Source of the DNA: Calditrichaceae bacterium
GTDB lineage: Bacteria; Calditrichota; Calditrichia; Calditrichales; JBFXGD01
Assembly (NCBI GenBank): GCA_050173015.1
Contig: JBFXLE010000018.1
Coordinates: 27,294 to 91,293 of the forward strand
Length of the DNA: 64,000 nt
Direction: 5' to 3'
Shown in pieces: positions 1-64,000 of the stretch. The translations under genes were made by a program, and so were the position numbers. The notes beneath the pieces are model-generated. The model did no database searches and was not told the DNA's origin. It saw only the letters and a program-made list of their open reading frames with translations. Position 1 is the stretch's first letter, and each line of letters opens with the position of its first letter.

Positions 1-704
1 TCTCCGGTCAGATCAAACAAAATTTTAACATTTTCATCCAGAAATTCCGGCTTCCATTTGTTTTTGGAATCAATATTCGGTTGAATATAGGCGATCTTGA
101 TACCTTCAGATTCAGTAGATTCAGAGAGCTTATAATATCCATAACCCAATGAACCCGCGATGATCAAAATGTAAGCAGAAACCGGCAATAGTAATTTTTT
201 ACTGATATTCCGGGAAGAAATGACTGAGTATCCCAGCTGGTTTAATATCAATACGATCAAAGTCAGACCGGAATATCCGGTCAATTCTATCAATTGAATA
301 AAAGGCAGAAAGTATGTCTGGGAATGAGCGAGGTTCAACCAGTTATATCCCAGATCGGTAAATTCACGGGAGAAATCAATGGCAGTCCAGATAAAAGGAT
401 TTATATACGGAAATAATTTGCCCAAACGCTTTTTTAGAAGGACGTACAAATATCCGTACAATCCGAACTGCAGGGGATTTAGAATCAAAATGGCTAAAAA
501 TCCTGATACGGAATAGAGAGAAATCCAATACAAAGCTCCCGCGTTTACCAGGAGGCCGATCAGATAACCTGTCCTGAAGCCCTCTTTTGCGTTTAAATCG
601 TCTAAAACCATAAAAAAGGGTATAAATGCAAACCATGCCAGGAAACCCGTTGGAAATGGAGGATAGGCAGCAATCAAAAGCAGGCCGCTAAGGAGTATAT
701 TCAA
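1..704 (-). CDS. lnt: Apolipoprotein N-acyltransferase, N-terminal part (runs off left edge)
   Basis: Not in the ORF track. Manual minus-strand translation gives LLSGLLLIAAYPPFPTGFLAWFAFIP...LYWI...GYNWLNLAHSQ...IQLIELTGYSG...IAYIQPNIDSKNKW, typical of Lnt. The frame is open to the edge. Start is either TTG at 704 or the in-frame ATG at 767. Confidence 0.88.
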   Translation of the reverse strand, partial: MNILLSGLLLIAAYPPFPTGFLAWFAFIPFFMVLDDLNAKEGFRTGYLIGLLVNAGALYWISLYSVSGFLAILILNPLQFGLYGYLYVLLKKRLGKLFPYINPFIWTAIDFSREFTDLGYNWLNLAHSQTYFLPFIQLIELTGYSGLTLIVLILNQLGYSVISSRNISKKLLLPVSAYILIIAGSLGYGYYKLSESTESEGIKIAYIQPNIDSKNKWKPEFLDENVKILFDLTG

Positions 705-726
705 ATGATAAGATGACGCAAAAAGA

Positions 727-1740
727 CTATTCCAGGCTAATCTCCGCGCCTGTTTTGGCAGATTCATATAAGGCATCCAGGATTTGCATTACGTACACTG
801 CATCGCCCGCCGAAGACATGTTTTTTGCATCTCCGTTAATAACATCGACAAAATGCACCAGTTCGTTTTCATATGCTTTTTTAAATTGATCAATATTTTG
901 TTCCACCAGCATTGGTGTGACATTTACAAGGTTCCCGTGCAATTCCTTGTTGATTCTCAGCGGATTCAAATACGCGGAACCTTGTTTTCCAAATATATGG
1001 GTGTAAATAGTATCCCTCTCGAGATGCATTCGCCAGCTAACCTCAATCGTTATTGATATTCGCGATTCTGTTTCGATGACGGCCAGCGCAGCATCTTCCA
1101 CATTTATTTCGGGATTTAGCCGGTAATCGAATAAACGTACCTTTTTAATTTTTGGAAGATTTAAAAGAAACATTGCCAAATCAATCAGCTGGATGCCGAT
1201 ATCGATCAGTACACCGCCTCCCGCAAAACTTTTTTTCGCGTGCCAGCCGGGAACAATATTTCGGGTCCATTTTTTCAGCCAACCGGTTTTTATGTAAAAA
1301 ATATCACCCAGTTCACTATTGTTTAAAAAATCTTTTAGTATTTTTACATCATCCCGGAAGCGATTATGCATCCCCACCATGAGAGTCAGTTTTTTCTCTT
1401 CGGCCAGTTTTGAAAGTTTCAAAGCATCCCGGTGATTAAGAGCGACCGGTTTTTCAATAAAAACATTCACCCCGTTGCTCAGCGCGAGGTAAGCCATGGG
1501 GTAATGATAAAGACTCGGTGTGCAGATATGTATAGCATCAAGTTTTTCATTACTGATCATTTCATCAATAAGATAGTACCATCTCGGGATATTAAATTTC
1601 TGCGTAAGAAAACTGACTTTGCCCTGATCCACATCGCAAATGGCGACTAATTCCACATTTTCGAGCTTTTTCAATAAGGGGATATGAACAATCTGAGCGA
1701 TGCTGCCTGCTCCGACGACTGCCACTTTTAGTTTTTCCAT
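727..1740 (-). CDS. Gfo/Idh/MocA family NAD(P)-dependent oxidoreductase
   Basis: VVGAGSIA Rossmann motif, EKPVA motif, GGGVLIDIGIQ. Confidence 0.9.
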   Translation of the reverse strand: MEKLKVAVVGAGSIAQIVHIPLLKKLENVELVAICDVDQGKVSFLTQKFNIPRWYYLIDEMISNEKLDAIHICTPSLYHYPMAYLALSNGVNVFIEKPVALNHRDALKLSKLAEEKKLTLMVGMHNRFRDDVKILKDFLNNSELGDIFYIKTGWLKKWTRNIVPGWHAKKSFAGGGVLIDIGIQLIDLAMFLLNLPKIKKVRLFDYRLNPEINVEDAALAVIETESRISITIEVSWRMHLERDTIYTHIFGKQGSAYLNPLRINKELHGNLVNVTPMLVEQNIDQFKKAYENELVHFVDVINGDAKNMSSAGDAVYVMQILDALYESAKTGAEISLE

Positions 1741-1741
1741 T

Positions 1742-2824
1742 CTATGACTCCCTGATATAAGCGTCGTAATTTATGGATTTCATTATCCTGACGGCATCTT
1801 TGGCTTCCCGAAAAGTTGAAAAGGAGAGACGGAAGACTCCCCCTTCTTTTTCCCGGATCTTCAACAATTCTATATCACGAATATCGATATTTTTTTCATA
1901 TAAAGCATTAGAAATTTTTGAAACCACTCCAAGTTCATCATTCACGTAAACAAAAACTTCCGTGAGTGGCGACAGAAACCCTTTGTTCACATTTGGAATT
2001 TCATGACGATACATATTCGCGCTGTTAAAGGCTTCATAAAGGCTTCCGAGTTGATCTTTCTCTGACCGGATTAGTGCTATGAGTTCATCCAACACCGATT
2101 TGATATTGGATTGATTAGAATTGACAATATCCTGCCATATATTTATGGAGCTTGAAGCAATACGGGTTAAATCCCTGAATCCACCTGCGGCCAGCTCAAA
2201 GTAAGGAGAACCCTGTTCATTTTTACGGCCTACAAGATTTACAAGCGCAATGGCAAGTAACTGTGGAACATGACTAATCGCGGCCATGATCTGATCATGC
2301 GTCTCTGAATCGATAATAAGTACACGCGCTTTTAACGCTTCTAGCACAGGTAATAATTTTTGTTTCAGGACCGGGGTTTCTAAGGAGGTGATACCTGTTA
2401 AAACATAAACGGCATTTTCATAAAGCAAGGGGTTTGACGCGGTCAGCCCTGTTTTCTCGGTACCTGTCATTGGATGTCCACCGATATAAATTCCATTAAA
2501 ATTCAACTTGCGGACAAATTTTTCCAGTTCCGACTTTGTACTTCCCATATCAGTTACAACTGTCTCCGGGCTCACCACATCCGCAAGCTGGTCTAACTGT
2601 TTTTTGATAATATGCAGAGGCGTTGCGAGAACGATGATATCGGCATCAGCGCATTCATCAGGCCAAGCCGTGATTTTCCGGTCGATGATATTTTTCTGCA
2701 TCGCCATATCCATAATTTCGGGCAGGTCATACCCGATAATTGTGAGATTTGATAAACGTTGCTTTAACGCGCGCGCCATCGACGCGCCCATCACGCCCAA
2801 ACCAGAAATAACAATTTTCATCAT
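1742..2824 (-). CDS. tyrA: Prephenate/arogenate dehydrogenase with C-terminal ACT domain
   Basis: GLGVMG, DMGSTK, GGHPMTG, HDQIMAAISHVP, GGFRDLTRIA motifs; C-terminal ACT-like region; coupled to aroF. Confidence 0.93.
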   Translation of the reverse strand: MMKIVISGLGVMGASMARALKQRLSNLTIIGYDLPEIMDMAMQKNIIDRKITAWPDECADADIIVLATPLHIIKKQLDQLADVVSPETVVTDMGSTKSELEKFVRKLNFNGIYIGGHPMTGTEKTGLTASNPLLYENAVYVLTGITSLETPVLKQKLLPVLEALKARVLIIDSETHDQIMAAISHVPQLLAIALVNLVGRKNEQGSPYFELAAGGFRDLTRIASSSINIWQDIVNSNQSNIKSVLDELIALIRSEKDQLGSLYEAFNSANMYRHEIPNVNKGFLSPLTEVFVYVNDELGVVSKISNALYEKNIDIRDIELLKIREKEGGVFRLSFSTFREAKDAVRIMKSINYDAYIRES

Positions 2825-3861
2825 CAACGGACTTTTTCGGCTTTATTCGAAATATTTCTACCTATTACTTCGGCAATGACCCTGATCTGGTCCATTAACT
2901 CTTCAAACTGATCGGGGTAAAGTGATTGCGCGCCGTCAGACAGCGCTTTTTCAGGTTCCGGATGTACTTCTATCATAAGGCCGTCCGCACCGGCGGCGAT
3001 CGCCGCGCGAGCCATAGGAATCACTTTATCCCGTAATCCCGTTCCATGAGAAGGATCGGCAAATATAGGAAGGTGGCTCAATTTTTTCACCACCGGAATC
3101 GCGCTGATATCAAGCGTGTTACGGGTATAAGTTTCAAAGGTGCGGATGCCTCTCTCACACAGGATAACATCCTTATTGCCTCCGGATAATATATACTCTG
3201 CAGACATCAGCCATTCTTCTATTGTGGCGGATATGCCTCTTTTAAGAAATATCGGTTTGTTTACTGTCCCCAGGGCTTTGATAAATGAAAAGTTCTGCAT
3301 ATTTCTGGCGCCGACCTGTATGATATCAGTATACTCGCTGACCAGCGGAATCTGATCTTTGTCCATCACTTCGGTAACAACGAGCATATTAAATTTATCA
3401 GCCGCCTCACGTAAATATTTTAAGCCCTGTTCACCCAGGCCCTGGAATGAGTATGGTGAACTCCTCGGCTTGAACGCGCCTCCGCGTAATATCTTCGCGC
3501 CGGCTGCCGAGACACGCTCAGCCACGACTAATGTCTGTTCCTGCGACTCAACTGAGCAGGGGCCCGCCATAATTACAGCTTCAGGGCCGCCGATTTTTAT
3601 GCCTTTAATATCGATCACCGTATTGCTGTGTTTAAATTCCCGGCTTACCAGCTTGTAAGGAGCAGAAATCCGGTACGCGTCGCTGACTCCGGGTAATATT
3701 TGCATATCCCGGACATCAATTTTTGACGTATTGCCGATCACGCCAAGAAGGGTGTGATCCACGCCGGTGGACCGGTGAACATCAAATCCAAGCGAATCCA
3801 GCCGCTCGATCACGTACTCGATTTGCTTTTCGTCAACCCCCTTCTCCATTATTATAACCAT
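2824..3861 (-). CDS. aroF: 3-deoxy-7-phosphoheptulonate (DAHP) synthase, class I-beta with N-terminal regulatory domain
   Basis: [37 protein letters not shown] motifs. Confidence 0.96.
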
Positions 3862-3877
3862 GGGTCATACTCCTATA

Positions 3878-4294
3878 TTAAAATTTATTTTTATCCAAAA
3901 AAGTCTGCAAAATAAAGACTGCCGCAATCTGGTCCACTTTGTCCTTGTTTCGACTTGGTTTTTTCCCGACGGCATGAAGCGACTGATGCGCCATCTGGGT
4001 CGTCAGACGTTCATCTATCCTGATGATCTCTATATCAAGTAAGATAGATAACTGATCTGCTATATCTGATATTTCAGTTGTTTTTTTTGAAGAGGTCCCT
4101 TTCATTGTAAAGGGGATCCCGATAACAACCCGATCTACATTCTGCTCTTCGATTATCATTTTAAGTTCTGCCGCGAGGAGTTGAACATTTTTCCATTGAA
4201 GGGTTTTCAACGGATGAGCAAACATGCCAATTCCGTCACTGATAGCCACTCCGACACGGCGTTCTCCTATATCAAGTCCTAATATTTTTTTCAT
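3878..4294 (-). CDS. ruvX: Holliday junction resolvase-like RuvX/YqgF
   Basis: ILGLDIGERRVGVAISD, DERLTT, VDQIAAVFILQ motifs. Confidence 0.93.
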   Translation of the reverse strand: MKKILGLDIGERRVGVAISDGIGMFAHPLKTLQWKNVQLLAAELKMIIEEQNVDRVVIGIPFTMKGTSSKKTTEISDIADQLSILLDIEIIRIDERLTTQMAHQSLHAVGKKPSRNKDKVDQIAAVFILQTFLDKNKF

Positions 4295-4442
4295 ATACCT
4301 GCTTTCAGATTACAAATACAATTATCAAGCGCATAAGATAATTAATTTAGTCAACTTTTCAAAATATGACGCGGGGAGTATGATCTCACATCGATATTAT
4401 GATTAGTATGGGGGATCACAATTTTTTGTAACAGATGATACC

Positions 4443-4478
4443 AATAAAAAAAGGGATCAACCAATCCCTTTTTTATTT
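4443..4478. terminator. Intrinsic terminator downstream of the HU/IHF gene
   Basis: AATAAAAAAAGGGAT-loop-ATCCCTTTTTTATT inverted repeat with A/T tails. Confidence 0.75.
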
Positions 4479-4524
4479 ATTAAATTTTGTAGCATATTTC
4501 TTAAAAATTCATATCCATGAGTAT

Positions 4525-4842
4525 TTACTTTTTCATTTTATCAGTAGGATTTTTTAAAACGTCTTTTAATAGCTTACCGGCCTTAAAGTGTGTTTTTCGT
4601 CTTGCGGGAACATAGATGATGTCGCCGGTTCTGGGATTCCTCGCTTTTGGCTTTGGTTTGGTTTTTTTGACTTCGAAAACGCCAAAATCCCTGATTTCAA
4701 TCCTGATTTCCGGATCGGCTTCGCTCAGTATTTTTCTTAAAACCGTAAAGACGGCATCAACAAATTTCTCAGCAGTATAGATTTTCTCATTCAGTTCCTG
4801 AGCAGTCCGTTTAGCGACGTCTTTTTTCGTAACCGTCCTCAT
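4525..4842 (-). CDS. HU/integration host factor family DNA-binding protein
   Basis: TKKDVA, IEIRDFGVFEV, ARNPRTG, FKAGKLLK motifs; GGAGG RBS before ATG at 4842. Confidence 0.92.
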   Translation of the reverse strand: MRTVTKKDVAKRTAQELNEKIYTAEKFVDAVFTVLRKILSEADPEIRIEIRDFGVFEVKKTKPKPKARNPRTGDIIYVPARRKTHFKAGKLLKDVLKNPTDKMKK

Positions 4843-5079
4843 CCACACGTCCTCCATAAGACAAAAAGCAGTTAAATTGACTTAATTACTTAATTAATAT
4901 AAACATACAACTTCAAAATATGCAAATCAAGAACTAAGTTTAATAATCTATAATAGATATTAGACTTATGCGACTTTTTTAAAGGTTAAAGAACATTTAG
5001 TAAACCGATCAATTATATTATTCGGCCTCTTATTGGCAATCTTTATCAAATTATTTATAAGTGGAATATTCACCTGCAT

Positions 5080-7713
5080 TTATGTTCTCTCTTTCATCAG
5101 CCGTTTTAATTCATCCAGTTTTTTCAGTGCTTCAATAGGCGTCATATTGTCAAGATCCATCTTTTTTAACTCTTTTTCGACTCGAGATGGCTGAAGATCG
5201 GCAAAAAGAGTCAGCTGGTTGGTATCGACATCTCTGCCACTTTGTCTCTTTGCCAAACGAGGTTTTCTTGAATGTGGTGTCAGCTCATTTGCCTCCAGAT
5301 TTGTCAGAATTTCCCGCGCGCGTTCAATAAGAGCCGAGGGGAGCCCCGCCATTTGAGCGACATATATACCGTAAGAATTATCTGTCCCACCCGGAATAAT
5401 TTTTCTTAGGAAAACGACCTGATCTTCCCACTCTTCCACAGCGACATTGTAATTTTTTATGCGTGGATATATCAATGCGAGTTCTGTCAGCTCGTGATAG
5501 TGCGTCGCGAAAAGTGTCTTTGAGTGGATTTTCTCATTGTTAGTGATATATTCAGCGACTGCCCAGGCAATTGAAAGACCGTCGAACGTACTGGTTCCTC
5601 TTCCAATCTCATCCAGAAGAATAAGGCTTTTGGGAGTCGCATTATTTAATATATTGGCCGTCTCATTCATTTCGACAAGAAACGTGCTTTCTCCCCTCGC
5701 GAGATTATCTGAGGCGCCCACCCTTGTAAAGATTCTGTCCACAATTCCCAGGGATGCCTTTTCCGCGGGTACAAAAGAGCCTATCTGCCCCATCAGGACT
5801 ATTAATCCAACCTGCCGGATAAATGTGGACTTACCCGACATATTCGGACCGGTAATGACCCATAACTGTTCGTTATTAGTATCCAGATTTGTATCGTTTG
5901 AGATAAAATCATCGCCCGGAGGAAGATTCTTTTCGACAACCGGATGACGGCCCGCGGTAATCCTGATTTCCCTGCTGTCATTGATAATGGGTCGAATGTA
6001 ATTGTTATTAAAAGCGGCGGTGGCAAAGCTCAGATAACAGTCCAGTTCGGATATCAGACGGCTGTTCCTTTGAATCGGTTCTATATAACCGGATACACCG
6101 GAACGGATTTCCTGAAAAAGTTTGTATTCGAGCTCATTGATTTTTTCCTCAGCGCCAAGGATTTTATCTTCCCATTCCTTTAACTCCGGAGTAATGTAAC
6201 GCTCCGCGTTTACCAGAGTTTGCTTGCGGATAAAGGTTTCCGGTACTTTATCTTTATGCGCGTTGGTAACTTCAAGATAGTAGCCAAAAACTTTATTATA
6301 GTTAATCTTAAGTGAAGGGATTTTTGTCTTTTTTCGTTCATCTTCCTGGTACCTGATCAGCCAGTCTTTTCCGTGTTCGGAAATATCCCGAAGTTCATCA
6401 AGTTCCTTGTTATATCCGCTCTTGATCAGACCGCCTTCCTGAATCGTGAGCGGCGGATTCTCTGTGATGGCCGCATTGATGATATCTGATAATTCTTTCA
6501 GAGGTTCCAGAGAAACAAAGGTTTTTTCAATTTTTTTTAAACCACTTCCCTCTATAATTTCCTTCACCGGTGAGATGGCCTCCAGTGAACTTTTCAGATT
6601 GAGAAGGTCTCTGCCGTTTGCCCTGCCGGTGACGATTTTTCCTAACAACCGTTCCATGTCATGAATTCTTTTTAATTCCGCGGTCAGATCATCACGAACT
6701 TCGCGGTGTTCAAACAACTCATTGACAACATCATGACGATTAATAATTTCCTTTTTTTCCAATAAGGGCTGCTGAAGCCATTGCTTGAAGAGTCTGGCGC
6801 CCATTGGTGTGACCGTATGATCCAGAACTGTCAACAGAGTATTTCCTTTGCCGGTCCCGGTCATTGATTCGGCAAGCTCAAGGTTCCGCCTGGTGCTTTC
6901 ATCAAGCACCATATATTTTGAAAGATTTGAGACCTGCAGCTGGATAAAGTGTTCGAGTCTGGTCTTATAATTTTCCTGGAGATAATGTATGACCGCCCCG
7001 GCCGCTGTCACTCCCACGGTCATCTCATCGCAACCGAATCCTTTTAGAGAGTGAGTTTTAAAATGATTTATCAAAATATCATAAGCGTAATCACGTGAAA
7101 ATATCCAGTCATCGCGTTTTGTGTACAAAGATGAGAGATGATGATTTGTCAATTGAAATATTGTCTCATAATTTTTATAGGATATCAATATTTCCTTGGG
7201 CTGGAATCTTATAAGCTGCTCGAGCAGAGTGTTTTTATTAAACTCACTCACCATGAAAGTTCCGGTTGAAACGTCCGCGATTGCCAGTCCGCAATCAGCT
7301 TCTGAAAAATCGACGGCTATCAGGAAATTATTTTTTTTGCTGTCAAGTAACTTATCCGATAAGGTTGCTCCGGGAGAAGCGATCTCAACAACTTCCCTCT
7401 TAACGATTCCTTTCGCGAGTTTCGGATCTTCCACCTGTTCACAAATGGCCACCCGCAGACCGGCATTCAGTAATCTTGGAAGATAGTTATCCAGAGCATG
7501 ATATGGGAATCCCGCGAGAGGAACATCCGCGGCTTTCCCGTGAGCTCTTTTGGTGAGAGCAATTCCGAGAGTTTTTGCAAGCGCTTTTGCGTCATCGTAA
7601 AAGGTCTCGTAAAAATCACCCATGCGATAAAGCAAAAGTACATCTTTATAATCCGCTTTGATGCTCAGATATTGATCCATCAAAGGGGTTGTTTTTACAT
7701 TTTTTTTTGCCAT
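5080..7713 (-). CDS. mutS: DNA mismatch repair protein MutS
   Basis: TPLMDQY...GDFYETF, TGPNMSGKST, DEIGRGTST, FATHYHELT. Confidence 0.98.
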   Translation of the reverse strand: MAKKNVKTTPLMDQYLSIKADYKDVLLLYRMGDFYETFYDDAKALAKTLGIALTKRAHGKAADVPLAGFPYHALDNYLPRLLNAGLRVAICEQVEDPKLAKGIVKREVVEIASPGATLSDKLLDSKKNNFLIAVDFSEADCGLAIADVSTGTFMVSEFNKNTLLEQLIRFQPKEILISYKNYETIFQLTNHHLSSLYTKRDDWIFSRDYAYDILINHFKTHSLKGFGCDEMTVGVTAAGAVIHYLQENYKTRLEHFIQLQVSNLSKYMVLDESTRRNLELAESMTGTGKGNTLLTVLDHTVTPMGARLFKQWLQQPLLEKKEIINRHDVVNELFEHREVRDDLTAELKRIHDMERLLGKIVTGRANGRDLLNLKSSLEAISPVKEIIEGSGLKKIEKTFVSLEPLKELSDIINAAITENPPLTIQEGGLIKSGYNKELDELRDISEHGKDWLIRYQEDERKKTKIPSLKINYNKVFGYYLEVTNAHKDKVPETFIRKQTLVNAERYITPELKEWEDKILGAEEKINELEYKLFQEIRSGVSGYIEPIQRNSRLISELDCYLSFATAAFNNNYIRPIINDSREIRITAGRHPVVEKNLPPGDDFISNDTNLDTNNEQLWVITGPNMSGKSTFIRQVGLIVLMGQIGSFVPAEKASLGIVDRIFTRVGASDNLARGESTFLVEMNETANILNNATPKSLILLDEIGRGTSTFDGLSIAWAVAEYITNNEKIHSKTLFATHYHELTELALIYPRIKNYNVAVEEWEDQVVFLRKIIPGGTDNSYGIYVAQMAGLPSALIERAREILTNLEANELTPHSRKPRLAKRQSGRDVDTNQLTLFADLQPSRVEKELKKMDLDNMTPIEALKKLDELKRLMKERT

Positions 7714-7727
7714 TTAATTCTGATTGA

Positions 7728-10700
7728 TTAATTGTGAAGGGATACAATCGGCAGACTAAAATAAAAGGTACTTCCTTTGCCCGGAGTGCTGTTGAACCAA
7801 ACTTCACCTTTATGCAGAGATATAATTTCTTTGCAGATCGCCAGACCAAGGCCGGTGCCTTTTAGTGAGGCGTCTTTTCCCGCTTCGGTTTGTTCATACT
7901 TGTTGAACACCTTGTTTTGCTCTTCAACCGGTATTCCAACTCCATGATCTTTCACCCATACCTGTACTTCTGTCTCACCCTCTCCCGTAAGCTCATTGTG
8001 TTTTTTACCAAGCTTGCTGCCAATCTCAATTTTTCCGCCCATATCCGTAAATTTCAGCGCGTTGCTGATATAGTTTGAAATCACCTGTTCGATACGCAGT
8101 TTATCAAATTTCATGAGCGAAATATTTGGATCAAGACTCAGTTTCATTTCAATATTTTTGTTCTCCGCGAGGACAAGATGCTGAGCATATACTGACTCAA
8201 TCAACATATTGAGTGACTGTACTTCATTCTGTAGTTTAAATTTACCCGCTTCAAGTTTTGATGCGGTCAGAAAATTATCAATAAGCTTGAGTACCTTGTA
8301 CACATTTTCTCTGGCGATGGTCAGAAGTTCTTCCTGCTCTGATGTAATTTTACCGACCACCTGGTTTCGCACAATATCGATATACCCCTGGATAATATTT
8401 AACGGGGACCGCAGGTCATGAACAACCATAGAATTAAAATCAGCCTTAAGACGCTCGAGTCTTCTTTGCGGCCTCAGATCGGATAAAACACCAAGAAAAC
8501 CCACTTTTTTTGATAGCTGATAATAAGGAGTCATATAAATTCTGAGAGGGATAAATTCATTATTGTTATCAAGCAGATCGATTTCGATACCGGAAACGCT
8601 AATTTGAGATAATTTTCCCGATCCGTTTTCATCTGATTTAAGGATCGCGAGAATGTTTTTTTCCAATTCACCCGTTGTTTTATCAGAACAGAGATCAACA
8701 ATATTCTGACCGGTGAGATTTTCAATTTTTTTGTATTTTAATAATTTCGCGAAGCTCTTATTGGTGTATAATATCTCACCTTTCATATTACATGTAATCA
8801 AACCCATCGTCATTGTTTCGGCCAGTAATCTATATTTCAACTCGGATGATTTTAAATTCTCGTATAATTCGGCATTTTCAAGAGCAACAGCGGCCTGATT
8901 GGCAAAATATTCCAGACTCCGGACTTTATCCTCCGCAGGTCTGAGTCTTTCAACGGGATCATTAACCGCTATCACCCCAAGCTCCCTGCCACGGCTCTCT
9001 ATAGGAATAAAAAGCCAGTCGAGATCATTCCATTCCTTACCGATCGTCGTATCAAAATGTCTGCTCAGAGATGGACGGATTCTGTCATCATCATAATTAT
9101 GATCATAAAAATATGAATTACTGATTTCAAAACAACGATCTCTTAAGGCGGAAAACATAGAATCCGGATATTCTTCCTTTAGCTTTTTTTGAGCATTTTC
9201 CTGAAGTCCGAATATACAGGCAGTCTCATATCTTCCCTGGTACGGATCCTTCCTGTCCAGCACAATAATATTCCAGCCGAGAGTTCGTCTGATAGCAGAA
9301 GCTATATTCGTAAGTAATTCGTTGATGTCTTTTTCCAGGGTGAGCTCTTTACCGAGTTCAAACACCCTGTCAAGCTGCTTTATTGTCTGCTGGGCATGGC
9401 GGATCAACCTGCTTTCCATGAGAACATCGGTTGCCTTCTGAATAAGCTGCTCCGCCTCACGGATCGAAGTGCCTGTGAATTTTCTAACGGGATTTTCATC
9501 TCCGACCAGGAAAAATCCCTTTATCTCATTTCCTATCTTCAAAGTAAACAATACAATAGACTTGTATTTTCCCCCTCCGAGAGCAGCCATATTTTCCAAA
9601 TCCGGCGCCACTGACTCGCTTAGGTTATAGGAAGCATTCATCTCCTTGTCCTGAAGATATTTTTCAAATGTCGGGTAGTCTTTTACGAGCAGAACGGGAG
9701 GTTTGTCATTTTCAAAAAGATTATTCTCATTTTGCTTGGTATAACAATATTGTGGATATAAGAAACGGAAACCTTCATTATAATTTAAATAAATGCACAT
9801 GTTCGCATTCAATTGTTTCAATAACTGTCGACTCATATAGTTGAAGATTTCATTCTCATTGAGTCTTTGAAAAAGATTCTGAATATCCGCCGCGGTTTCC
9901 CTTTGCGGCGCCCTTCCCGAGAATAATTTTCTCAAGTTAAGTATCCTGAAAGCGAGCGAGGTGCTAAGATTGGCTATCTGATCAAAGCGAGTATCGCTCA
10001 GAGAATTTTTTTCATTGACACCGATCAGCGTTAACCCGACCTGCCTTTCCAAAGCGCGATGGGGAAATTGATAAAAAATTGCGGATTTCAATCCGACCGT
10101 CATAAAAAAATTAAGAATATACTGATCAGAGATGCGGTCCGCGGCTATTCCGGGGTTTGAAAAGAAATATTGCTGCCAGATAGGATGATCAAATAAGGAT
10201 TTATCAATATCGGCGTCCCCGGTATTCTTTGGTATAATATTTTTAAAATCGTATTGTTTCGTGGTTGAATTAAAAATTAGAGTGATAACAAAATCGGGTT
10301 GCAGTGTACCCACTATAAAGTCATCATAAATTTCGCATAACCGGTTCAAATCCTGAGTGATAATCAAATTATGCTGCAATTCCGCAATATTTTGAAGACC
10401 TTTGACTTCACGGTTGTAGCGTTTTAGACGGCGGCTGTTCGTAAGATGAAACCTGATTTTTGCTTTTAAATCTACAAGGCTTCCCGAATCACCCGCTATT
10501 TCACTGATTCCGTTTTTTTCAATCTCTATTCGGTCATATAATTCAAGATCGCTGATCAACGCGATTATGGGTATTTCGGAACCCACAGAAGCGGATTGTA
10601 TTTTTCTGATGATTGCTTTTGATTGAGAAGATAAGGATTCCCCCCACAGAATAATGTCCGGCTTCATGCTGCGGGCCAGATCATAGGAATTTTCCGTATT

Positions 10701-10805
10701 GCTTGCCATGATAACAGCGAACCCTGTTTCACGCAGATATTCTGTTATTCGTTCACGGACAATCGGATTTTTATGAAGGATTAATACCTTATCTTTATAA
10801 ATCAT
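7728..10805 (-). CDS. Soluble sensor histidine kinase (receiver-like N-terminus, GAF domains, PAS, HisKA, HATPase)
   Basis: VHDLRSPL H-box, NYISNALKF, DHGVGIP, GTGLGL; GAF signature FANQAAVALENAELY; PAS-like YTNKSFAKLL. Confidence 0.9.
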   Translation of the reverse strand: MIYKDKVLILHKNPIVRERITEYLRETGFAVIMASNTENSYDLARSMKPDIILWGESLSSQSKAIIRKIQSASVGSEIPIIALISDLELYDRIEIEKNGISEIAGDSGSLVDLKAKIRFHLTNSRRLKRYNREVKGLQNIAELQHNLIITQDLNRLCEIYDDFIVGTLQPDFVITLIFNSTTKQYDFKNIIPKNTGDADIDKSLFDHPIWQQYFFSNPGIAADRISDQYILNFFMTVGLKSAIFYQFPHRALERQVGLTLIGVNEKNSLSDTRFDQIANLSTSLAFRILNLRKLFSGRAPQRETAADIQNLFQRLNENEIFNYMSRQLLKQLNANMCIYLNYNEGFRFLYPQYCYTKQNENNLFENDKPPVLLVKDYPTFEKYLQDKEMNASYNLSESVAPDLENMAALGGGKYKSIVLFTLKIGNEIKGFFLVGDENPVRKFTGTSIREAEQLIQKATDVLMESRLIRHAQQTIKQLDRVFELGKELTLEKDINELLTNIASAIRRTLGWNIIVLDRKDPYQGRYETACIFGLQENAQKKLKEEYPDSMFSALRDRCFEISNSYFYDHNYDDDRIRPSLSRHFDTTIGKEWNDLDWLFIPIESRGRELGVIAVNDPVERLRPAEDKVRSLEYFANQAAVALENAELYENLKSSELKYRLLAETMTMGLITCNMKGEILYTNKSFAKLLKYKKIENLTGQNIVDLCSDKTTGELEKNILAILKSDENGSGKLSQISVSGIEIDLLDNNNEFIPLRIYMTPYYQLSKKVGFLGVLSDLRPQRRLERLKADFNSMVVHDLRSPLNIIQGYIDIVRNQVVGKITSEQEELLTIARENVYKVLKLIDNFLTASKLEAGKFKLQNEVQSLNMLIESVYAQHLVLAENKNIEMKLSLDPNISLMKFDKLRIEQVISNYISNALKFTDMGGKIEIGSKLGKKHNELTGEGETEVQVWVKDHGVGIPVEEQNKVFNKYEQTEAGKDASLKGTGLGLAICKEIISLHKGEVWFNSTPGKGSTFYFSLPIVSLHN

Positions 10806-10813
10806 AGCTCACT

Positions 10814-11593
10814 TTAAATATTTTTTGCTTTCCTGTTTCTATAATATATTTCTGCGATGCCCTCTAGACTTAAATAAGGATCCACAATATCGATCGAATT
10901 GGTTCTTTTGCTTATCACCGTGGAAAGACCTCCTGTGGCGATAACTTTTGTATCTCTTCCCAACTCTTCTTTAAGTTGTCTGGTCAATCCTTCAATGATA
11001 TGCACCGTGCCATATAAAATTCCAATTTGGATGCTCTCTTCTGTCGTACTGCCTATCACTTTTTCCGGAAACTGAAGTTCAACCCGCGGCAGTTTTGCGG
11101 CCCGAAGATGCAGAGCATTTATTGATGTTTCAATGCCGGGTGAGATAACACCGCCTACATAATCACCATTGGAATCAATACAGTCAAATGTCGTCGCGGT
11201 GCCAAAATCGATTATGATTAAGGGTTTTCCGTACTTATGAATCCCCGCCACAGCATTGCTCAGCCGGTCGGCGCCGACAGTACTCGGATCACGGTATCTA
11301 ACTTTTATTCCCAAATCAAGTGTCGCGTCAATAATGAGCGGTTTAGTCTTGAGATATCTGTGACTCATTTCCGCATATATTGAAGTCAGATCGGGCACGA
11401 CAGATGAAATGCAAACCCCTTCAACTTCATCTGTTTTGTAGCCTTTCTGATTAAAAAAGAAACTTAACAGGCCGCCGATTTCATCCTCAGTGCGCATTAA
11501 ATTTGAAGTAATCCGCCAATGGTAAACCAATGTTTTTTCGTGGAGGAGCCCAACAACGGTATGGGTATTTCCGATATCAATGACTAAGATCAT
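10814..11593 (-). CDS. coaX: Type III pantothenate kinase
   Basis: IDIGNT, SSVVP, VGADR, IDFGTATTFD, ATGG motifs. Confidence 0.96.
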   Translation of the reverse strand: MILVIDIGNTHTVVGLLHEKTLVYHWRITSNLMRTEDEIGGLLSFFFNQKGYKTDEVEGVCISSVVPDLTSIYAEMSHRYLKTKPLIIDATLDLGIKVRYRDPSTVGADRLSNAVAGIHKYGKPLIIIDFGTATTFDCIDSNGDYVGGVISPGIETSINALHLRAAKLPRVELQFPEKVIGSTTEESIQIGILYGTVHIIEGLTRQLKEELGRDTKVIATGGLSTVISKRTNSIDIVDPYLSLEGIAEIYYRNRKAKNI

Positions 11594-12390
11594 GCCTTAA
11601 GAATTTCTCCGCTGTGAAGAGTTTTATATTTCCCGTTTTTCAATCTGTAGATTAATAGCCCGTTCTCATCAATGTCATGAAAGACACTTTCAGTTGTCCC
11701 ATCAAGTGTTTTAATTTTTATTGTATGACCAAATTGTTTGCAATGTCTTTTCCATTCAGATACTACATGATTATAATTGGTTCGCTCCAACTCGAGATAT
11801 CTTTTTTCAAATAAATTTAAAAAATGACTGATAAAATCTTCAATTTGAATCGTTTTTTTTGTGTTTTCTATGAGCGAAGTGGCCATATTTCTTATCTCAA
11901 CCGGCATTTTTTCAAGCGTTGAGTTGATATTCAATCCAAAACCGATGACGAGCGTTTCCACCTTCTTGTCCCGTAAAACAGATTCAGCCAATATTCCTGC
12001 TAATTTTTTACCCTGTACCAGCAGATCATTCGGCCATTTAACCTCTATATCCGGAACCGATATTTTATGTGATTTTAGGTATGATTGAATTGCTTCAATA
12101 AGAATGACAGCCGAGGCAAGAGTAATTTTCTGCACAGAATCAATCAGCATTTCCGGTCTGACAACTATACTCAGAAGCATATTTTCTCCCGGATTTGCAA
12201 ACCACTGCCTATCGAACCTTCCCTTTCCACCCGTCTGGTACCCTGTGCAAACAACCGTCCCGTCGGGAGCCCCCTCCTTCGCTAATTTTAACGCGTATCT
12301 GTTGGTTGATTCTGTTTTATCCAGGAAAACAAAATTCTCACCGACAATTCCTGTAGTGAGATTCTTTTTTATACGGTCCGCGTCAAGCAT
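11590..12390 (-). CDS. birA: Biotin--[acetyl-CoA-carboxylase] ligase without N-terminal HTH
   Basis: ESTN, QTGGKGRFDRQW, KWPND, KKLAGIL motifs. Confidence 0.94.
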   Translation of the reverse strand: MLDADRIKKNLTTGIVGENFVFLDKTESTNRYALKLAKEGAPDGTVVCTGYQTGGKGRFDRQWFANPGENMLLSIVVRPEMLIDSVQKITLASAVILIEAIQSYLKSHKISVPDIEVKWPNDLLVQGKKLAGILAESVLRDKKVETLVIGFGLNINSTLEKMPVEIRNMATSLIENTKKTIQIEDFISHFLNLFEKRYLELERTNYNHVVSEWKRHCKQFGHTIKIKTLDGTTESVFHDIDENGLLIYRLKNGKYKTLHSGEILKA

Positions 12391-12729
12391 GATTTCTCCG
12401 AATCAATCCTTCCCGGATTGGCTCTGATTTCATTATTAAATTTAATATAAATATCATAAATAACAATAGCTAAATTTATAAACGAATTAAATTTAGATCA
12501 ATTAATTTATAAATTCCGGCGACTATAAATTTTTCATGTTCTTTAATATCGGACTGCTGAATCGGGCTTAGTGAAAAAGAGAATAACCTCGATTGAACCG
12601 ACCGGGAAATCTTATGTGTGAAATATCAAACTTGTCATCGACACTTTCCAATAAAAAGGTACATATAACTTCGCTTATTTCCATAACTCCGCGGAAATGA
12701 TTTATCTATGAAAGTTTATAATGATCATC

Positions 12730-13716
12730 TTATACTGTTTTTTTACCGCGCAGTGATGGTACAGGCCAAAGAAACCGCCCAGTTTTTAGATAACTCTCAA
12801 TTTGCCGAATACTTTGTTCGGCTTTTCTTTCTACCGATTCTCTCGTATTAAAAGCATTATGCGGCGTTAAAATTACATTCTCAAAATTTGCCAGATCAAG
12901 GATAGCCTCAACTTCTGGATTATCACTTTTTTTCTTGTTCCTTAGTGCAAATGCCAAAGCGCTCTCATGATTGTACACATCAAGAGCGACTCCTCCCAGG
13001 TGATTTTCTCTTATGAGCCGGATGATATCACCGCCGGGAGATAATTCTCCTCTTGCCACATTCACAAATATAACACCCGGTTTTGATTTTTTCATCAATG
13101 AATAATTAAAATAAGCCCTGTTTTGCTCTGTCAAATTCATGGCGCTTACGATTATGTCTGCTTTATCGATGCCGTCCAGGATTTCTATGTACGACACATC
13201 ATCATGTTTTTTTACAATATCCACGCCCAATACATTCATACCCAGTCCCCGGCCAATGCGCACCACTTCATAACCGATATTTCCCACACCAACGACCAGC
13301 AGTGTTTTATTCTCACATTCATAACCGGTCAGGCCGTCACGATGAAAACTCTTAAACTGCCTCATTTGAAGCGGTAATTTCCGCAGGAGGGACATCCACA
13401 GGAGCATGGCCTGCTCTGCAACAGCCCTGTTGCAATAAAGCGGCAGATACCCGCAATCGATAGTGGATCGCGATTTAACTTTATAATCTGTTAAGTGATC
13501 GTAACCTGTACTTCTGGAGAGTATCGCTTTCAGTGATGACGCCCAGGAAATCGGTATCACCGATTGCGTGCGAATGCTTATTATCGGTGCCGCGGGCAGG
13601 CTTTGACCGTATTCCTGAATGGTTTTCCACGTAAAACCGGCCTTGATATCCGGATTCAGATATTGTTTTATCGCTTCGGCTTCTTCTTCAAACGCTTCGT
13701 AAAAAATAACATCCAC
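12730..13716 (-). CDS. D-isomer-specific 2-hydroxyacid dehydrogenase
   Basis: SRSTGYDH, VGVGNIG, VNVARG, LDVY..E, TPHNAFNT. Confidence 0.9.
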   Translation of the reverse strand: MDVIFYEAFEEEAEAIKQYLNPDIKAGFTWKTIQEYGQSLPAAPIISIRTQSVIPISWASSLKAILSRSTGYDHLTDYKVKSRSTIDCGYLPLYCNRAVAEQAMLLWMSLLRKLPLQMRQFKSFHRDGLTGYECENKTLLVVGVGNIGYEVVRIGRGLGMNVLGVDIVKKHDDVSYIEILDGIDKADIIVSAMNLTEQNRAYFNYSLMKKSKPGVIFVNVARGELSPGGDIIRLIRENHLGGVALDVYNHESALAFALRNKKKSDNPEVEAILDLANFENVILTPHNAFNTRESVERKAEQSIRQIESYLKTGRFLWPVPSLRGKKTV

Positions 13717-14026
13717 TTCATTTCCCCGCAGTTCGGTCGATTCCGTCTGTTGATTACAAATATAATTTTAATCAGTAAAATATAATGGATTCAAACATTC
13801 TTCAATGAAAATCGCTTATAACCTTTAATCCTACGATTTTGTCATGAATTAAACGTAAATTTTGATCATCAGATTTATCTGAATTGTGAGTGATCTGATT
13901 GGATGATTACTATTCTCAAATTTGTAGATCAAATATCATACGCGTAAAAACTATTTGATTCTCAAAATTAGTACAAAAAAGTAAACTCTTACAAGTTCTT
14001 AAAACATTTTTTTGACATTTACCGGG

Positions 14027-14323
14027 TTAAATAGTTTTAATTAGGTCAAGAAATCGTTTATAGGGAATGGCGGTCAGACTCTCCGCTTTCACCGCCCCTT
14101 TGCTCATTGTAATCATTGAGACTTTAGCGGCAATCTCTTCATTGGGAGCTTCATAAATATCCATAAAATCATACGGACCGAGCAAGGCGTAATGATCGAT
14201 CCATTTCACTTCAGGACATTTCTCGTTAACGGTGTGAATCCAGTCACGACCAATAGATTCGCGGCTTTTTGAATCCCCAAGAACCTGGGGCGCAAGTTTT
14301 GTCAACAAAACATAAGTAGGCAT
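14027..14323 (-). CDS. GYD domain protein
   Basis: MPTYVLLTKL start, LGPYDF motif, 98 aa, RBS AGGAGG. Confidence 0.8.
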   Translation of the reverse strand: MPTYVLLTKLAPQVLGDSKSRESIGRDWIHTVNEKCPEVKWIDHYALLGPYDFMDIYEAPNEEIAAKVSMITMSKGAVKAESLTAIPYKRFLDLIKTI

Positions 14324-14478
14324 AGCCCGCCTCCTTTTTGTTTAAGGATACCCGGCTAAGACCTCCCTGTTCAATCATTCTTCCATGCTTCAATGAAATG
14401 CCGATTTTATATCTATATCATGAAACTAATCTGTTTAATCTCACAAGGCAAAATAAAAATTAATTAGCTTCATGCCGC

Positions 14479-15624
14479 TCAGCGGGAATACTTTTTAAGA
14501 GAGTTTTCGAATAATTTGAGCAGATAATCCGCCGCCGCGGCCGGTGGAATATTTCCCTCCATTACATCCTCTTCCATTTTTCTCATCACTTTTTCGACTT
14601 CAGGATCATGAAGGAAGAGATTCTTGAGCTGTTCCTGCACCAAAGAGTTCATCCAGTCCCTTGCCTGCAGACGGCGCCGTTTTCCAAAAACGCCGGAAGC
14701 CTTTGTGACTTTTCTAAATTCTTCAATCATATCCCAGATTTCAGCGATTCCTCCACCAGTCAACGCCGAACATGTTTGAACTCTTGCTTCCCACCCCTCT
14801 GTTGCCGGTTCCTGATAATGCAGCGCCATGGCAAAATCCTGCTTCGCCGCCTCGGCCCGGGACTTATTGTCGCCGTCAGCCTTATTTATTAAGACGGCAT
14901 CCGCGATCTCCATGACTCCTTTTTTGATCCCCTGGAGCTCATCGCCTGCCCCCGCGATTTGCATCAACAGGAAAAAATCGACCATTGAGCGTACGGTGAT
15001 TTCACTTTGACCGATCCCAACGGTTTCAATGAGAAGGACATCATATCCGGCTGCTTCACAAACAAGCATCGTTTCACGTGTTTTTCCGGCCACGCCACCC
15101 AAAGTTCCTCCGGAGGGGGAAGGACGAATAAAACTATTCTGATTCTTTGACAGCTTTTCCATTCTGGTTTTATCCCCCAGAATACTGCCTTTTTTGATGC
15201 TGCTGCTTGGATCTATCGCCAAAACAGCTACCCGGAAACCTTTTTCAATCAGATATATTCCAAGTGATTCGATGAATGTGCTTTTCCCGGAACCGGGGAC
15301 ACCGGAAATGCCGATACGAATTGAATTTCCTGTATGGGGAAGTAAGTGTTTTAATACTTCTCTCGCCTGCTCTTTATGGGCTTGCGCGTTACTTTCAACC
15401 AGTGTAATCGCCCGGCCCAGGATCGTCCTGTCGCCATCAAGAACGCCTTTGACATACTCTTCAGTATTCAGGGATTTACGGGACTGAGTCCCATTCGTGG
15501 GTATTGAATCCGAATTTCGCGACATTCCGTCATGACCGCCTTCAACACCCCCGACCACGTTTGAAGCAAACGATTCATCGGGATCGGCCGGAGCCCATTC
15601 CGGTTTTTGCTTTTTTGGAGTCAT
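14479..15624 (-). CDS. meaB: Methylmalonyl-CoA mutase-associated GTPase MeaB
   Basis: GISGVPGSGKST, DPSS, GDKTRM, ETVGIGQSE, NKAD; adjacent to the mutase genes. Confidence 0.96.
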   Translation of the reverse strand: MTPKKQKPEWAPADPDESFASNVVGGVEGGHDGMSRNSDSIPTNGTQSRKSLNTEEYVKGVLDGDRTILGRAITLVESNAQAHKEQAREVLKHLLPHTGNSIRIGISGVPGSGKSTFIESLGIYLIEKGFRVAVLAIDPSSSIKKGSILGDKTRMEKLSKNQNSFIRPSPSGGTLGGVAGKTRETMLVCEAAGYDVLLIETVGIGQSEITVRSMVDFFLLMQIAGAGDELQGIKKGVMEIADAVLINKADGDNKSRAEAAKQDFAMALHYQEPATEGWEARVQTCSALTGGGIAEIWDMIEEFRKVTKASGVFGKRRRLQARDWMNSLVQEQLKNLFLHDPEVEKVMRKMEEDVMEGNIPPAAAADYLLKLFENSLKKYSR

Positions 15625-15757
15625 TGGCTTTCGCCTTCTATCTCGTTGTAAGATGAAATTATACTTTGATTAATGTAAGATCACTAAAAAAATCCAACAA
15701 ATCAATCTTTACGAACCGGAATTTTGATTGAAATGCGCTATTTAACGATATATAAGC

Positions 15758-15784
15758 AAAAAGGCGAACTATAGTCCGCCTTTT
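15758..15784. terminator. Intrinsic terminator after the mutase large-subunit gene
   Basis: AAAAGGCG-loop-CGCCTTTT hairpin. Confidence 0.6.
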
Positions 15785-15813
15785 ATGAAACCTACATCAT
15801 ATATATGAGAATT

Positions 15814-17991
15814 TTACCGGATTCTCCTGAATAATTCATCCAGGACTTTTTGCGCGGCAACCGGAACGATCGTTCCGGGGCCGAAAATTGCCGAAGCTCC
15901 GTTTTCTCTCAGAAATTCATAATCCTGGGCAGGAATGACCCCACCCGCGACAACCATGATATCTTCCCGTCCAAGTTTTTTTAATTCAGCCATCAGCTGC
16001 GGTAAAAGGGTTTTATGCCCTCCGGCCAGAGAGCTCATCCCAATTACATGGACGTCATTTTCAATCGCCTGCCGGGCTGTTTCTTCAGGTGTCTGAAACA
16101 ACGGCCCGATATCCACATCAAAACCGAGATCGGCAAAGGCGGTGGCAATCACTTTCGCGCCCCGGTCATGACCGTCCTGTCCCATCTTTGCGATCAGTAT
16201 CCGTGGACGCCGGCCCTCAATTTTTTCAAACTCATCTGCTGATTCGCGTACTTTTTTCACATCATCCTCTTCTGAATATTCTTTACTGTAAACACCTGAA
16301 ATGGATCGGATTGTCGCTTTGTGCCGGCCGAAAGATTTTTCCATCGCGTCCGAAATTTCACCAAGTGTCGCTCTGGCGCGCGCGGCTTTAATAGAAAGCT
16401 CAAGCAGATTGCCATCACCTGATTCAGCGCATTTAGCAAGTGAATCAAGCGCTCGCATGGTCTCAGTTTCATCCCTTTCGGATTTCAGCTTCTGAAGTCT
16501 CTTAATTTGCGTTTTACGAACAGCTGTGTTGTCAATTTCGAGTATCTCTATCGGGTCTTCCTTTTCCAAACGATACTTATTAACACCGACAATAGTTTCT
16601 CTTCCGGAGTCGATATGCGCCTGTTTTCTCGCCGCGGCTTCCTCAATTCTCATCTTTGGAATACCCGTTTCAATCGCTTTGGCCATCCCGCCGAGAGATT
16701 CGATTTCATCGATATGATCAAGAGCTCTCTGCATCAACGCGTCTGTCAGCGCTTCAACATAATACGAACCTCCCCAGGGATCGATCACCCGGCAGATTCC
16801 TGTTTCTTCCTGTAGATATAACTGGGTATTTCTTGCTATCCTCGCAGAAAAATCGGTCGGTAAAGCGATTGCTTCATCCAGGGAATTGGTATGCAGGGAT
16901 TGTGTATGTCCCATCACGGCTGCCATGGCTTCAACGCAGGTACGTATCACATTATTGTACGGATCCTGCTCCGTGAGCGTCCATCCGGATGTTTGGGAAT
17001 GGGTTCGAAGGGCCATGGATTTCGGGTCCCTCGGATTAAATTGTTTAATTAATTTCGCCCAGATCAGCCGCGCGGCTCTCATTTTTGCGATTTCCATAAA
17101 ATAATTCATTCCCTGCGCCCAGAAGAATGACAAACGCGGAGCGAACGCATCCACATCGATTCCCGCCTTTATTCCCGTCTTAACATACTCAAGTCCGTCG
17201 GCGAGCGTGTAAGCCATTTCCAGATCCGCTGTAGCGCCGGCCTCCTGCATATGGTATCCCGAAATGCTGATACTGTTGAATTTCGGCATATTCTTCGAAG
17301 TAAAAGAAAAAATATCGGCAATGATCTTCATCGAATGTTCGGGAGGATAAATATAAGTATTCCGGACCATGTATTCCTTCAAAATGTCATTCTGGATCGT
17401 ACCGGAAAGCTGATCCATTTTTACACCCTGCTCTTCCGCCGTTACAATATAAAACGCCAGAATAGGAAGCACGGCGCCATTCATAGTCATGGATACCGAG
17501 ATCTTATCAAGGGGGATGCTGTCAAAAAGAATTTTCATATCAAGAATCGAATCAACGGCGACGCCTGCTTTCCCCACATCGCCCATCACTCTGGGATGAT
17601 CAGAATCATACCCGCGGTGTGTGGCGAGATCAAACGCGACAGACAATCCTCTTTGTCCCGCCGCTAAATTTCGCCGGTAAAAAGCATTACTTTCCTCAGC
17701 GGTGGAAAAACCGGCATATTGTCTCACAGTCCATGGACGCATCGCATACATTGTAGCATAAGGGCCTCTCAGAAATGGAGCGATGCCGGCAACATAATCC
17801 TTGTGTTCCAGCGCATTAATGTCATCATGGGAGTAAAGAGGTTTTACGGGAATTTGTTCGTTGGTCTGCCAGATAAGCTCATCGAGGCTTTTACCGGTTT
17901 CTTTTTCAATTTTCCCGCGCCATATTTTTTCATCTGTATCCGCGGCGTCAAACTTAAAATCTATTTTGGTAAAATCAGGCATCCGGCTCAT
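15814..17991 (-). CDS. scpA: Methylmalonyl-CoA mutase, catalytic (B12-binding) subunit
   Basis: [26 protein letters not shown] (DxHxxG cobalamin motif), SSLAGGH. Confidence 0.97.
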
Positions 17992-20156
17992 TCAATAACT
18001 CCTAATTTTTTCTGTAAGTCCAGCAATATCTCATAGACATTCGAACGAACATGGATGAAGACATCCACTCCGGCTTGCTCATATTGATCTATCTGATCTT
18101 TCGGGTAACCGGCAAGGACAACAATTTTCCCAGGAGCAGCTGTTTTTATTTTTTTCGTTAGCGGAGGTACAAATTCCGGATATTTTTCATCCGATGAACA
18201 AATTACAATTACACCGGCCCCTGACTCAAGAGCCATTTCCGCGGCTTCTCCTGATGTTTGATATCCCTGCCTGTTCATTATTCTAAATCCGCCGGTTTCA
18301 AAAAATCCCGCCGCGAAATCGGATCCGGCTTTGTACGAGGAGAGAGCGCCCATATTCGCGAGAAAAACTTTGGGAACCTTTCCTGTAATCTTTTTGTAGT
18401 TTTCCATATTCTTTCTGAGTTGTTCAAACATTTCAGCGCCGCGGAATGGTTCAACGGGAATGATTTCAGGAAGTTGATCGTCCCCTTCTCGCAAAGCTGA
18501 TCGGATCTCGCCAATGGTCGCGCTGGCAAGAACGGCATCGATCGCGGCATCCATGACTTTTTCAGAAGATGCTTTTTGTATTTCAACAAGTTTTTCAAGA
18601 GGGAGTATATGTTTTTCCACATCTCCGGTCGTTCTGTATCGGTTAAGATACTCCACTCTTTCATCATATATTATTTGAGCATCGGATATCTTATGTTCCA
18701 TATTCTTTTCATTTAGATCCGGATAGACATTTGTCCCAATAATTTTATCTTTCCGGACAGCGATATTTTGAAGACGCCTGTCCGCGATTTCTTTGACCTG
18801 ATCCTGCGGGAATCCTTTTTCCAGCGCGGACTGCATTCCTCCCAGCTGTTCTATTTCCTGAAAAAGCTTCCAGGATTTTTCGGCCATCTCTTTTGTAAGG
18901 TTTTCTATAAAATACGAACCGCCGGCCGGATCGATTATGCGATCCAGGTGACTTTCTTCCATTAGAATAATTTGCGTATTTCTGGCAATCCGGCGAGAAA
19001 AATCATCCGGCTCCCGGAGAAGTTCATCAAAAGCGCCCACATGCATGCTGTCAATTCCGCCGATGATCCCCGCAAACGCTTCCGTGGTGTTCCTCAATAT
19101 GTTCACATACGGATCATGACAAGTTTTATTCGAGGATGAAGTTTCCGCGTGGATATGCATTTTTCCGGAAAGATCATTCCCATCTAGAACTTGAATAATT
19201 CTGTTCCATACTATACGCGCTGCTCTTAGCTTGGCTATTTCCATGAAAAAATTTGAACCCTGCACAAAATTAAACCGTATCCGGGGCGCAATTTCATCTA
19301 TAGTAAAATTCTTCTCCAGCATCTGCCTGATATACTCAACGGCCGTTCCGACAGCAAAAGCCAGTTCCTGTACCGCGCTGCATCCCCCGTGGCGATACGG
19401 GGATGTATGGATTCCGATGGTCTGCAAATGAGGAGCGTTCTTGATTGCCCACGCGGTCAGACGCGCCATTTCATCATAAGACATTTTCATAGAAACCGGA
19501 AGAATTCCGTTTTTTGCGAGTTCTCCGAGCGGATCCGTTTGAATGGCTCCGGTAAGAATTTTTGTGGAGACGCCTTTTTTATGAAGAAGGGATGCAAGAA
19601 ATACCCCCATCATCATACCCGAAGAATAGGCTTCTATAAATATGGGAGTTGATTTAAAATCTACCCCATTCAGCGCTGTCTCAATATCTTCAAGAGTTGA
19701 AAGAGCAACGCCGTCCTGACCAACTTTCCCTGATTTGCCGTAATCGGAATCAAGACAGGAAACAGATATTTTGTCCGGAGTCAGATATACAGCCGTTTGC
19801 CCCAGTTTCAGATCCTTTATCAATGAGCGGTTGAAGCGCTCAGGCAATCCATACGGCAGACGTTGCGCAATTTCCCAGCCGTTCATCACAGAGCCATAGG
19901 ACTCAATTGCCCTGTCATATGGCGGGAAGCCGGGAAAATGGTCTTTCACGGTCATCCAGTCAACATCGTTCTTCAGATACAACGGTTTTAATCTGATATC
20001 TTCATAGGTATCTGTCAGCATGATTTTATCGAAAGGCGCGCCTTTAAGCAATTTATCAACCTCCAGGCGCCATTCATCATAGGTAGGTATCGGAAAATCT
20101 TCCGACAGAAATCCAATTCTTCGTTTTGATTTATTAACCTGTTCTTTTGCTCTCAT
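17988..20156 (-). CDS. mutA: Methylmalonyl-CoA mutase small (non-catalytic) subunit
   Basis: Mutase fold ([27 protein letters not shown]); C-terminal domain ICSSDEKY without DxHxxG; overlaps the large-subunit start. Confidence 0.9.
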
Positions 20157-20331
20157 GGAATTGCTCCGGTTTTATCTGTCCGCTTCCACTGAAACCCAAT
20201 TTAAGTCGAAATTTAGTCCTGAAACAAGAATTTAGGATATAGAAAATATGGGCGCAAAGATTTTTTTTAATATTTTGATATTTTTTTCACATGATTTTAG
20301 TGGTCTGCAATGACTCAAATTTAACTGGGAA

Positions 20332-20847
20332 TTATTTGAGGGATTTAATCTTAATGAGAACCTGACCTTGCTGAACTGTTGTATTTTCCTTGACGGCCAC
20401 CTCTGTCACCAGACAATTATAAGGCGCTTTGATTATATTTTCCATTTTCATCGCTTCCAGAACGAGCAGACCGTCTCCGTTCATAACTTCTTGTCCAGCC
20501 TTCACATTCACTTTGACGACAAGACCCGGAATCGGCGCTTTGATTACCTGACCGGCAGGGGCGCCCGCGGATTTTTCGACCAATTCTTTTACTTTGCGGA
20601 CCCGTTCATCTTCCACGTGAACATCAAATAAATCTCCGAGAACATGGACGTGATAGCTCTCTTCTTTTTTGATCAAATGAACAAGATATGATTTATTCTC
20701 CTTTATCAGAGAATAGCGGCCGTCACCAAGGGAGACCATATCATATGTAATTTCCGTCCCGTTTTTTATCACAATTTGATCATCATCCTTCAAAAATGAC
20801 TCAAATTCAAATTTATTTTTTTGGGTGTCGGCAAATATTTTCATCAT
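20332..20847 (-). CDS. Biotin carboxyl carrier protein of an acyl-CoA carboxylase
   Basis: APIPG and EAMKMEN biotinylation motif; ATG overlaps the accC stop. Confidence 0.93.
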   Translation of the reverse strand: MMKIFADTQKNKFEFESFLKDDDQIVIKNGTEITYDMVSLGDGRYSLIKENKSYLVHLIKKEESYHVHVLGDLFDVHVEDERVRKVKELVEKSAGAPAGQVIKAPIPGLVVKVNVKAGQEVMNGDGLLVLEAMKMENIIKAPYNCLVTEVAVKENTTVQQGQVLIKIKSLK

Positions 20848-22346
20848 TTCCCCAGATTTTTTTTTCTGTTTTTCATTTTCCATGAAGAAACACATTTTGC
20901 GGTATGATTATTTGATGTCATATTAATACGGCTTTTTTCGTACAGCTGATCCAAAACCGCGGCAAAACTGGCGATCTCAGCTCCGACACTGTCTTCAGAT
21001 AATAGTTTTTCTTTATTTTCCTCTATAAATTTTGTTGTAAACTTTCCCTTTTTGAATAAACGGTTCTCAAGAACTCGTATCAGAAATGGAATCGTCGTGT
21101 GAATACCAAGAATTTCATATTCTTTCAGCGCGCGCAGCATCCTGTTTATCGCATGTTCCCGGTTGCTTCCCCAGGCGATCAATTTTGATATCATGGGATC
21201 ATAATACAGCGATATCTCACTTCCCTGCGTAACCCCGCTGTCTTCCCTGATGCCCGGGCCATCGGCGGATTTTAAAAATATGATTTTCCCCGGGGAAGGT
21301 GAAAAATTATTGGCGGGATCTTCTGCGTAAAGCCGGCATTCTATCGCGTGGCCCCAGAACTTTTTAAGACTGGAGTTTACCGTCATTTTTTTACCGGCGG
21401 CAATTCGGATTTGCTGTTCAACAAGATCCAGACCGCTGACCATCTCAGTAACGGGATGTTCAACCTGTAAACGTGTATTCATTTCCAAAAAATAAAAACA
21501 CAAATGTTTATCTACCAGAAACTCTATCGTCCCCGCACTGACATAACCACATGATTTTGCTGCTTTTATCGCTGCTTCACCCATTTTTTCACGAAGCTCT
21601 TCAGTGAGAAGCGACGACGGTGATTCTTCGATCACTTTTTGATGACGACGCTGGATGGAACATTCCCGCTCACCGAGATGAACCACCTTTCCAAATGTAT
21701 CCGCCAGTATCTGAAATTCAATATGCCGCGGCTCTTCTACAAATTTTTCAATATAGACTGATTCATCGTTAAAGGCGGATTTTGCTTCCCTTGCAGCCCC
21801 TTCAATCGCTTCAATAATTTGAGAATCGTCCTCAACCAGCCGCATCCCCTTACCGCCACCGCCGGCCGCCGCTTTTATTAGAACGGGATAACCGATTTCT
21901 TTAGCTATGATTCTCGCCTTTTTTACATCGGTGATGGCATCTTCCGTTCCGGGAACGGTGGGCACTCCGTTGGCAATCATCAATTTTCGCGCTTCGGTCT
22001 TGTTCCCCATGAGACGGATCGCGGACGGTGGCGGTCCGATAAACACTAAACCGGCCTTTTCAACCGCTTCCGCGAATTCAGCGTTTTCTGATAAAAACCC
22101 ATATCCGGGGTGAATGGCTTCAGCGCCGCTTGCGATCGCTATTTCAATGATATTCCGCCATTTCAGATAACTTTCCTGGGAGGTTGTGCCTCCAAGAGCA
22201 TACGCCTCATCGGCATAATATGTAAAGGGGCTTTTTCGGTCAATATCGGAAAATACGGCAACAGAGGATATTCCCATCTCACGACACGTGCGCATAATTC
22301 TCAGGGCAATTTCACCGCGATTGGCAATCAGAATCTTTTTAAACAT
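20844..22346 (-). CDS. accC: Acetyl/propionyl-CoA carboxylase biotin carboxylase subunit
   Basis: KILIANRGEIA, HPGYGFLSEN, ERECSIQRRHQK, EMNTRLQVEHPVTE. Confidence 0.95.
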   Translation of the reverse strand: MFKKILIANRGEIALRIMRTCREMGISSVAVFSDIDRKSPFTYYADEAYALGGTTSQESYLKWRNIIEIAIASGAEAIHPGYGFLSENAEFAEAVEKAGLVFIGPPPSAIRLMGNKTEARKLMIANGVPTVPGTEDAITDVKKARIIAKEIGYPVLIKAAAGGGGKGMRLVEDDSQIIEAIEGAAREAKSAFNDESVYIEKFVEEPRHIEFQILADTFGKVVHLGERECSIQRRHQKVIEESPSSLLTEELREKMGEAAIKAAKSCGYVSAGTIEFLVDKHLCFYFLEMNTRLQVEHPVTEMVSGLDLVEQQIRIAAGKKMTVNSSLKKFWGHAIECRLYAEDPANNFSPSPGKIIFLKSADGPGIREDSGVTQGSEISLYYDPMISKLIAWGSNREHAINRMLRALKEYEILGIHTTIPFLIRVLENRLFKKGKFTTKFIEENKEKLLSEDSVGAEIASFAAVLDQLYEKSRINMTSNNHTAKCVSSWKMKNRKKNLGK

Positions 22347-22545
22347 AGATTTTCTCATTCTTTTCTGGAGGTTAATCATAAAATATATGTTTTTGGGATA
22401 TTAAAAGCAATCACTTTGCTGATCCCATGGATGATTCATTTCTCCCGATTCATCGGATATGGCTTTTCATATGATATGGCCGAACAGATAAATTAACAAT
22501 TATTTTATCATTTTAAGAATGGACTCTAACTTAAAAACGCGTAGT

Positions 22546-22691
22546 TTATCAATTTGAGAAGAACTAATGGCGGTACAGAACAAATTTTATCAATTTGATA
22601 ATTATTTGCACAATTTAAAGATATCAAAAATTTATATCTCTTTTAAATTCAACAACTTAGAGAATTTCACATCCTTGGCACACCCTTTGTA
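22546..22691 (+). promoter_or_regulatory. Sigma-54-type promoter with two candidate enhancer sites and an IHF-like site
   Basis: TTGGCACACCCTTTGTA at 22675-22691; TTATCAATTTGAGAA (22546-22560) and TTATCAATTTGATAA (22587-22601); TTCAACAACTTA near 22648. Confidence 0.7.
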
Positions 22692-22726
22692 ATCATATTT
22701 TCAGCCTTTAACAAATAGGAGGAAAC

Positions 22727-23341
22727 ATGAAATCTAAGGCATTCATTATATCCCTATCTTTAATTGTATTAGTAGGGTTGGTTACAAGTTGCTCTGAGGC
22801 TCCTCAGACTTTAATTGACGAAACAAAAGCTGCTTTTGATGCCGCGAATCAGGCCGAGGTAAATCGCTATTTACCGGAACTGTACAATGAGGCACAGAGT
22901 AAAATGGACTCCGCCATGACTGAAATCGAATCTCAAAATTCGAAATTTTCATTGATGCGCAGTTATTCCAAGGCCACTGCCTTGTTGCAGTCAGCTTCAG
23001 AAACAGCCGGAAAATCGGTTGAAGCGGTAGCATTGAGGAAACAGGAAATTCAAAAGGAAACCGAAACATTGTTTCAGGATTTAGACAATTCAATGAAAGA
23101 ATCCGGAATTTTGATTTCTAAAGCTCCTAAGGGTAAAGAGGGGCGCGCGGCTCTTGAAAGTATTCAAAATGAGCTGAAAATTGTCGAAACGGTTGTTAAC
23201 GAAGCGAAATCAGCTCAAAACGGTAATGATTTCCTTACCGCCCGTGATAAAGCCAGAGCAGCGCTGGACAAGGTAAATTCACTAAATGCTGAACTGCAGA
23301 CCGCGATTGCGAAAAAAATGGCGCTTCAGGGGAAAAGGTAA
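22727..23341 (+). CDS. Alpha-helical, Ala-rich lipoprotein (DUF4398-like)
   Basis: RBS AGGAGG; lipobox VTSC; helical repeats; no catalytic motif seen. Confidence 0.75.
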   Translation: MKSKAFIISLSLIVLVGLVTSCSEAPQTLIDETKAAFDAANQAEVNRYLPELYNEAQSKMDSAMTEIESQNSKFSLMRSYSKATALLQSASETAGKSVEAVALRKQEIQKETETLFQDLDNSMKESGILISKAPKGKEGRAALESIQNELKIVETVVNEAKSAQNGNDFLTARDKARAALDKVNSLNAELQTAIAKKMALQGKR

Positions 23342-23374
23342 TCCTTTTCTTAACAATTTTAATTCATTAACTTG

Positions 23375-23414
23375 CGTTCCGCCGCAGATGTGTACGTGGC
23401 GGAACGTTTTTTTT
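23375..23414 (+). terminator. Intra-operon intrinsic terminator after the lipoprotein gene
   Basis: CGTTCCGCC...GGCGGAACG stem followed by a T tract. Confidence 0.8.
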
Positions 23415-23446
23415 AATTTCCTGAATTTTAACAGATTTACTAAACC

Positions 23447-24595
23447 ATGTTTATTAAAAGAAAATCAAAAAAAAACATATATATCAAGATTATACTGACG
23501 GCTGCTGGAATCTTACTTATAACCCTGTTTATTTTTTTTGCGTTCTATAGAATAAATAAACCACCCGTGAGCGCGTTTATAAAAATGGATACCGCGGTAA
23601 ATCAGGCCAGAAAAACCGGATCGGATCGATATACCCCGCTCCATTGGCAAAAATTAATCGCCGACCAGGCAAAAGCAAGGCAATCCTGGGACGCGGAGAA
23701 TCTTAAACCGGTTTTTCTTCGCAATTACAGGGATGCACTGTTAATGGCGGACCAGACTGTTATAGATGCTATCCATCTAACTTTACTGGTGCGCGCGAAG
23801 AGCGACTCCATAAAAAATTCATTAACCATAGGGATTCCATATCTCAAAAATGTCCTCAGCGATTACAAAAATCGGTATTCACATCTGCCTGTTTCAAAAA
23901 GTTCCCAAAATGAAACCATCACCGGTGAGTTGCTGCTTTTGGAAAGCGAATACGCCGCGGAAAGAGGCGATTATATTCTTGCCTCAAAAAAAATGAATCT
24001 GGCAGCAGGAAAAATTGAGAATGCAAAATCAACCATTTCCGGGATAATAACCGAATATCTGGCCGGAATGCCTGTGTGGCAGAAATGGGTCGAAGAAGCT
24101 TTGGCAGAATCAAGAAAAGAAAAGACAACATTAATTGTCATTGAAAAACTTGAGCATTTTTGCACCGTTTATACAGCAGGAAAATTAAGCGACCAATATA
24201 AAATTGAATTAGGCCCGAACTGGATTGGGCCAAAAAGCTTTAGCGGCGATAAAGCTACCCCGGAAGGAATTTATAGAATAATCAAAAAGAAAATACCGCC
24301 GCAGACAAAATATTATAAAGCGCTTGAATTAAATTATCCCAACGATACGGACCGGCAGCGATTTGAATCAGGGATTAAAAACGGAACCCTTCCGTCGTTC
24401 TCTCAAATCGGGGGATTGATTGAAATACACGGCGGAGGAGGCCAGGGTTTTAACTGGACAGACGGATGTATCGCCCTGCACAACAGCGACATGGATAGAG
24501 TGTATAATTCAGTTGAAACAAATGCAAAGGTAATCATTGTTGGATCACTTAAGCTGCAGCATCATCTGCTATTTGATCCATACTTGTCAAAATAA
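23447..24595 (+). CDS. Membrane-anchored L,D-transpeptidase (YkuD domain) with helical N-terminal region
   Basis: N-terminal TM; GDKATPEGIY, LNYPN, IEIHGG...WTDGCIAL catalytic motif. Confidence 0.88.
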   Translation: MFIKRKSKKNIYIKIILTAAGILLITLFIFFAFYRINKPPVSAFIKMDTAVNQARKTGSDRYTPLHWQKLIADQAKARQSWDAENLKPVFLRNYRDALLMADQTVIDAIHLTLLVRAKSDSIKNSLTIGIPYLKNVLSDYKNRYSHLPVSKSSQNETITGELLLLESEYAAERGDYILASKKMNLAAGKIENAKSTISGIITEYLAGMPVWQKWVEEALAESRKEKTTLIVIEKLEHFCTVYTAGKLSDQYKIELGPNWIGPKSFSGDKATPEGIYRIIKKKIPPQTKYYKALELNYPNDTDRQRFESGIKNGTLPSFSQIGGLIEIHGGGGQGFNWTDGCIALHNSDMDRVYNSVETNAKVIIVGSLKLQHHLLFDPYLSK

Positions 24596-24605
24596 CTAGT
24601 AGTGA

Positions 24606-25337
24606 ATGTCGAAAATGAAAAATAATATGGATAATACATCACCCGATGCAGAAAACGCCAATGGTGAACATAAAAAAACCGGTCTCACGGGCCGCTCTTT
24701 TAAAAGGGACGGATTTATTTTGGGCCTCTTTCTCTCGATCATCATTATGATCATTTCTCCGGACCTGAGAGAATTTTATTACACCATTTCCAATCGTTTT
24801 AACCAATCTGTTCCGGCTGAATTATCAGCTAAGGAAGCGATAAAACTAAAAAGAAATATTGAAAACCTTAAGCACCGGTACAACCGGTTAATCCCCTACT
24901 CGCCATATATGATTGTAAATACATCCGGAAATGAATTTTATCTCAAAAAAGGTCTGAAAGAATTATACAGAGGAGTTTGTTCAACAGGAAGCTACACTTT
25001 GCTAAAAGCCCGGGACGAAAGGCAGTGGATATTTAAAACGCCCAGGGGTATGTTCCGTGTTCAGACCAAACTTGTTGCTCCGGTATGGAAAATGCCCGAC
25101 TGGGCCTTTATCGAAGAGGGCCTGCCCGTTCCTCCTCCCAATGCCTCTGAAAGATTTGAATATGGTGTTCTCGGGGACTATGCCCTGTCGTTCGGAAAAG
25201 GTTATCTTGTTCACGGCACTTTGTACAAAAGAATGCTGGGAATGCCTGTGACACACGGCTGTATCAGGCTTGACGACGACGAATTAAAACAAACGTATCA
25301 AACACTTGAATTAGGTTCGAGGATTTTTATATACTGA
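24606..25337 (+). CDS. L,D-transpeptidase (YkuD domain)
   Basis: TM segment; CSTG, TPRGMF, PVWKMPDW, LVHGT...VTHGCIRL. Confidence 0.9.
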   Translation: MSKMKNNMDNTSPDAENANGEHKKTGLTGRSFKRDGFILGLFLSIIIMIISPDLREFYYTISNRFNQSVPAELSAKEAIKLKRNIENLKHRYNRLIPYSPYMIVNTSGNEFYLKKGLKELYRGVCSTGSYTLLKARDERQWIFKTPRGMFRVQTKLVAPVWKMPDWAFIEEGLPVPPPNASERFEYGVLGDYALSFGKGYLVHGTLYKRMLGMPVTHGCIRLDDDELKQTYQTLELGSRIFIY

Positions 25338-25338
25338 T

Positions 25339-26166
25339 ATGAAAAATAAAATATTAGAAATCATTGTGACATTAAAGTCGAAATTCAAATCGTACTATAC
25401 TGAATTAAAAAAAGATAATCGTACACTCCGGAAATTCCTGATCAGTCTCTTTTCACCCGTGATTATCGTTATACTACTCTTCCTTATCTTGCCGCTGACA
25501 TGCGCAAATAATGAATCCCTTTCTCCGGAAACCTCTGGTGAAGATACAAAATCTGTTAAAAAGTCCGAAGCAAATTTGGGAGAATTGGAAACAGAGGAAC
25601 ATTTCTGGAAGAATCGTATTAAGCTGGCAAAGGATGATTCAATTTATCTGGTGATTAATCTCAGGGACAGCCTGGCGATTCTCGAAATAAAAGGCGTACC
25701 GCTTAGAGAAAGCAGGATTATCACATATGACAAAAGCAGCCTTTTGGCCGCCGGTAACAGATTCATTCATGTAGAATCCGCTTATACGCTTCAGAATGAC
25801 TGGGCGACGGTCACAAAAGCTCCTATAAAAGTGAAAATAGCCCCTAAGGACACCATTGAAGCCGGAAAAGCTGAGCAGCAACAGATTTACAATGAGGAGA
25901 GTGATGTCAGTTATACGCTGCTTTTTGATCATGATATGAGAGTCGAAATCAGACAATCCGATGAATCCTTTATTCACAAACGACTGCATTTTATGTATTA
26001 CCATTTGAAATCCGTATATTTTCAATTAAGCGGGGATTTCAAAGAATTCTCGCGTTTAAGGCCGCCCAAAACCCAATTATGGCTTGAATTGGATCTCGCG
26101 AAGGATGACGCGAAAGCTATTTATCGCGCCCTGCCTGTGAACGCGAAAATGCTGATATATTTATAG
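25339..26166 (+). CDS. Membrane-anchored hypothetical protein, possibly a degenerate YkuD-like fold
   Basis: TM plus coiled coil; YLVINLRDSLAILEIKG resembles the first YkuD strands; C-terminus resembles the neighbour's but has no His/Cys motif. Confidence 0.6.
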   Translation: MKNKILEIIVTLKSKFKSYYTELKKDNRTLRKFLISLFSPVIIVILLFLILPLTCANNESLSPETSGEDTKSVKKSEANLGELETEEHFWKNRIKLAKDDSIYLVINLRDSLAILEIKGVPLRESRIITYDKSSLLAAGNRFIHVESAYTLQNDWATVTKAPIKVKIAPKDTIEAGKAEQQQIYNEESDVSYTLLFDHDMRVEIRQSDESFIHKRLHFMYYHLKSVYFQLSGDFKEFSRLRPPKTQLWLELDLAKDDAKAIYRALPVNAKMLIYL

Positions 26167-26253
26167 ATTGAAATTCAGGAAATGATTGAGATGAAAAAGA
26201 TACTGTCCAAAAGCAATTGGACAGTATCTTAATCTGAAAGTCCTGTCACGCGA

Positions 26254-26280
26254 AACCCACGATTGAACTCGTGGGCTATT
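26254..26280. repeat. REP-like palindrome between convergent genes
   Basis: AACCCACGATTGAACTCGTGGGCTATT; CCCACGA/TCGTGGG stem. Confidence 0.5.
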
Positions 26281-26292
26281 AAGGCAACGGTG

Positions 26293-26505
26293 TTAGTCTG
26301 TTAACCCATGCGCTTTTTTTGAAGCTGATTGATTGATTTCCAGGTCACCCTGTATATCAGATACTGCCGAATGGAGACCTCTTTTAAATTCATTTACGCT
26401 GCTTCCAAGAGCTTTGGCCATTTCCGGCAGCCTTTTTGATCCGAAAAACAGCAAGATCACTAAAAATATGACCATCAGCTCTCCAAATCCGATGCTCCCT
26501 AACAT
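26293..26505 (-). CDS. tatA: Twin-arginine translocase TatA/TatE subunit
   Basis: IGFGELMVIFLVILLFFGSKRLPEMAKALG...EFKRG; RBS GAGGA. Confidence 0.93.
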   Translation of the reverse strand: MLGSIGFGELMVIFLVILLFFGSKRLPEMAKALGSSVNEFKRGLHSAVSDIQGDLEINQSASKKAHGLTD

Positions 26506-26669
26506 TTCTTCCTCACTTTTATTAATGTTTTCTCTAAAAAGTATATTTATGTATTTTATTTAGCCCGGATTTGATTAAGATCCGGGCATATCAGACAGCT
26601 CAACACACTTGATATCCTATCTGATCACAAAAATATGTTTCACTGTTAAATGAATACCTGATGACCAGA

Positions 26670-26831
26670 TCAGGCCTTTTTTAATCTTTTCACATTTTTT
26701 ACGGGTGGAAGATCATTTGGTTTATTTTTCTTGGTGTCGGAAGTTAATCCGATATAAAACACATAGACCATCAGACCAAATAACGTGACGCCCATCGTAA
26801 CCACCAGGGCTATATCAATAATTTCATTCAT
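26670..26831 (-). CDS. Small single-pass membrane protein, 53 aa (below the ORF-track cutoff)
   Basis: AAGGAG RBS then MNEIIDIALVVTMGVTLFGLMVYVFYIGLTSDTKKNKPNDLPPVKNVKRLKKA*; hydrophobic helix plus basic tail. Confidence 0.7.
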   Translation of the reverse strand: MNEIIDIALVVTMGVTLFGLMVYVFYIGLTSDTKKNKPNDLPPVKNVKRLKKA

Positions 26832-26932
26832 TGGGGTACTCCTTTGATTGATTGCAAAAACTCAAAACACCTGTTTTTATCAAGCATTCTTAAAATCAGA
26901 ATGTAAAATTAAAACAAATTTTGAGAGCGCAC

Positions 26933-27304
26933 TCAACCATCCGAAGTATGGAGAGCTAACGGAAGTTTATAAATAATAAACGGGGAATTTTTAAATAAAG
27001 CATTGTTCTGCAGGTAGTCGCGGATGCTTTCATCCTGAGTCGCGTCGACACCAGATCTTGAATTTAGATAGAGAACCTGAATTTGATTACCCTGGAGAGT
27101 TCTCGTCTCCTGATAATTCTGCGTCCATGTGTATTCATCCGCGTTCATAATCGCCAATGAATTCATGTTATCAGAAATACCATCCGGTTCTGAACACGCA
27201 TGACTCGCCTGTCCGTGATTGAACGGCAGCAACAATAATACCTGGACCAGTATCACGGTTATGGCGGTAATTTTCTTTATCAGATTCATTAAAGCTTTTC
27301 TCAA
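26933..27304 (-). CDS. Hypothetical exported protein
   Basis: ORF with an N-terminal signal-like hydrophobic stretch; start uncertain. Confidence 0.5.
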   Translation of the reverse strand: MRKALMNLIKKITAITVILVQVLLLLPFNHGQASHACSEPDGISDNMNSLAIMNADEYTWTQNYQETRTLQGNQIQVLYLNSRSGVDATQDESIRDYLQNNALFKNSPFIIYKLPLALHTSDG

Positions 27305-27473
27305 ATGATATTCGTATAAACGTAAAATTACGAATATTTGTTTCCAATAAGCAATGGCGATTTTAAAGATTTTAAAATTTTATTGGTTTATTTTTCTCGC
27401 CGCGAGCCGCATTATTCAGATCACAAAAAATTAATTATCAAACGGACGGGCATGCTTGAAATTTTATAAAAAA

Positions 27474-28337
27474 TCAGGTAGCCGGATTTACGGCATTGTA
27501 AAGCGCCGAATAGTCTTCTTCCTTTAATCCTTTTTCAATCGCATCGACAAGGATCTTTCGCACACCTTCAAGTTGCGCAGTATTCAAACCGGCCTTTGAC
27601 GATGAGTTAAGAATTAGGTCAACGTCTTTCAGGAGATGCTTCACCGGAAAGTTAGGAGGAATAAAATTACGGTTCTTCATATTATCCAGTTTTTTATCAA
27701 ATGTCGGCGCGTACAAGGCGCTGTTTCGAAGTACACGCATAAAAATATCGGGATCAACACCGGCATGGAGCACCAGCCCCAGGCTAAGTGAAAATGAGGC
27801 GGTTAGTGAAGCAATGAGTTGATTAAGGGCTAATTTTAATGCGGATGCCTTTCCCACTTCCCCGATATGATAGACAGTTGAACCAAAAATTTTGAATAAA
27901 CTCTCGTAAGTATTGAATTGTTTTTTTGTGCTTCCGGCCAGAATAAACAACTCCCCCGCTTTGACCTGCTGAATACTGCCCAAAACCGGGGCTTCAAGAT
28001 ATTCCGCGTTGTAATCTGAAAATTTTTCCATAAGACGCCGGCTATCGTCCGGCGCGATTGTCCCCATCTGGATGATGGTTTTTTCTGCGAGAGACGTTTG
28101 AATTTCTGCAGACAACATGGTTTCATTAACCGCTTTAAAATCCGAAAGCATCAGGATAATAACATCGGAGTTCATCACGGCTTCCCGCGGATCTCCAGCT
28201 AAACGCGCTCCCTGCTCAACCAACAAACCGACCTTTCCGGCTGTCCTGTTAAAAACAGTTAATTCATACCCGTTTTTTAAGAGCCTTTGAGCCATGGGAA
28301 AACCCATTAATCCTGTTCCCACAAGGGATATTTTCAT
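27474..28337 (-). CDS. NAD(P)-dependent oxidoreductase, 3-hydroxyisobutyrate dehydrogenase family
   Basis: VGTGLMG, FNRT, EAPVLGS, LKLALN, FPVKHLLKD. Confidence 0.9.
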   Translation of the reverse strand: MKISLVGTGLMGFPMAQRLLKNGYELTVFNRTAGKVGLLVEQGARLAGDPREAVMNSDVIILMLSDFKAVNETMLSAEIQTSLAEKTIIQMGTIAPDDSRRLMEKFSDYNAEYLEAPVLGSIQQVKAGELFILAGSTKKQFNTYESLFKIFGSTVYHIGEVGKASALKLALNQLIASLTASFSLSLGLVLHAGVDPDIFMRVLRNSALYAPTFDKKLDNMKNRNFIPPNFPVKHLLKDVDLILNSSSKAGLNTAQLEGVRKILVDAIEKGLKEEDYSALYNAVNPAT

Positions 28338-28396
28338 GTCGCTGCCTCCCGTTCATTTTTGTCTTCTCCGAACTGCGTCAAATTGCCAATCTTCTC

Positions 28397-28427
28397 AAAA
28401 AAAAAGCCCCTCGATCGAGGGGCTTTT
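28397..28427 (-). terminator. Intrinsic terminator of dnaK
   Basis: AAAAGCCCCTCG-AT-CGAGGGGCTTTT with a 9-A tract (U tail on the minus strand). Confidence 0.85.
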
Positions 28428-28438
28428 GGCTATATACA

Positions 28439-30379
28439 TTAATTCTTTTGGTCGTCGTCAACAACTTCATAATCAGCGTCTTCGACTTTTCCTTTTTGAG
28501 CTTTTCCATCAGCGCCGCCGTCTGTTTGTCCCGCTCCGGCAGCACCTGCTCCCATATCCGGCCCGGGCTGTCCCTGAGCCGCGCCCTGAGCGTACATTTT
28601 TTGAGCTGCTTCATTCCAAACCGCATTCGCGGCATCAAAAGCTGACTTAATTTCATCTTTATTGGTGCCTTTCAAGGCTTCCTTTAGCCTGCCGATCGCC
28701 GTTTCAATTTTTGATTTATCATCGGCGCTGATTTTATCACCAAGTTCTGTGAGCTGTTTTTCTGTCTGGTAAACCAAAGAATCAGCCTGATTGCGTGTTT
28801 CGATCTCTTCTTTTTTCAATTTGTCTTCAGAAGCGTGAGCCTGCGCGTCTTTTTTCATTTTTTCAATTTCCTGCTCAGACAATCCGCTGGAAGCTTCGAT
28901 ACGAATGCTCTGCTCCTTACCCGTGGCTTTATCTTTTGCCGATACATGCAGAATTCCGTTCGCGTCAACATCAAAAGTCACTTCAACCTGCGGAACGCCT
29001 CTAGGTGCAGGTGGAATACCGTCAAGGAAGAATTTACCGAGTGAACGATTTCCGGCGGCCATCTGACGCTCACCCTGCAGAACATTAATTTCTACCGATG
29101 TCTGACTGTCAGCCGCGGTCGAGAATATCTGTGATTTTTTCGTTGGAATCGTCGTATTGGATTCGATCAATTTTGTTGAAACCCCGCCAAGTGTTTCGAT
29201 ACCCAGTGACAACGGGATCACATCGAGAAGAAGAATGTCGTTTACTTCACCGGTTAATACCGCGCCCTGAATAGCCGCGCCGAGAGCGACAACTTCATCC
29301 GGATTCACACCCTTATGCGGTTCTTTTCCAAAATATTGTTTTACGATCTCCTGGACCTTTGGAATACGTGTAGAACCGCCAACGAGAATGACCTCGTCTA
29401 TATCGTCGGTTTTCAGATTCGCGTCTTTTAACGCAATTTTACATGGTTCAAGCGCTCTCTGCACCAGGTCGTCAACAAGCTGTTCAAATTTTGACCGGCT
29501 GAGCGTAATATTTAAATGCTTTGGACCGGATTCAGTTGCCGTAATAAACGGCAGATTAACCTCCGTCTGCATTGATGAAGAAAGCTCAATTTTCGCTTTT
29601 TCCGCTGCTTCTTTCAGTCTCTGAAGCGCCATTGGATCTTTCCGAAGGTCAACCCCTTCTTCCTTCTTAAAGTGATCCGCGAGAAACTCAATGATTCTCT
29701 GATCGAAGTCGTCACCACCCAGATGTGTATCACCGTTTGTCGATTTTACTTCAACAACATTGTCACCGATTTCAAGTATGGATATATCAAAAGTACCACC
29801 GCCAAGGTCGAATACGGCAATTTTTTCATCTGATTTTTTATCAAGACCGTACGCGAGAGATGCTGCCGTCGGCTCATTGATGATTCGTTTAACATCAAGA
29901 CCCGCTATTCTTCCGGCATCTTTAGTAGCCTGCCGCTGAGCATCATTAAAGTAAGCGGGAACCGTAATCACCGCTTCAGTCACCTTCTCGCCAAGATAAT
30001 CCTCGGCAGTCTGTTTCATTTTCTGCAGAATCATCGCGGATATTTCCGGAGGTGAATACTGTTTATCTGTGACATCTACCATCACAACGTCATTTGTGCC
30101 TTTTTTAACTTTATAAGGAACTTCTTTCATTTCATTGCTGACTTCATTGTAAAAGCGACCCATGAAGCGTTTAATCGAGAAAACAGTGTTCTCAGGATTA
30201 GTAACCGCCTGACGCTTTGCAGAAGCACCGACAAGCCGTTCACCTTTTTTTGTAAAAGCGACAACCGAAGGAGTTGTACGACCACCTTCCGAATTTGGAA
30301 TCACAACCGGTTCCCCGCCTTCCATCACCGCGACTACCGAGTTCGTCGTTCCAAGGTCAATTCCTATGATTTTTCCCAT
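28439..30379 (-). CDS. dnaK: Molecular chaperone DnaK
   Basis: [35 protein letters not shown]. Confidence 0.99.
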
Positions 30380-30427
30380 TAGTTATTCTCCTGGTTATAA
30401 TAAATACACAATTTTTACATAAAGAAC

Positions 30428-30444
30428 TACAATAAATATGCCAA
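30428..30444 (-). promoter_or_regulatory. Sigma-54-type -24/-12 promoter of dnaK
   Basis: Minus strand TTGGCATATTTATTGTA about 50 bp upstream of the ATG. Confidence 0.65.
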
Positions 30445-30611
30445 AACCATTTCAACTCCTGTAAATCTTATATTTACAACGTCTTGGACGCATTTATCCA
30501 CTCAAGTCCTTATGAATTCCCCAAAATCAAATTCCGACATATTGACAGATTTCACGTGATATGTCAGGTTGCCCGCAATAATCACTGCCATCTTTGGTAA
30601 CGATCATTTCT

Positions 30612-30649
30612 AAAATAAAAATGCCGCCCGGATGGACGGCATTTTATTT
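30612..30649. terminator. Intrinsic terminator of degP
   Basis: AAAATGCCG...CGGCATTTT hairpin with A/T flanks. Confidence 0.75.
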
Positions 30650-30671
30650 ATCGCTTTATAAAAAATATAAT

Positions 30672-32195
30672 TTACGGAATCTGTATGAACAACAACCGAT
30701 CAAAATTCTGTCCGGTCATTTTTCTTCTTATTTTCAGTTTTATGACATCACCCTTGCTGTATTTTGAAAGGCGATTATGAAAATCATCGACGGATTCAAT
30801 ATTTTTACCTTCCATCTGATAAATGATATCACCTTCACCGATGCCAGCTCTTACCGCGGCGCTGTAATTGGTTACCGAGTAAACTTCAACACCACTTTTT
30901 AACTCGAGATTTTTTAACCGGGCGCCGGTCAGATCCCTGACTTTCATACCCAGGTTAGGAATATTTTTCTCCATTTTTTGTTCCGGCTTCTCCGCGATCC
31001 CCTGGGTTTCCAGATCGTCCCTTCCCTCAAGAACGGCGCTCAGACTCATCTTTTTCCCGTTTCGCCAAACTTCCAGCTGCACTTTTTCCCCTGGATTATA
31101 GGTTCCTATCTTAGCCTGAAGTTCGTTTGGCTGGTTTACTGCTTTTCCGTTGACGGTCAGGACAACATCCCCTTCTTTCAGTCCGGCTTTCTCCGCCGAT
31201 TTTCCGGGAATGACGCTTGAGATAAACACTCCGCGCGGTTTATCCATTTTGACGCCCTTAGCTTTTACGGGATTCATCGCTTCGATATAAACACCAAGAT
31301 ATCCGCGGCGAACTTCACCGAATTTTAGTAAATCGTCCACTACGCTTTTCGCGATATTGATCGGCACAGAGAATCCATATCCCATGTAATAATTTGTCCG
31401 GGTCGCGATGGCTGAATTTACGCCGATGACTTCACCCTCCAGATTGACAAGCGCCCCTCCGCTGTTACCGGGATTGATCGCCGCGTCGGTTTGAATGAAA
31501 TTTTCAATGCCGTTCGGCATATTCTGGTCACGAAGAATATTAATATCTCGGCTTAGAGCGCTAACGATACCCGCCGTCACGGTTGATGTCAGATTCAACG
31601 GACTTCCCATTGCCATAACCCATTCACCGATTTGAACATTATCCGAATTCCCGAGAACGGCAATCGGCAGATCCTCCGCCTCTATTTTTATCAGGGCGAT
31701 ATCGGTTGTCGGATCGGTTCCGATGATTTTTGCCTCATATTCGGTGTTATCGAGCAGCTTGACATTGAGCTCATCAACATCGTTTACCACATGATGATTT
31801 GTCAAAATATATCCGTCTTTGCTGATGATAATTCCTGATCCAAGTCCGTTTTGCGGCACTTCGCTCTGGAACTCATCTTCCGGTACATCCTGCCGGTCCC
31901 TAAAGAATCTGTAAAACGGATGTACTTTGATATTTTTTGTGGTGTATATCGCGACGATCGACGGACGTACCTTTTTTACCATATCCACGAACATAGCGTT
32001 GGGATTAAAATTTCCGGCGGTCGATATCTGTTGCGGTTGATCAGCCTCTCTGGATTCGGTGTAAATTTTATTCTCATCAACAGCCGCGTTACTTTTCGAA
32101 TGTATGTTAAAATTGGTAGTAAGCACCACACCGATAATGATTCCCATGGTTACAAACCCGGCGATAACGATAAATGAGTTCTTCAAATTTCTCAT
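30672..32195 (-). CDS. degP: Do/DegP/DegQ family serine endoprotease with two PDZ domains
   Basis: GLGSGII, LTNHHV, TDIAL, QTDAAINPGNSGGAL, two PDZ regions. Confidence 0.93.
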   Translation of the reverse strand: MRNLKNSFIVIAGFVTMGIIIGVVLTTNFNIHSKSNAAVDENKIYTESREADQPQQISTAGNFNPNAMFVDMVKKVRPSIVAIYTTKNIKVHPFYRFFRDRQDVPEDEFQSEVPQNGLGSGIIISKDGYILTNHHVVNDVDELNVKLLDNTEYEAKIIGTDPTTDIALIKIEAEDLPIAVLGNSDNVQIGEWVMAMGSPLNLTSTVTAGIVSALSRDINILRDQNMPNGIENFIQTDAAINPGNSGGALVNLEGEVIGVNSAIATRTNYYMGYGFSVPINIAKSVVDDLLKFGEVRRGYLGVYIEAMNPVKAKGVKMDKPRGVFISSVIPGKSAEKAGLKEGDVVLTVNGKAVNQPNELQAKIGTYNPGEKVQLEVWRNGKKMSLSAVLEGRDDLETQGIAEKPEQKMEKNIPNLGMKVRDLTGARLKNLELKSGVEVYSVTNYSAAVRAGIGEGDIIYQMEGKNIESVDDFHNRLSKYSKGDVIKLKIRRKMTGQNFDRLLFIQIP

Positions 32196-32240
32196 GATCA
32201 GCCCTCACTCAGAATAGTAATTATTATATCATTTTATAAA

Positions 32241-32924
32241 TTAATCTCTTCCTCTAATAAGCAACAGTCGAATTAGCTGCATCAGCGCCATAGCGGCAGC
32301 AGCCACATACGTCATGGCAGCGGCATTCAACACTTTTTTCGCGCCGGTTATTTCCTGACTGACAAGCAGCCCGTTTGATTCCAACTGCACCAGGGCGCGG
32401 GTGCTCGCGTTAAACTCGACCGGCAGGGTTACCAGGTGGAACAGAACCACCGCGGCAAAAAAGACGATTCCCAGATCCATCAGAAAAGGCGTGTTCATAA
32501 ACATACCGATCAGAAACAACGGGAACGCCGCCCAGGACGCGATATTAGTTACCGGCAAAATGGTGTGTCTCATCTGAAGCGGGGCATATCCCACATTATG
32601 CTGTATGGCGTGCCCAACTTCATGCGCGGCGACGGCGAGAGCCGAGAGAGAACGGCCGCGGAAATTGTTTTCCGACAAACGTACCTTTTTCACCCTGGGA
32701 TCATAGTGATCGCTCAACTCACCGGCAACCGGTTCAATCTCCACATCGGTAATGCCATTTTGATTTAATATGAATCTGGCCGCGTCCGCGCCTGTCATTC
32801 CTCTGGATGAGCTGATATTCTGGAATTTTTTGAATGTTGATTTTACCTTAATTTGCGCCCAAATAGCAAAAATAAGTACCGGAACAAGCAGCAGCATGGT
32901 CGGATCGAAAAACGAAAAAGGCAT
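32241..32924 (-). CDS. Membrane zinc metallopeptidase (YugP-like)
   Basis: LSDHYDP, AAHEVGHAIQH, TLPVEFNAS, AAAMTYVAAA. Confidence 0.92.
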   Translation of the reverse strand: MPFSFFDPTMLLLVPVLIFAIWAQIKVKSTFKKFQNISSSRGMTGADAARFILNQNGITDVEIEPVAGELSDHYDPRVKKVRLSENNFRGRSLSALAVAAHEVGHAIQHNVGYAPLQMRHTILPVTNIASWAAFPLFLIGMFMNTPFLMDLGIVFFAAVVLFHLVTLPVEFNASTRALVQLESNGLLVSQEITGAKKVLNAAAMTYVAAAAMALMQLIRLLLIRGRD

Positions 32925-33003
32925 TTCTTTCTCCTTAAAAGTGTTTTTTATTTTTTTTAATAAACGATTTTTTATTAAATTTGTTCATCTGTATCCTGAT
33001 AAT

Positions 33004-33020
33004 AACAAATTTTGTGCCGA
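33004..33020 (-). promoter_or_regulatory. Sigma-54-type promoter of the peptidase-degP operon
   Basis: Minus strand TCGGCACAAAATTTGTT. Confidence 0.55.
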
Positions 33021-33326
33021 ACCTGAAATAATTACGTGTAAATCAGCAATATTCAACCGATCTGTTGCAAATCGATGGTCACAAGCTGTCAAAATTCGTC
33101 TTCTTTCGACGATTTTTTTTAAAATAGCGCGTTTGCAATCATTTTAATCATGATCGGGCCAATATGACGCATTTTACTACGCCTATTTGACAGAGTTCCG
33201 GAGACAGAAAAAAATTTTCAGGTTCTGAATGTAATAAGCGACCATTATTTGCTGCTTAAATACATGTCAACGGCATAAACGATGATTTGGATAAAAATAT
33301 TCGCATGAGAGATAAGGTTTAAAAGG

Positions 33327-33821
33327 ATGAATGAAAAAATAATCATAGACGGATTTAACCTGGCGCATAAATTCCCTTCCATTCAACAAAAAATAAAATC
33401 AGGTGAAATTGACACCGCCCTGACCTTAATCCTAAATCAGGTAAAAAAAATTCTCTCACCGAAGGTTTCAAGACTCATTGTAGTGTTCGACGGTACGGAT
33501 AATCCGCATCATTACCCTTCCGGTCACCCGAACATAAAGATCATGTTCTCAAGAAAACCGGAGACCGCGGACGATATCATTCGTAACTTCATCCGCAATA
33601 CAAACGATGTCAATGAATGGACTGTGGTCAGTTCGGATAATGAAATCCTGTTTACCGCGAGGGATCACGGCGCCAAAACCGCAAAATCCGAAAACTTTAA
33701 AAGGCGAATAGACCGGGCGGGCCGCCCCGGACGGACCACACTTAACCCGGAAAAATATAACCCCGATGATGTGGATATTGACTACTGGAAATCTGTTTTT
33801 GGCGCGCAGGATGAAGAATGA
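33327..33821 (+). CDS. NYN domain (YacP-like) putative RNase
   Basis: IIDGFN, VVFDG, TADDII, VVSSD motifs. Confidence 0.85.
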   Translation: MNEKIIIDGFNLAHKFPSIQQKIKSGEIDTALTLILNQVKKILSPKVSRLIVVFDGTDNPHHYPSGHPNIKIMFSRKPETADDIIRNFIRNTNDVNEWTVVSSDNEILFTARDHGAKTAKSENFKRRIDRAGRPGRTTLNPEKYNPDDVDIDYWKSVFGAQDEE

Positions 33822-35152
33822 AAATTTCAACAGACAAAAAGCGGTCTAATCAGTATGCCTTTGTTTTCTGGGCCGGTCTCGGGATCGTGCTTTTGTTTAA
33901 TCTTCTTGTCTGGATTTATTTAAATCAGGTGGAAGAAAAATTCAGCGATGAACTTAAAGATAAGCTCAATATCGCGGGTCAGCTAATGAACCGGTTGATC
34001 GATGAAGAACAAGTGAGTCTGCTAATCCCCGGTGAGCAGAACACGCTACCGTATCTCTACCATCAGCAGCTTCTTGAGGAAATCCGCAAAACAAGCGCTC
34101 TGCAATCGATCGTACTCGTTTCGCCCCTGGGAGAAATCCTGGTTTCAGCGCCTGAACGCCTGTCTTCTCAGCAGGTATCCGTCATCACCGGAAGCCGGTA
34201 TTTTAAGCAGGCCATGAGCGGCAAGAGCGCCGTCTCCGACCTGCAGGAATTCGCCGGTGAAAAATTCATGACGGCATTTATGCCCATAAAAGATATTGAC
34301 GGATTCCCGCAGGGTGTTCAGATTATAGAGGCCAAAGCCAATTATTTTGATGTGATCGTCGTACTCAGAAACCGGCTGCTCCTGTTTAGTTTTATCAATC
34401 TTACAGTGATATTGCTGATCGCCATTCTTCTGTTCCGGGTGATCAACCGTTCCATGAAGTACCGGGCGGCAATAAAGGAACGTGAACATCTTGTTCAACT
34501 GGGTACCATGGCGGCGACGGTCGCGCACGAATTACGCAATCCGCTGGGAATAATCGATGGCACGAATGATATTATCAAAAAGAAGTATGGGGATACCGGC
34601 GATGAAATTTTTGAATATATCCCTCAGGAGCTGAAAAGACTGGTCACGATTATTGATCATTTTTTAAAATTCGCCCGTACGCCTCAGTTACAGCTCAGCC
34701 GTTTCAGCATCACAAGCCTTTTGCAGAGAATCAGTGTAGGCCTGAATGAAGACGAGCTGAAACGACTGGAAATCACTCCGGTTACGGATGATATGGAAAT
34801 TTACAGCGATGAAAATTTGTTGGAACAATCCTTATTAAATGTAATCAACAACGCGCTTCAGGCGGCCGGAGATCACGGAAAAGTGTCCCTGGAATTTAAA
34901 TCGGGCAGAAAAAACATGTGCCGTATTGTCATCAGGGATAACGGTCCGGGGATTCAACCTGAAAACATGGATAAAATTTTTGAACCTTTTTATACCACCA
35001 GAGAAAAAGGAACCGGTTTGGGACTGGCCATCACAAAAAGACTGATAGAAAATATAGATGGACACATTTCGGTCAGCAATCTTGAACCGACCGGGTGTGA
35101 ATTTGTAGTGGAAATTCCGGATTTGTCGGGCCGGAAAGGATTGAAAAATTGA
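33818..35152 (+). CDS. Membrane sensor histidine kinase (NtrB-like)
   Basis: Two TMs flanking a periplasmic domain; AHELRNPL, NALQA, DNGPGI, FEPFYTT, GTGLGL. Confidence 0.92.
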   Translation: MKISTDKKRSNQYAFVFWAGLGIVLLFNLLVWIYLNQVEEKFSDELKDKLNIAGQLMNRLIDEEQVSLLIPGEQNTLPYLYHQQLLEEIRKTSALQSIVLVSPLGEILVSAPERLSSQQVSVITGSRYFKQAMSGKSAVSDLQEFAGEKFMTAFMPIKDIDGFPQGVQIIEAKANYFDVIVVLRNRLLLFSFINLTVILLIAILLFRVINRSMKYRAAIKEREHLVQLGTMAATVAHELRNPLGIIDGTNDIIKKKYGDTGDEIFEYIPQELKRLVTIIDHFLKFARTPQLQLSRFSITSLLQRISVGLNEDELKRLEITPVTDDMEIYSDENLLEQSLLNVINNALQAAGDHGKVSLEFKSGRKNMCRIVIRDNGPGIQPENMDKIFEPFYTTREKGTGLGLAITKRLIENIDGHISVSNLEPTGCEFVVEIPDLSGRKGLKN

Positions 35153-36735
35153 TATTCCCTATCTTTCTCCCTCCGGTTTTGTACGCGGAAACCCATTACC
35201 GGTTTAAATACTTTTTCAGCCTTCTCAAAAAACCGGAACCGGAAATTATCGCGGATGTCCCCCATCGGATACTGTCGGGTGGCCGACTCCCCATTCTTCT
35301 AATCATAAGGGATGCCCACCTTTACCCGGTCATTCTTGAACAAGCCGAAATCTTTATCGACAATATTAAGAAAGAAAGTTTTAAATTTTCAAAGCGGATC
35401 GATGCACCCTATTTTGAGTCCCTGCTCAAACTCGATGTCACGGACATAAAGCCGGGGCAGCATTCCATTGTCGTTAAAATTGAATATAAGATTAAAGGGA
35501 AAACAAAAATCTGCGTTAATGACAATCACCGCGGCACGACTCACGAACCATTCCCCTGCTATTTTTCAGCAGAAGCGCTGCCCAACTTTGATGGTTTCGC
35601 GCTTGGCGAACCTCACGCGCATACAAACTTCACCTCCGATCAGATCGAGTTCGGGGCATCGGTCCAAAACACGGCGGAAATGGCAAAAATTCTCGGGCTG
35701 CAATACTTCGCGGCGACTGATCATTCATACGATCTTGACGATATGCCCGATAATTATTTCATCAATGATCCCGAGCTTCGTAAATGGCATGATTTTAACC
35801 ATCAGGTTTCCCTGTATAATGACCAACAAGATGATTTTTGCGTCATCCCGGGTGAAGAAGTCAGCGTCCGGAACACGGATCAAAAGAATGTGCATCTTCT
35901 GGTTTACAATTCCGATACATTTTATCACGGAACGGGTGACAGCGGCGACCGCTGGCTAAATTACCGGTCCGAACACGACCTGAGTTCCATTTTGAATGAC
36001 CTTAACGGACAGACGGCGGCATTCGCGGCCCATCCAAAGGATCCCACACCGTTTTTGCAGAGTCTGCTTTTAAACCGCGGCGGATGGAATCATGCCGATG
36101 CCGTCCACAATAATCTGACCGGCGTTCAGATTATCAACGGGAGAACGGAAGAGATTACCAGGTCCGCTCTGACCTACTGGAAAGAACTGCTGCTTTCCGG
36201 TGTTAAAGTCTTCGCGCTGGCGGGAGACGACGCCCACGGTAATTTTGGCAGGTACCGGCAGATCGGTTTTCCGTTTGTCTCCATGCGTGAACACTATAGG
36301 CAGCTTTTCGGCGCCTGGCGTACCGGAATATTTCTCGGGAAAGAATCATTGAATGTGAGTAATCTCATCACCGGTTTACGCAGCGGAAACTACTTTATGA
36401 CCAACGGCCCGGCGATCCGGATCCAAATACGAGACGACAATAAGACCTATGAAATGGGTATGACCGCGGCAAGCGGATCGGAAGCGGTTATTCAGGTTAA
36501 ATCAGGAAGCGAGTATGGCGCGATCAGCCGGATCATGCTGTATCGCGGGATTATCGGCGATCAGGATGAAACACTATTGCTGGATCAGAACATAACCGAA
36601 TCAATATTTTCAGTATCAAAAAAGGTTTTATTACCCGATGATCAAAAATCGTATTATATCCGCGGCGAAACTGTCACAAAAAATACGCGCGGCGTATTTT
36701 ACGGATACACCAACCCGATTTGGATTCAGCATTGA
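35149..36735 (+). CDS. PHP-superfamily (CehA/McbA-like) metallohydrolase
   Basis: HAHT, TDHS, PGEEVS, HLL, AAHP, GDDAH motifs; TTG start overlaps the upstream stop. Confidence 0.8.
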   Translation: MIFPIFLPPVLYAETHYRFKYFFSLLKKPEPEIIADVPHRILSGGRLPILLIIRDAHLYPVILEQAEIFIDNIKKESFKFSKRIDAPYFESLLKLDVTDIKPGQHSIVVKIEYKIKGKTKICVNDNHRGTTHEPFPCYFSAEALPNFDGFALGEPHAHTNFTSDQIEFGASVQNTAEMAKILGLQYFAATDHSYDLDDMPDNYFINDPELRKWHDFNHQVSLYNDQQDDFCVIPGEEVSVRNTDQKNVHLLVYNSDTFYHGTGDSGDRWLNYRSEHDLSSILNDLNGQTAAFAAHPKDPTPFLQSLLLNRGGWNHADAVHNNLTGVQIINGRTEEITRSALTYWKELLLSGVKVFALAGDDAHGNFGRYRQIGFPFVSMREHYRQLFGAWRTGIFLGKESLNVSNLITGLRSGNYFMTNGPAIRIQIRDDNKTYEMGMTAASGSEAVIQVKSGSEYGAISRIMLYRGIIGDQDETLLLDQNITESIFSVSKKVLLPDDQKSYYIRGETVTKNTRGVFYGYTNPIWIQH

Positions 36736-36809
36736 AATTTTGTAAATACATCGAACTGAAAAAGAGTCATTTCCGTTAACGGGATTCCACATTTAAACGA
36801 AAAGCAACT

Positions 36810-38090
36810 ATGAAACTCAAATATATTATTATCTGGGCGACGCTCTCATTTTTGGCTTTACCGGCTTTCGCGCAGAATACTTCCCCAAAGAAGATCTCTT
36901 CCATCCTGATTATCGGAAACGATCATACCAATGAAGATATCATCAAACGCGAACTCCGGTTTGGAGTCGGCGACACCCTAAATGATTCGCTGCTTAATGT
37001 TTCAAAAAACCGACTTTTAAATCTATGGATATTTAATCGCGTTGAAATGTACAAAATACCCGATCAGGATGAAGTCTCGCTGCTGATTAATGTCACCGAA
37101 CGTTTTTCGCTTTTTCCATACCCCGAATTTCGGGTGGAGGACCGGGACTGGAGCAAACTGACTCTGGGATTCGGATTCGCGCACATGAATTTCCGCGGCC
37201 GTAATGAAAAGTTGTACGGTTCCCTGTTATTCGGATACCGTCCGGGATTTAAAATCGGCTATTTTAATCCCTGGGCAGGCGGGGATCTGCATCTTTCCAC
37301 CGGTCTTTATGTCAAGAAGTTTACCACCGAACACCGTACCCTGCCGTTTGACGAAGACCATGTGACTATCGGGTTCGCGCTCGGGAAATACTGGACGCTT
37401 CATTTCTATAACATGGTCAATTTCACCTACGACCAGGTGACGGTGCCGAAAGAGTACGCGCCGCTGATGCTGACCGGGGATGATACCGAAACCCTGAACA
37501 GCCTGCGTCTTTCGACCGTTCTGGATACGCGTGATTTGTTTGATTATCCTTCAAAAGGGTGGTATAACCGCTTCGTCATCAGTAAGAACGGATTGTTTGA
37601 ACCGGACATCGATTACTGGCAGTATATCACCGATTTGAGGCATTACAGAACCTACTCACCGCTGACCTTCGCCGCCCGTTTTTACACGCTTCAGAGTATT
37701 GGCACTTTGCCCTTGTATCAAAAAGTTTATATCGGGTTTGACGAACGGGTGCGCGGACACTTTTTTGATGTGTACGAAGGCCGACATTCCATGCTCGGCA
37801 GTTTTGAAATACGGTTTCCGATCAAAAAATTAAAATATTATAATTTCGCGAGCGGAATCATGCCAAGTTACGGAACGTCCAATTTAAAATTTGGTATCAA
37901 TGGCGGGTTGTTTATTGACACCGGTACCGTCTGGACCGGCCGGGAGGGTTTGTCCACCCAACATTTTGTCACCGGATTTGGCGCGGGTCTGCATTTCCGC
38001 CTTCCCTATATCCAGGTACTCCGCATCGATGCCGCCTTTGACGAAGATTTGAATTCCGAGATGATCATCGAGCTGGGTATTAATTTCTGA
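36810..38090 (+). CDS. Omp85 (BamA/TamA-like) outer membrane protein with a single POTRA domain
   Basis: Signal peptide; IIGNDHTNEDIIKREL POTRA; NFRGRN; VRGH (VRGY/F-like loop); GFGAGL; C-terminal F. Confidence 0.82.
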   Translation: MKLKYIIIWATLSFLALPAFAQNTSPKKISSILIIGNDHTNEDIIKRELRFGVGDTLNDSLLNVSKNRLLNLWIFNRVEMYKIPDQDEVSLLINVTERFSLFPYPEFRVEDRDWSKLTLGFGFAHMNFRGRNEKLYGSLLFGYRPGFKIGYFNPWAGGDLHLSTGLYVKKFTTEHRTLPFDEDHVTIGFALGKYWTLHFYNMVNFTYDQVTVPKEYAPLMLTGDDTETLNSLRLSTVLDTRDLFDYPSKGWYNRFVISKNGLFEPDIDYWQYITDLRHYRTYSPLTFAARFYTLQSIGTLPLYQKVYIGFDERVRGHFFDVYEGRHSMLGSFEIRFPIKKLKYYNFASGIMPSYGTSNLKFGINGGLFIDTGTVWTGREGLSTQHFVTGFGAGLHFRLPYIQVLRIDAAFDEDLNSEMIIELGINF

Positions 38091-38115
38091 TGGATTGTCG
38101 GAAGATGATTTTATT

Positions 38116-38626
38116 GTCTGAACTGTGACCTGCCCGCCTCTGGCGGGTGGAGATGATTAAATGATTTCATGATGAAGAACTCCCAATCAGAGTCCATCAC
38201 GTAATCACACGAATCATGGTTCAGACCATTCTTTTTTGTCTGAACTGTGATGAAGATGATTAAATGATTTCATGATGAAAAACTCCCAAATCATAGCTCA
38301 TCTTGTAATCACACGAATCAGAGTTCAGATCTTCCATCAGAGTCTATCATGTAATCAAGCGAATCATGGTTCAGACCATTCTTCTTTGTCTGAACTGTGA
38401 TGGAAATGATTAAATGATTTCATGATGAAGAACTCCCAATCAGAGTCCATCACGTAATCACAAAAATCACAGTTCAGACAATTTCATGATGAAGAATCTC
38501 AATTCACAGTCTTTCATGCAATCACAATTATCATAGCCCGGACAATCCCAAAATTAAGATTCTTCAATTAGAGTCTATCACATAAGCACACGAACCTGCC
38601 ATAATCGGGCATGTCAGAGTTCAGAC
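38116..38626. repeat. Array of ~90-bp imperfect palindromic elements (REP/MITE-like) with GTCTGAAC...GTTCAGAC ends
   Basis: Units at 38116-38226, 38238-38330 and 38388-38479, plus half and degenerate copies to 38626; unit 3 has a perfect 16-bp IR TTGTCTGAACTGTGAT/ATCACAGTTCAGACAA. Confidence 0.9.
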
Positions 38627-38628
38627 GG

Positions 38629-39708
38629 TTACCTGTAAACCGCGATATAATGTCCGCCGTTTAACTGAAATTGCAAAAATCCCGCCGCGTAGAGATTTCC
38701 ATTCGAATATACAAGTTTATTGACCCCGCTATAGGCGTTTAAGCCAAGATCCGTCCAGCTGTTTCCATCCCATTTGGCCACATAAAATTTATTTTGGCTG
38801 TTGTAGAATTTTCCACCGGCGTACAGATTGCCATCGGGATCCGCGCAAAGTGATTTAACCTTATCGTTGGCGTTTAATCCCAGATCAACCCAGCTGCCGT
38901 TGCTCCATTTGACCGCGAATCCGCTGGTAAAGTCGAACCCACCGCCCGCGTAAAGATTACCGTTCGCGTCCGCGCAGAGCGTGTAAACTTTTTCATAGGC
39001 GTCTAAATTGCTCATCTTGTCCCAGTCGCTGCCATTCCATTTAACCACATATCCGCCATTGGGAGCGGCAGAACCTGACCCTCCACCCGCATATATATTA
39101 CCGGTCCCGTCGATGCATAAGGCGATGATGTCAGTATATAGAAAACTGCCCACCCTCTGCCAACCGCTGCCGTTCCATTTGACGACACTTACATTACCGG
39201 CGAGCGTACCATCAAAATTTAATCCGTCCGCGGCCATGTAAATATTGCCGGCGGCATCAGCGAAGAGATCATTGATATAACCGCTGTATGTCAAACTGCC
39301 GAGACTGACCCAGCTGCTGCCGTTCCATTTCGCCACATAAGTGTTTCCGCTGTTATCGGTGAAAGCGCCTCCGATATAAAGATTACCGTTGGAGTCACCG
39401 CAAATCGCGAAAATATTGCCATTGATATCCAGTGTGCCGACTTCTGACCATTTACTCCCGTCCCATTTGGCCACATAACGTTTTCCGTTGCTGTTGGTAA
39501 AGGCGCCCGCCGCGAATAAATGACCATTATTGTCCACATAAAGATCATAGACACCGTTGACATCCAGATTTCCTAAAACGGACCAGCCTGTGACGGGAGT
39601 CTGATTGCCGCTGGTGGGATCACCGCCGTCATCGCTGCTGCAGCCCATCGTGAACAACATCATCATTCCGGTTAGAATGAACGGATAAATCCAGTTTTTG
39701 ATTTTCAT
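38629..39708 (-). CDS. Lipoprotein with about seven LYAGGxF...VAKWxGxxW repeats (probable beta-propeller)
   Basis: Lipobox TMGC; repeated ~45-aa units visible in the translation. Confidence 0.8.
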   Translation of the reverse strand: MKIKNWIYPFILTGMMMLFTMGCSSDDGGDPTSGNQTPVTGWSVLGNLDVNGVYDLYVDNNGHLFAAGAFTNSNGKRYVAKWDGSKWSEVGTLDINGNIFAICGDSNGNLYIGGAFTDNSGNTYVAKWNGSSWVSLGSLTYSGYINDLFADAAGNIYMAADGLNFDGTLAGNVSVVKWNGSGWQRVGSFLYTDIIALCIDGTGNIYAGGGSGSAAPNGGYVVKWNGSDWDKMSNLDAYEKVYTLCADANGNLYAGGGFDFTSGFAVKWSNGSWVDLGLNANDKVKSLCADPDGNLYAGGKFYNSQNKFYVAKWDGNSWTDLGLNAYSGVNKLVYSNGNLYAAGFLQFQLNGGHYIAVYR

Positions 39709-39796
39709 TTTCTTTCCACTTTCCTTGTTGAATAGTTCCTAATTTATTATTAAAACCTTTTTTCTGTTTACACGCCGCGCAGCCTACACGCGTTTA

Positions 39797-40270
39797 TCAC
39801 CGCCACTCGAGGTACGTTTCTCTCATGATCACCGGATTTCCAAGCATTCTCTCAAGCTCCGTAAAGAGTTCCCGAAGGTGTTGGCTGATTCTGTTGTTGA
39901 CGTTTCTGTTGACGGTATCCTTATGGCCATAGCCGGTCGGATCGTTCCAATTGACATCAAACTTCACGGACACAGCTGTGGTCCCGGGCATACTCTCGGA
40001 AACGAGAAAGTTCATCCTGTAATTCGCCTCGAGTTTGCCAAAATAAAAAGTCGTCCATTCCGTGCTGATCACCCCGGAAGACCTGTCGGTCGAACGAATC
40101 ATATAGCCCCGCGTATGGAGCGCGCCGACGCATCCGTCAAATACCCGGTCGCGATTTTCGGATTTCCAGACTCCGTGATCAAGTACCGGCTCGAAAGGAA
40201 TGCGGGTTGTGGCGCACCCGGACAGGAAAATTGCCGCGAACACCACGATGCTTAGCGATACGTTTTTCAT
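39797..40270 (-). CDS. Hypothetical lipoprotein
   Basis: RBS AAGGAG; lipobox LSGC; DRSSGVISTEW resembles small OM-lipoprotein alpha/beta domains. Confidence 0.7.
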   Translation of the reverse strand: MKNVSLSIVVFAAIFLSGCATTRIPFEPVLDHGVWKSENRDRVFDGCVGALHTRGYMIRSTDRSSGVISTEWTTFYFGKLEANYRMNFLVSESMPGTTAVSVKFDVNWNDPTGYGHKDTVNRNVNNRISQHLRELFTELERMLGNPVIMRETYLEWR

Positions 40271-40716
40271 TTTTATGGAATCTCCTTATATATGACGGGA
40301 ATAACCGGTGATACATGCGATAACCCGTTCCATGGATTTGAATGCATTTAAAAGGCCGGTAAAAATCGTTCTTCCATGACGACTCCTGATTCTCCTATCA
40401 CTCAAAACAGCTATCTTGATAAATATTCAGAATCATTCACTCTATCTATTATACAATGACTATAATCGTCCAAATTAAATCAGGTATTAGAAAAAATGCC
40501 GAGGTAAATATATGTCAGGTAATTACCTTTTGACAATAATTATTTTCATTCTTTTAATAAAACTTTTCTGACCGTATGATTTTATCTTAAATCAGCTTTT
40601 TTTTGTGTCAAACCGTTTAAAAATGTCCTTCGACCGCGCTTTCAGGGCGAATTGACGGTAAAATCTGAGAAGTAACGATTTTTTTTGATGGATCACCGGT
40701 GGAACTGGTTCCCGAC

Positions 40717-40947
40717 CGGTCAAATATCGTTCCTAAGCGGTCATATATGCTTCCTTCCCGGTCAAATATTGTTCCTAAGTGGTCATTTGTCGTTCCTAAA
40801 CGGTCAAATATTGTTCCTTCATGGTCATATATCGTTCCTTCGTGGTCATATATGATCCCTTCGTGGTCATTTATCATTCCTTCCCGGTCATTTATCGTTC
40901 CTTCGCGGTCATATATGGTTCCTTCCAGGTCATATATGGTTCCTAAC
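40717..40947. repeat. Tandem array of 11 x 21-bp units (consensus approx. YGGTCAWATATNGTTCCTWMN)
   Basis: Eleven contiguous gap-free units counted directly, from CGGTCAAATATCGTTCCTAAG to AGGTCATATATGGTTCCTAAC. Confidence 0.95.
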
Positions 40948-41152
40948 GGGTGATTTAGCGATTCCGCGCGGCGGCGAACGACGGGATCGTGGTTTTGAAT
41001 AGAATATTAGGGGTGGATATTAATGGAAATACAAAAAATGGTTGTGTAGGCCGGAAATGGCTTGAATAAAGATGATAGTGATTCAGTTGAAACCGGACTT
41101 TTGTCTGTTATTATTATCAATTTACAAAATACAATTATTCATTTTCACTGCG

Positions 41153-41581
41153 TTAGAATTCTTTATTCCATCGTGGTAAATGTCCGTAAAGTTCAAAAAA
41201 TTTCTGAATTAATTTTGCTTCAACATAGAGAGGAATATCCGCGGCTTTGTTATTAAATGTGTCATACCAATATACGTCCAGCGCTTCAATATTTTCTTCT
41301 TCTAATTTTTGAGGCCAGGACTTTTTTCTTGGAATATCTCCAAATTGATGTCCATTCACAATTCTGTCAAAAAGTCCGCCATTTCGATGTTTGATTTTTC
41401 CATCATTTTGAACTTTTCCCGAAGAACCTATGTAAACAAGCTCGATTTTTCCATTTTTTAATTCATACACGATATAAATTCCACTTTTGTTTTTTGGCGC
41501 ATTACAAACATCTGTAAGATTGTCATCTTTTGTAAAAATGAAGTGGCCGTTGTTTTGATATTTTTTTAATTCATCAAACAT
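41153..41581 (-). CDS. GIY-YIG-like nuclease family protein
   Basis: SGIYIVY...LVYIGSSG, downstream R, EAKLI and WN; AT-rich; RBS GAGGA. Confidence 0.7.
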   Translation of the reverse strand: MFDELKKYQNNGHFIFTKDDNLTDVCNAPKNKSGIYIVYELKNGKIELVYIGSSGKVQNDGKIKHRNGGLFDRIVNGHQFGDIPRKKSWPQKLEEENIEALDVYWYDTFNNKAADIPLYVEAKLIQKFFELYGHLPRWNKEF

Positions 41582-41613
41582 ATGTCATCCTCTTTTAGAA
41601 TTGTTAGTATGAA

Positions 41614-41735
41614 TCCCAACGGTTTGTATGATAATCCCTGCCGATTGCGGGCTTTATACTTTTCAAGATACACGAACACACTTTATGTGTGCTACAAAGC
41701 CCCTGGATTTGCTGTTAACATAGCTATTATTGTTA
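41614..41735. other. Possible degenerate attC-like (gene-cassette) recombination site
   Basis: Intergenic element starting CCCAACGGTTTGTATG between two co-oriented AT-rich genes; reads GTTGGGA just upstream of the GIY-YIG gene on the minus strand; the opposite arm is not intact. Confidence 0.35.
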
Positions 41736-42803
41736 TTCAACATCAGTTATATACACCGTTCCTTTACCTTTCCCGACACTAGTTATCAGCCGCTCCTTTC
41801 TCATATATTGCAGATCCTTTTTTATGGTATTGATATTAATATTATCAAACCTTTTTGCCAAATCAGATATTTTCAATGGTTGATTTTTTATTAAATAATC
41901 CCTTATTTCTTTCTGTCTTTCATTCAAATATCCACCTTTTGACTTAAACACATCATATTTTTCGTCAAGTCGTTGAGTTAATTCACTCAATTTATCAAGA
42001 AAATACAATATCCATGTAGATATGTTTTCATTATTTTTATTTCTGTTTTTTTGCCCATCCATTAATGCCTGATAGTATTCTTTTTTAGTATTTTCTATCA
42101 GGTTTTCAAATGATACATATTGGATAAACCAATAACCGTTTTGCAGTAAAAGCAGGGTGATTAATAATCTGGATAATCGGCCATTTCCATCCTGGAACGG
42201 ATGAATTGATAAGAACTCGTAAATAAGATTTGCTACAATAATTAAAGGATGAATTTCTTTATTTTTTAATTGACGATTTGTCCAACTAATCAAATCGTTC
42301 ATTTCACTACTCACTAAATGAACTTCTGTTGTATTAAAAAGAACTTTTTGAATTCCATCAGGATAGTTTGCTACTACTTTGTTTGAAATTGATTTATACT
42401 CTCCACGATGTCTTGTATCTTTATCGCTATATCGTAATAAACTCTTATGTAATTGTTTTATATAATTTTCAGTTAATCTTATATTTTCATAGTTTTCATA
42501 AATTGTTTCCAATGTGTCATAATAACCAATGACTTCTTGTTCATCTCTTGTCTTTAATTTGGTTATTTTTATATTTTTCAGGAGTTCTTCTATTTCTTTG
42601 TTTGTAAGAGTTCCGCCTTCAATTCTTGTTGAAGAACCGATACTTTCGATTGTGGCAATTTTCCGTAATTCTTTTAGATATGTATTCTCTTGATTTTCAA
42701 TACTATTCCATTTGCCTTTATATAAGTCGATTTGAGAAATCAGGTTCAATATTTTCTGATTTGTTTGAAAATCATAGTTTAATTTATTTATATATTTATC
42801 CAT
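41733..42803 (-). CDS. Fic family protein (class II-like) with C-terminal winged HTH
   Basis: HPFQDGNGRLSR Fic motif; STRIEG inhibitory motif N-terminal to it; NINTIKKDL...GKGKGTVY wHTH. Confidence 0.92.
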   Translation of the reverse strand: MDKYINKLNYDFQTNQKILNLISQIDLYKGKWNSIENQENTYLKELRKIATIESIGSSTRIEGGTLTNKEIEELLKNIKITKLKTRDEQEVIGYYDTLETIYENYENIRLTENYIKQLHKSLLRYSDKDTRHRGEYKSISNKVVANYPDGIQKVLFNTTEVHLVSSEMNDLISWTNRQLKNKEIHPLIIVANLIYEFLSIHPFQDGNGRLSRLLITLLLLQNGYWFIQYVSFENLIENTKKEYYQALMDGQKNRNKNNENISTWILYFLDKLSELTQRLDEKYDVFKSKGGYLNERQKEIRDYLIKNQPLKISDLAKRFDNININTIKKDLQYMRKERLITSVGKGKGTVYITDVE

Positions 42804-42927
42804 TTCGTATCCATATTTTATCTGAATACAAAAATATATTAGTTTTTACGAATATCCAAATATTATCCGCATTTTATCTGATTGGGATTGTTTTAAACGC
42901 GTTATAACGATTAGCAGAATGAAATCG

Positions 42928-43011
42928 TTAGCAGTGCGCTAAATCCCCTCTAACACTTTCCTCACATTTCCCTTGCAAACAAATAATAGGCCGCTAAGAA
43001 AGCTCTAATTG
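42928..43011 (+). promoter_or_regulatory. Pho-box-like 11-bp-phased direct repeats upstream of the TonB-dependent receptor
   Basis: Heptamers in exact 11-bp phase: TTAGCAG 42928, CTAAATC 42939, CTAACAC 42950, CTCACAT 42961, ATAATAG 42983, CTAAGAA 42994, CTAATTG 43005. Confidence 0.5.
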
Positions 43012-43110
43012 TTTCCCCGCATCTTAACACATCGATTAAAAGAAGCATCGATGATCAGAAAAATGACACGCAAAGATTTATACATGGAATATTTACGCAG
43101 GGAGTTTCAT

Positions 43111-46026
43111 ATGTTTAACAAAATTATACAAGTCAATATCATCCTTTCCCTTCTTATTTTTGGCCTCCTGGGTGCTACCACTCCAAATGATTCCGCGGCA
43201 TCGGAATCTCTGATTATGGGCAAAATAAGCGGGAAGCTGGTGGACGCCGAATCCGGAGAACCGCTGATCGGCGCCAATGTCTATCTCGAGAACACCATGC
43301 TCGGCGCGGCGTCGGATCTGCAGGGAAATTATCTGATCCCTTCCGTACCGGCGGGCTCATACACCATGGTGGTCATGACCATCGGCTATTCCGAGACAAA
43401 GGTGGAAAATCTGCGGGTCAAGGCGGGCAATAATATAAAAGTCGATCTCACCGTTCAACCGGAAATTATGACTTCGGAAGTCGTGGTAGTGGAAGCCCGC
43501 TCGGTGGATAATACGGAAGCCGCCCTGCTCGGCAAACGACAGAAATCGCTGGCCTTTAGCGACGCCATCAGCGCCGAAGCCATTTCCCGTTCGGTAAGCG
43601 GGGACGCGGCCTCGGCCATGAAGATGGTCACCGGCGCTTCGGTGGTGGGCGGAAAATATGTGTATGTGCGCGGTCTCGGTGAACGATATTCCAGCACCCA
43701 GTTAAACGGCGCCGAACTGCCCAGCTCCGATCCGGACAAAAAAGCCTTTCAGATGGATATTCTGCCATCCAATCTGCTGGATAATATCGTCACCCTCAAA
43801 ACTTTCACACCGGATCAACCGGGCAATTTTTCCGGGGGAATCGTTGATATCGGCACCAAAAGCTTCCCCGAGTATCTCACCGTAAATTTTTCGGCTTCCT
43901 CATCTTATAATTCAAACGCCACTTTTAATAACCGTTTTCTAACCTATGACGGCGGTTCATCCGACTGGCTTGGATTTGATGACGGGACAAGGGCCATCCC
44001 GGGCGCGCTGGACCATAGTTCCGTTCATGTCCCCGATTATGGCGAAGCGATCAGCGATGACACGGGAGAAGCGGCAAACGAACTGGACTCTTATTCCAAA
44101 TCGTTTAACTCTCTGATGTCACCGACAACGAAATCCGCGCCGGTAAATCAAAGTTACGCGCTTTCCATTGGAAATCAGACCAGGTTGTTCGGGCGCGAAC
44201 TGGGCTATCTCGCCAGTATGAGTTATTCCAACAAAAATGATTATTACGATAACGGACGTATCGGGAAGTATAAGCTAACCGGCAGCGTCGACACCAAACC
44301 CACCCTGGATAATGAATTTGATCTGACCGAATCAAAGGGCGTCAACGATGTCAGTTGGGGCGGTTTGATGAATCTGGCCTACAAAATAAATAATCACCAC
44401 GAATTACACAGTAATTTTCTTTACTCCAAAGGCGCGGAATCAAGCGCCAGGTATATCAGCGGATTCTATAACGAAGGCACCATCGATGACGCCGTGTATG
44501 AAACAAGGGTGCTGAAATACACGGAACGGGATCTGTTCTCTTCACAGTTGCGCGGTGAGCATTATCTGCCAAAGCTGCTTGACGCGAAGGTTGAATGGAT
44601 CGGTTCCTACGCGCTTTCCAAACAGTACGAACCGGATATGCGCTTTTTCAGCGATCATTACCGGGATCTGCCCGACGGCACGCGGGAATATAAAATCGCC
44701 CCATCGGCCTACCCTGTTCCGGCCAGATATTACCGTGACCTTAACGAAGATAATTTCAGTTTTGACATTAAACTCTCTGTCCCCTTTAAACAATGGAACG
44801 GACAAAACGGTAAAATAAAAGCCGGCGCCCTGGCGAGCAATAAAACAAGGGAATTTCGTGAACGAATATTCAAATATGAAAACGCTTCCCAGTTAAGCTA
44901 CGATGGTGATCCCCTAACCTATTTCTCAGAATCCAATACGGGACTGCTCTATAATCCCGACGGCAGTATTCAATATAACGATCTTGGTCAGCCTGTTTTT
45001 GGAAATTATATCGTGGATGCCTCCGAAGACCGCTCCAACTACGATGGATACGAAAACATCACCGCCGGATTCGCCATGATTGAACTACCGCTAATGAACA
45101 AACTACGATTCGCGGGCGGAATGCGCCTGGAATCCACCGATATGGAGGTGGAAACACTGGCCTCCGGATTTGATAAAGGTGTCATCAGCGAAACTGATTT
45201 ACTCCCTTCAGTCAACTTTATTTACTCTCTTAATGACAAAATGAATTTGCGCGCGGCTTACGGAAGGACACTGGCCCGCCCGACCATCCGGGAACTGGCG
45301 CCTTTCCAGTCGGAAGATTTTGCCGCCGGTTACATCGTCGCGGGTAATCCCGATTTAGAACGCGCCTTAATCGATAATATCGACCTGCGCTGGGAATGGT
45401 TTGAAAGACCCGGTGAAATCATCGCCGTGAGCGGATTCTACAAACTGTTCAGCAACCCGATCGAACGGGTGATCAGGAATGACAATAATGAAATACGGTA
45501 TGAGAATGTGGATAATGCCATTTTATTCGGCGCGGAGTTTGAAGTCAACAAAAAGCTGGATCAGTTCCATTCTCTGCTGAATAACTTCCGAATCAACGCC
45601 AACCTGACCCTGGTGTATTCACAGGTGGATATTCCGGAGAGTGAACTGATCCGCATCAGGGCCAGCGATCCATACGCCGAAAGCACCCGCGAGCTCCAGG
45701 GACAATCCCCATATATTCTAAATCTGAACATCTTGTATGACACGGTGGATACGGGAACTTCCGCCGGCATTTTCTACAATGTGTTCGGAGAGCGCCTGTC
45801 GGAAGTCACGCTCGGGGCAACGCCAAATGTTTACGAACAACCGCGAAGCACACTAAATCTCATGCTCAGCCAAAATCTGACCGACCGGTTGAGTCTCAAT
45901 GTTTCGGCTAAAAACCTACTCGATTCGCAAACTCGGAAAGTGCAGCACTATAAAGGCAGCGATTATGTGTATCAAAGTTATAAAACAGGCCGGACATTTT
46001 CCATCGGTCTGAAATATTCCATCTAA
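43111..46026 (+). CDS. TonB-dependent receptor with N-terminal carboxypeptidase-regulatory-like domain
   Basis: GEPLIGANV, VRGLGERY plug, GNPDL, NLLD, C-terminal GRTFSIGLKYSI; GGAG RBS before ATG 43111. Confidence 0.93.
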   Translation: MFNKIIQVNIILSLLIFGLLGATTPNDSAASESLIMGKISGKLVDAESGEPLIGANVYLENTMLGAASDLQGNYLIPSVPAGSYTMVVMTIGYSETKVENLRVKAGNNIKVDLTVQPEIMTSEVVVVEARSVDNTEAALLGKRQKSLAFSDAISAEAISRSVSGDAASAMKMVTGASVVGGKYVYVRGLGERYSSTQLNGAELPSSDPDKKAFQMDILPSNLLDNIVTLKTFTPDQPGNFSGGIVDIGTKSFPEYLTVNFSASSSYNSNATFNNRFLTYDGGSSDWLGFDDGTRAIPGALDHSSVHVPDYGEAISDDTGEAANELDSYSKSFNSLMSPTTKSAPVNQSYALSIGNQTRLFGRELGYLASMSYSNKNDYYDNGRIGKYKLTGSVDTKPTLDNEFDLTESKGVNDVSWGGLMNLAYKINNHHELHSNFLYSKGAESSARYISGFYNEGTIDDAVYETRVLKYTERDLFSSQLRGEHYLPKLLDAKVEWIGSYALSKQYEPDMRFFSDHYRDLPDGTREYKIAPSAYPVPARYYRDLNEDNFSFDIKLSVPFKQWNGQNGKIKAGALASNKTREFRERIFKYENASQLSYDGDPLTYFSESNTGLLYNPDGSIQYNDLGQPVFGNYIVDASEDRSNYDGYENITAGFAMIELPLMNKLRFAGGMRLESTDMEVETLASGFDKGVISETDLLPSVNFIYSLNDKMNLRAAYGRTLARPTIRELAPFQSEDFAAGYIVAGNPDLERALIDNIDLRWEWFERPGEIIAVSGFYKLFSNPIERVIRNDNNEIRYENVDNAILFGAEFEVNKKLDQFHSLLNNFRINANLTLVYSQVDIPESELIRIRASDPYAESTRELQGQSPYILNLNILYDTVDTGTSAGIFYNVFGERLSEVTLGATPNVYEQPRSTLNLMLSQNLTDRLSLNVSAKNLLDSQTRKVQHYKGSDYVYQSYKTGRTFSIGLKYSI

Positions 46027-46105
46027 ACAGAATACCGAAAGGATCATCATTGAAATCAAATATCACTTTAAACAATCTAAATTTATCTAACTTAGGAGGT
46101 ATCTT

Positions 46106-47491
46106 ATGTTTAAGCGTTTAACAATTTTCATGCTGCTGATCACCGGTCTGGCTTTAACGATCGGATGCAGCGAAGACAGCAGCACATCCGTCACCCCGTC
46201 TCTTGACGCGACCGAATACACCGCGGTGGACACGCTGCGCATTACCGTTAAAGATCACGGAATGGGTACGGGAACGATGACCTGGACCAGCGACAAAGTA
46301 TGGATTCTGGACGGCTTTGTATTTGTCAATGACGGGCAGATTCTTACCATCGAACCGGGTACGGTAATCAAGGGCCGTTCCGGACAGGGAGCGAACGCCA
46401 GCGCCCTGGTTGTGGCCCGCGGCGGTAAAATTCTCGCGGAAGGAACACCAACCAGTCCGATTATTTTTACAGCCGAGTCGGATGATCTTTCCAATCCGTT
46501 AAATGTACGCGGCTTGTGGGGAGGACTAATTATACTGGGTAAAGCGGGCATCAACACCGCCGCCGGTGTGGGTCAGATTGAAGGAATTCCTGAAGATGAA
46601 GCCCGCGGAGCTTACGGCGGGGATGATGATTCGGATAATTCGGGAATATTGAAGTATGTCTCTGTTCGTTATGGCGGTACGGAAATCGGTTTGGCCAATG
46701 AAATTAACGGGGTAACCTTTGGAGCGGTCGGTTCCGGCACCACCGTTGAACATGTGGAAGTGGTGTTTAATAAGGACGACGGCTTTGAATGGTTTGGCGG
46801 AACCGTCAATTGTAAATATCTGGTCGGCGCCTATAACGGAGACGATACCTTTGACTATGACGAAGGTTTCCGCGGCAAGGGACAGTTCTGGCTTTCTCTC
46901 CAGGCGGCCGATGCCGGTGACCGCGCCGGAGAGCATGACGGCGGTACCGATCCTGAAGACGGACTCCCCTATGCCATTCCGGTCATCTCCAACGTAACCT
47001 ATATCGGTTCAGGCGCGGGCAGTTTCAATTCAGATAACATGACCTTTAAGATCCGCGACAATGCCGGAGCGAGATATTACAACAGCATTTTTTATGATTT
47101 TGCCAGTATGGCGATTGACATCGAAGATTTGAGCAGCGGTGAAGACAGCCGCGCCCGTCTGGATGCCGGCGATATCGACTTCAGAAACAATATCTGGTAC
47201 GCGTTCGGCAACGGTAATACCGCGGCGGAAATGTGCAAACATGACTATGAGCAGATTTTGTTCAGCGACGCCAACAGAAAAAACCGGATCATCGATCCGC
47301 GGTTGGCCAACAGCAACCGGATGAGCGGATTTGATCCAAGACCTGCCGCGGCTGAAGCCACAGGGGATGTATATTCTCTTACAGATGATTTCTATACAAC
47401 GGCTGATTATCAGGGCGCGTTTGATCCCAACGCGGAATTATGGATTAAAGGATGGACTTATTTAAGTCAGTTTGGATTCTCAGCCGAGTAG
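46106..47491 (+). CDS. Acidic Gly/Asp-rich surface lipoprotein (probable beta-helix) paired with the TonB receptor
   Basis: RBS AGGAGG; lipobox TIGC; LTIEPGTVIKG, WGGLIILG, YGGDDDSDNSG, DDGFEWFGG repeats. Confidence 0.8.
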   Translation: MFKRLTIFMLLITGLALTIGCSEDSSTSVTPSLDATEYTAVDTLRITVKDHGMGTGTMTWTSDKVWILDGFVFVNDGQILTIEPGTVIKGRSGQGANASALVVARGGKILAEGTPTSPIIFTAESDDLSNPLNVRGLWGGLIILGKAGINTAAGVGQIEGIPEDEARGAYGGDDDSDNSGILKYVSVRYGGTEIGLANEINGVTFGAVGSGTTVEHVEVVFNKDDGFEWFGGTVNCKYLVGAYNGDDTFDYDEGFRGKGQFWLSLQAADAGDRAGEHDGGTDPEDGLPYAIPVISNVTYIGSGAGSFNSDNMTFKIRDNAGARYYNSIFYDFASMAIDIEDLSSGEDSRARLDAGDIDFRNNIWYAFGNGNTAAEMCKHDYEQILFSDANRKNRIIDPRLANSNRMSGFDPRPAAAEATGDVYSLTDDFYTTADYQGAFDPNAELWIKGWTYLSQFGFSAE

Positions 47492-47522
47492 AACGGACAT
47501 TCATACTACCCTGCAAAAGAAG

Positions 47523-47560
47523 ACAGGCGGCGCTCTTTTATTCAGCGTCGCCTGTTTTTT
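47523..47560 (+). terminator. Intrinsic terminator
   Basis: ACAGGCGGCGCT...AGCGTCGCCTGT plus T tract. Confidence 0.85.
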
Positions 47561-47600
47561 ATTTATGATTTGATTGTATCAAAGGACTCCGATGGAAACT

Positions 47601-47954
47601 TTAAGACGCCGTGTTGTACCCTTTTTCACCGAACGGCTGAAGTTTTTCAAGCCAGATCTGTTCCAAAAGCGTCAGTTCATCATCAAAGTCAAATCCGGGT
47701 TCATCCTTGTCTTCCACCATGTCCAGTATTTCGAAAAGAAAATTTTCTTCACCGAATTCAGTCCATTCCTGCTGAAGCGTTTTATTCTTATGCTGACCGA
47801 GTTTTAGCTGAAACTTCTGCCTGTTTAAAAATCCTTCCGGATTCAGGCTGCTCCCGAGAAACACTTTACCGTTTTGAGTGTTCTTTATCTGAAAGACGCC
47901 GCCCTGTTTCGGACGTTCTTTATATTCCCGTTTAATATCCTTTTTTGATTTCAT
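47601..47954 (-). CDS. GIY-YIG-like domain protein
   Basis: GGVFQIKNTQNGKVFLGSS, LQQEWTEFGEENF, GYN. Confidence 0.8.
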   Translation of the reverse strand: MKSKKDIKREYKERPKQGGVFQIKNTQNGKVFLGSSLNPEGFLNRQKFQLKLGQHKNKTLQQEWTEFGEENFLFEILDMVEDKDEPGFDFDDELTLLEQIWLEKLQPFGEKGYNTAS

Positions 47955-48012
47955 GATTGTCCTCCCCTCGGATTAAAATACAGTATTAGCGATTCTTAAC
48001 CGGTAATTTTCA

Positions 48013-49089
48013 TCAATTGATTTCAGCAACAAAAGGTAAGTCGTTATCAGTGTTCCACCTGATCATTGCCTTCCCGTCCGGGCCCATATAACCGTGCCCC
48101 ATACCCGTGTCATTCAGCGATACAGCCACATTTCCCCTGTGATCGATTGAGATAACGGCGCCTTTGCCGCCCGCCCTGTTTAAAACACCCAAAACCACCG
48201 AATCCGCCGCTGCTTGCAAGGTATATCCCGCGTATTCCATCCTGGCGCTGATATCCCGGCTCACCGTGTAACGGATAAAATATTCCCCGTGTCCGGTTGC
48301 CGAAACCGCGCAGCTGGCGTTATTCGCGTAAGTACCCGCCCCGATAATCGGAACATCGCCGACCCGGCCGTAGCGTTTATTGGTCATTCCGCCGGTGGAG
48401 GTCGCCGCGGCCAGGTTTCCGTTTTTGTCAAGCGCGACGGCGCCAACAGTGCCATAGACATCGTGATCATCTTTCAGTCTTTTTGGTGATTTATTCTTAA
48501 ATGCTTTTTCGCCGGTCTTCTCTCTATTTAAGATTTTTTGTAGATCTTCCCATCTTTTATCGGTATGGAAATAGCTTTCCGGAACAAATTCTATCCCGCC
48601 GGTCTCCCGGCCGTAATTTTCGGCCCCTTCCCCGATCATCATCACATGAGGGGAACCCTCCATGATTTTCCGCGCCAGCCTGATAGGATTTTTGATATGT
48701 TTAAGCCCGGCGACCGCTCCGGCATTGAGTGTTTTTCCGTCCATGATAGCGGCATCCATTTCATTGGTGCCTTCATGGGTAAAAACCGCGCCTTTCCCGG
48801 CATTGAACAGCGGGCTGTCTTCCAATATGACAATGGCTGCTTCGACCGCGTCTATGCTGCTGCCGCCTGCCTTTAAAATCGCGTGCCCGGCGGTAAGCGC
48901 TTCCGTCATGACGGGTGTTCTGTCCTGAACGTCGACCTCATCCAGATCATCAAGCGTAAAACTACCGGCTCCGGTGTGTATGGCGATTCCCCATCGGGGC
49001 GCGAGGGACTTTTCAGGAGGTTCCGGTGTACAGGATAAGAACAAGACCAAACTTAGAAAGGTAAGGGACATTTTAATCATTATTTGCAT
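48013..49089 (-). CDS. iaaA: Isoaspartyl peptidase/L-asparaginase (Ntn hydrolase), lipoprotein
   Basis: FNAGKG, EMDAAIMDG, GTVGAVALD (Thr nucleophile), ATSTGG, GRVGD, TGHGE; lipobox FLSC. Confidence 0.9.
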   Translation of the reverse strand: MQIMIKMSLTFLSLVLFLSCTPEPPEKSLAPRWGIAIHTGAGSFTLDDLDEVDVQDRTPVMTEALTAGHAILKAGGSSIDAVEAAIVILEDSPLFNAGKGAVFTHEGTNEMDAAIMDGKTLNAGAVAGLKHIKNPIRLARKIMEGSPHVMMIGEGAENYGRETGGIEFVPESYFHTDKRWEDLQKILNREKTGEKAFKNKSPKRLKDDHDVYGTVGAVALDKNGNLAAATSTGGMTNKRYGRVGDVPIIGAGTYANNASCAVSATGHGEYFIRYTVSRDISARMEYAGYTLQAAADSVVLGVLNRAGGKGAVISIDHRGNVAVSLNDTGMGHGYMGPDGKAMIRWNTDNDLPFVAEIN

Positions 49090-49403
49090 GTCATCTCCTT
49101 AGAGTAGAATGTTTTTATCCGCATCAAATAGTGCTTCGCGACTTCCGGTGATCTACTTAAGTTTCGAATTCTATAATTAAATATTGGCGGCTAGTCCCGG
49201 AATATTGATCGGCTATAAAATTAACAAAGAATTTCAGATGTTCAAGACTGTGGAAAAATTTTGCCAAATTTCACCGGCGCATCAGTCTCTTTTTCATCCG
49301 GGTTGGATTTGGCGGCTGATGATCCCCTTCGTCACCAATTGGCTGGGGAAAACATTTTGTCTCCCTTAAAAAATAGGGTTGTGGGGTTGTTTTAACAATG
49401 TGG

Positions 49404-49439
49404 AATAAACGGGTACCGGTTGGTATCCGTTTATTTTTT
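49404..49439. terminator. Intrinsic terminator after phoU
   Basis: AATAAACGGGTACC-GGTT-GGTATCCGTTTATT inverted repeat. Confidence 0.75.
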
Positions 49440-49461
49440 GATAAGATTTAAGATAAAAAAA

Positions 49462-50139
49462 CTAATCGCGGTCAATTCTAAGTTTTTCCGGACTGTGCCG
49501 GGCGATAATACCTTCAACCATGTAGATAACATCTTCGGCGATATTGGTCGCTGAATCTCCGATACGCTCCAGATATCTGGAAACAGACAAAAACTGCGTG
49601 TACACAAAAATATTCTCCGGTTTCGCCAGAACAGCATCACGAACCACATGAAAAACATGTTCATGCATCTGATCAATCTGATCATCGGCGGCGCAAACCT
49701 GCCGTCCCTGCTTAGAATCAAGATTGATAAGAGCATCCAGGCTTGACCGCAGCATGCTTTTTGCTATTTCCCCCATTTCCCTGAAGTTAAATTCGAAATC
49801 AATGGCGGGATAATCATGAAGATCGACCGCGCGCTGAGCGATATTCGATGCAAGATCTCCCACTCTTTCCAATTCGCTGTTTATTTTGAGCACGGCGACC
49901 ACATAGCGCAAATCGATAGCGACCGGTTGATGCAAAGCCAGAATTTTAAGACATTCCTCTTCGACTTCGACTTCCATTTCGTCAATTTTTGTATCATTTT
50001 TGATGATATCTTTGGCCAGTTCAATATCATCACTGTCAAGCGCCAGAACCGCGTTCTGAACGGTCTCTTCAACCATGGCGCCAAGCGTGAGAATTTTTTT
50101 CTTTAAATTCTCGATGGCCTTATGTAAATGGATTGTCAT
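49462..50139 (-). CDS. phoU: Phosphate signalling protein PhoU
   Basis: QPVAIDLR, ELERVGD, LERIGDSATNIAE. Confidence 0.96.
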   Translation of the reverse strand: MTIHLHKAIENLKKKILTLGAMVEETVQNAVLALDSDDIELAKDIIKNDTKIDEMEVEVEEECLKILALHQPVAIDLRYVVAVLKINSELERVGDLASNIAQRAVDLHDYPAIDFEFNFREMGEIAKSMLRSSLDALINLDSKQGRQVCAADDQIDQMHEHVFHVVRDAVLAKPENIFVYTQFLSVSRYLERIGDSATNIAEDVIYMVEGIIARHSPEKLRIDRD

Positions 50140-50156
50140 AACACTACTCCTTTAAA

Positions 50157-50975
50157 TCAACCAAATCGACCGGTAATATAATTTTCTGTTTGTTTTTCTT
50201 TCGGATTTGTGAACAACTGATCGGTCACTCCGTATTCCACGATATGCCCTTCATAAAAAAACGCGGTAAAATCAGAGATACGCGCCGCCTGCTGCATATT
50301 GTGGGTTACGATGGCGATGGTATAATTTTCCCTTAGGGCCAATATCAGTTCTTCAATTTTCGCGGTCGCCACGGGATCGATGGCCGATGTCGGTTCATCC
50401 ATCAAAAGAACTTCCGGTTCGACCGCTATCGCTCTCGCTATACAGAGGCGCTGTTGTTGTCCTCCTGAAAGCGCCGTTCCGGGGCTGCTCAGCTTATCCT
50501 TGACCTCTTTCCATAAGGCCGCCTGATGAAGCGCCCCTTCCACTTTTGAGGCGATCTCCCCTTTACTCAGTTTATAATGCAAACGTAAACCGTAAGCCAC
50601 GTTATCAAATACGGTCATCGGAAACGGAGTCGGTTTCTGAAAAATCATTCCCACGCGTTTACGCAGATCGATCAGATCCTGATCTTCCGACAAAATATTT
50701 ACACCGTCTAGCAGAACTTCACCTTCGGCGCGCTGATCCCTGTACAGCTCATATATCCTGTTGTAAACACGTAAATGAGTCGATTTACCGCAGCCGGAGG
50801 GTCCAATCACCGCCGTCACTTTACCCGGTTTTATCTCAATGGAGTTGTTAAAAAGCGCCTGATGTTTTCCGTAGAAAAAATTCAGATTTTTAACGGAGAT
50901 ATGGCCCCTGATTTTTTCCGGTACGGTCTCCGTCACTTTTGACATTTGTCTTACAGTATCGGCTATCTGGTTCAA
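50157..50975 (-). CDS. pstB: Phosphate ABC transporter ATPase
   Basis: [37 protein letters not shown]. Confidence 0.97.
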
Positions 50976-50976
50976 A

Positions 50977-51822
50977 CTATTGTTTCCTTTCCTTTAAAGC
51001 GAACCTCGTCAGTAAGGTCACAAACAAAACCGCGAGGGTGATCAGTAAAGACGCTCCCCAGGCCATCTGCTGCCAATCGGGATAAGGCGACATGGCGTAA
51101 TTAAATATCGTGACCGTCAAATTCGCGGTGGAATCGTTTAGCATCCCCGGCCAGTATGGACTGTTTAAAGCGGTGAATAAAAGCGGCGCGGTCTCTCCGC
51201 TGACACGGGCAATCGCTAACAGCACACCGGTGATCATACCTGTTTTGGCTCCGCGAAATACAATCGTCAATGTAACTTTCCATCTTGGTGAACCGAGCGC
51301 CAGAGCGGATTCCCGCAGCGCGTTCGGTACCATTTGCAGCATATCTTCGGTTGTTCTCGCCACCACGGGGAGCATAATAATCGCCAACGCGACGCCTCCG
51401 GAATACCCGGAAAAATGTCCCACCGGCACAACCAAGATGGTGTAAACGAAAACGCCTATAATAATTGACGGTGTACCCATCAGAATATTGGAAAAAAATC
51501 TCACCCATTCCGAAAACTTTGACTGGTACCCAAATTCACTCAGATAAATACCCGCTAATAGTCCAAATGGAACTCCAAGAATGGTGGCCAGGAAGGTGAT
51601 CAACAATGTTCCGATCATCGCGTTGGCCAATCCGCCGCCTTCCATTCCGGGCGGTGTCGGCAATTCGGTAAAAAACGATAGATTGAGCGCGCTGACGCCC
51701 CTGATCATAATCTCGTAGATAATCCAAATGAGGATAAACAAGCCAAAAATCGCTGAAATTCCGGACAGAATGCTGACAAGGGCATTCTTAAATTTCCTGA
51801 AACTGTGGGAGCGTCCGTTCAC
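50977..51822 (-). CDS. pstA: Phosphate ABC transporter permease
   Basis: [31 protein letters not shown]; probable GTG start overlapping the pstC stop. Confidence 0.95.
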
Positions 51823-52766
51823 TGTACCCCCATGGATTTTTTGACTTTCCGCAGCCATAACTGAGAAACCACCTGAATGATAAATGTGATCACGAAAAGT
51901 ACGAGTCCCAGTTGAATCAAAGAACTCATGTACATCGGTTCCGAAGCTTCGGCAAATTCATTTGCCAGCGTGGCGGTGATACTGTTGGCCGGCGCGAACA
52001 GGGATGGCGATATATGATGACTGTTACCGATAACAAAGGTGACCGCCATGGTCTCACCGATGGCTCTTCCGAGGCCCAGGAAGGTCGCGCCGATGATCCC
52101 CTGAATTCCATACCTGATGGTCACCTTTTTTGTCACTTCCCAGGTCGTCGATCCCATCCCGTATGACGACTCCTTTACAACCGCGGGAACCATGATAAAC
52201 ACATCCCTTACCACGGAACTTATAAACGGCAGAATCATAATGGCCAGGATAATCCCCGCGGTAAACATCCCGATTCCTATCGGAGGGCCTTCCAGAAATA
52301 TATTATTCCCGAAAACCGTCTTGAGAGCAGGATGAATATATTTCGAAATAAAGGGCGCGAATACAAACAGTCCCCACATTCCGTATATGATACTGGGTAT
52401 GGCAGCGAGCAATTCAATGGCGGCCCCGAAAAACTTGCTGACCGCGGGGTGAGCCAGTTCGACAAGAAAAAGAGCGATGGCGATGCTCAACGGTACGGCA
52501 ATAATCATGGCGATCAGTGTTGAGACAATTGTTCCGTAAATACTGCTGGCGGCCCCGAATACACTTTTAACAGGATCCCAGACATTGGTGTACAGAAAAC
52601 CCGCGCCGAATTTTTGAATGGATGGCCAGGAGTTAACAAGGAGCTGCAAAAATATGGCCGCCATGATCAGCAAAATAAACGCCGCGCCGATGATGGTAAT
52701 GGCCTTAAAAATGGCATCCGACCTGTTTTGAGTGCTTCGTTCCTGAAAAAGTTTGCTAAATTCCAT
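51819..52766 (-). CDS. pstC: Phosphate ABC transporter permease
   Basis: WDPV, ELLAAIPSIIYGMWG, GRAIGETMAV, ANEFAEA. Confidence 0.96.
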   Translation of the reverse strand: MEFSKLFQERSTQNRSDAIFKAITIIGAAFILLIMAAIFLQLLVNSWPSIQKFGAGFLYTNVWDPVKSVFGAASSIYGTIVSTLIAMIIAVPLSIAIALFLVELAHPAVSKFFGAAIELLAAIPSIIYGMWGLFVFAPFISKYIHPALKTVFGNNIFLEGPPIGIGMFTAGIILAIMILPFISSVVRDVFIMVPAVVKESSYGMGSTTWEVTKKVTIRYGIQGIIGATFLGLGRAIGETMAVTFVIGNSHHISPSLFAPANSITATLANEFAEASEPMYMSSLIQLGLVLFVITFIIQVVSQLWLRKVKKSMGVQ

Positions 52767-52846
52767 TATTTCCTGTCATTATTTAAAAAGGAAAGAGGGC
52801 GTATCAAACGCCTCTCTTCTGATCAATTCACTTATTCCGCCGGCTG

Positions 52847-53926
52847 TTACTGCCAGACACTATTTCCTTCGGATTTAATTTCATTCTTCCATGTTTCCTC
52901 GACCAGTGATATCACATTCTCCGGTATCGGCACATAGTGCAGGTTCACCGCGAGTCCCTGACCATGGCGGTAACTCCATTCAAAGAATTCGAGCACCCTT
53001 TTCGCGGTCTGTGGGCTGCTTTGTTCTTTGTGCATGAGAATAAACGACGCTCCTGTGATGGGCCAGGAGGTTTCTCCGGGCTGATCGGTTAGAACCAGGT
53101 AATATCCGGGCGCGTTCCGCCAATCGGCATTTGCCGCGGCCGCCTGAAAGGATTCAATGGTTGGAGCGACATACTTTCCCGATTTGTTTTGAAGAAGAAC
53201 ATAATTCATTTTATTCTGTAACGCGTAGGCGTACTCAACGTATCCAATGGCACCGTCTGTTTTTTTGACAAAAGCGGCCACACCTTCATTGCCTTTTCCG
53301 GCAAGACCGGCGGCATCAGGCCATGCGGGAGCTTTCCCGAATCCGACTTTCTCTTCCCATTCTTTCGATACTTTTGCCAGATAATTTGTAAAAATCCATG
53401 TGGTACCGGAACCATCCGCCCGGCGCACGGTGGTTATCGCCTTATCCGGCAGTGTCAAATCCGGATTATTCTGCATAATTTGAGGATCATTCCAATTTTT
53501 AATTTTCCCAAGATAAATATCCGCCAGATTCTGAGCGGTAACTTTTAGAGCTCCTTCAGCGATTCCCGGAACATTGATCACCGGAACAACACCGCCGATG
53601 ACCATCGGAAACTGTATCAAGCCTCCTTCATTAAGTTCATCGACCTGTAACGGCGCGTCAGACGCCCCAAAATCAACGGTATTGGCTTTTATTTGCGCGA
53701 TACCGCCACCGGAACCGATGGACTGATAATTGAGTCTGGCGCCATATAATTTTTCGTATTTATAGGCCCACTGTGAATAGATGGGATAAGGAAATGACGC
53801 GCCCGCTCCGTTAATAACAGCGGTTTCCGCTTTTTCTTCAGATGTTTTGGATGTGCAGTTTGTCAGTGAAAACGACATAAACACCAATATAAGCAAAGCT
53901 GATGTAAGGCTTAAAATTTTCTTCAT
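52847..53926 (-). CDS. pstS: Phosphate ABC transporter substrate-binding lipoprotein
   Basis: GAGASFPYP, YQSIGSGGG, DFGASD, RADGSGTT, GKGNEGV. Confidence 0.97.
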   Translation of the reverse strand: MKKILSLTSALLILVFMSFSLTNCTSKTSEEKAETAVINGAGASFPYPIYSQWAYKYEKLYGARLNYQSIGSGGGIAQIKANTVDFGASDAPLQVDELNEGGLIQFPMVIGGVVPVINVPGIAEGALKVTAQNLADIYLGKIKNWNDPQIMQNNPDLTLPDKAITTVRRADGSGTTWIFTNYLAKVSKEWEEKVGFGKAPAWPDAAGLAGKGNEGVAAFVKKTDGAIGYVEYAYALQNKMNYVLLQNKSGKYVAPTIESFQAAAANADWRNAPGYYLVLTDQPGETSWPITGASFILMHKEQSSPQTAKRVLEFFEWSYRHGQGLAVNLHYVPIPENVISLVEETWKNEIKSEGNSVWQ

Positions 53927-53980
53927 GAGATACTCCTGTCAATTCTAATTTTATTAACTAAGCCCGATATTAGCCCGTGA

Positions 53981-54009
53981 TTATTAGGTTATTGTTAGGA
54001 TTGTGTTAA
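53981..54009 (-). promoter_or_regulatory. Pho-box-like direct repeats upstream of pstS
   Basis: Minus strand TTAACAC-AATC-CTAACAA-TAAC-CTAATAA, three heptamers at 11-bp period. Confidence 0.65.
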
Positions 54010-54136
54010 TTTTGAGATTATTAACGAAAAATCAATAGAAATGAGTTTTGAAGAGTAGAAAAGAATGAAAAAAGATTTAAAATATGTAATCTCTTCGTTT
54101 TTTTTAAGAAGTCGTCCATTGCCCGGAGAATGCCGG

Positions 54137-55450
54137 TCACAGCGCTTCTTTCATTTCTCCCCCGAAACGGACCCCTATCTGTTTCATCAGCTTAAAGGGG
54201 GGCTCGCCCCCGGCGAAAATAAATACATAGGAATTAGCAAGCTCATCTTCTTTGCCGCCATCTTTTAGAATGACAGTTGATTCCTGAATACTGACAATTT
54301 CGGAGTTAAATTTAACATTGATTTTCCCGCTCTCTGTCATTTGCTGAAGTCTTTCTTCATTCCGCTTTTTTATCCTGAAAAATTTATCTTTTCTATAGGA
54401 TAACGTGACTGTGTTGCCTTCCTGGCTGGCCAATCCGATTGCCGCCTCGATCGCGCTGTCACCTCCGCCTACCACAATCAGGTTTTCGTTGGTATAGGCT
54501 TCCGCGTCGATTAATTTATACATTACCTTTGGAAGATTCTCCCCGGGGATATTTAATTTTCGTGGTGTGCCTCTTCGGCCGAGGGCAAGTATCACATAAC
54601 GGGAATGATAACTGTTTTCTATTGTTTTTATTATAAAACCATTACCGTTTTTTTCGATGTGTTCGAGTTTTTCTTTTGTATGAAGATTCAGATCGAATTT
54701 TGATTCGATTTCTTCCCAAATTTCCAGTAGCTCTTCTTTGGTATATTCAGGGTGTTTTAACCATCCGTACATGGGCAGTTCCACCGGTTTTGTCATCACT
54801 AATTTTTTACGGGGATAATGCAATATCGTCCCCCCCGCTCCCTGCTGATCGATGACCAGAAAGGATAAATTGTGCTTTTTGGCCGTCAGAGCCGCGCTCA
54901 GCCCGGCCGGTCCGGCGCCGACGATTATCAGGTCATGCATGGAATAGTCCGATCCGTGATGATCCATCTTTGAAGCAATGTGCTCGGCCACCTTTCGTCC
55001 CTGATTGATCGCGTTTCTTATCAAAGCCAGTCCGCCGAGTTCACCGGCGATATAGAGTCCTTCGATATTTGTTTCATTAAACTCCGTCATCACCGGGATG
55101 TCGTCACGGGATTTAATATCTCCCAGACCGACCTTGATAGCGCCCACCGGACAAGCTTCCTCACACAGACCATGACCAACACATTTCAGGCCGTTTATAA
55201 TCGTTGCCTTGCCGCTGACAATGCCAAGGACACTGCCCTCGGGACAGGCAGCGACACAGGATCCGCAGCCGATACATTTCCACTGGTCAATCTGGGGATA
55301 CTGAGCGACCGGTTTATCGGCCCCCAGGCGAACCGCTTCTTTTTTCCGGTATAAATCTTTCTTTTGTGTCTTCCTGAAACGGATATAGTACGGTAAAAAT
55401 ATTGCCAGACCTACGACCAGCGTCAGGGCGTATATTAAGATTGTTTCCAT
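54137..55450 (-). CDS. Membrane-anchored 2x[4Fe-4S] ferredoxin / FAD-NAD(P)H oxidoreductase (TrxB/YpdA-like fold)
   Basis: N-terminal TM; CIGCGSCVAACP and CVGHGLCEEACP; VGAGPAG; VVGGGDSA followed by SYRK. Confidence 0.85.
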   Translation of the reverse strand: METILIYALTLVVGLAIFLPYYIRFRKTQKKDLYRKKEAVRLGADKPVAQYPQIDQWKCIGCGSCVAACPEGSVLGIVSGKATIINGLKCVGHGLCEEACPVGAIKVGLGDIKSRDDIPVMTEFNETNIEGLYIAGELGGLALIRNAINQGRKVAEHIASKMDHHGSDYSMHDLIIVGAGPAGLSAALTAKKHNLSFLVIDQQGAGGTILHYPRKKLVMTKPVELPMYGWLKHPEYTKEELLEIWEEIESKFDLNLHTKEKLEHIEKNGNGFIIKTIENSYHSRYVILALGRRGTPRKLNIPGENLPKVMYKLIDAEAYTNENLIVVGGGDSAIEAAIGLASQEGNTVTLSYRKDKFFRIKKRNEERLQQMTESGKINVKFNSEIVSIQESTVILKDGGKEDELANSYVFIFAGGEPPFKLMKQIGVRFGGEMKEAL

Positions 55451-55505
55451 TTATTTGACTTCCTGAGATTGTCAAGTTGAAGACGATCGCTGTATGATAT
55501 CGATG

Positions 55506-57113
55506 TTAAAATCTAAAGCCGGCTTCGGCATTTACGCGATGGCCTCTTGTATCATCTCCCCAATCATATTCATACTGGGAAGATATAAAAAAATGTCTGG
55601 TTAATTCTATTTGTCCGTTGACTCTGAGCCATTGATTTAGGTAATTGCTGTTTGTCGCTTCCAGATTGTAAAAATAGTTCCCGTATGTGATGCCTGCAAT
55701 ATGTCCGGCGTTCATTGTCTTGCTAATCCTGATCGAAGGATTATATCCGCTTGTATAATAATTTGAAAAACCGGATAGATTTAGCTGAAGCAACATTCCG
55801 GAAAGAAAAAAATTCATCTTATTGAGTCCCGCTGAATACGAGTACGTATTCTCTGAATCATTTTCGCGGTTACGGATGCCGAATCCGGCGGATAACCGGT
55901 AATCATCCAAAAGTTTGATATGAATATTTGTTCTTATGCCCTGCCTGAAGGCATCATCAAAAAGGCTGTCCGCCATTGTGCGTAAATCGTAGGTATAATA
56001 ATTTTTGCGATTGTCATAGGATAATGAGGCATTCACCCCGTCGGAGAACCGGTACCGGCCTGATAGATATAAACCCGACAATGATAGATTTTCATTTGTC
56101 CGGTCCTTGCGCCAGTCGCGATTCAGATCAATTTCGGCGCTTTGATAGAATGACCATTTTTTCCCGGAAACATAATTATTCTGCAGGTAGAGAAATTCAC
56201 GGCTGACGGTGCTTCCATGATATTCCCCCGCCAGCGCCAGTGTCGATTCCAATCGCTTTGTGCTGTAATCTCCGGTAAGATACGTAAGATACCCGCCGTA
56301 TTTTTGGATGGATGTTTGAAAGTCTGAATACTGCCATTCGGGCTGGGTTCCCGCGAATACGCCGAGACTCAGATTTTTCAGCATATTGTACTGCAGCAAC
56401 AGCCCGTCAATATACCCCACACCGCTGAATTTATTTGATATGATTCGCCCTAATTTATAATTGATAACAGACGATTCATCATCGTATGAAAAAGACAGTT
56501 CATAAATCCGGTTGCGCCATTCTTCAGAGGGTACATGACTGTTGTAGCTTCGCTCCCTTTTATCATAACGGGTTCTGGTTTTTAGGATAAAATGATAGCT
56601 TTTACCCCAGAGTTGCCGCGCCTTCAAATTTACACGGAAAGTCGGTTGGCTGAAGTTCAGCCCGGCATCGGTTAAATCTTCAAAATGATACAACTGCATC
56701 GAGATGGTCCCGTGTACATTTGATCTGGAGCGTCTGCTGCTTTTGACGGGAAGTTGCGACAAGGCGCGCTGCCGGGATTTCAGGGTATCCTGAGCTGCTT
56801 CTGATATTTCGCCGCGGTCAGGCAAATGAACGATGTCTCCCGCTTTTACAGCGGAGGATGATTCAATAATCTTGCATGAAGATGAATGACCGGCCACAAA
56901 TACGATTTCCATTTCAGCGATGATTTTAGCTTGCCTGATCACGGACAGACGCATTCCGGCCGACAGGCCATCCGTTTCTCCGGCATCAATATATACATGA
57001 TCGGCGGACAGATATTTTACCTTCGCGGTCCGCTCTCCTGTCTGGGAAAATCCCATCCCAAATATCAGCAGGACGATAGTCATTAGTATATATTTAACGC
57101 TTCTGTTGTTCAT
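55506..57113 (-). CDS. Outer-membrane beta-barrel protein with a small N-terminal beta domain
   Basis: Signal peptide; VYIDAG..DGL..G N-domain; many aromatic alternating strands; C-terminal AEAGFRF. Confidence 0.75.
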   Translation of the reverse strand: MNNRSVKYILMTIVLLIFGMGFSQTGERTAKVKYLSADHVYIDAGETDGLSAGMRLSVIRQAKIIAEMEIVFVAGHSSSCKIIESSSAVKAGDIVHLPDRGEISEAAQDTLKSRQRALSQLPVKSSRRSRSNVHGTISMQLYHFEDLTDAGLNFSQPTFRVNLKARQLWGKSYHFILKTRTRYDKRERSYNSHVPSEEWRNRIYELSFSYDDESSVINYKLGRIISNKFSGVGYIDGLLLQYNMLKNLSLGVFAGTQPEWQYSDFQTSIQKYGGYLTYLTGDYSTKRLESTLALAGEYHGSTVSREFLYLQNNYVSGKKWSFYQSAEIDLNRDWRKDRTNENLSLSGLYLSGRYRFSDGVNASLSYDNRKNYYTYDLRTMADSLFDDAFRQGIRTNIHIKLLDDYRLSAGFGIRNRENDSENTYSYSAGLNKMNFFLSGMLLQLNLSGFSNYYTSGYNPSIRISKTMNAGHIAGITYGNYFYNLEATNSNYLNQWLRVNGQIELTRHFFISSQYEYDWGDDTRGHRVNAEAGFRF

Positions 57114-57122
57114 ATACTTTCC

Positions 57123-58592
57123 TTACTCCGCGCGGCCTGTCGGATGACAGTTGTAACAGGCGTTACTTTCATAGGCATAATCCGTGACTTCTTTGTGTTT
57201 ATCGTTCAGATCAGCCTGATTGCTGTGTTCATGACAGGTGATGCACTCAAAATGTGTGTAATCATTGGCATTAACATGACAATCCGCGCAAGTATTCCAT
57301 TCATTCTGATGTTTCCCGCTATAAATGGGGAAATACTGACCGTCATGATCCCAGTTTGCAGGCTGCCACGCGCTCATCGAATGACAATCTTCACAGGTTG
57401 AAGGAAATTGGGCCGCGGCATGATTGGGATCATTTGTATTGTTATAAGCGCTCTCATGACAAGGGAAGCAGTCTGTGGGCGTATTTGTATAACCGGTGGA
57501 ATGACATTCCGCGCAATTTACGCTCACATGCGCTCCCACTAATGGGAAATTCGTCTGATTATGATCAAAGGAAGAAGGCGTCCAGGCCGTTGTTGAATGG
57601 CAGACCAGGCAGTCATGATCAAAATTAGCGGCGACATGATCAGGATCTTTTACTCCATTAAAATCCGCTTGGTGACAGGAAAAACAGTCCGTGGGCAACA
57701 TAGAATACTGCCCGTCGATGTGACAATCAACGCATGCTAATGACGCATGGGCGCCGGTCAAAGGGAATCCGCTTGAAGCATGATCAAAATACGCCGGAAT
57801 CCACGCGGACTCCGTATGGCAAATGCTGCACTCGGTGGAAAACTGTCCCTGAGTATGATCCGGCTCTTTTGCCGCATAGTAATCCGATTCATGACAGGCA
57901 AAACAGGTATTATTGATTCCACTGAACTGGGTCTGATGACAACTGTTACAATCAGCTCTAAGATGCGCGCCCCGCAGCGGGAATTCAGAAGTATGCTGAT
58001 AATTTGTCCGCTCCCATGAGGAGGAATTGAGCAAATGGCACTCTTCACACCGGTCATCAAACTGAGCTTTTCGATGATCCGGATTCAGGGTTGCCTTGAA
58101 AAGTTCACCGTGACAATTTTCGCATTCAATCGGGGTATTGGAAAATTCGTTACGCTGTTCCGTAAAATGGCAAGCCCTGCAATCCACGATGGAGTGAACG
58201 CCTACCAGCGGGAACCGGGTTTGATTGTGCTGCTGAAAAAGTTCCTGACGATTTTCCCACGACTGCGGGGAATGACAGTTCTCGCAATCGGATCCGAATT
58301 CGGCTTTATGGATATCCTGATGGCAATCGGCGCAGGCGTGACCGATATGCGCGAAAACAGGATTTTCATGACAACTTTCGCAATCGACGTACCGGTGCGC
58401 TCCGGTTAAGGGATATCCCGTTTGATTATGATCAAAATCCTTACCCGGATGAATATCAAACCAATCCGATGTGTTATGACAGGTTGTACAATCCAATTTG
58501 ATATCCCCATGAGGATTGCTCAAAGTCTCCTGACCGTAAACCCGCGGCAAAATCAGTAAACTCGCGATGGCTGTAATGATGAATGCTCTCAT
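57123..58592 (-). CDS. Multiheme c-type cytochrome, 19 CxxCH motifs
   Basis: Signal peptide; 19 CxxCH counted by eye; repeated triheme unit FDH..T.FPL.GAH. Confidence 0.93.
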   Translation of the reverse strand: MRAFIITAIASLLILPRVYGQETLSNPHGDIKLDCTTCHNTSDWFDIHPGKDFDHNQTGYPLTGAHRYVDCESCHENPVFAHIGHACADCHQDIHKAEFGSDCENCHSPQSWENRQELFQQHNQTRFPLVGVHSIVDCRACHFTEQRNEFSNTPIECENCHGELFKATLNPDHRKAQFDDRCEECHLLNSSSWERTNYQHTSEFPLRGAHLRADCNSCHQTQFSGINNTCFACHESDYYAAKEPDHTQGQFSTECSICHTESAWIPAYFDHASSGFPLTGAHASLACVDCHIDGQYSMLPTDCFSCHQADFNGVKDPDHVAANFDHDCLVCHSTTAWTPSSFDHNQTNFPLVGAHVSVNCAECHSTGYTNTPTDCFPCHESAYNNTNDPNHAAAQFPSTCEDCHSMSAWQPANWDHDGQYFPIYSGKHQNEWNTCADCHVNANDYTHFECITCHEHSNQADLNDKHKEVTDYAYESNACYNCHPTGRAE

Positions 58593-58600
58593 AGGCACCT

Positions 58601-60280
58601 TCAGTTATTACTAATGATATTGGCGTGACAGGATTTGCATTCTGTCGACATTGGTTTGTAAACAGTGAATGTAGTCTCATTTTTGACTGCATTTTTATGG
58701 CATTGTTCGCATCTGACCCTTTGATGCGCCCCATCCAGTTTGAACACAGAATCCCGGTTATGATCAAATTTTTCCGCCAGCCAGTCTTTTGAAGTATGAC
58801 AGCGTTCGCAGCGGATTCCGTCCGGCGCCCCGGCTTCCTGAAATTGTCCCAGATGAATATCCGTATGACAGTCTCTACAAAGCGGAGTCATCCCCAAAAA
58901 CTGAAGCCGCTCCAGCTCCGTACCTTTCCGGATGGGCCGGTGGCAGTCCCCGCATTTCGCGGAAAGGTGACGTCCTTCAAGCGGAAATTTGGTGGCCTGA
59001 TGATCAAAACTAACCCGAGTCCAGCTATCGACGCTGTGACAATGTTCACACCCGTCCATATTGGTAAGAGATGATTTTTTACCAAGATAATTATCAACCT
59101 CGCCCTTGTGAGGATCTTTGTGACATTCTACGCATCTGTCTGATTGATAGGTGAAACGGACGTTCCCTTTTCCGTTTGACAGGACGATTTTTTCATGACA
59201 TGCCACACATGGCACCGCCAAATGGCTGCCCGTCAACGGGTAATCGGTTAAGCGATGCTGTTCGATGGTAAATGATGAAGGGCTGAAACCGTTGACCGTA
59301 TGACATTCTTCACATGCCCCCTTCATTACTCTGCTGGCAAAATTGCCGTTATGGTAATCACTGTGACAGTCCGTACAATTTTGAAAACGGCTAATTCGGA
59401 CCGACCGGCCCGGCGGATGACATTGGCTGCACTGTACATTCGCGTGTTTTCCGAGAAGAGGATAGGCGGTTTTACCGTGATCAAATCCGGTGAGTTCTGT
59501 GCTTTTCCACCCGGCTGTATTATGACATTGTGTGCAGTTCTGCCCGAATTTGTTCCGGTGAATATCCGCATGACAGTCCGTGCAGGTATTAAACGTCAAT
59601 GGGGCGAACTTTAGAAAATCAGGATCATCCGGATACTTGTTATCTGTGATCGTCACGTGACATTTATCGCAGGCAGTCTGCGCGTGGAGACCGGTTAATT
59701 TAAATTTTGTTTTATTGTGATCAAACTGTGTCGCGGGTTTCCACGATTCCATTCCGTGGCATTTAACGCATGATTCGCCGATCTGCCCGCGGTGCTCGTC
59801 ATGGTGACAGCTTACACAATCCCGGTTCAATCCAAGAAAGGTCTGTTTGAGATCCTTACCTTTGCTCTTATATTTTTCAGGGGTTTGAATATAACTCTCC
59901 CTGTGACACTTTTCGCAGCTTAAAGTTGCATGCTTCCCTTCAAGCGGGTAACCGGTTAATGAATGATCGAACTTATCTTTTCCGTCTTTCCAGTAAATCA
60001 GATCGTAATCCCGTCCCTGGTGCTCAATATGGCAATTTTCACATTTTCGGTAATCTTTCCCGGCATGGAGTCCTTTTCCCTCGGAAATTCTTTCCTTCAA
60101 CAATACATGACAATTAAGACAATAATCACCGGAGAGCTGTTGACCTATTTCATGACATTGGGTGCAATTCATCACCCCTTCAAGATGGGCATGCGATTTA
60201 TGCAGATCTCCCGGGGATAGCTGAGCGAAAACCGATACCGCAAATAGGAGCGGAAACCAAAAATATAAGATTCGATTCAT
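58601..60280 (-). CDS. Multiheme c-type cytochrome, 20 CxxCH motifs
   Basis: Signal peptide (VFA/QLSPG); 20 CxxCH counted by eye; repeated triheme units. Confidence 0.93.
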   Translation of the reverse strand: MNRILYFWFPLLFAVSVFAQLSPGDLHKSHAHLEGVMNCTQCHEIGQQLSGDYCLNCHVLLKERISEGKGLHAGKDYRKCENCHIEHQGRDYDLIYWKDGKDKFDHSLTGYPLEGKHATLSCEKCHRESYIQTPEKYKSKGKDLKQTFLGLNRDCVSCHHDEHRGQIGESCVKCHGMESWKPATQFDHNKTKFKLTGLHAQTACDKCHVTITDNKYPDDPDFLKFAPLTFNTCTDCHADIHRNKFGQNCTQCHNTAGWKSTELTGFDHGKTAYPLLGKHANVQCSQCHPPGRSVRISRFQNCTDCHSDYHNGNFASRVMKGACEECHTVNGFSPSSFTIEQHRLTDYPLTGSHLAVPCVACHEKIVLSNGKGNVRFTYQSDRCVECHKDPHKGEVDNYLGKKSSLTNMDGCEHCHSVDSWTRVSFDHQATKFPLEGRHLSAKCGDCHRPIRKGTELERLQFLGMTPLCRDCHTDIHLGQFQEAGAPDGIRCERCHTSKDWLAEKFDHNRDSVFKLDGAHQRVRCEQCHKNAVKNETTFTVYKPMSTECKSCHANIISNN

Positions 60281-60318
60281 AGATTGCCTGTTTTTTATAC
60301 TTTTATTTTATTCAGAAA

Positions 60319-61239
60319 TCAGAAGATCCATCGATAGCCGAGGAGAACCGTTACAATGATATGGATAATCATAATCAGATACATGATGATAGCGAATGGT
60401 TTATGAAACACATGCCAGTGGTGGAACAATTTATGTGTGCTGCTCCAAAGTTTCAGACGATGTCTGATCATGGCTTTCTGCCGGGCAGCTTTTAATATGG
60501 GATTTAGCTGATTACCGGGGATGTTGAATTTTTTGCGCACTGCGCGCTTGATAAAAATTGAGCGGACTGACCGCGCAATATCGCCGGTTATCATGGAAAA
60601 CAGTGTCCCGATTGCCGTTTTATGTGATTTTTCTCTGCCGATGATCAACGTTTCAATCTCGCTGAGAGCGTCATCTTCCAGCCAGAATTCATTTCTGAGC
60701 CTTTCGGTCATCTGCCGGTCCATTTCTTCGGCTTCGCTTAGCGTAAGCTCATGTCCTTTGATATTTCTCGGAATTTGCAAATACAGATAACGACCGACAA
60801 TGCCGCTCAGTGATACCGCGATCATGGACCAAAAACTGACGGCCACGAGACCGTTCAGCTTAAATGTGGTATGCAGGATAATAAACAGGGGCCCCATTAA
60901 TCCAAAATAGATATGGATGTCCAGCCAGCGGCTTAGTGAACCCCACTTTGAAAATGCCCTGAATCGTTTTCGAACCGAATACAGCAGCATTAAAATCATC
61001 ATGGATGAACCCAGGATACCGAAACCGTGCCCCAGCAATCCGCCCGGCTTCAGAGTACGGTAGTCCGCATGACGCGGCCTGTCGGCATATGACAACAAAT
61101 AATAATTTAATCCGTCCATTAAATAATAAATAACCACCGCAAAGGTTGTGATGTAAAGAAACGCGAGAAATATTCTAAAGGCTTTGCCCTGCTGCTGAGT
61201 TATATTTTTCCTGGTCTGAATTGTCATTATCCTGCTCAT
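60319..61239 (-). CDS. His-rich integral membrane protein (possible heme-b, ferric-reductase-like TM subunit)
   Basis: About 5 TM segments; GHGFG, YSVRKR, WLDIHIY, ILHT, WHVFHKP, IIHI. Confidence 0.75.
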   Translation of the reverse strand: MSRIMTIQTRKNITQQQGKAFRIFLAFLYITTFAVVIYYLMDGLNYYLLSYADRPRHADYRTLKPGGLLGHGFGILGSSMMILMLLYSVRKRFRAFSKWGSLSRWLDIHIYFGLMGPLFIILHTTFKLNGLVAVSFWSMIAVSLSGIVGRYLYLQIPRNIKGHELTLSEAEEMDRQMTERLRNEFWLEDDALSEIETLIIGREKSHKTAIGTLFSMITGDIARSVRSIFIKRAVRKKFNIPGNQLNPILKAARQKAMIRHRLKLWSSTHKLFHHWHVFHKPFAIIMYLIMIIHIIVTVLLGYRWIF

Positions 61240-61544
61240 CTATTTGAATACAGTTTCCGTATTTTGATTGCAACAACCGTGCTAAGAACAAAAATTAATA
61301 ATCAGGTGAACAATGTTATTCGTTTATCCCCTACCGGTTAATAGAATATATATAGATTTGATAATTCATACAAATGCGCTACAAAAAAAATCGATCAAAG
61401 ACCGTTATTGGATTTAAACAATAATTCCCCCGGTTCATACAAATGCTTAAAAATCGGGATTACCTTAAAAGTGAAAAAAAATTACTCACATTTACAAAAA
61501 AACTCACGGATCATGAGTGATCCTTATCTGCCGGAATTTTGTTT

Positions 61545-62204
61545 TTATTTTTTGTGCCGAAGCGCGTCCTCCGCCATTTTTCCCCATTTTGATTTGGGCG
61601 CGGCATCGACGGCGAGTTTAAAATTACTTTCGGTTTCTTCCTTTTTATCCTCTTTTTCAAAAGCCCGGGCATAATGGTAATACACCAACGCTTTCATCTC
61701 ACCTGGCGCGGATTGAAATGATTCACCGTCAATAATAAATTGGAAATCAATAAAGCAAAATTTCCTGCGTCCGAGAAAGCCGGGCAGATTTAAACTGTTC
61801 ATGGCCCTGACGAGACGAACGTCCGGGTCGGCAGGAGCCAAAGCAACCGCGCTGTCCATGATCGCTGTGCCTTTTTTGACATGTTTGATTTTATTCCACG
61901 GCATTTTGGAATCTCTTCCGTACAGGGAATGGACGCTGCCAAGATAAGCCATCGCCAGAGCATTTGAAGGACTGACCTCCAGAATTTTTGTCAGATATTG
62001 TTCACTTTTCTTCACTGCGTCCTTATCGCCATCTACACCCTGATCATGATAGATGACGGCTAATTTCAGCATGGTTTCTGAATCATGGGGATTGTTTTTT
62101 AAAATAGTTTTCAACGAATCTTCTTCATATTGAGCGTGACCGGAATGAACTGACATAACCAGGATACCGAAAAGAAGAATTAATGGCAGATTAAACTTAT
62201 ACAT
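61545..62204 (-). CDS. Exported TPR-repeat protein
   Basis: Signal peptide; helical repeats such as PSNALAMAYLGS and PDVRLVRA. Confidence 0.75.
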   Translation of the reverse strand: MYKFNLPLILLFGILVMSVHSGHAQYEEDSLKTILKNNPHDSETMLKLAVIYHDQGVDGDKDAVKKSEQYLTKILEVSPSNALAMAYLGSVHSLYGRDSKMPWNKIKHVKKGTAIMDSAVALAPADPDVRLVRAMNSLNLPGFLGRRKFCFIDFQFIIDGESFQSAPGEMKALVYYHYARAFEKEDKKEETESNFKLAVDAAPKSKWGKMAEDALRHKK

Positions 62205-62484
62205 ACTTTTTTATCCCATAAATTTACTTACTATTTTTAATTAAGAATATAAATTGAACCAAAAATAACCCACATTCATTCCGTTACAGTAAATATTGTC
62301 CGGTCTTAGCAAACTTAATTTTTTGGCGAAGATATAAATTCGTCGAATTTTGTTTTGATGATTAAAAAAATTTGTTATGTTTGAATAGATCACGAATAAT
62401 GACCGGAGATCGTATCCGTCGGTAATAAATTTTAATAAACAGTAATTATTTAAATCAATGGACTAAATTTTCAGGAATGAAAAA

Positions 62485-63570
62485 ATGCCACTTGTACCTG
62501 AACACATTAAAACGCTCGAACCGTATAAGGCGGGAAAATCGATTGAAGAGCTGAAAAGTGAATTAAAACTTAAGCGCATCGTAAAACTGGCTTCGAATGA
62601 AAATCCGCTCGGATCTTCCCGGAACGCTGTACAGTCGATGATCGATTCACTCCAAAACATTCACCGTTACCCCAATCCGGCCAGTTATGAAATGCGTAAG
62701 GCGCTGGCGGACCGTTTTGATGTAAAGGTTGAAAATGTCATTACCGGGCATGGTTCGGAAGGGATCATGTCGGTGATTATGCGAACGTTCTTCCTCGACG
62801 ATGAAGAGGCGCTCACTTCCGAGGGAACATTTATCGGTTTTCGGGTGCTCGCCCATTCCCGCGGCATCAGGCTCAGAACCGTGCCCTTGAAGGATTACAA
62901 ATTCGATTTAAACGCGATCGCGGAACAGATTACGGATAAAACAAAGATCATTTATCTCGCGAATCCCAATAATCCGACCGGCACGATTTTCACGGTCCGC
63001 GAATTTTTGGAATTTATAAAAAAGGTGCCGGAACATGTTCTGATTATACTCGACGAAGCCTATTTTGAATTCGCCCAGCATGACCCGGTATATCCCGATT
63101 CCATGAAATACCGGCTCGACAACGTGATCACCTTACGAACCTTTTCCAAAGCGTTCGGTCTGGCGGGAATCCGTATCGGCTACGGCTTTGCCCATGACCA
63201 TCTTATCAGCAACCTGATGAAGGTTAAATTACCGTTCGAACCCAGCGTTCCCGCGCAGGCGGCCGGATTAGCCGCCATGAATGATGAAGAATTTCTGGAG
63301 AAGTATCTCAAATTAAATTATCGCGGATTACAATATTTTTATCATTTGTTTGACCGGCTTGGCATTCGCTATATAAAATCGCATGCCAATTTTGTCACGA
63401 TCATCATGGACTCAGAAGACCGGGTCAACAAGTTAAATGAAAAACTGCTTCATCAGGGCGTGATTGTCAGGCCGCTGAAAGCGTTTGGTTTGCCAAACTG
63501 CATCCGGATCACCACCGGTCTTGATGATGAAAACGAATTTTTTGCCAAAGCGCTGGAAAGAGTGTTGTAA
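62485..63570 (+). CDS. hisC: Histidinol-phosphate aminotransferase
   Basis: KLASNENPLG, NPNNPTG, DEAYFEF, RTFSKAFGLAGIRIGY. Confidence 0.94.
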   Translation: MPLVPEHIKTLEPYKAGKSIEELKSELKLKRIVKLASNENPLGSSRNAVQSMIDSLQNIHRYPNPASYEMRKALADRFDVKVENVITGHGSEGIMSVIMRTFFLDDEEALTSEGTFIGFRVLAHSRGIRLRTVPLKDYKFDLNAIAEQITDKTKIIYLANPNNPTGTIFTVREFLEFIKKVPEHVLIILDEAYFEFAQHDPVYPDSMKYRLDNVITLRTFSKAFGLAGIRIGYGFAHDHLISNLMKVKLPFEPSVPAQAAGLAAMNDEEFLEKYLKLNYRGLQYFYHLFDRLGIRYIKSHANFVTIIMDSEDRVNKLNEKLLHQGVIVRPLKAFGLPNCIRITTGLDDENEFFAKALERVL

Positions 63571-63581
63571 GTTTAATACCG

Positions 63582-63621
63582 ACCCGGGCTATGCCCCAAC
63601 ATAACCCGGGTTTATTTTTTT
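63582..63621 (+). terminator. Intrinsic terminator after hisC
   Basis: ACCCGGGCTATG...CATAACCCGGGT plus T-rich tail. Confidence 0.75.
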
Positions 63622-63647
63622 ACATTCATAGGCATCACCTATCCTAA

Positions 63648-64000
63648 CTATTCATTTATCTGATTACCATGTAAAATGCGTGTATAATTTCCGGCATGCT
63701 GGATTATAAAAACATAATATTCTTTACACCAGATACCATTAATTGTATCATTTAAGTCGTCTCCAAAATCCAATTCTTTCCAATTATCACCATTAAAGTG
63801 ATAAAATGAACTTTGAAATCCACCGGCAAACACATTGTTGGGAGAGCTGCCAAAAACACTGTAAATGGTTGAGGAATAAAACTCGTTTACCCATTGGTTA
63901 TTGATATACTTATAGACTCCGTTCTCGCCTGAATAAAAATTATTTTCATCGTAACCCCATAAATCCATACCAAAACCTTTGTCGTAATGGTCAGCGGAAT
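63648..64000 (-). CDS. C-terminal part of a hypothetical beta-propeller-like protein (enters from right edge)
   Basis: Frame is open to the window edge; repeats such as VFGSSPNNVFAGG...YHFNGDNW. Confidence 0.65.
   Translation of the reverse strand, partial: SADHYDKGFGMDLWGYDENNFYSGENGVYKYINNQWVNEFYSSTIYSVFGSSPNNVFAGGFQSSFYHFNGDNWKELDFGDDLNDTINGIWCKEYYVFIIQHAGNYTRILHGNQINE

Follow-up and report, generated by a model that had tools for sequence, protein, structure and literature searches.

A candidate NAD(P)H-fed conduit with a PCC3-type porin-cytochrome core in an uncultured Calditrichaceae bacterium

The known routes by which diderm bacteria reach extracellular electron acceptors (Mtr, Pcc/Ext) start at the quinone pool, and the Pcc conduits of Geobacter are fed from that pool via ImcH, CbcL or CbcBA. 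A further porin-cytochrome c cluster, PCC3, is known as a prediction only (He, Barco, Emerson & Roden 2017, PMC5566968) and is covered by surveys of the Gallionellaceae (PMC9900912; bioRxiv 10.1101/2025.02.27.639646). In the accessible sections of He et al., PCC3 consists of four genes with no flavoprotein among them, is described from Proteobacteria only, is given a suggested role in Fe(II) oxidation and has an inner-membrane protein (IMP) that is modelled as exchanging electrons with the quinone pool. The IMPs of PCC3 and PCC4 share a signature, namely a length of about 300 aa, five helices, SGXXG on TM4 and WX3HX13H on TM3 and TM5, and the lowest ratio of residues per haem given there for MtrA homologues is about 33 (PMC5566968).

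The window that we analysed is a stretch of 64,000 nt from an uncultured Calditrichaceae bacterium (GCA_050173015.1, contig JBFXLE010000018.1, positions 27,294-91,293 of the forward strand). Its features of interest, in the order in which the genes would be transcribed, are:

61502..61518, minus strand: terminator-like hairpin between an upstream TPR gene and g1, from a consensus scan only
60319-61239, minus strand: g1, 306 aa, predicted inner-membrane di-haem b electron carrier, PCC3-type "IMP"
58601-60280, minus strand: g2, 559 aa, exported 20-haem cytochrome c, proposed periplasm-spanning wire
57123-58598, minus strand: g3, 491 aa, 19-haem cytochrome c with export signal, a minimal version of a cytochrome that varies in length
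55506-57113, minus strand: g4, 535 aa, outer-membrane protein, modelled barrel
54137-55450, minus strand: g5, 437 aa, membrane-anchored Fe-S/FAD protein, proposed cytoplasmic electron input

The original prediction had described five co-oriented genes with gaps under 60 bp, two exported cytochromes with 39 CxxCH motifs in total, a barrel ending in F, a His-rich polytopic membrane protein and a TM-anchored ferredoxin-flavoprotein, and this description held throughout: the five genes lie on the minus strand 2-55 bp apart (38, 2, 9 and 55 bp from g1 to g5), g2 and g3 carry 20 and 19 motifs behind signal-peptide-like N-termini, the model of g4, which ends in ...GFRF, shows a barrel of 22 strands, g1 contains 13 His and, in its AF2 model, five long helices, and g5 joins an N-terminal hydrophobic segment to a 4Fe-4S dicluster and Pyr_redox domains. 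The hairpin is a possible upstream operon boundary, and the flanking genes, TPR upstream and pstS downstream, recur only in the nearest relative (L001) and not at other loci. Because the five-gene arrangement recurs in dozens of genomes it is not a chance one, and the five genes probably form one conserved operon for an envelope-spanning electron conduit.

That recurrence was scored with g1, g2 (the 20-haem cytochrome), g4 and g5 as markers, and all four were present at 23 of the 26 related loci that could be tested on both sides. The carriers belong to Calditrichota, Zixibacteria, Ignavibacteria and Acidobacteriota and include a plasmid of the cultured Emticicia oligotrophica (Bacteroidota). 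Where 1500 bp or more of sequence followed the barrel gene (59 loci), g5 came within 500 bp of it on the same strand at 51; it lay elsewhere in the cluster at three and was not found nearby at five (L021, L026, L037, L040, L044). Where 8 kb of upstream sequence was at hand (28 loci), g1 was found in 25 and g2 in 26. Among 86 Calditrichota species genomes, 51 had the barrel and 52 had g1, with the two together in 49; five had only one of them (these genomes are 84-97% complete, and the three matches to g1 alone lie near contig ends), and 32 had neither. Co-occurrence elsewhere, set in advance as a test of the predicted conduit, is thus borne out both by these loci and by the 49 of 54 Calditrichota genomes with barrel or g1 that have the two together.

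How does this cluster compare with those already described? Its g1-g2-g3-g4 core fits a PCC3-type cluster, as matched on anatomy and motifs. Against the PCC3 features given in the accessible text, g1 has the IMP signature exactly (306 aa, the helices, SGxxG and two WX3HX13H motifs); the conserved periplasmic cytochrome has about 21 haem sites there (21-27) and 20 in g2; both clusters contain a barrel gene, here g4, whose 22-strand model aligns with solved 22-strand barrels at Z of about 18; a second cytochrome, predicted extracellular in PCC3, varies widely in haem count, as does the g3 family (13-67); and residues per haem are low, 28 in g2 and 26 in g3. The differences are the fifth conserved gene, g5, and the carriers, which are here the five groups named above. 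A flavoprotein input to a porin-cytochrome cluster was not described in the literature searched, and within that literature g5 is a new element relative to PCC3. The claim of an uncharacterised architecture for extracellular electron transfer (EET) consequently survives for the flavoprotein input and lapses for the core, which matches a cluster that already has a name. PCC4 subgroup II, in the same accessible text, also has an IMP with these motifs beside an Fe-S gene, the two being annotated as one gene in one genome, but that Fe-S gene is of the pfam13247 type whereas g5 is a ferredoxin-TrxR-like flavoprotein, and the cytochromes of PCC4 are three small periplasmic ones (4, 5 and 10 haems), an extracellular one being absent (PMC5566968).

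With MtrCAB, MtoAB and PioAB the cluster shares the logic of a multihaem cytochrome through a barrel, and there were weak domain-level matches to domains II/IV of MtrC/MtrF (37 and 31 bits). Assignment of the cytochromes to the DmsE/MtrA decahaem family was rejected, TIGR03508 scoring 43.9 bits for g2 and 21.9 for g3 against a cut-off of 192.2. An MtrB/PioB-type barrel was likewise rejected, g4 having no family match at E up to 0.1 and a model of 22 strands; the MtrB barrel has 26. Unlike MtrCAB, the cluster has no CymA-type quinol dehydrogenase, and its cytochromes have 20 and 19 haems rather than 10. The Geobacter Pcc/Ext systems also encode a barrel, a periplasmic and an outer cytochrome side by side, and from these our cluster is set apart on anatomy only: the Pcc cytochromes carry 8 haems (periplasmic) and 12 haems (outer) (accessible text of PMC4245776), whereas the two here have 20 and 19, neither has a lipobox, and the proposed input is a flavoprotein. 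That the subunits are not of the Mtr or Pcc types, as first proposed, therefore holds for Mtr by scores under the family thresholds and for Pcc/Ext by anatomy alone.

The AF2 model of g4 (pLDDT 83.3) comprises a small N-terminal beta domain (about residues 29-96), a disordered linker (101-127) and the 22-strand barrel (132-534), behind a signal-peptide-like N-terminus. No Pfam or NCBIfam family (E up to 0.1) and no PDB sequence matched it. Its best structural alignments were to 22-strand barrels of TonB-dependent transporters (5fok, Z 18.3 over 350 residues), tied with Occ porins, a comparison that cannot separate g4 from plugged transporters or ordinary porins.

The two cytochromes, g2 with cytochrome c7/c3 Pfam domains and g3 with no match in a PDB sequence search, each contain 44 His, enough for bis-His ligation of every haem. 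A lipoprotein signal or lipobox was searched for and found in neither. Exactly 20 CxxCH occur in 30 of 32 orthologous g2 ORFs of at least 500 aa, and g2, which would be periplasmic, also stands beside g1 and g5 at loci with no detected g4-like barrel. By comparison g3 is variable, its 37 orthologues having 13-67 haems in 414-1716 aa; what they share is one conserved module in the N-terminal part and another, a decahaem module, in the C-terminal part (55-65% identity). The decahaem module is always at the extreme C-terminus, the barrel-proximal end in gene order, and g3 always adjoins the barrel gene. We suggest that g3 may be exposed at the surface and that a cytochrome may be inserted into g4.

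In its AF2 model (pLDDT 84.6) g1 has long helices at 7-42, 68-90, 102-124, 129-155 and 265-301 and a helical cytoplasmic insert at 167-263, and its sequence lacks Cys. Across 27 orthologues H109, H123, H279, H293, W275 and S145-G146-x-x-G149 are invariant and W105 nearly so, so that helix 4 carries SGxxG and helices 3 and 5 each carry WX3HX13H. The pairs H109/H123 and H279/H293, 13 residues apart on two transmembrane helices, match the arrangement by which ferric-reductase-type proteins hold two b haems, and in 18 proteins in which g1 is fused to g5 three of the four His are invariant and one is kept in at least 90%. The Pfam Ferric_reduct family (PF01794) gave E 0.02 and 15.4 bits, under the cut-off of 28, and two fold searches, uninformative by themselves, matched no solved haem-b membrane protein. 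By charge analysis, K/R-rich parts place the N-terminus, the 89-104 loop and the 154-272 insert in the cytoplasm.

Pfam assigns g5 to Pyr_redox_3 (E 8.9e-51), Pyr_redox_2 and the Fer4 families/4Fe-4S dicluster, and its closest solved relative is YpdA/Bdr (7a7b, E 4.5e-31); as a YpdA equivalog it was rejected (TIGR04018, 190.1 bits against a cut-off of 339.9). The cluster residues C59, C65, C69, C90, H93, C96 and C100 are invariant, as are G178-x-G180-x-x-G183 and G328-G329-G330-D331-S332-A333, the dinucleotide-binding motifs for FAD and NAD(P)H; it is by analogy of such motifs that we take the protein to be specific for NAD(P)H. A TrxR-type redox-active CxxC disulfide was sought and is absent, all seven Cys of g5 lying inside the two Fe-S motifs. 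The single hydrophobic segment (residues 1-25) is followed by eight K/R in the next 21 residues, a flank from which the g5 domains are predicted to be cytoplasmic.

A link between g5 and g1 is seen in gene fusions. In P0241 (740 aa) residues 9-438 resemble g5 (38% identity, E 6e-93) and residues 465-740 resemble g1 (31%, E 6e-35), and full-length g5-g1 fusions account for 31 of the best 150 representatives in a search of 1.84 billion proteins. Independently, a structure search of the Atlas matched g1 to the membrane part of 751-805-aa clusters named "ferredoxin-NADP reductase/4Fe-4S". As separate genes, g1 and g5 are direct neighbours in L063 and on the plasmid of Emticicia; in L058 they are close to each other, separated by a single ORF. 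Fusions, adjacency and strict co-occurrence argue for a direct physical partnership of g1 and g5, and the link originally drawn between the flavoprotein and the membrane haem protein gains strong comparative support from the first two. At five loci with the fused gene (L070-L073, L131) a g2-like cytochrome follows directly. The order of the fusion agrees with cytoplasmic placement of the g1 N-terminus and the g5 domains.

A chain from NAD(P)H through flavin and two bis-His b haems to an outside acceptor is the plan of NOX, FRE, bacterial NOX-like proteins and MsrQ with its flavin reductase, and in the FRD superfamily, too, the two His of each pair are spaced by 13 residues, on two helices that run in parallel. 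Here, however, a TrxR/YpdA-type flavoprotein carrying two Fe-S clusters takes the place of the FNR-type domain as dehydrogenase, the membrane part, of five helices with one more contributed by g5, scores under the Pfam threshold, and the acceptor would be a multihaem wire instead of O2 or Fe(III) directly. We propose that hydride from NAD(P)H would reduce FAD in the cytoplasmic domains of g5, from which electrons could pass to its two Fe-S clusters, one with an invariant His replacing Cys, to two bis-His b haems in g1 that would span the inner membrane as a stack, through the 20 c haems of periplasmic g2 and on to the 19-haem g3, whose C-terminal decahaem module, in or at the barrel g4, would reach the cell surface. 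We infer every step of this path from sequence and comparison, and we give the whole conduit as proposed, NAD(P)H-fed, a probability of roughly 0.6. The outward direction is likely, by motif analogy and bioenergetic reasoning, and it would let the cell dispose of reducing equivalents independently of quinones, with Fe(III)/Mn(IV) minerals, humics or partner cells as acceptors. A bacterial NADPH-oxidase/ferric-reductase module would thus be joined to a porin-cytochrome wire; that this amounts to a quinone-independent "electron exhaust", with a NOX-like g5-g1 module, docked or fused, feeding a wire of about 39 haems that ends at the surface, is a tentative proposal at slightly under even odds.

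Could the cluster serve something other than respiratory EET? It might be a reductase, driven by NAD(P)H, that acts on substrates in the periplasm or near the surface, with its haems as a capacitor and g4 as a substrate porin, employed for example in assimilatory ferric reduction for iron uptake or to detoxify oxidants or metals. Of the metagenome loci of the wider g5 family, 29 were 8 kb or longer; g1-like and g2-like genes were both present at 20 of these and a g4-like barrel at one, so that a g5-g1-g2 module does not by itself make an extracellular system. By structure comparison g4 is not distinguishable from porins or transporters, eukaryotic FRE and NOX serve iron uptake or oxidant production, and one carrier is the plasmid of Emticicia oligotrophica, an aerobic heterotroph. 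Yet the tight pairing of barrel and g1 in Calditrichota, the constant place of g3 by the barrel with its conserved module at the barrel-proximal end, and haem counts of up to 67, far beyond the needs of a periplasmic reductase, make such a role unlikely.

A second possibility, slightly more doubtful, is that g1 is a quinol- or quinone-linked cytochrome b, to which g5 would be an accessory (for maintenance, regulation or alternative input) and not the main electron source. This would agree with the quinone-exchanging IMP model of He et al. and with the four-gene proteobacterial PCC3 (accessible text of PMC5566968), and an adjacent g5 is missing at 5 of 59 barrel loci, but the fusions, adjacency and strict co-occurrence of g5 and g1 speak against it, as do a related proteobacterial membrane protein that lies beside a cytoplasmic-type Fe-S protein (L069) and the PCC4 subgroup II Fe-S gene that adjoins its inner-membrane protein. 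The least probable of the three is inward flow, with electrons from Fe(II), minerals, cathodes or partner cells and g5 reducing NAD(P)+ or some other acceptor in the cytoplasm. In principle multihaem wires can run either way, one PCC3 copy of Sideroxydans sp. CL21 has, in the accessible account, an inner-membrane gene that rose during iron oxidation, and it was in Fe(II)-oxidising Proteobacteria that PCC3 was defined, with a proposed role as an oxidase route (accessible text of PMC5566968), but the reverse running that the original prediction allowed for is disfavoured on bioenergetic grounds, as Fe(II) couples near 0 V should not reduce NAD(P)+ (about -0.32 V) without energy input, the flow would oppose the membrane potential, the cluster has no coupling-ion or quinone module, and carriers include fermentative or organotrophic lineages such as Calditrichota.

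If the NAD(P)H-fed conduit is real, it would represent a different bioenergetic design, dissipative, quinone-independent and concerned with redox balance, by which fermentative and organotrophic bacteria of at least five phyla could dump reducing power without a respiratory chain. A partner and a mechanism would be assigned to the uncharacterised PCC3/PCC4-type inner-membrane proteins, the g5-type module being the missing cytoplasmic partner of those in iron-oxidising Proteobacteria, and Calditrichota, Zixibacteria, Ignavibacteria and Acidobacteriota would join the candidate mineral or humic reducers of sediments and soils. A barrel homologue is listed under the name Caldithrix abyssi, and the accessible sections of the genome paper of that organism mention neither the cluster nor iron reduction. 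The question is a testable one: Emticicia oligotrophica DSM 17448, which is in culture and whose source was warm spring water, carries the cluster on a plasmid. The genome of the Calditrichaceae host is itself rich in multihaem cytochromes, with 27 ORFs that have at least four CxxCH motifs.

The five genes grouped in the original prediction as a candidate trans-envelope electron conduit do all lie on the minus strand, with gaps of 38, 2, 9 and 55 bp from g1 through g5, and the 39 CxxCH motifs counted for them are divided as 20 in g2 and 19 in g3:

60319-61239, minus strand: g1, 306 aa, predicted di-haem b inner-membrane protein
58601-60280, minus strand: g2, 559 aa, cytochrome c with 20 CxxCH motifs and 44 His
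57123-58598, minus strand: g3, 491 aa, cytochrome c with 19 CxxCH motifs and 44 His
55506-57113, minus strand: g4, 535 aa, predicted outer-membrane barrel
54137-55450, minus strand: g5, 437 aa, predicted membrane-anchored Fe-S/FAD protein

Segments resembling signal peptides open g2, g3 and g4, a lipobox cysteine is absent from them, and g4 terminates in ...GFRF. Single copies of g1, g4 and g5 are present in the host genome (4.34 Mb in 54 contigs, estimated 97.5% complete), and g2 and g3 are paralogues of about 30% identity.

What kind of protein is g5, and is it bound to the membrane protein g1? Its N-terminus has one hydrophobic helix followed by 8 K/R in 21 residues, after which come a 4Fe-4S dicluster region and a TrxR/YpdA-like flavoprotein body (Pyr_redox_3, E 8.9e-51) whose nearest solved relative is YpdA/Bdr (7a7b, E 4.5e-31). 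All seven cysteines fall within the two cluster motifs, the second of which holds an invariant histidine, H93, at the position of a ferredoxin's second Cys. A disulfide reductase of the TrxR kind was ruled out because the CxxC disulfide is absent. Among database proteins, other g5-like Fe-S flavoproteins are fused to long TPR regions (1035-1377 aa) or have an inserted FHA domain (873 aa; P0295, P0296, P0309 and P0264).

A link between g5 and g1 comes from longer g1 relatives, P0241 (740 aa) and P0242 (752 aa). Residues 9-438 of P0241 align to g5 (38%, E 6e-93) and residues 465-740 to g1 residues 28-306 (31%, E 6e-35). Searched against 1.84 billion representatives, P0241 gave 7432 matches at E up to 0.001, and 31 of the best 150 are full-length g5-g1 fusions of 730-770 aa; an alignment of 18 fusions shows conservation both of the His positions of g1 type and of the cysteines that form the cluster motifs. 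An independent structure search of the Atlas likewise placed g1 as the membrane part of 751-805-aa clusters named "ferredoxin-NADP reductase / 4Fe-4S". The order of the fusion fits the predicted topology, in which the anchor helix of g5 is followed by cytoplasmic domains and g1 enters the membrane from the cytoplasm, and the anchor could then form a sixth helix beside the five of g1. In 80 metagenome loci found by fusion-alignment search a g1-like gene was detected in 41 and a g2-like gene in 37; of those that reach 8 kb, 29 in all, 20 have both and one has a g4-like barrel. Eight metagenome loci have g5 and g1 fused or adjacent on the same strand, and in the fusion loci L070-L073 and L131 a g2-like cytochrome directly follows the fused gene. 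The fusions and metagenome loci together point to g5, g1 and g2 as the conserved core, which in the window's family g3 and g4 are predicted to extend to the outer membrane. A more distant variant, on a plasmid of Methylophaga pinxianii (L069, 7007-10784), combines a 612-aa 2Fe-2S protein, a 252-aa g1-like protein (25% identity, E 2e-19) and a 7-haem cytochrome, and is located near ccm genes and metal-resistance genes.

The g1 model (pLDDT 84.6) has five long helices and a helical insert at 167-263. Invariant in 27 orthologues are H109, H123, H279, H293, W275 and S145-G146-x-x-G149, with W105 nearly so. Judged by charge, the N-terminus, the 89-104 loop and the insert all face the cytoplasm. By this topology helices 3 and 5 are parallel, each with two His separated by 13 residues, the predicted geometry of two stacked bis-His b haems. 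The protein scored below the Pfam Ferric_reduct threshold, Foldseek of the model against the PDB returned no match at E up to 0.001, and a wide VIA search gave uninformative, coiled-coil-like matches only (Z up to 9). [quoted passage not shown] (2017; PMC5566968), has four components: a porin, two cytochromes (an extracellular one with a median of 34 haems and a periplasmic one with a median of 21) and a ~300-aa inner-membrane protein. The last of these has five helices, with SGXXG in helix 4 and WX3HX13H in both helix 3 and helix 5. The same text likens that protein to a ferric reductase domain, models it as quinone-linked and describes an Fe-S gene adjoining the inner-membrane protein in PCC4 subgroup II. 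Gallionellaceae studies, in their accessible parts, present PCC3 as four genes of untested function.

The original prediction had not recognised the subunits as Mtr or Pcc types and had considered that the cluster may be an uncharacterised architecture. The first part stood, since by family models this is not an Mtr system (the DmsE/MtrA model gave 43.9 bits for g2 and 21.9 bits for g3, far under the 192.2 threshold) and, by Pcc anatomy only, as found in the accessible part of PMC4245776, it differs from Geobacter Pcc in haem counts and in the absence of a lipobox. The second part has to be narrowed, because the core matches a named signature. The system appears to be a variant of the PCC3 kind, itself of predicted function, a membership that rests on anatomy and motifs rather than on sequence comparison with type PCC3, and the flavoprotein input would be the new element. 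Functionally it also resembles the transmembrane electron export of NOX/FRE proteins, with g1 under the Pfam threshold. The flavoprotein link is a step beyond earlier PCC3 descriptions: our literature searches, which covered few subscription journals and extended to Emticicia, found no paper that connects an NAD(P)H-type Fe-S flavoprotein with a PCC3-like cluster, and in their accessible text neither the Caldithrix abyssi genome paper nor the Zixibacteria paper mentions the cluster. In its accessible form, the supplementary PCC3 carrier list of He et al. is headed "Proteobacterial class" and names no Emticicia, Caldithrix, Acidobacteria or Ignavibacteria.

Both cytochromes are built of cytochrome c7/c3-type repeats (Pfam), with 28 residues per haem in g2 and 26 in g3, and the 44 His in each would be enough to give every haem a second axial His. 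A PDB sequence search with g3 found nothing. Exactly 20 haems were counted in 30 of 32 g2 orthologues, and g2 accompanies g1 and g5 even where a g4-like barrel is undetectable; this constancy and this company would suit a periplasmic partner of the inner-membrane module. The g3 orthologues are always on the barrel side and range from 13 to 67 haems. Every one of them keeps an N-terminal module (~residues 23-250) and a C-terminal decahaem module (251-491, 55-65% identity) at its ends and expands in the middle, by 0 to ~48 extra haems, the g3 of the window and that of L024 having the minimal form without a middle. With both its ends conserved, g3 may have two specific docking partners or make head-to-tail contacts. 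In about 20 loci there is also a separate paralogue of ~265 aa with 9-10 haems, immediately upstream of the barrel.

For g4 there was no sequence match in Pfam, NCBIfam or the PDB. In its model (pLDDT 83.3, from a 27-sequence alignment) a small beta domain at the N-terminus (~29-96) is joined by a disordered linker (101-127) to 22 strands over 132-534. Foldseek retrieved generic barrels only, and VIA-align placed 22-strand TonB-dependent transporter barrels at the top (5fok, Z 18.3, 350 residues aligned; Fiu, Cir, BtuB) in a tie with 18-strand Occ porins; MtrB was absent among the best 50 VIA matches listed. The model thus bears out a wide barrel, of a size that in transporters holds a plug of ~150 residues, and a bore of this kind would be compatible with a cytochrome inside it. 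Structural look-alikes in the Atlas have differing periplasmic N-terminal domains, AMIN in Acidobacteriota (833 aa) and SPOR in Pseudomonadota (687 aa), which hints, as a lead only, that the N-terminal domain of the barrel may be a peptidoglycan anchor.

Do the genes travel together? A barrel-alignment scan, with one genome per species, gave 65 loci. Where at least 1500 bp of downstream sequence was available, g5 followed the barrel on the same strand, within 500 bp of it, in 51 of 59 loci and was elsewhere in the cluster in three: in L058 and L063 it is close to g1, and L029 has a further g5-like ORF immediately behind the barrel. Five loci (L021, L026, L037, L040, L044) were without g5. With a full 8 kb upstream, g1 was present in 25 of 28 loci and g2 in 26 of 28, and in L058, one of the three g1 misses, g1 is just outside the locus. 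The co-occurrence elsewhere that had been set as a test was borne out, g1, g2, g4 and g5 all being present in 23 of the 26 loci where both flanks could be examined. Of 86 Calditrichota species genomes, 49 have both the barrel (51 in total) and g1 (52 in total), five have only one of them and 32 have neither; the five are 84-97% complete, and the three g1-only matches are near contig ends.

The locus nearest to the window is L001 (86% identity), and the closest relatives of the barrel bear Calditrichaceae/Calditrichota names. By record title, most carriers are Calditrichota; the others are Zixibacteria, KSB1, Ignavibacteria, Eisenbacteria and Acidobacteriota (Holophagae, Vicinamibacteria, Acanthopleuribacteraceae and Ca. 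Acidoferrum), plus single bins otherwise labelled. The label "Alphaproteobacteria" of two bins is doubtful because L058 encodes, between g1 and g5, a protein that ends in a type-IX-secretion sorting domain (7-1950; cf. L067). A quick maximum-likelihood tree of 60 barrels sorts mostly by phylum (it combines those of the window and of Emticicia with 58 ORFs from the loci that reach 500 aa, seven shorter or truncated barrels being excluded), with 8 label changes against a minimum of 6 and a shuffled mean of 15.5.

A cultured carrier is Emticicia oligotrophica DSM 17448, whose plasmid pEMTOL02 has the order ccsA, g1 (39% identity), g5 (43%), a 23-haem g2-like gene, a 40-haem g3-like gene and the barrel (24%, E 9e-27), annotated as hypothetical or generic; tblastn of plasmids with g1 found only this and the divergent Methylophaga variant. 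In this plasmid region (L068, 893-8973) the gene preceding the cluster is a CcsA-type cytochrome c biogenesis gene of 1028 aa, and farther upstream is a divergent set of a c-type cytochrome, YceI, a DUF5777 barrel, a Rieske protein, a second barrel and a sigma factor.

The best-supported reading is a path from NAD(P)H to the cell surface by way of g5, g1, g2 and g3/g4. Electrons would pass from NAD(P)H to the FAD of g5, through its two Fe-S clusters to the two b haems of g1, on to the 20 c haems of g2 and the 19 c haems of g3, at or in the barrel g4, and from there to the surface. This path is based on cofactor motifs, their conservation, gene linkage and fusions, and comparative genomics lends substantial support to the NAD(P)H wiring originally proposed; from it we infer every electron transfer, the identity and specificity of the pyridine-nucleotide donor, where the cytochromes sit, surface exposure and direction. 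The g5-g1-g2 trio occurs mostly where a g4-like barrel is undetectable, so a non-extracellular role for the system is a live possibility. For the NAD(P)H-to-surface path itself we favour outward flow, because the potentials of typical Fe(III), humic or Mn acceptors are ~0.3 V above that of NAD(P)H, because the membrane potential would help outward and oppose inward electron movement, and because the cluster has no energy-coupling module. Such a path would itself conserve no energy; what it would offer a fermentative or organotrophic metabolism is the regeneration of NAD(P)+.

The host genome has 27 ORFs with at least four CxxCH motifs, among them other multihaem clusters at C15:34172-42349 (19+11+12+9 haems), C12:82935-90423 (13+5+4+11) and C4:108119-111540 (10+11). 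Around g1-g5, promoter and terminator consensus scans gave one hairpin upstream of g1 and were otherwise uninformative. A search for RNA runs containing this stretch listed none. An upstream TPR gene and the downstream pstS were dropped as cluster members, being common only to the window and its closest relative, L001; the latter gene opens a complete pstS-pstC-pstA-pstB-phoU phosphate-uptake operon (49462-53926, minus strand) directly downstream of g5, shared with L001 only and outside the cluster. The remaining content of the window is housekeeping (mutS, methylmalonyl-CoA mutase, dnaK, htrA, pstSCAB-phoU). Three plus-strand ORFs, 35149-36735 (528 aa), 46106-47491 (461 aa) and 25339-26166 (275 aa), matched no Pfam family at E up to 1e-8, the first of them sitting between a histidine kinase and an Omp85-family gene, and 41733-42803 (minus strand) encodes an ordinary Fic/DOC-domain protein.
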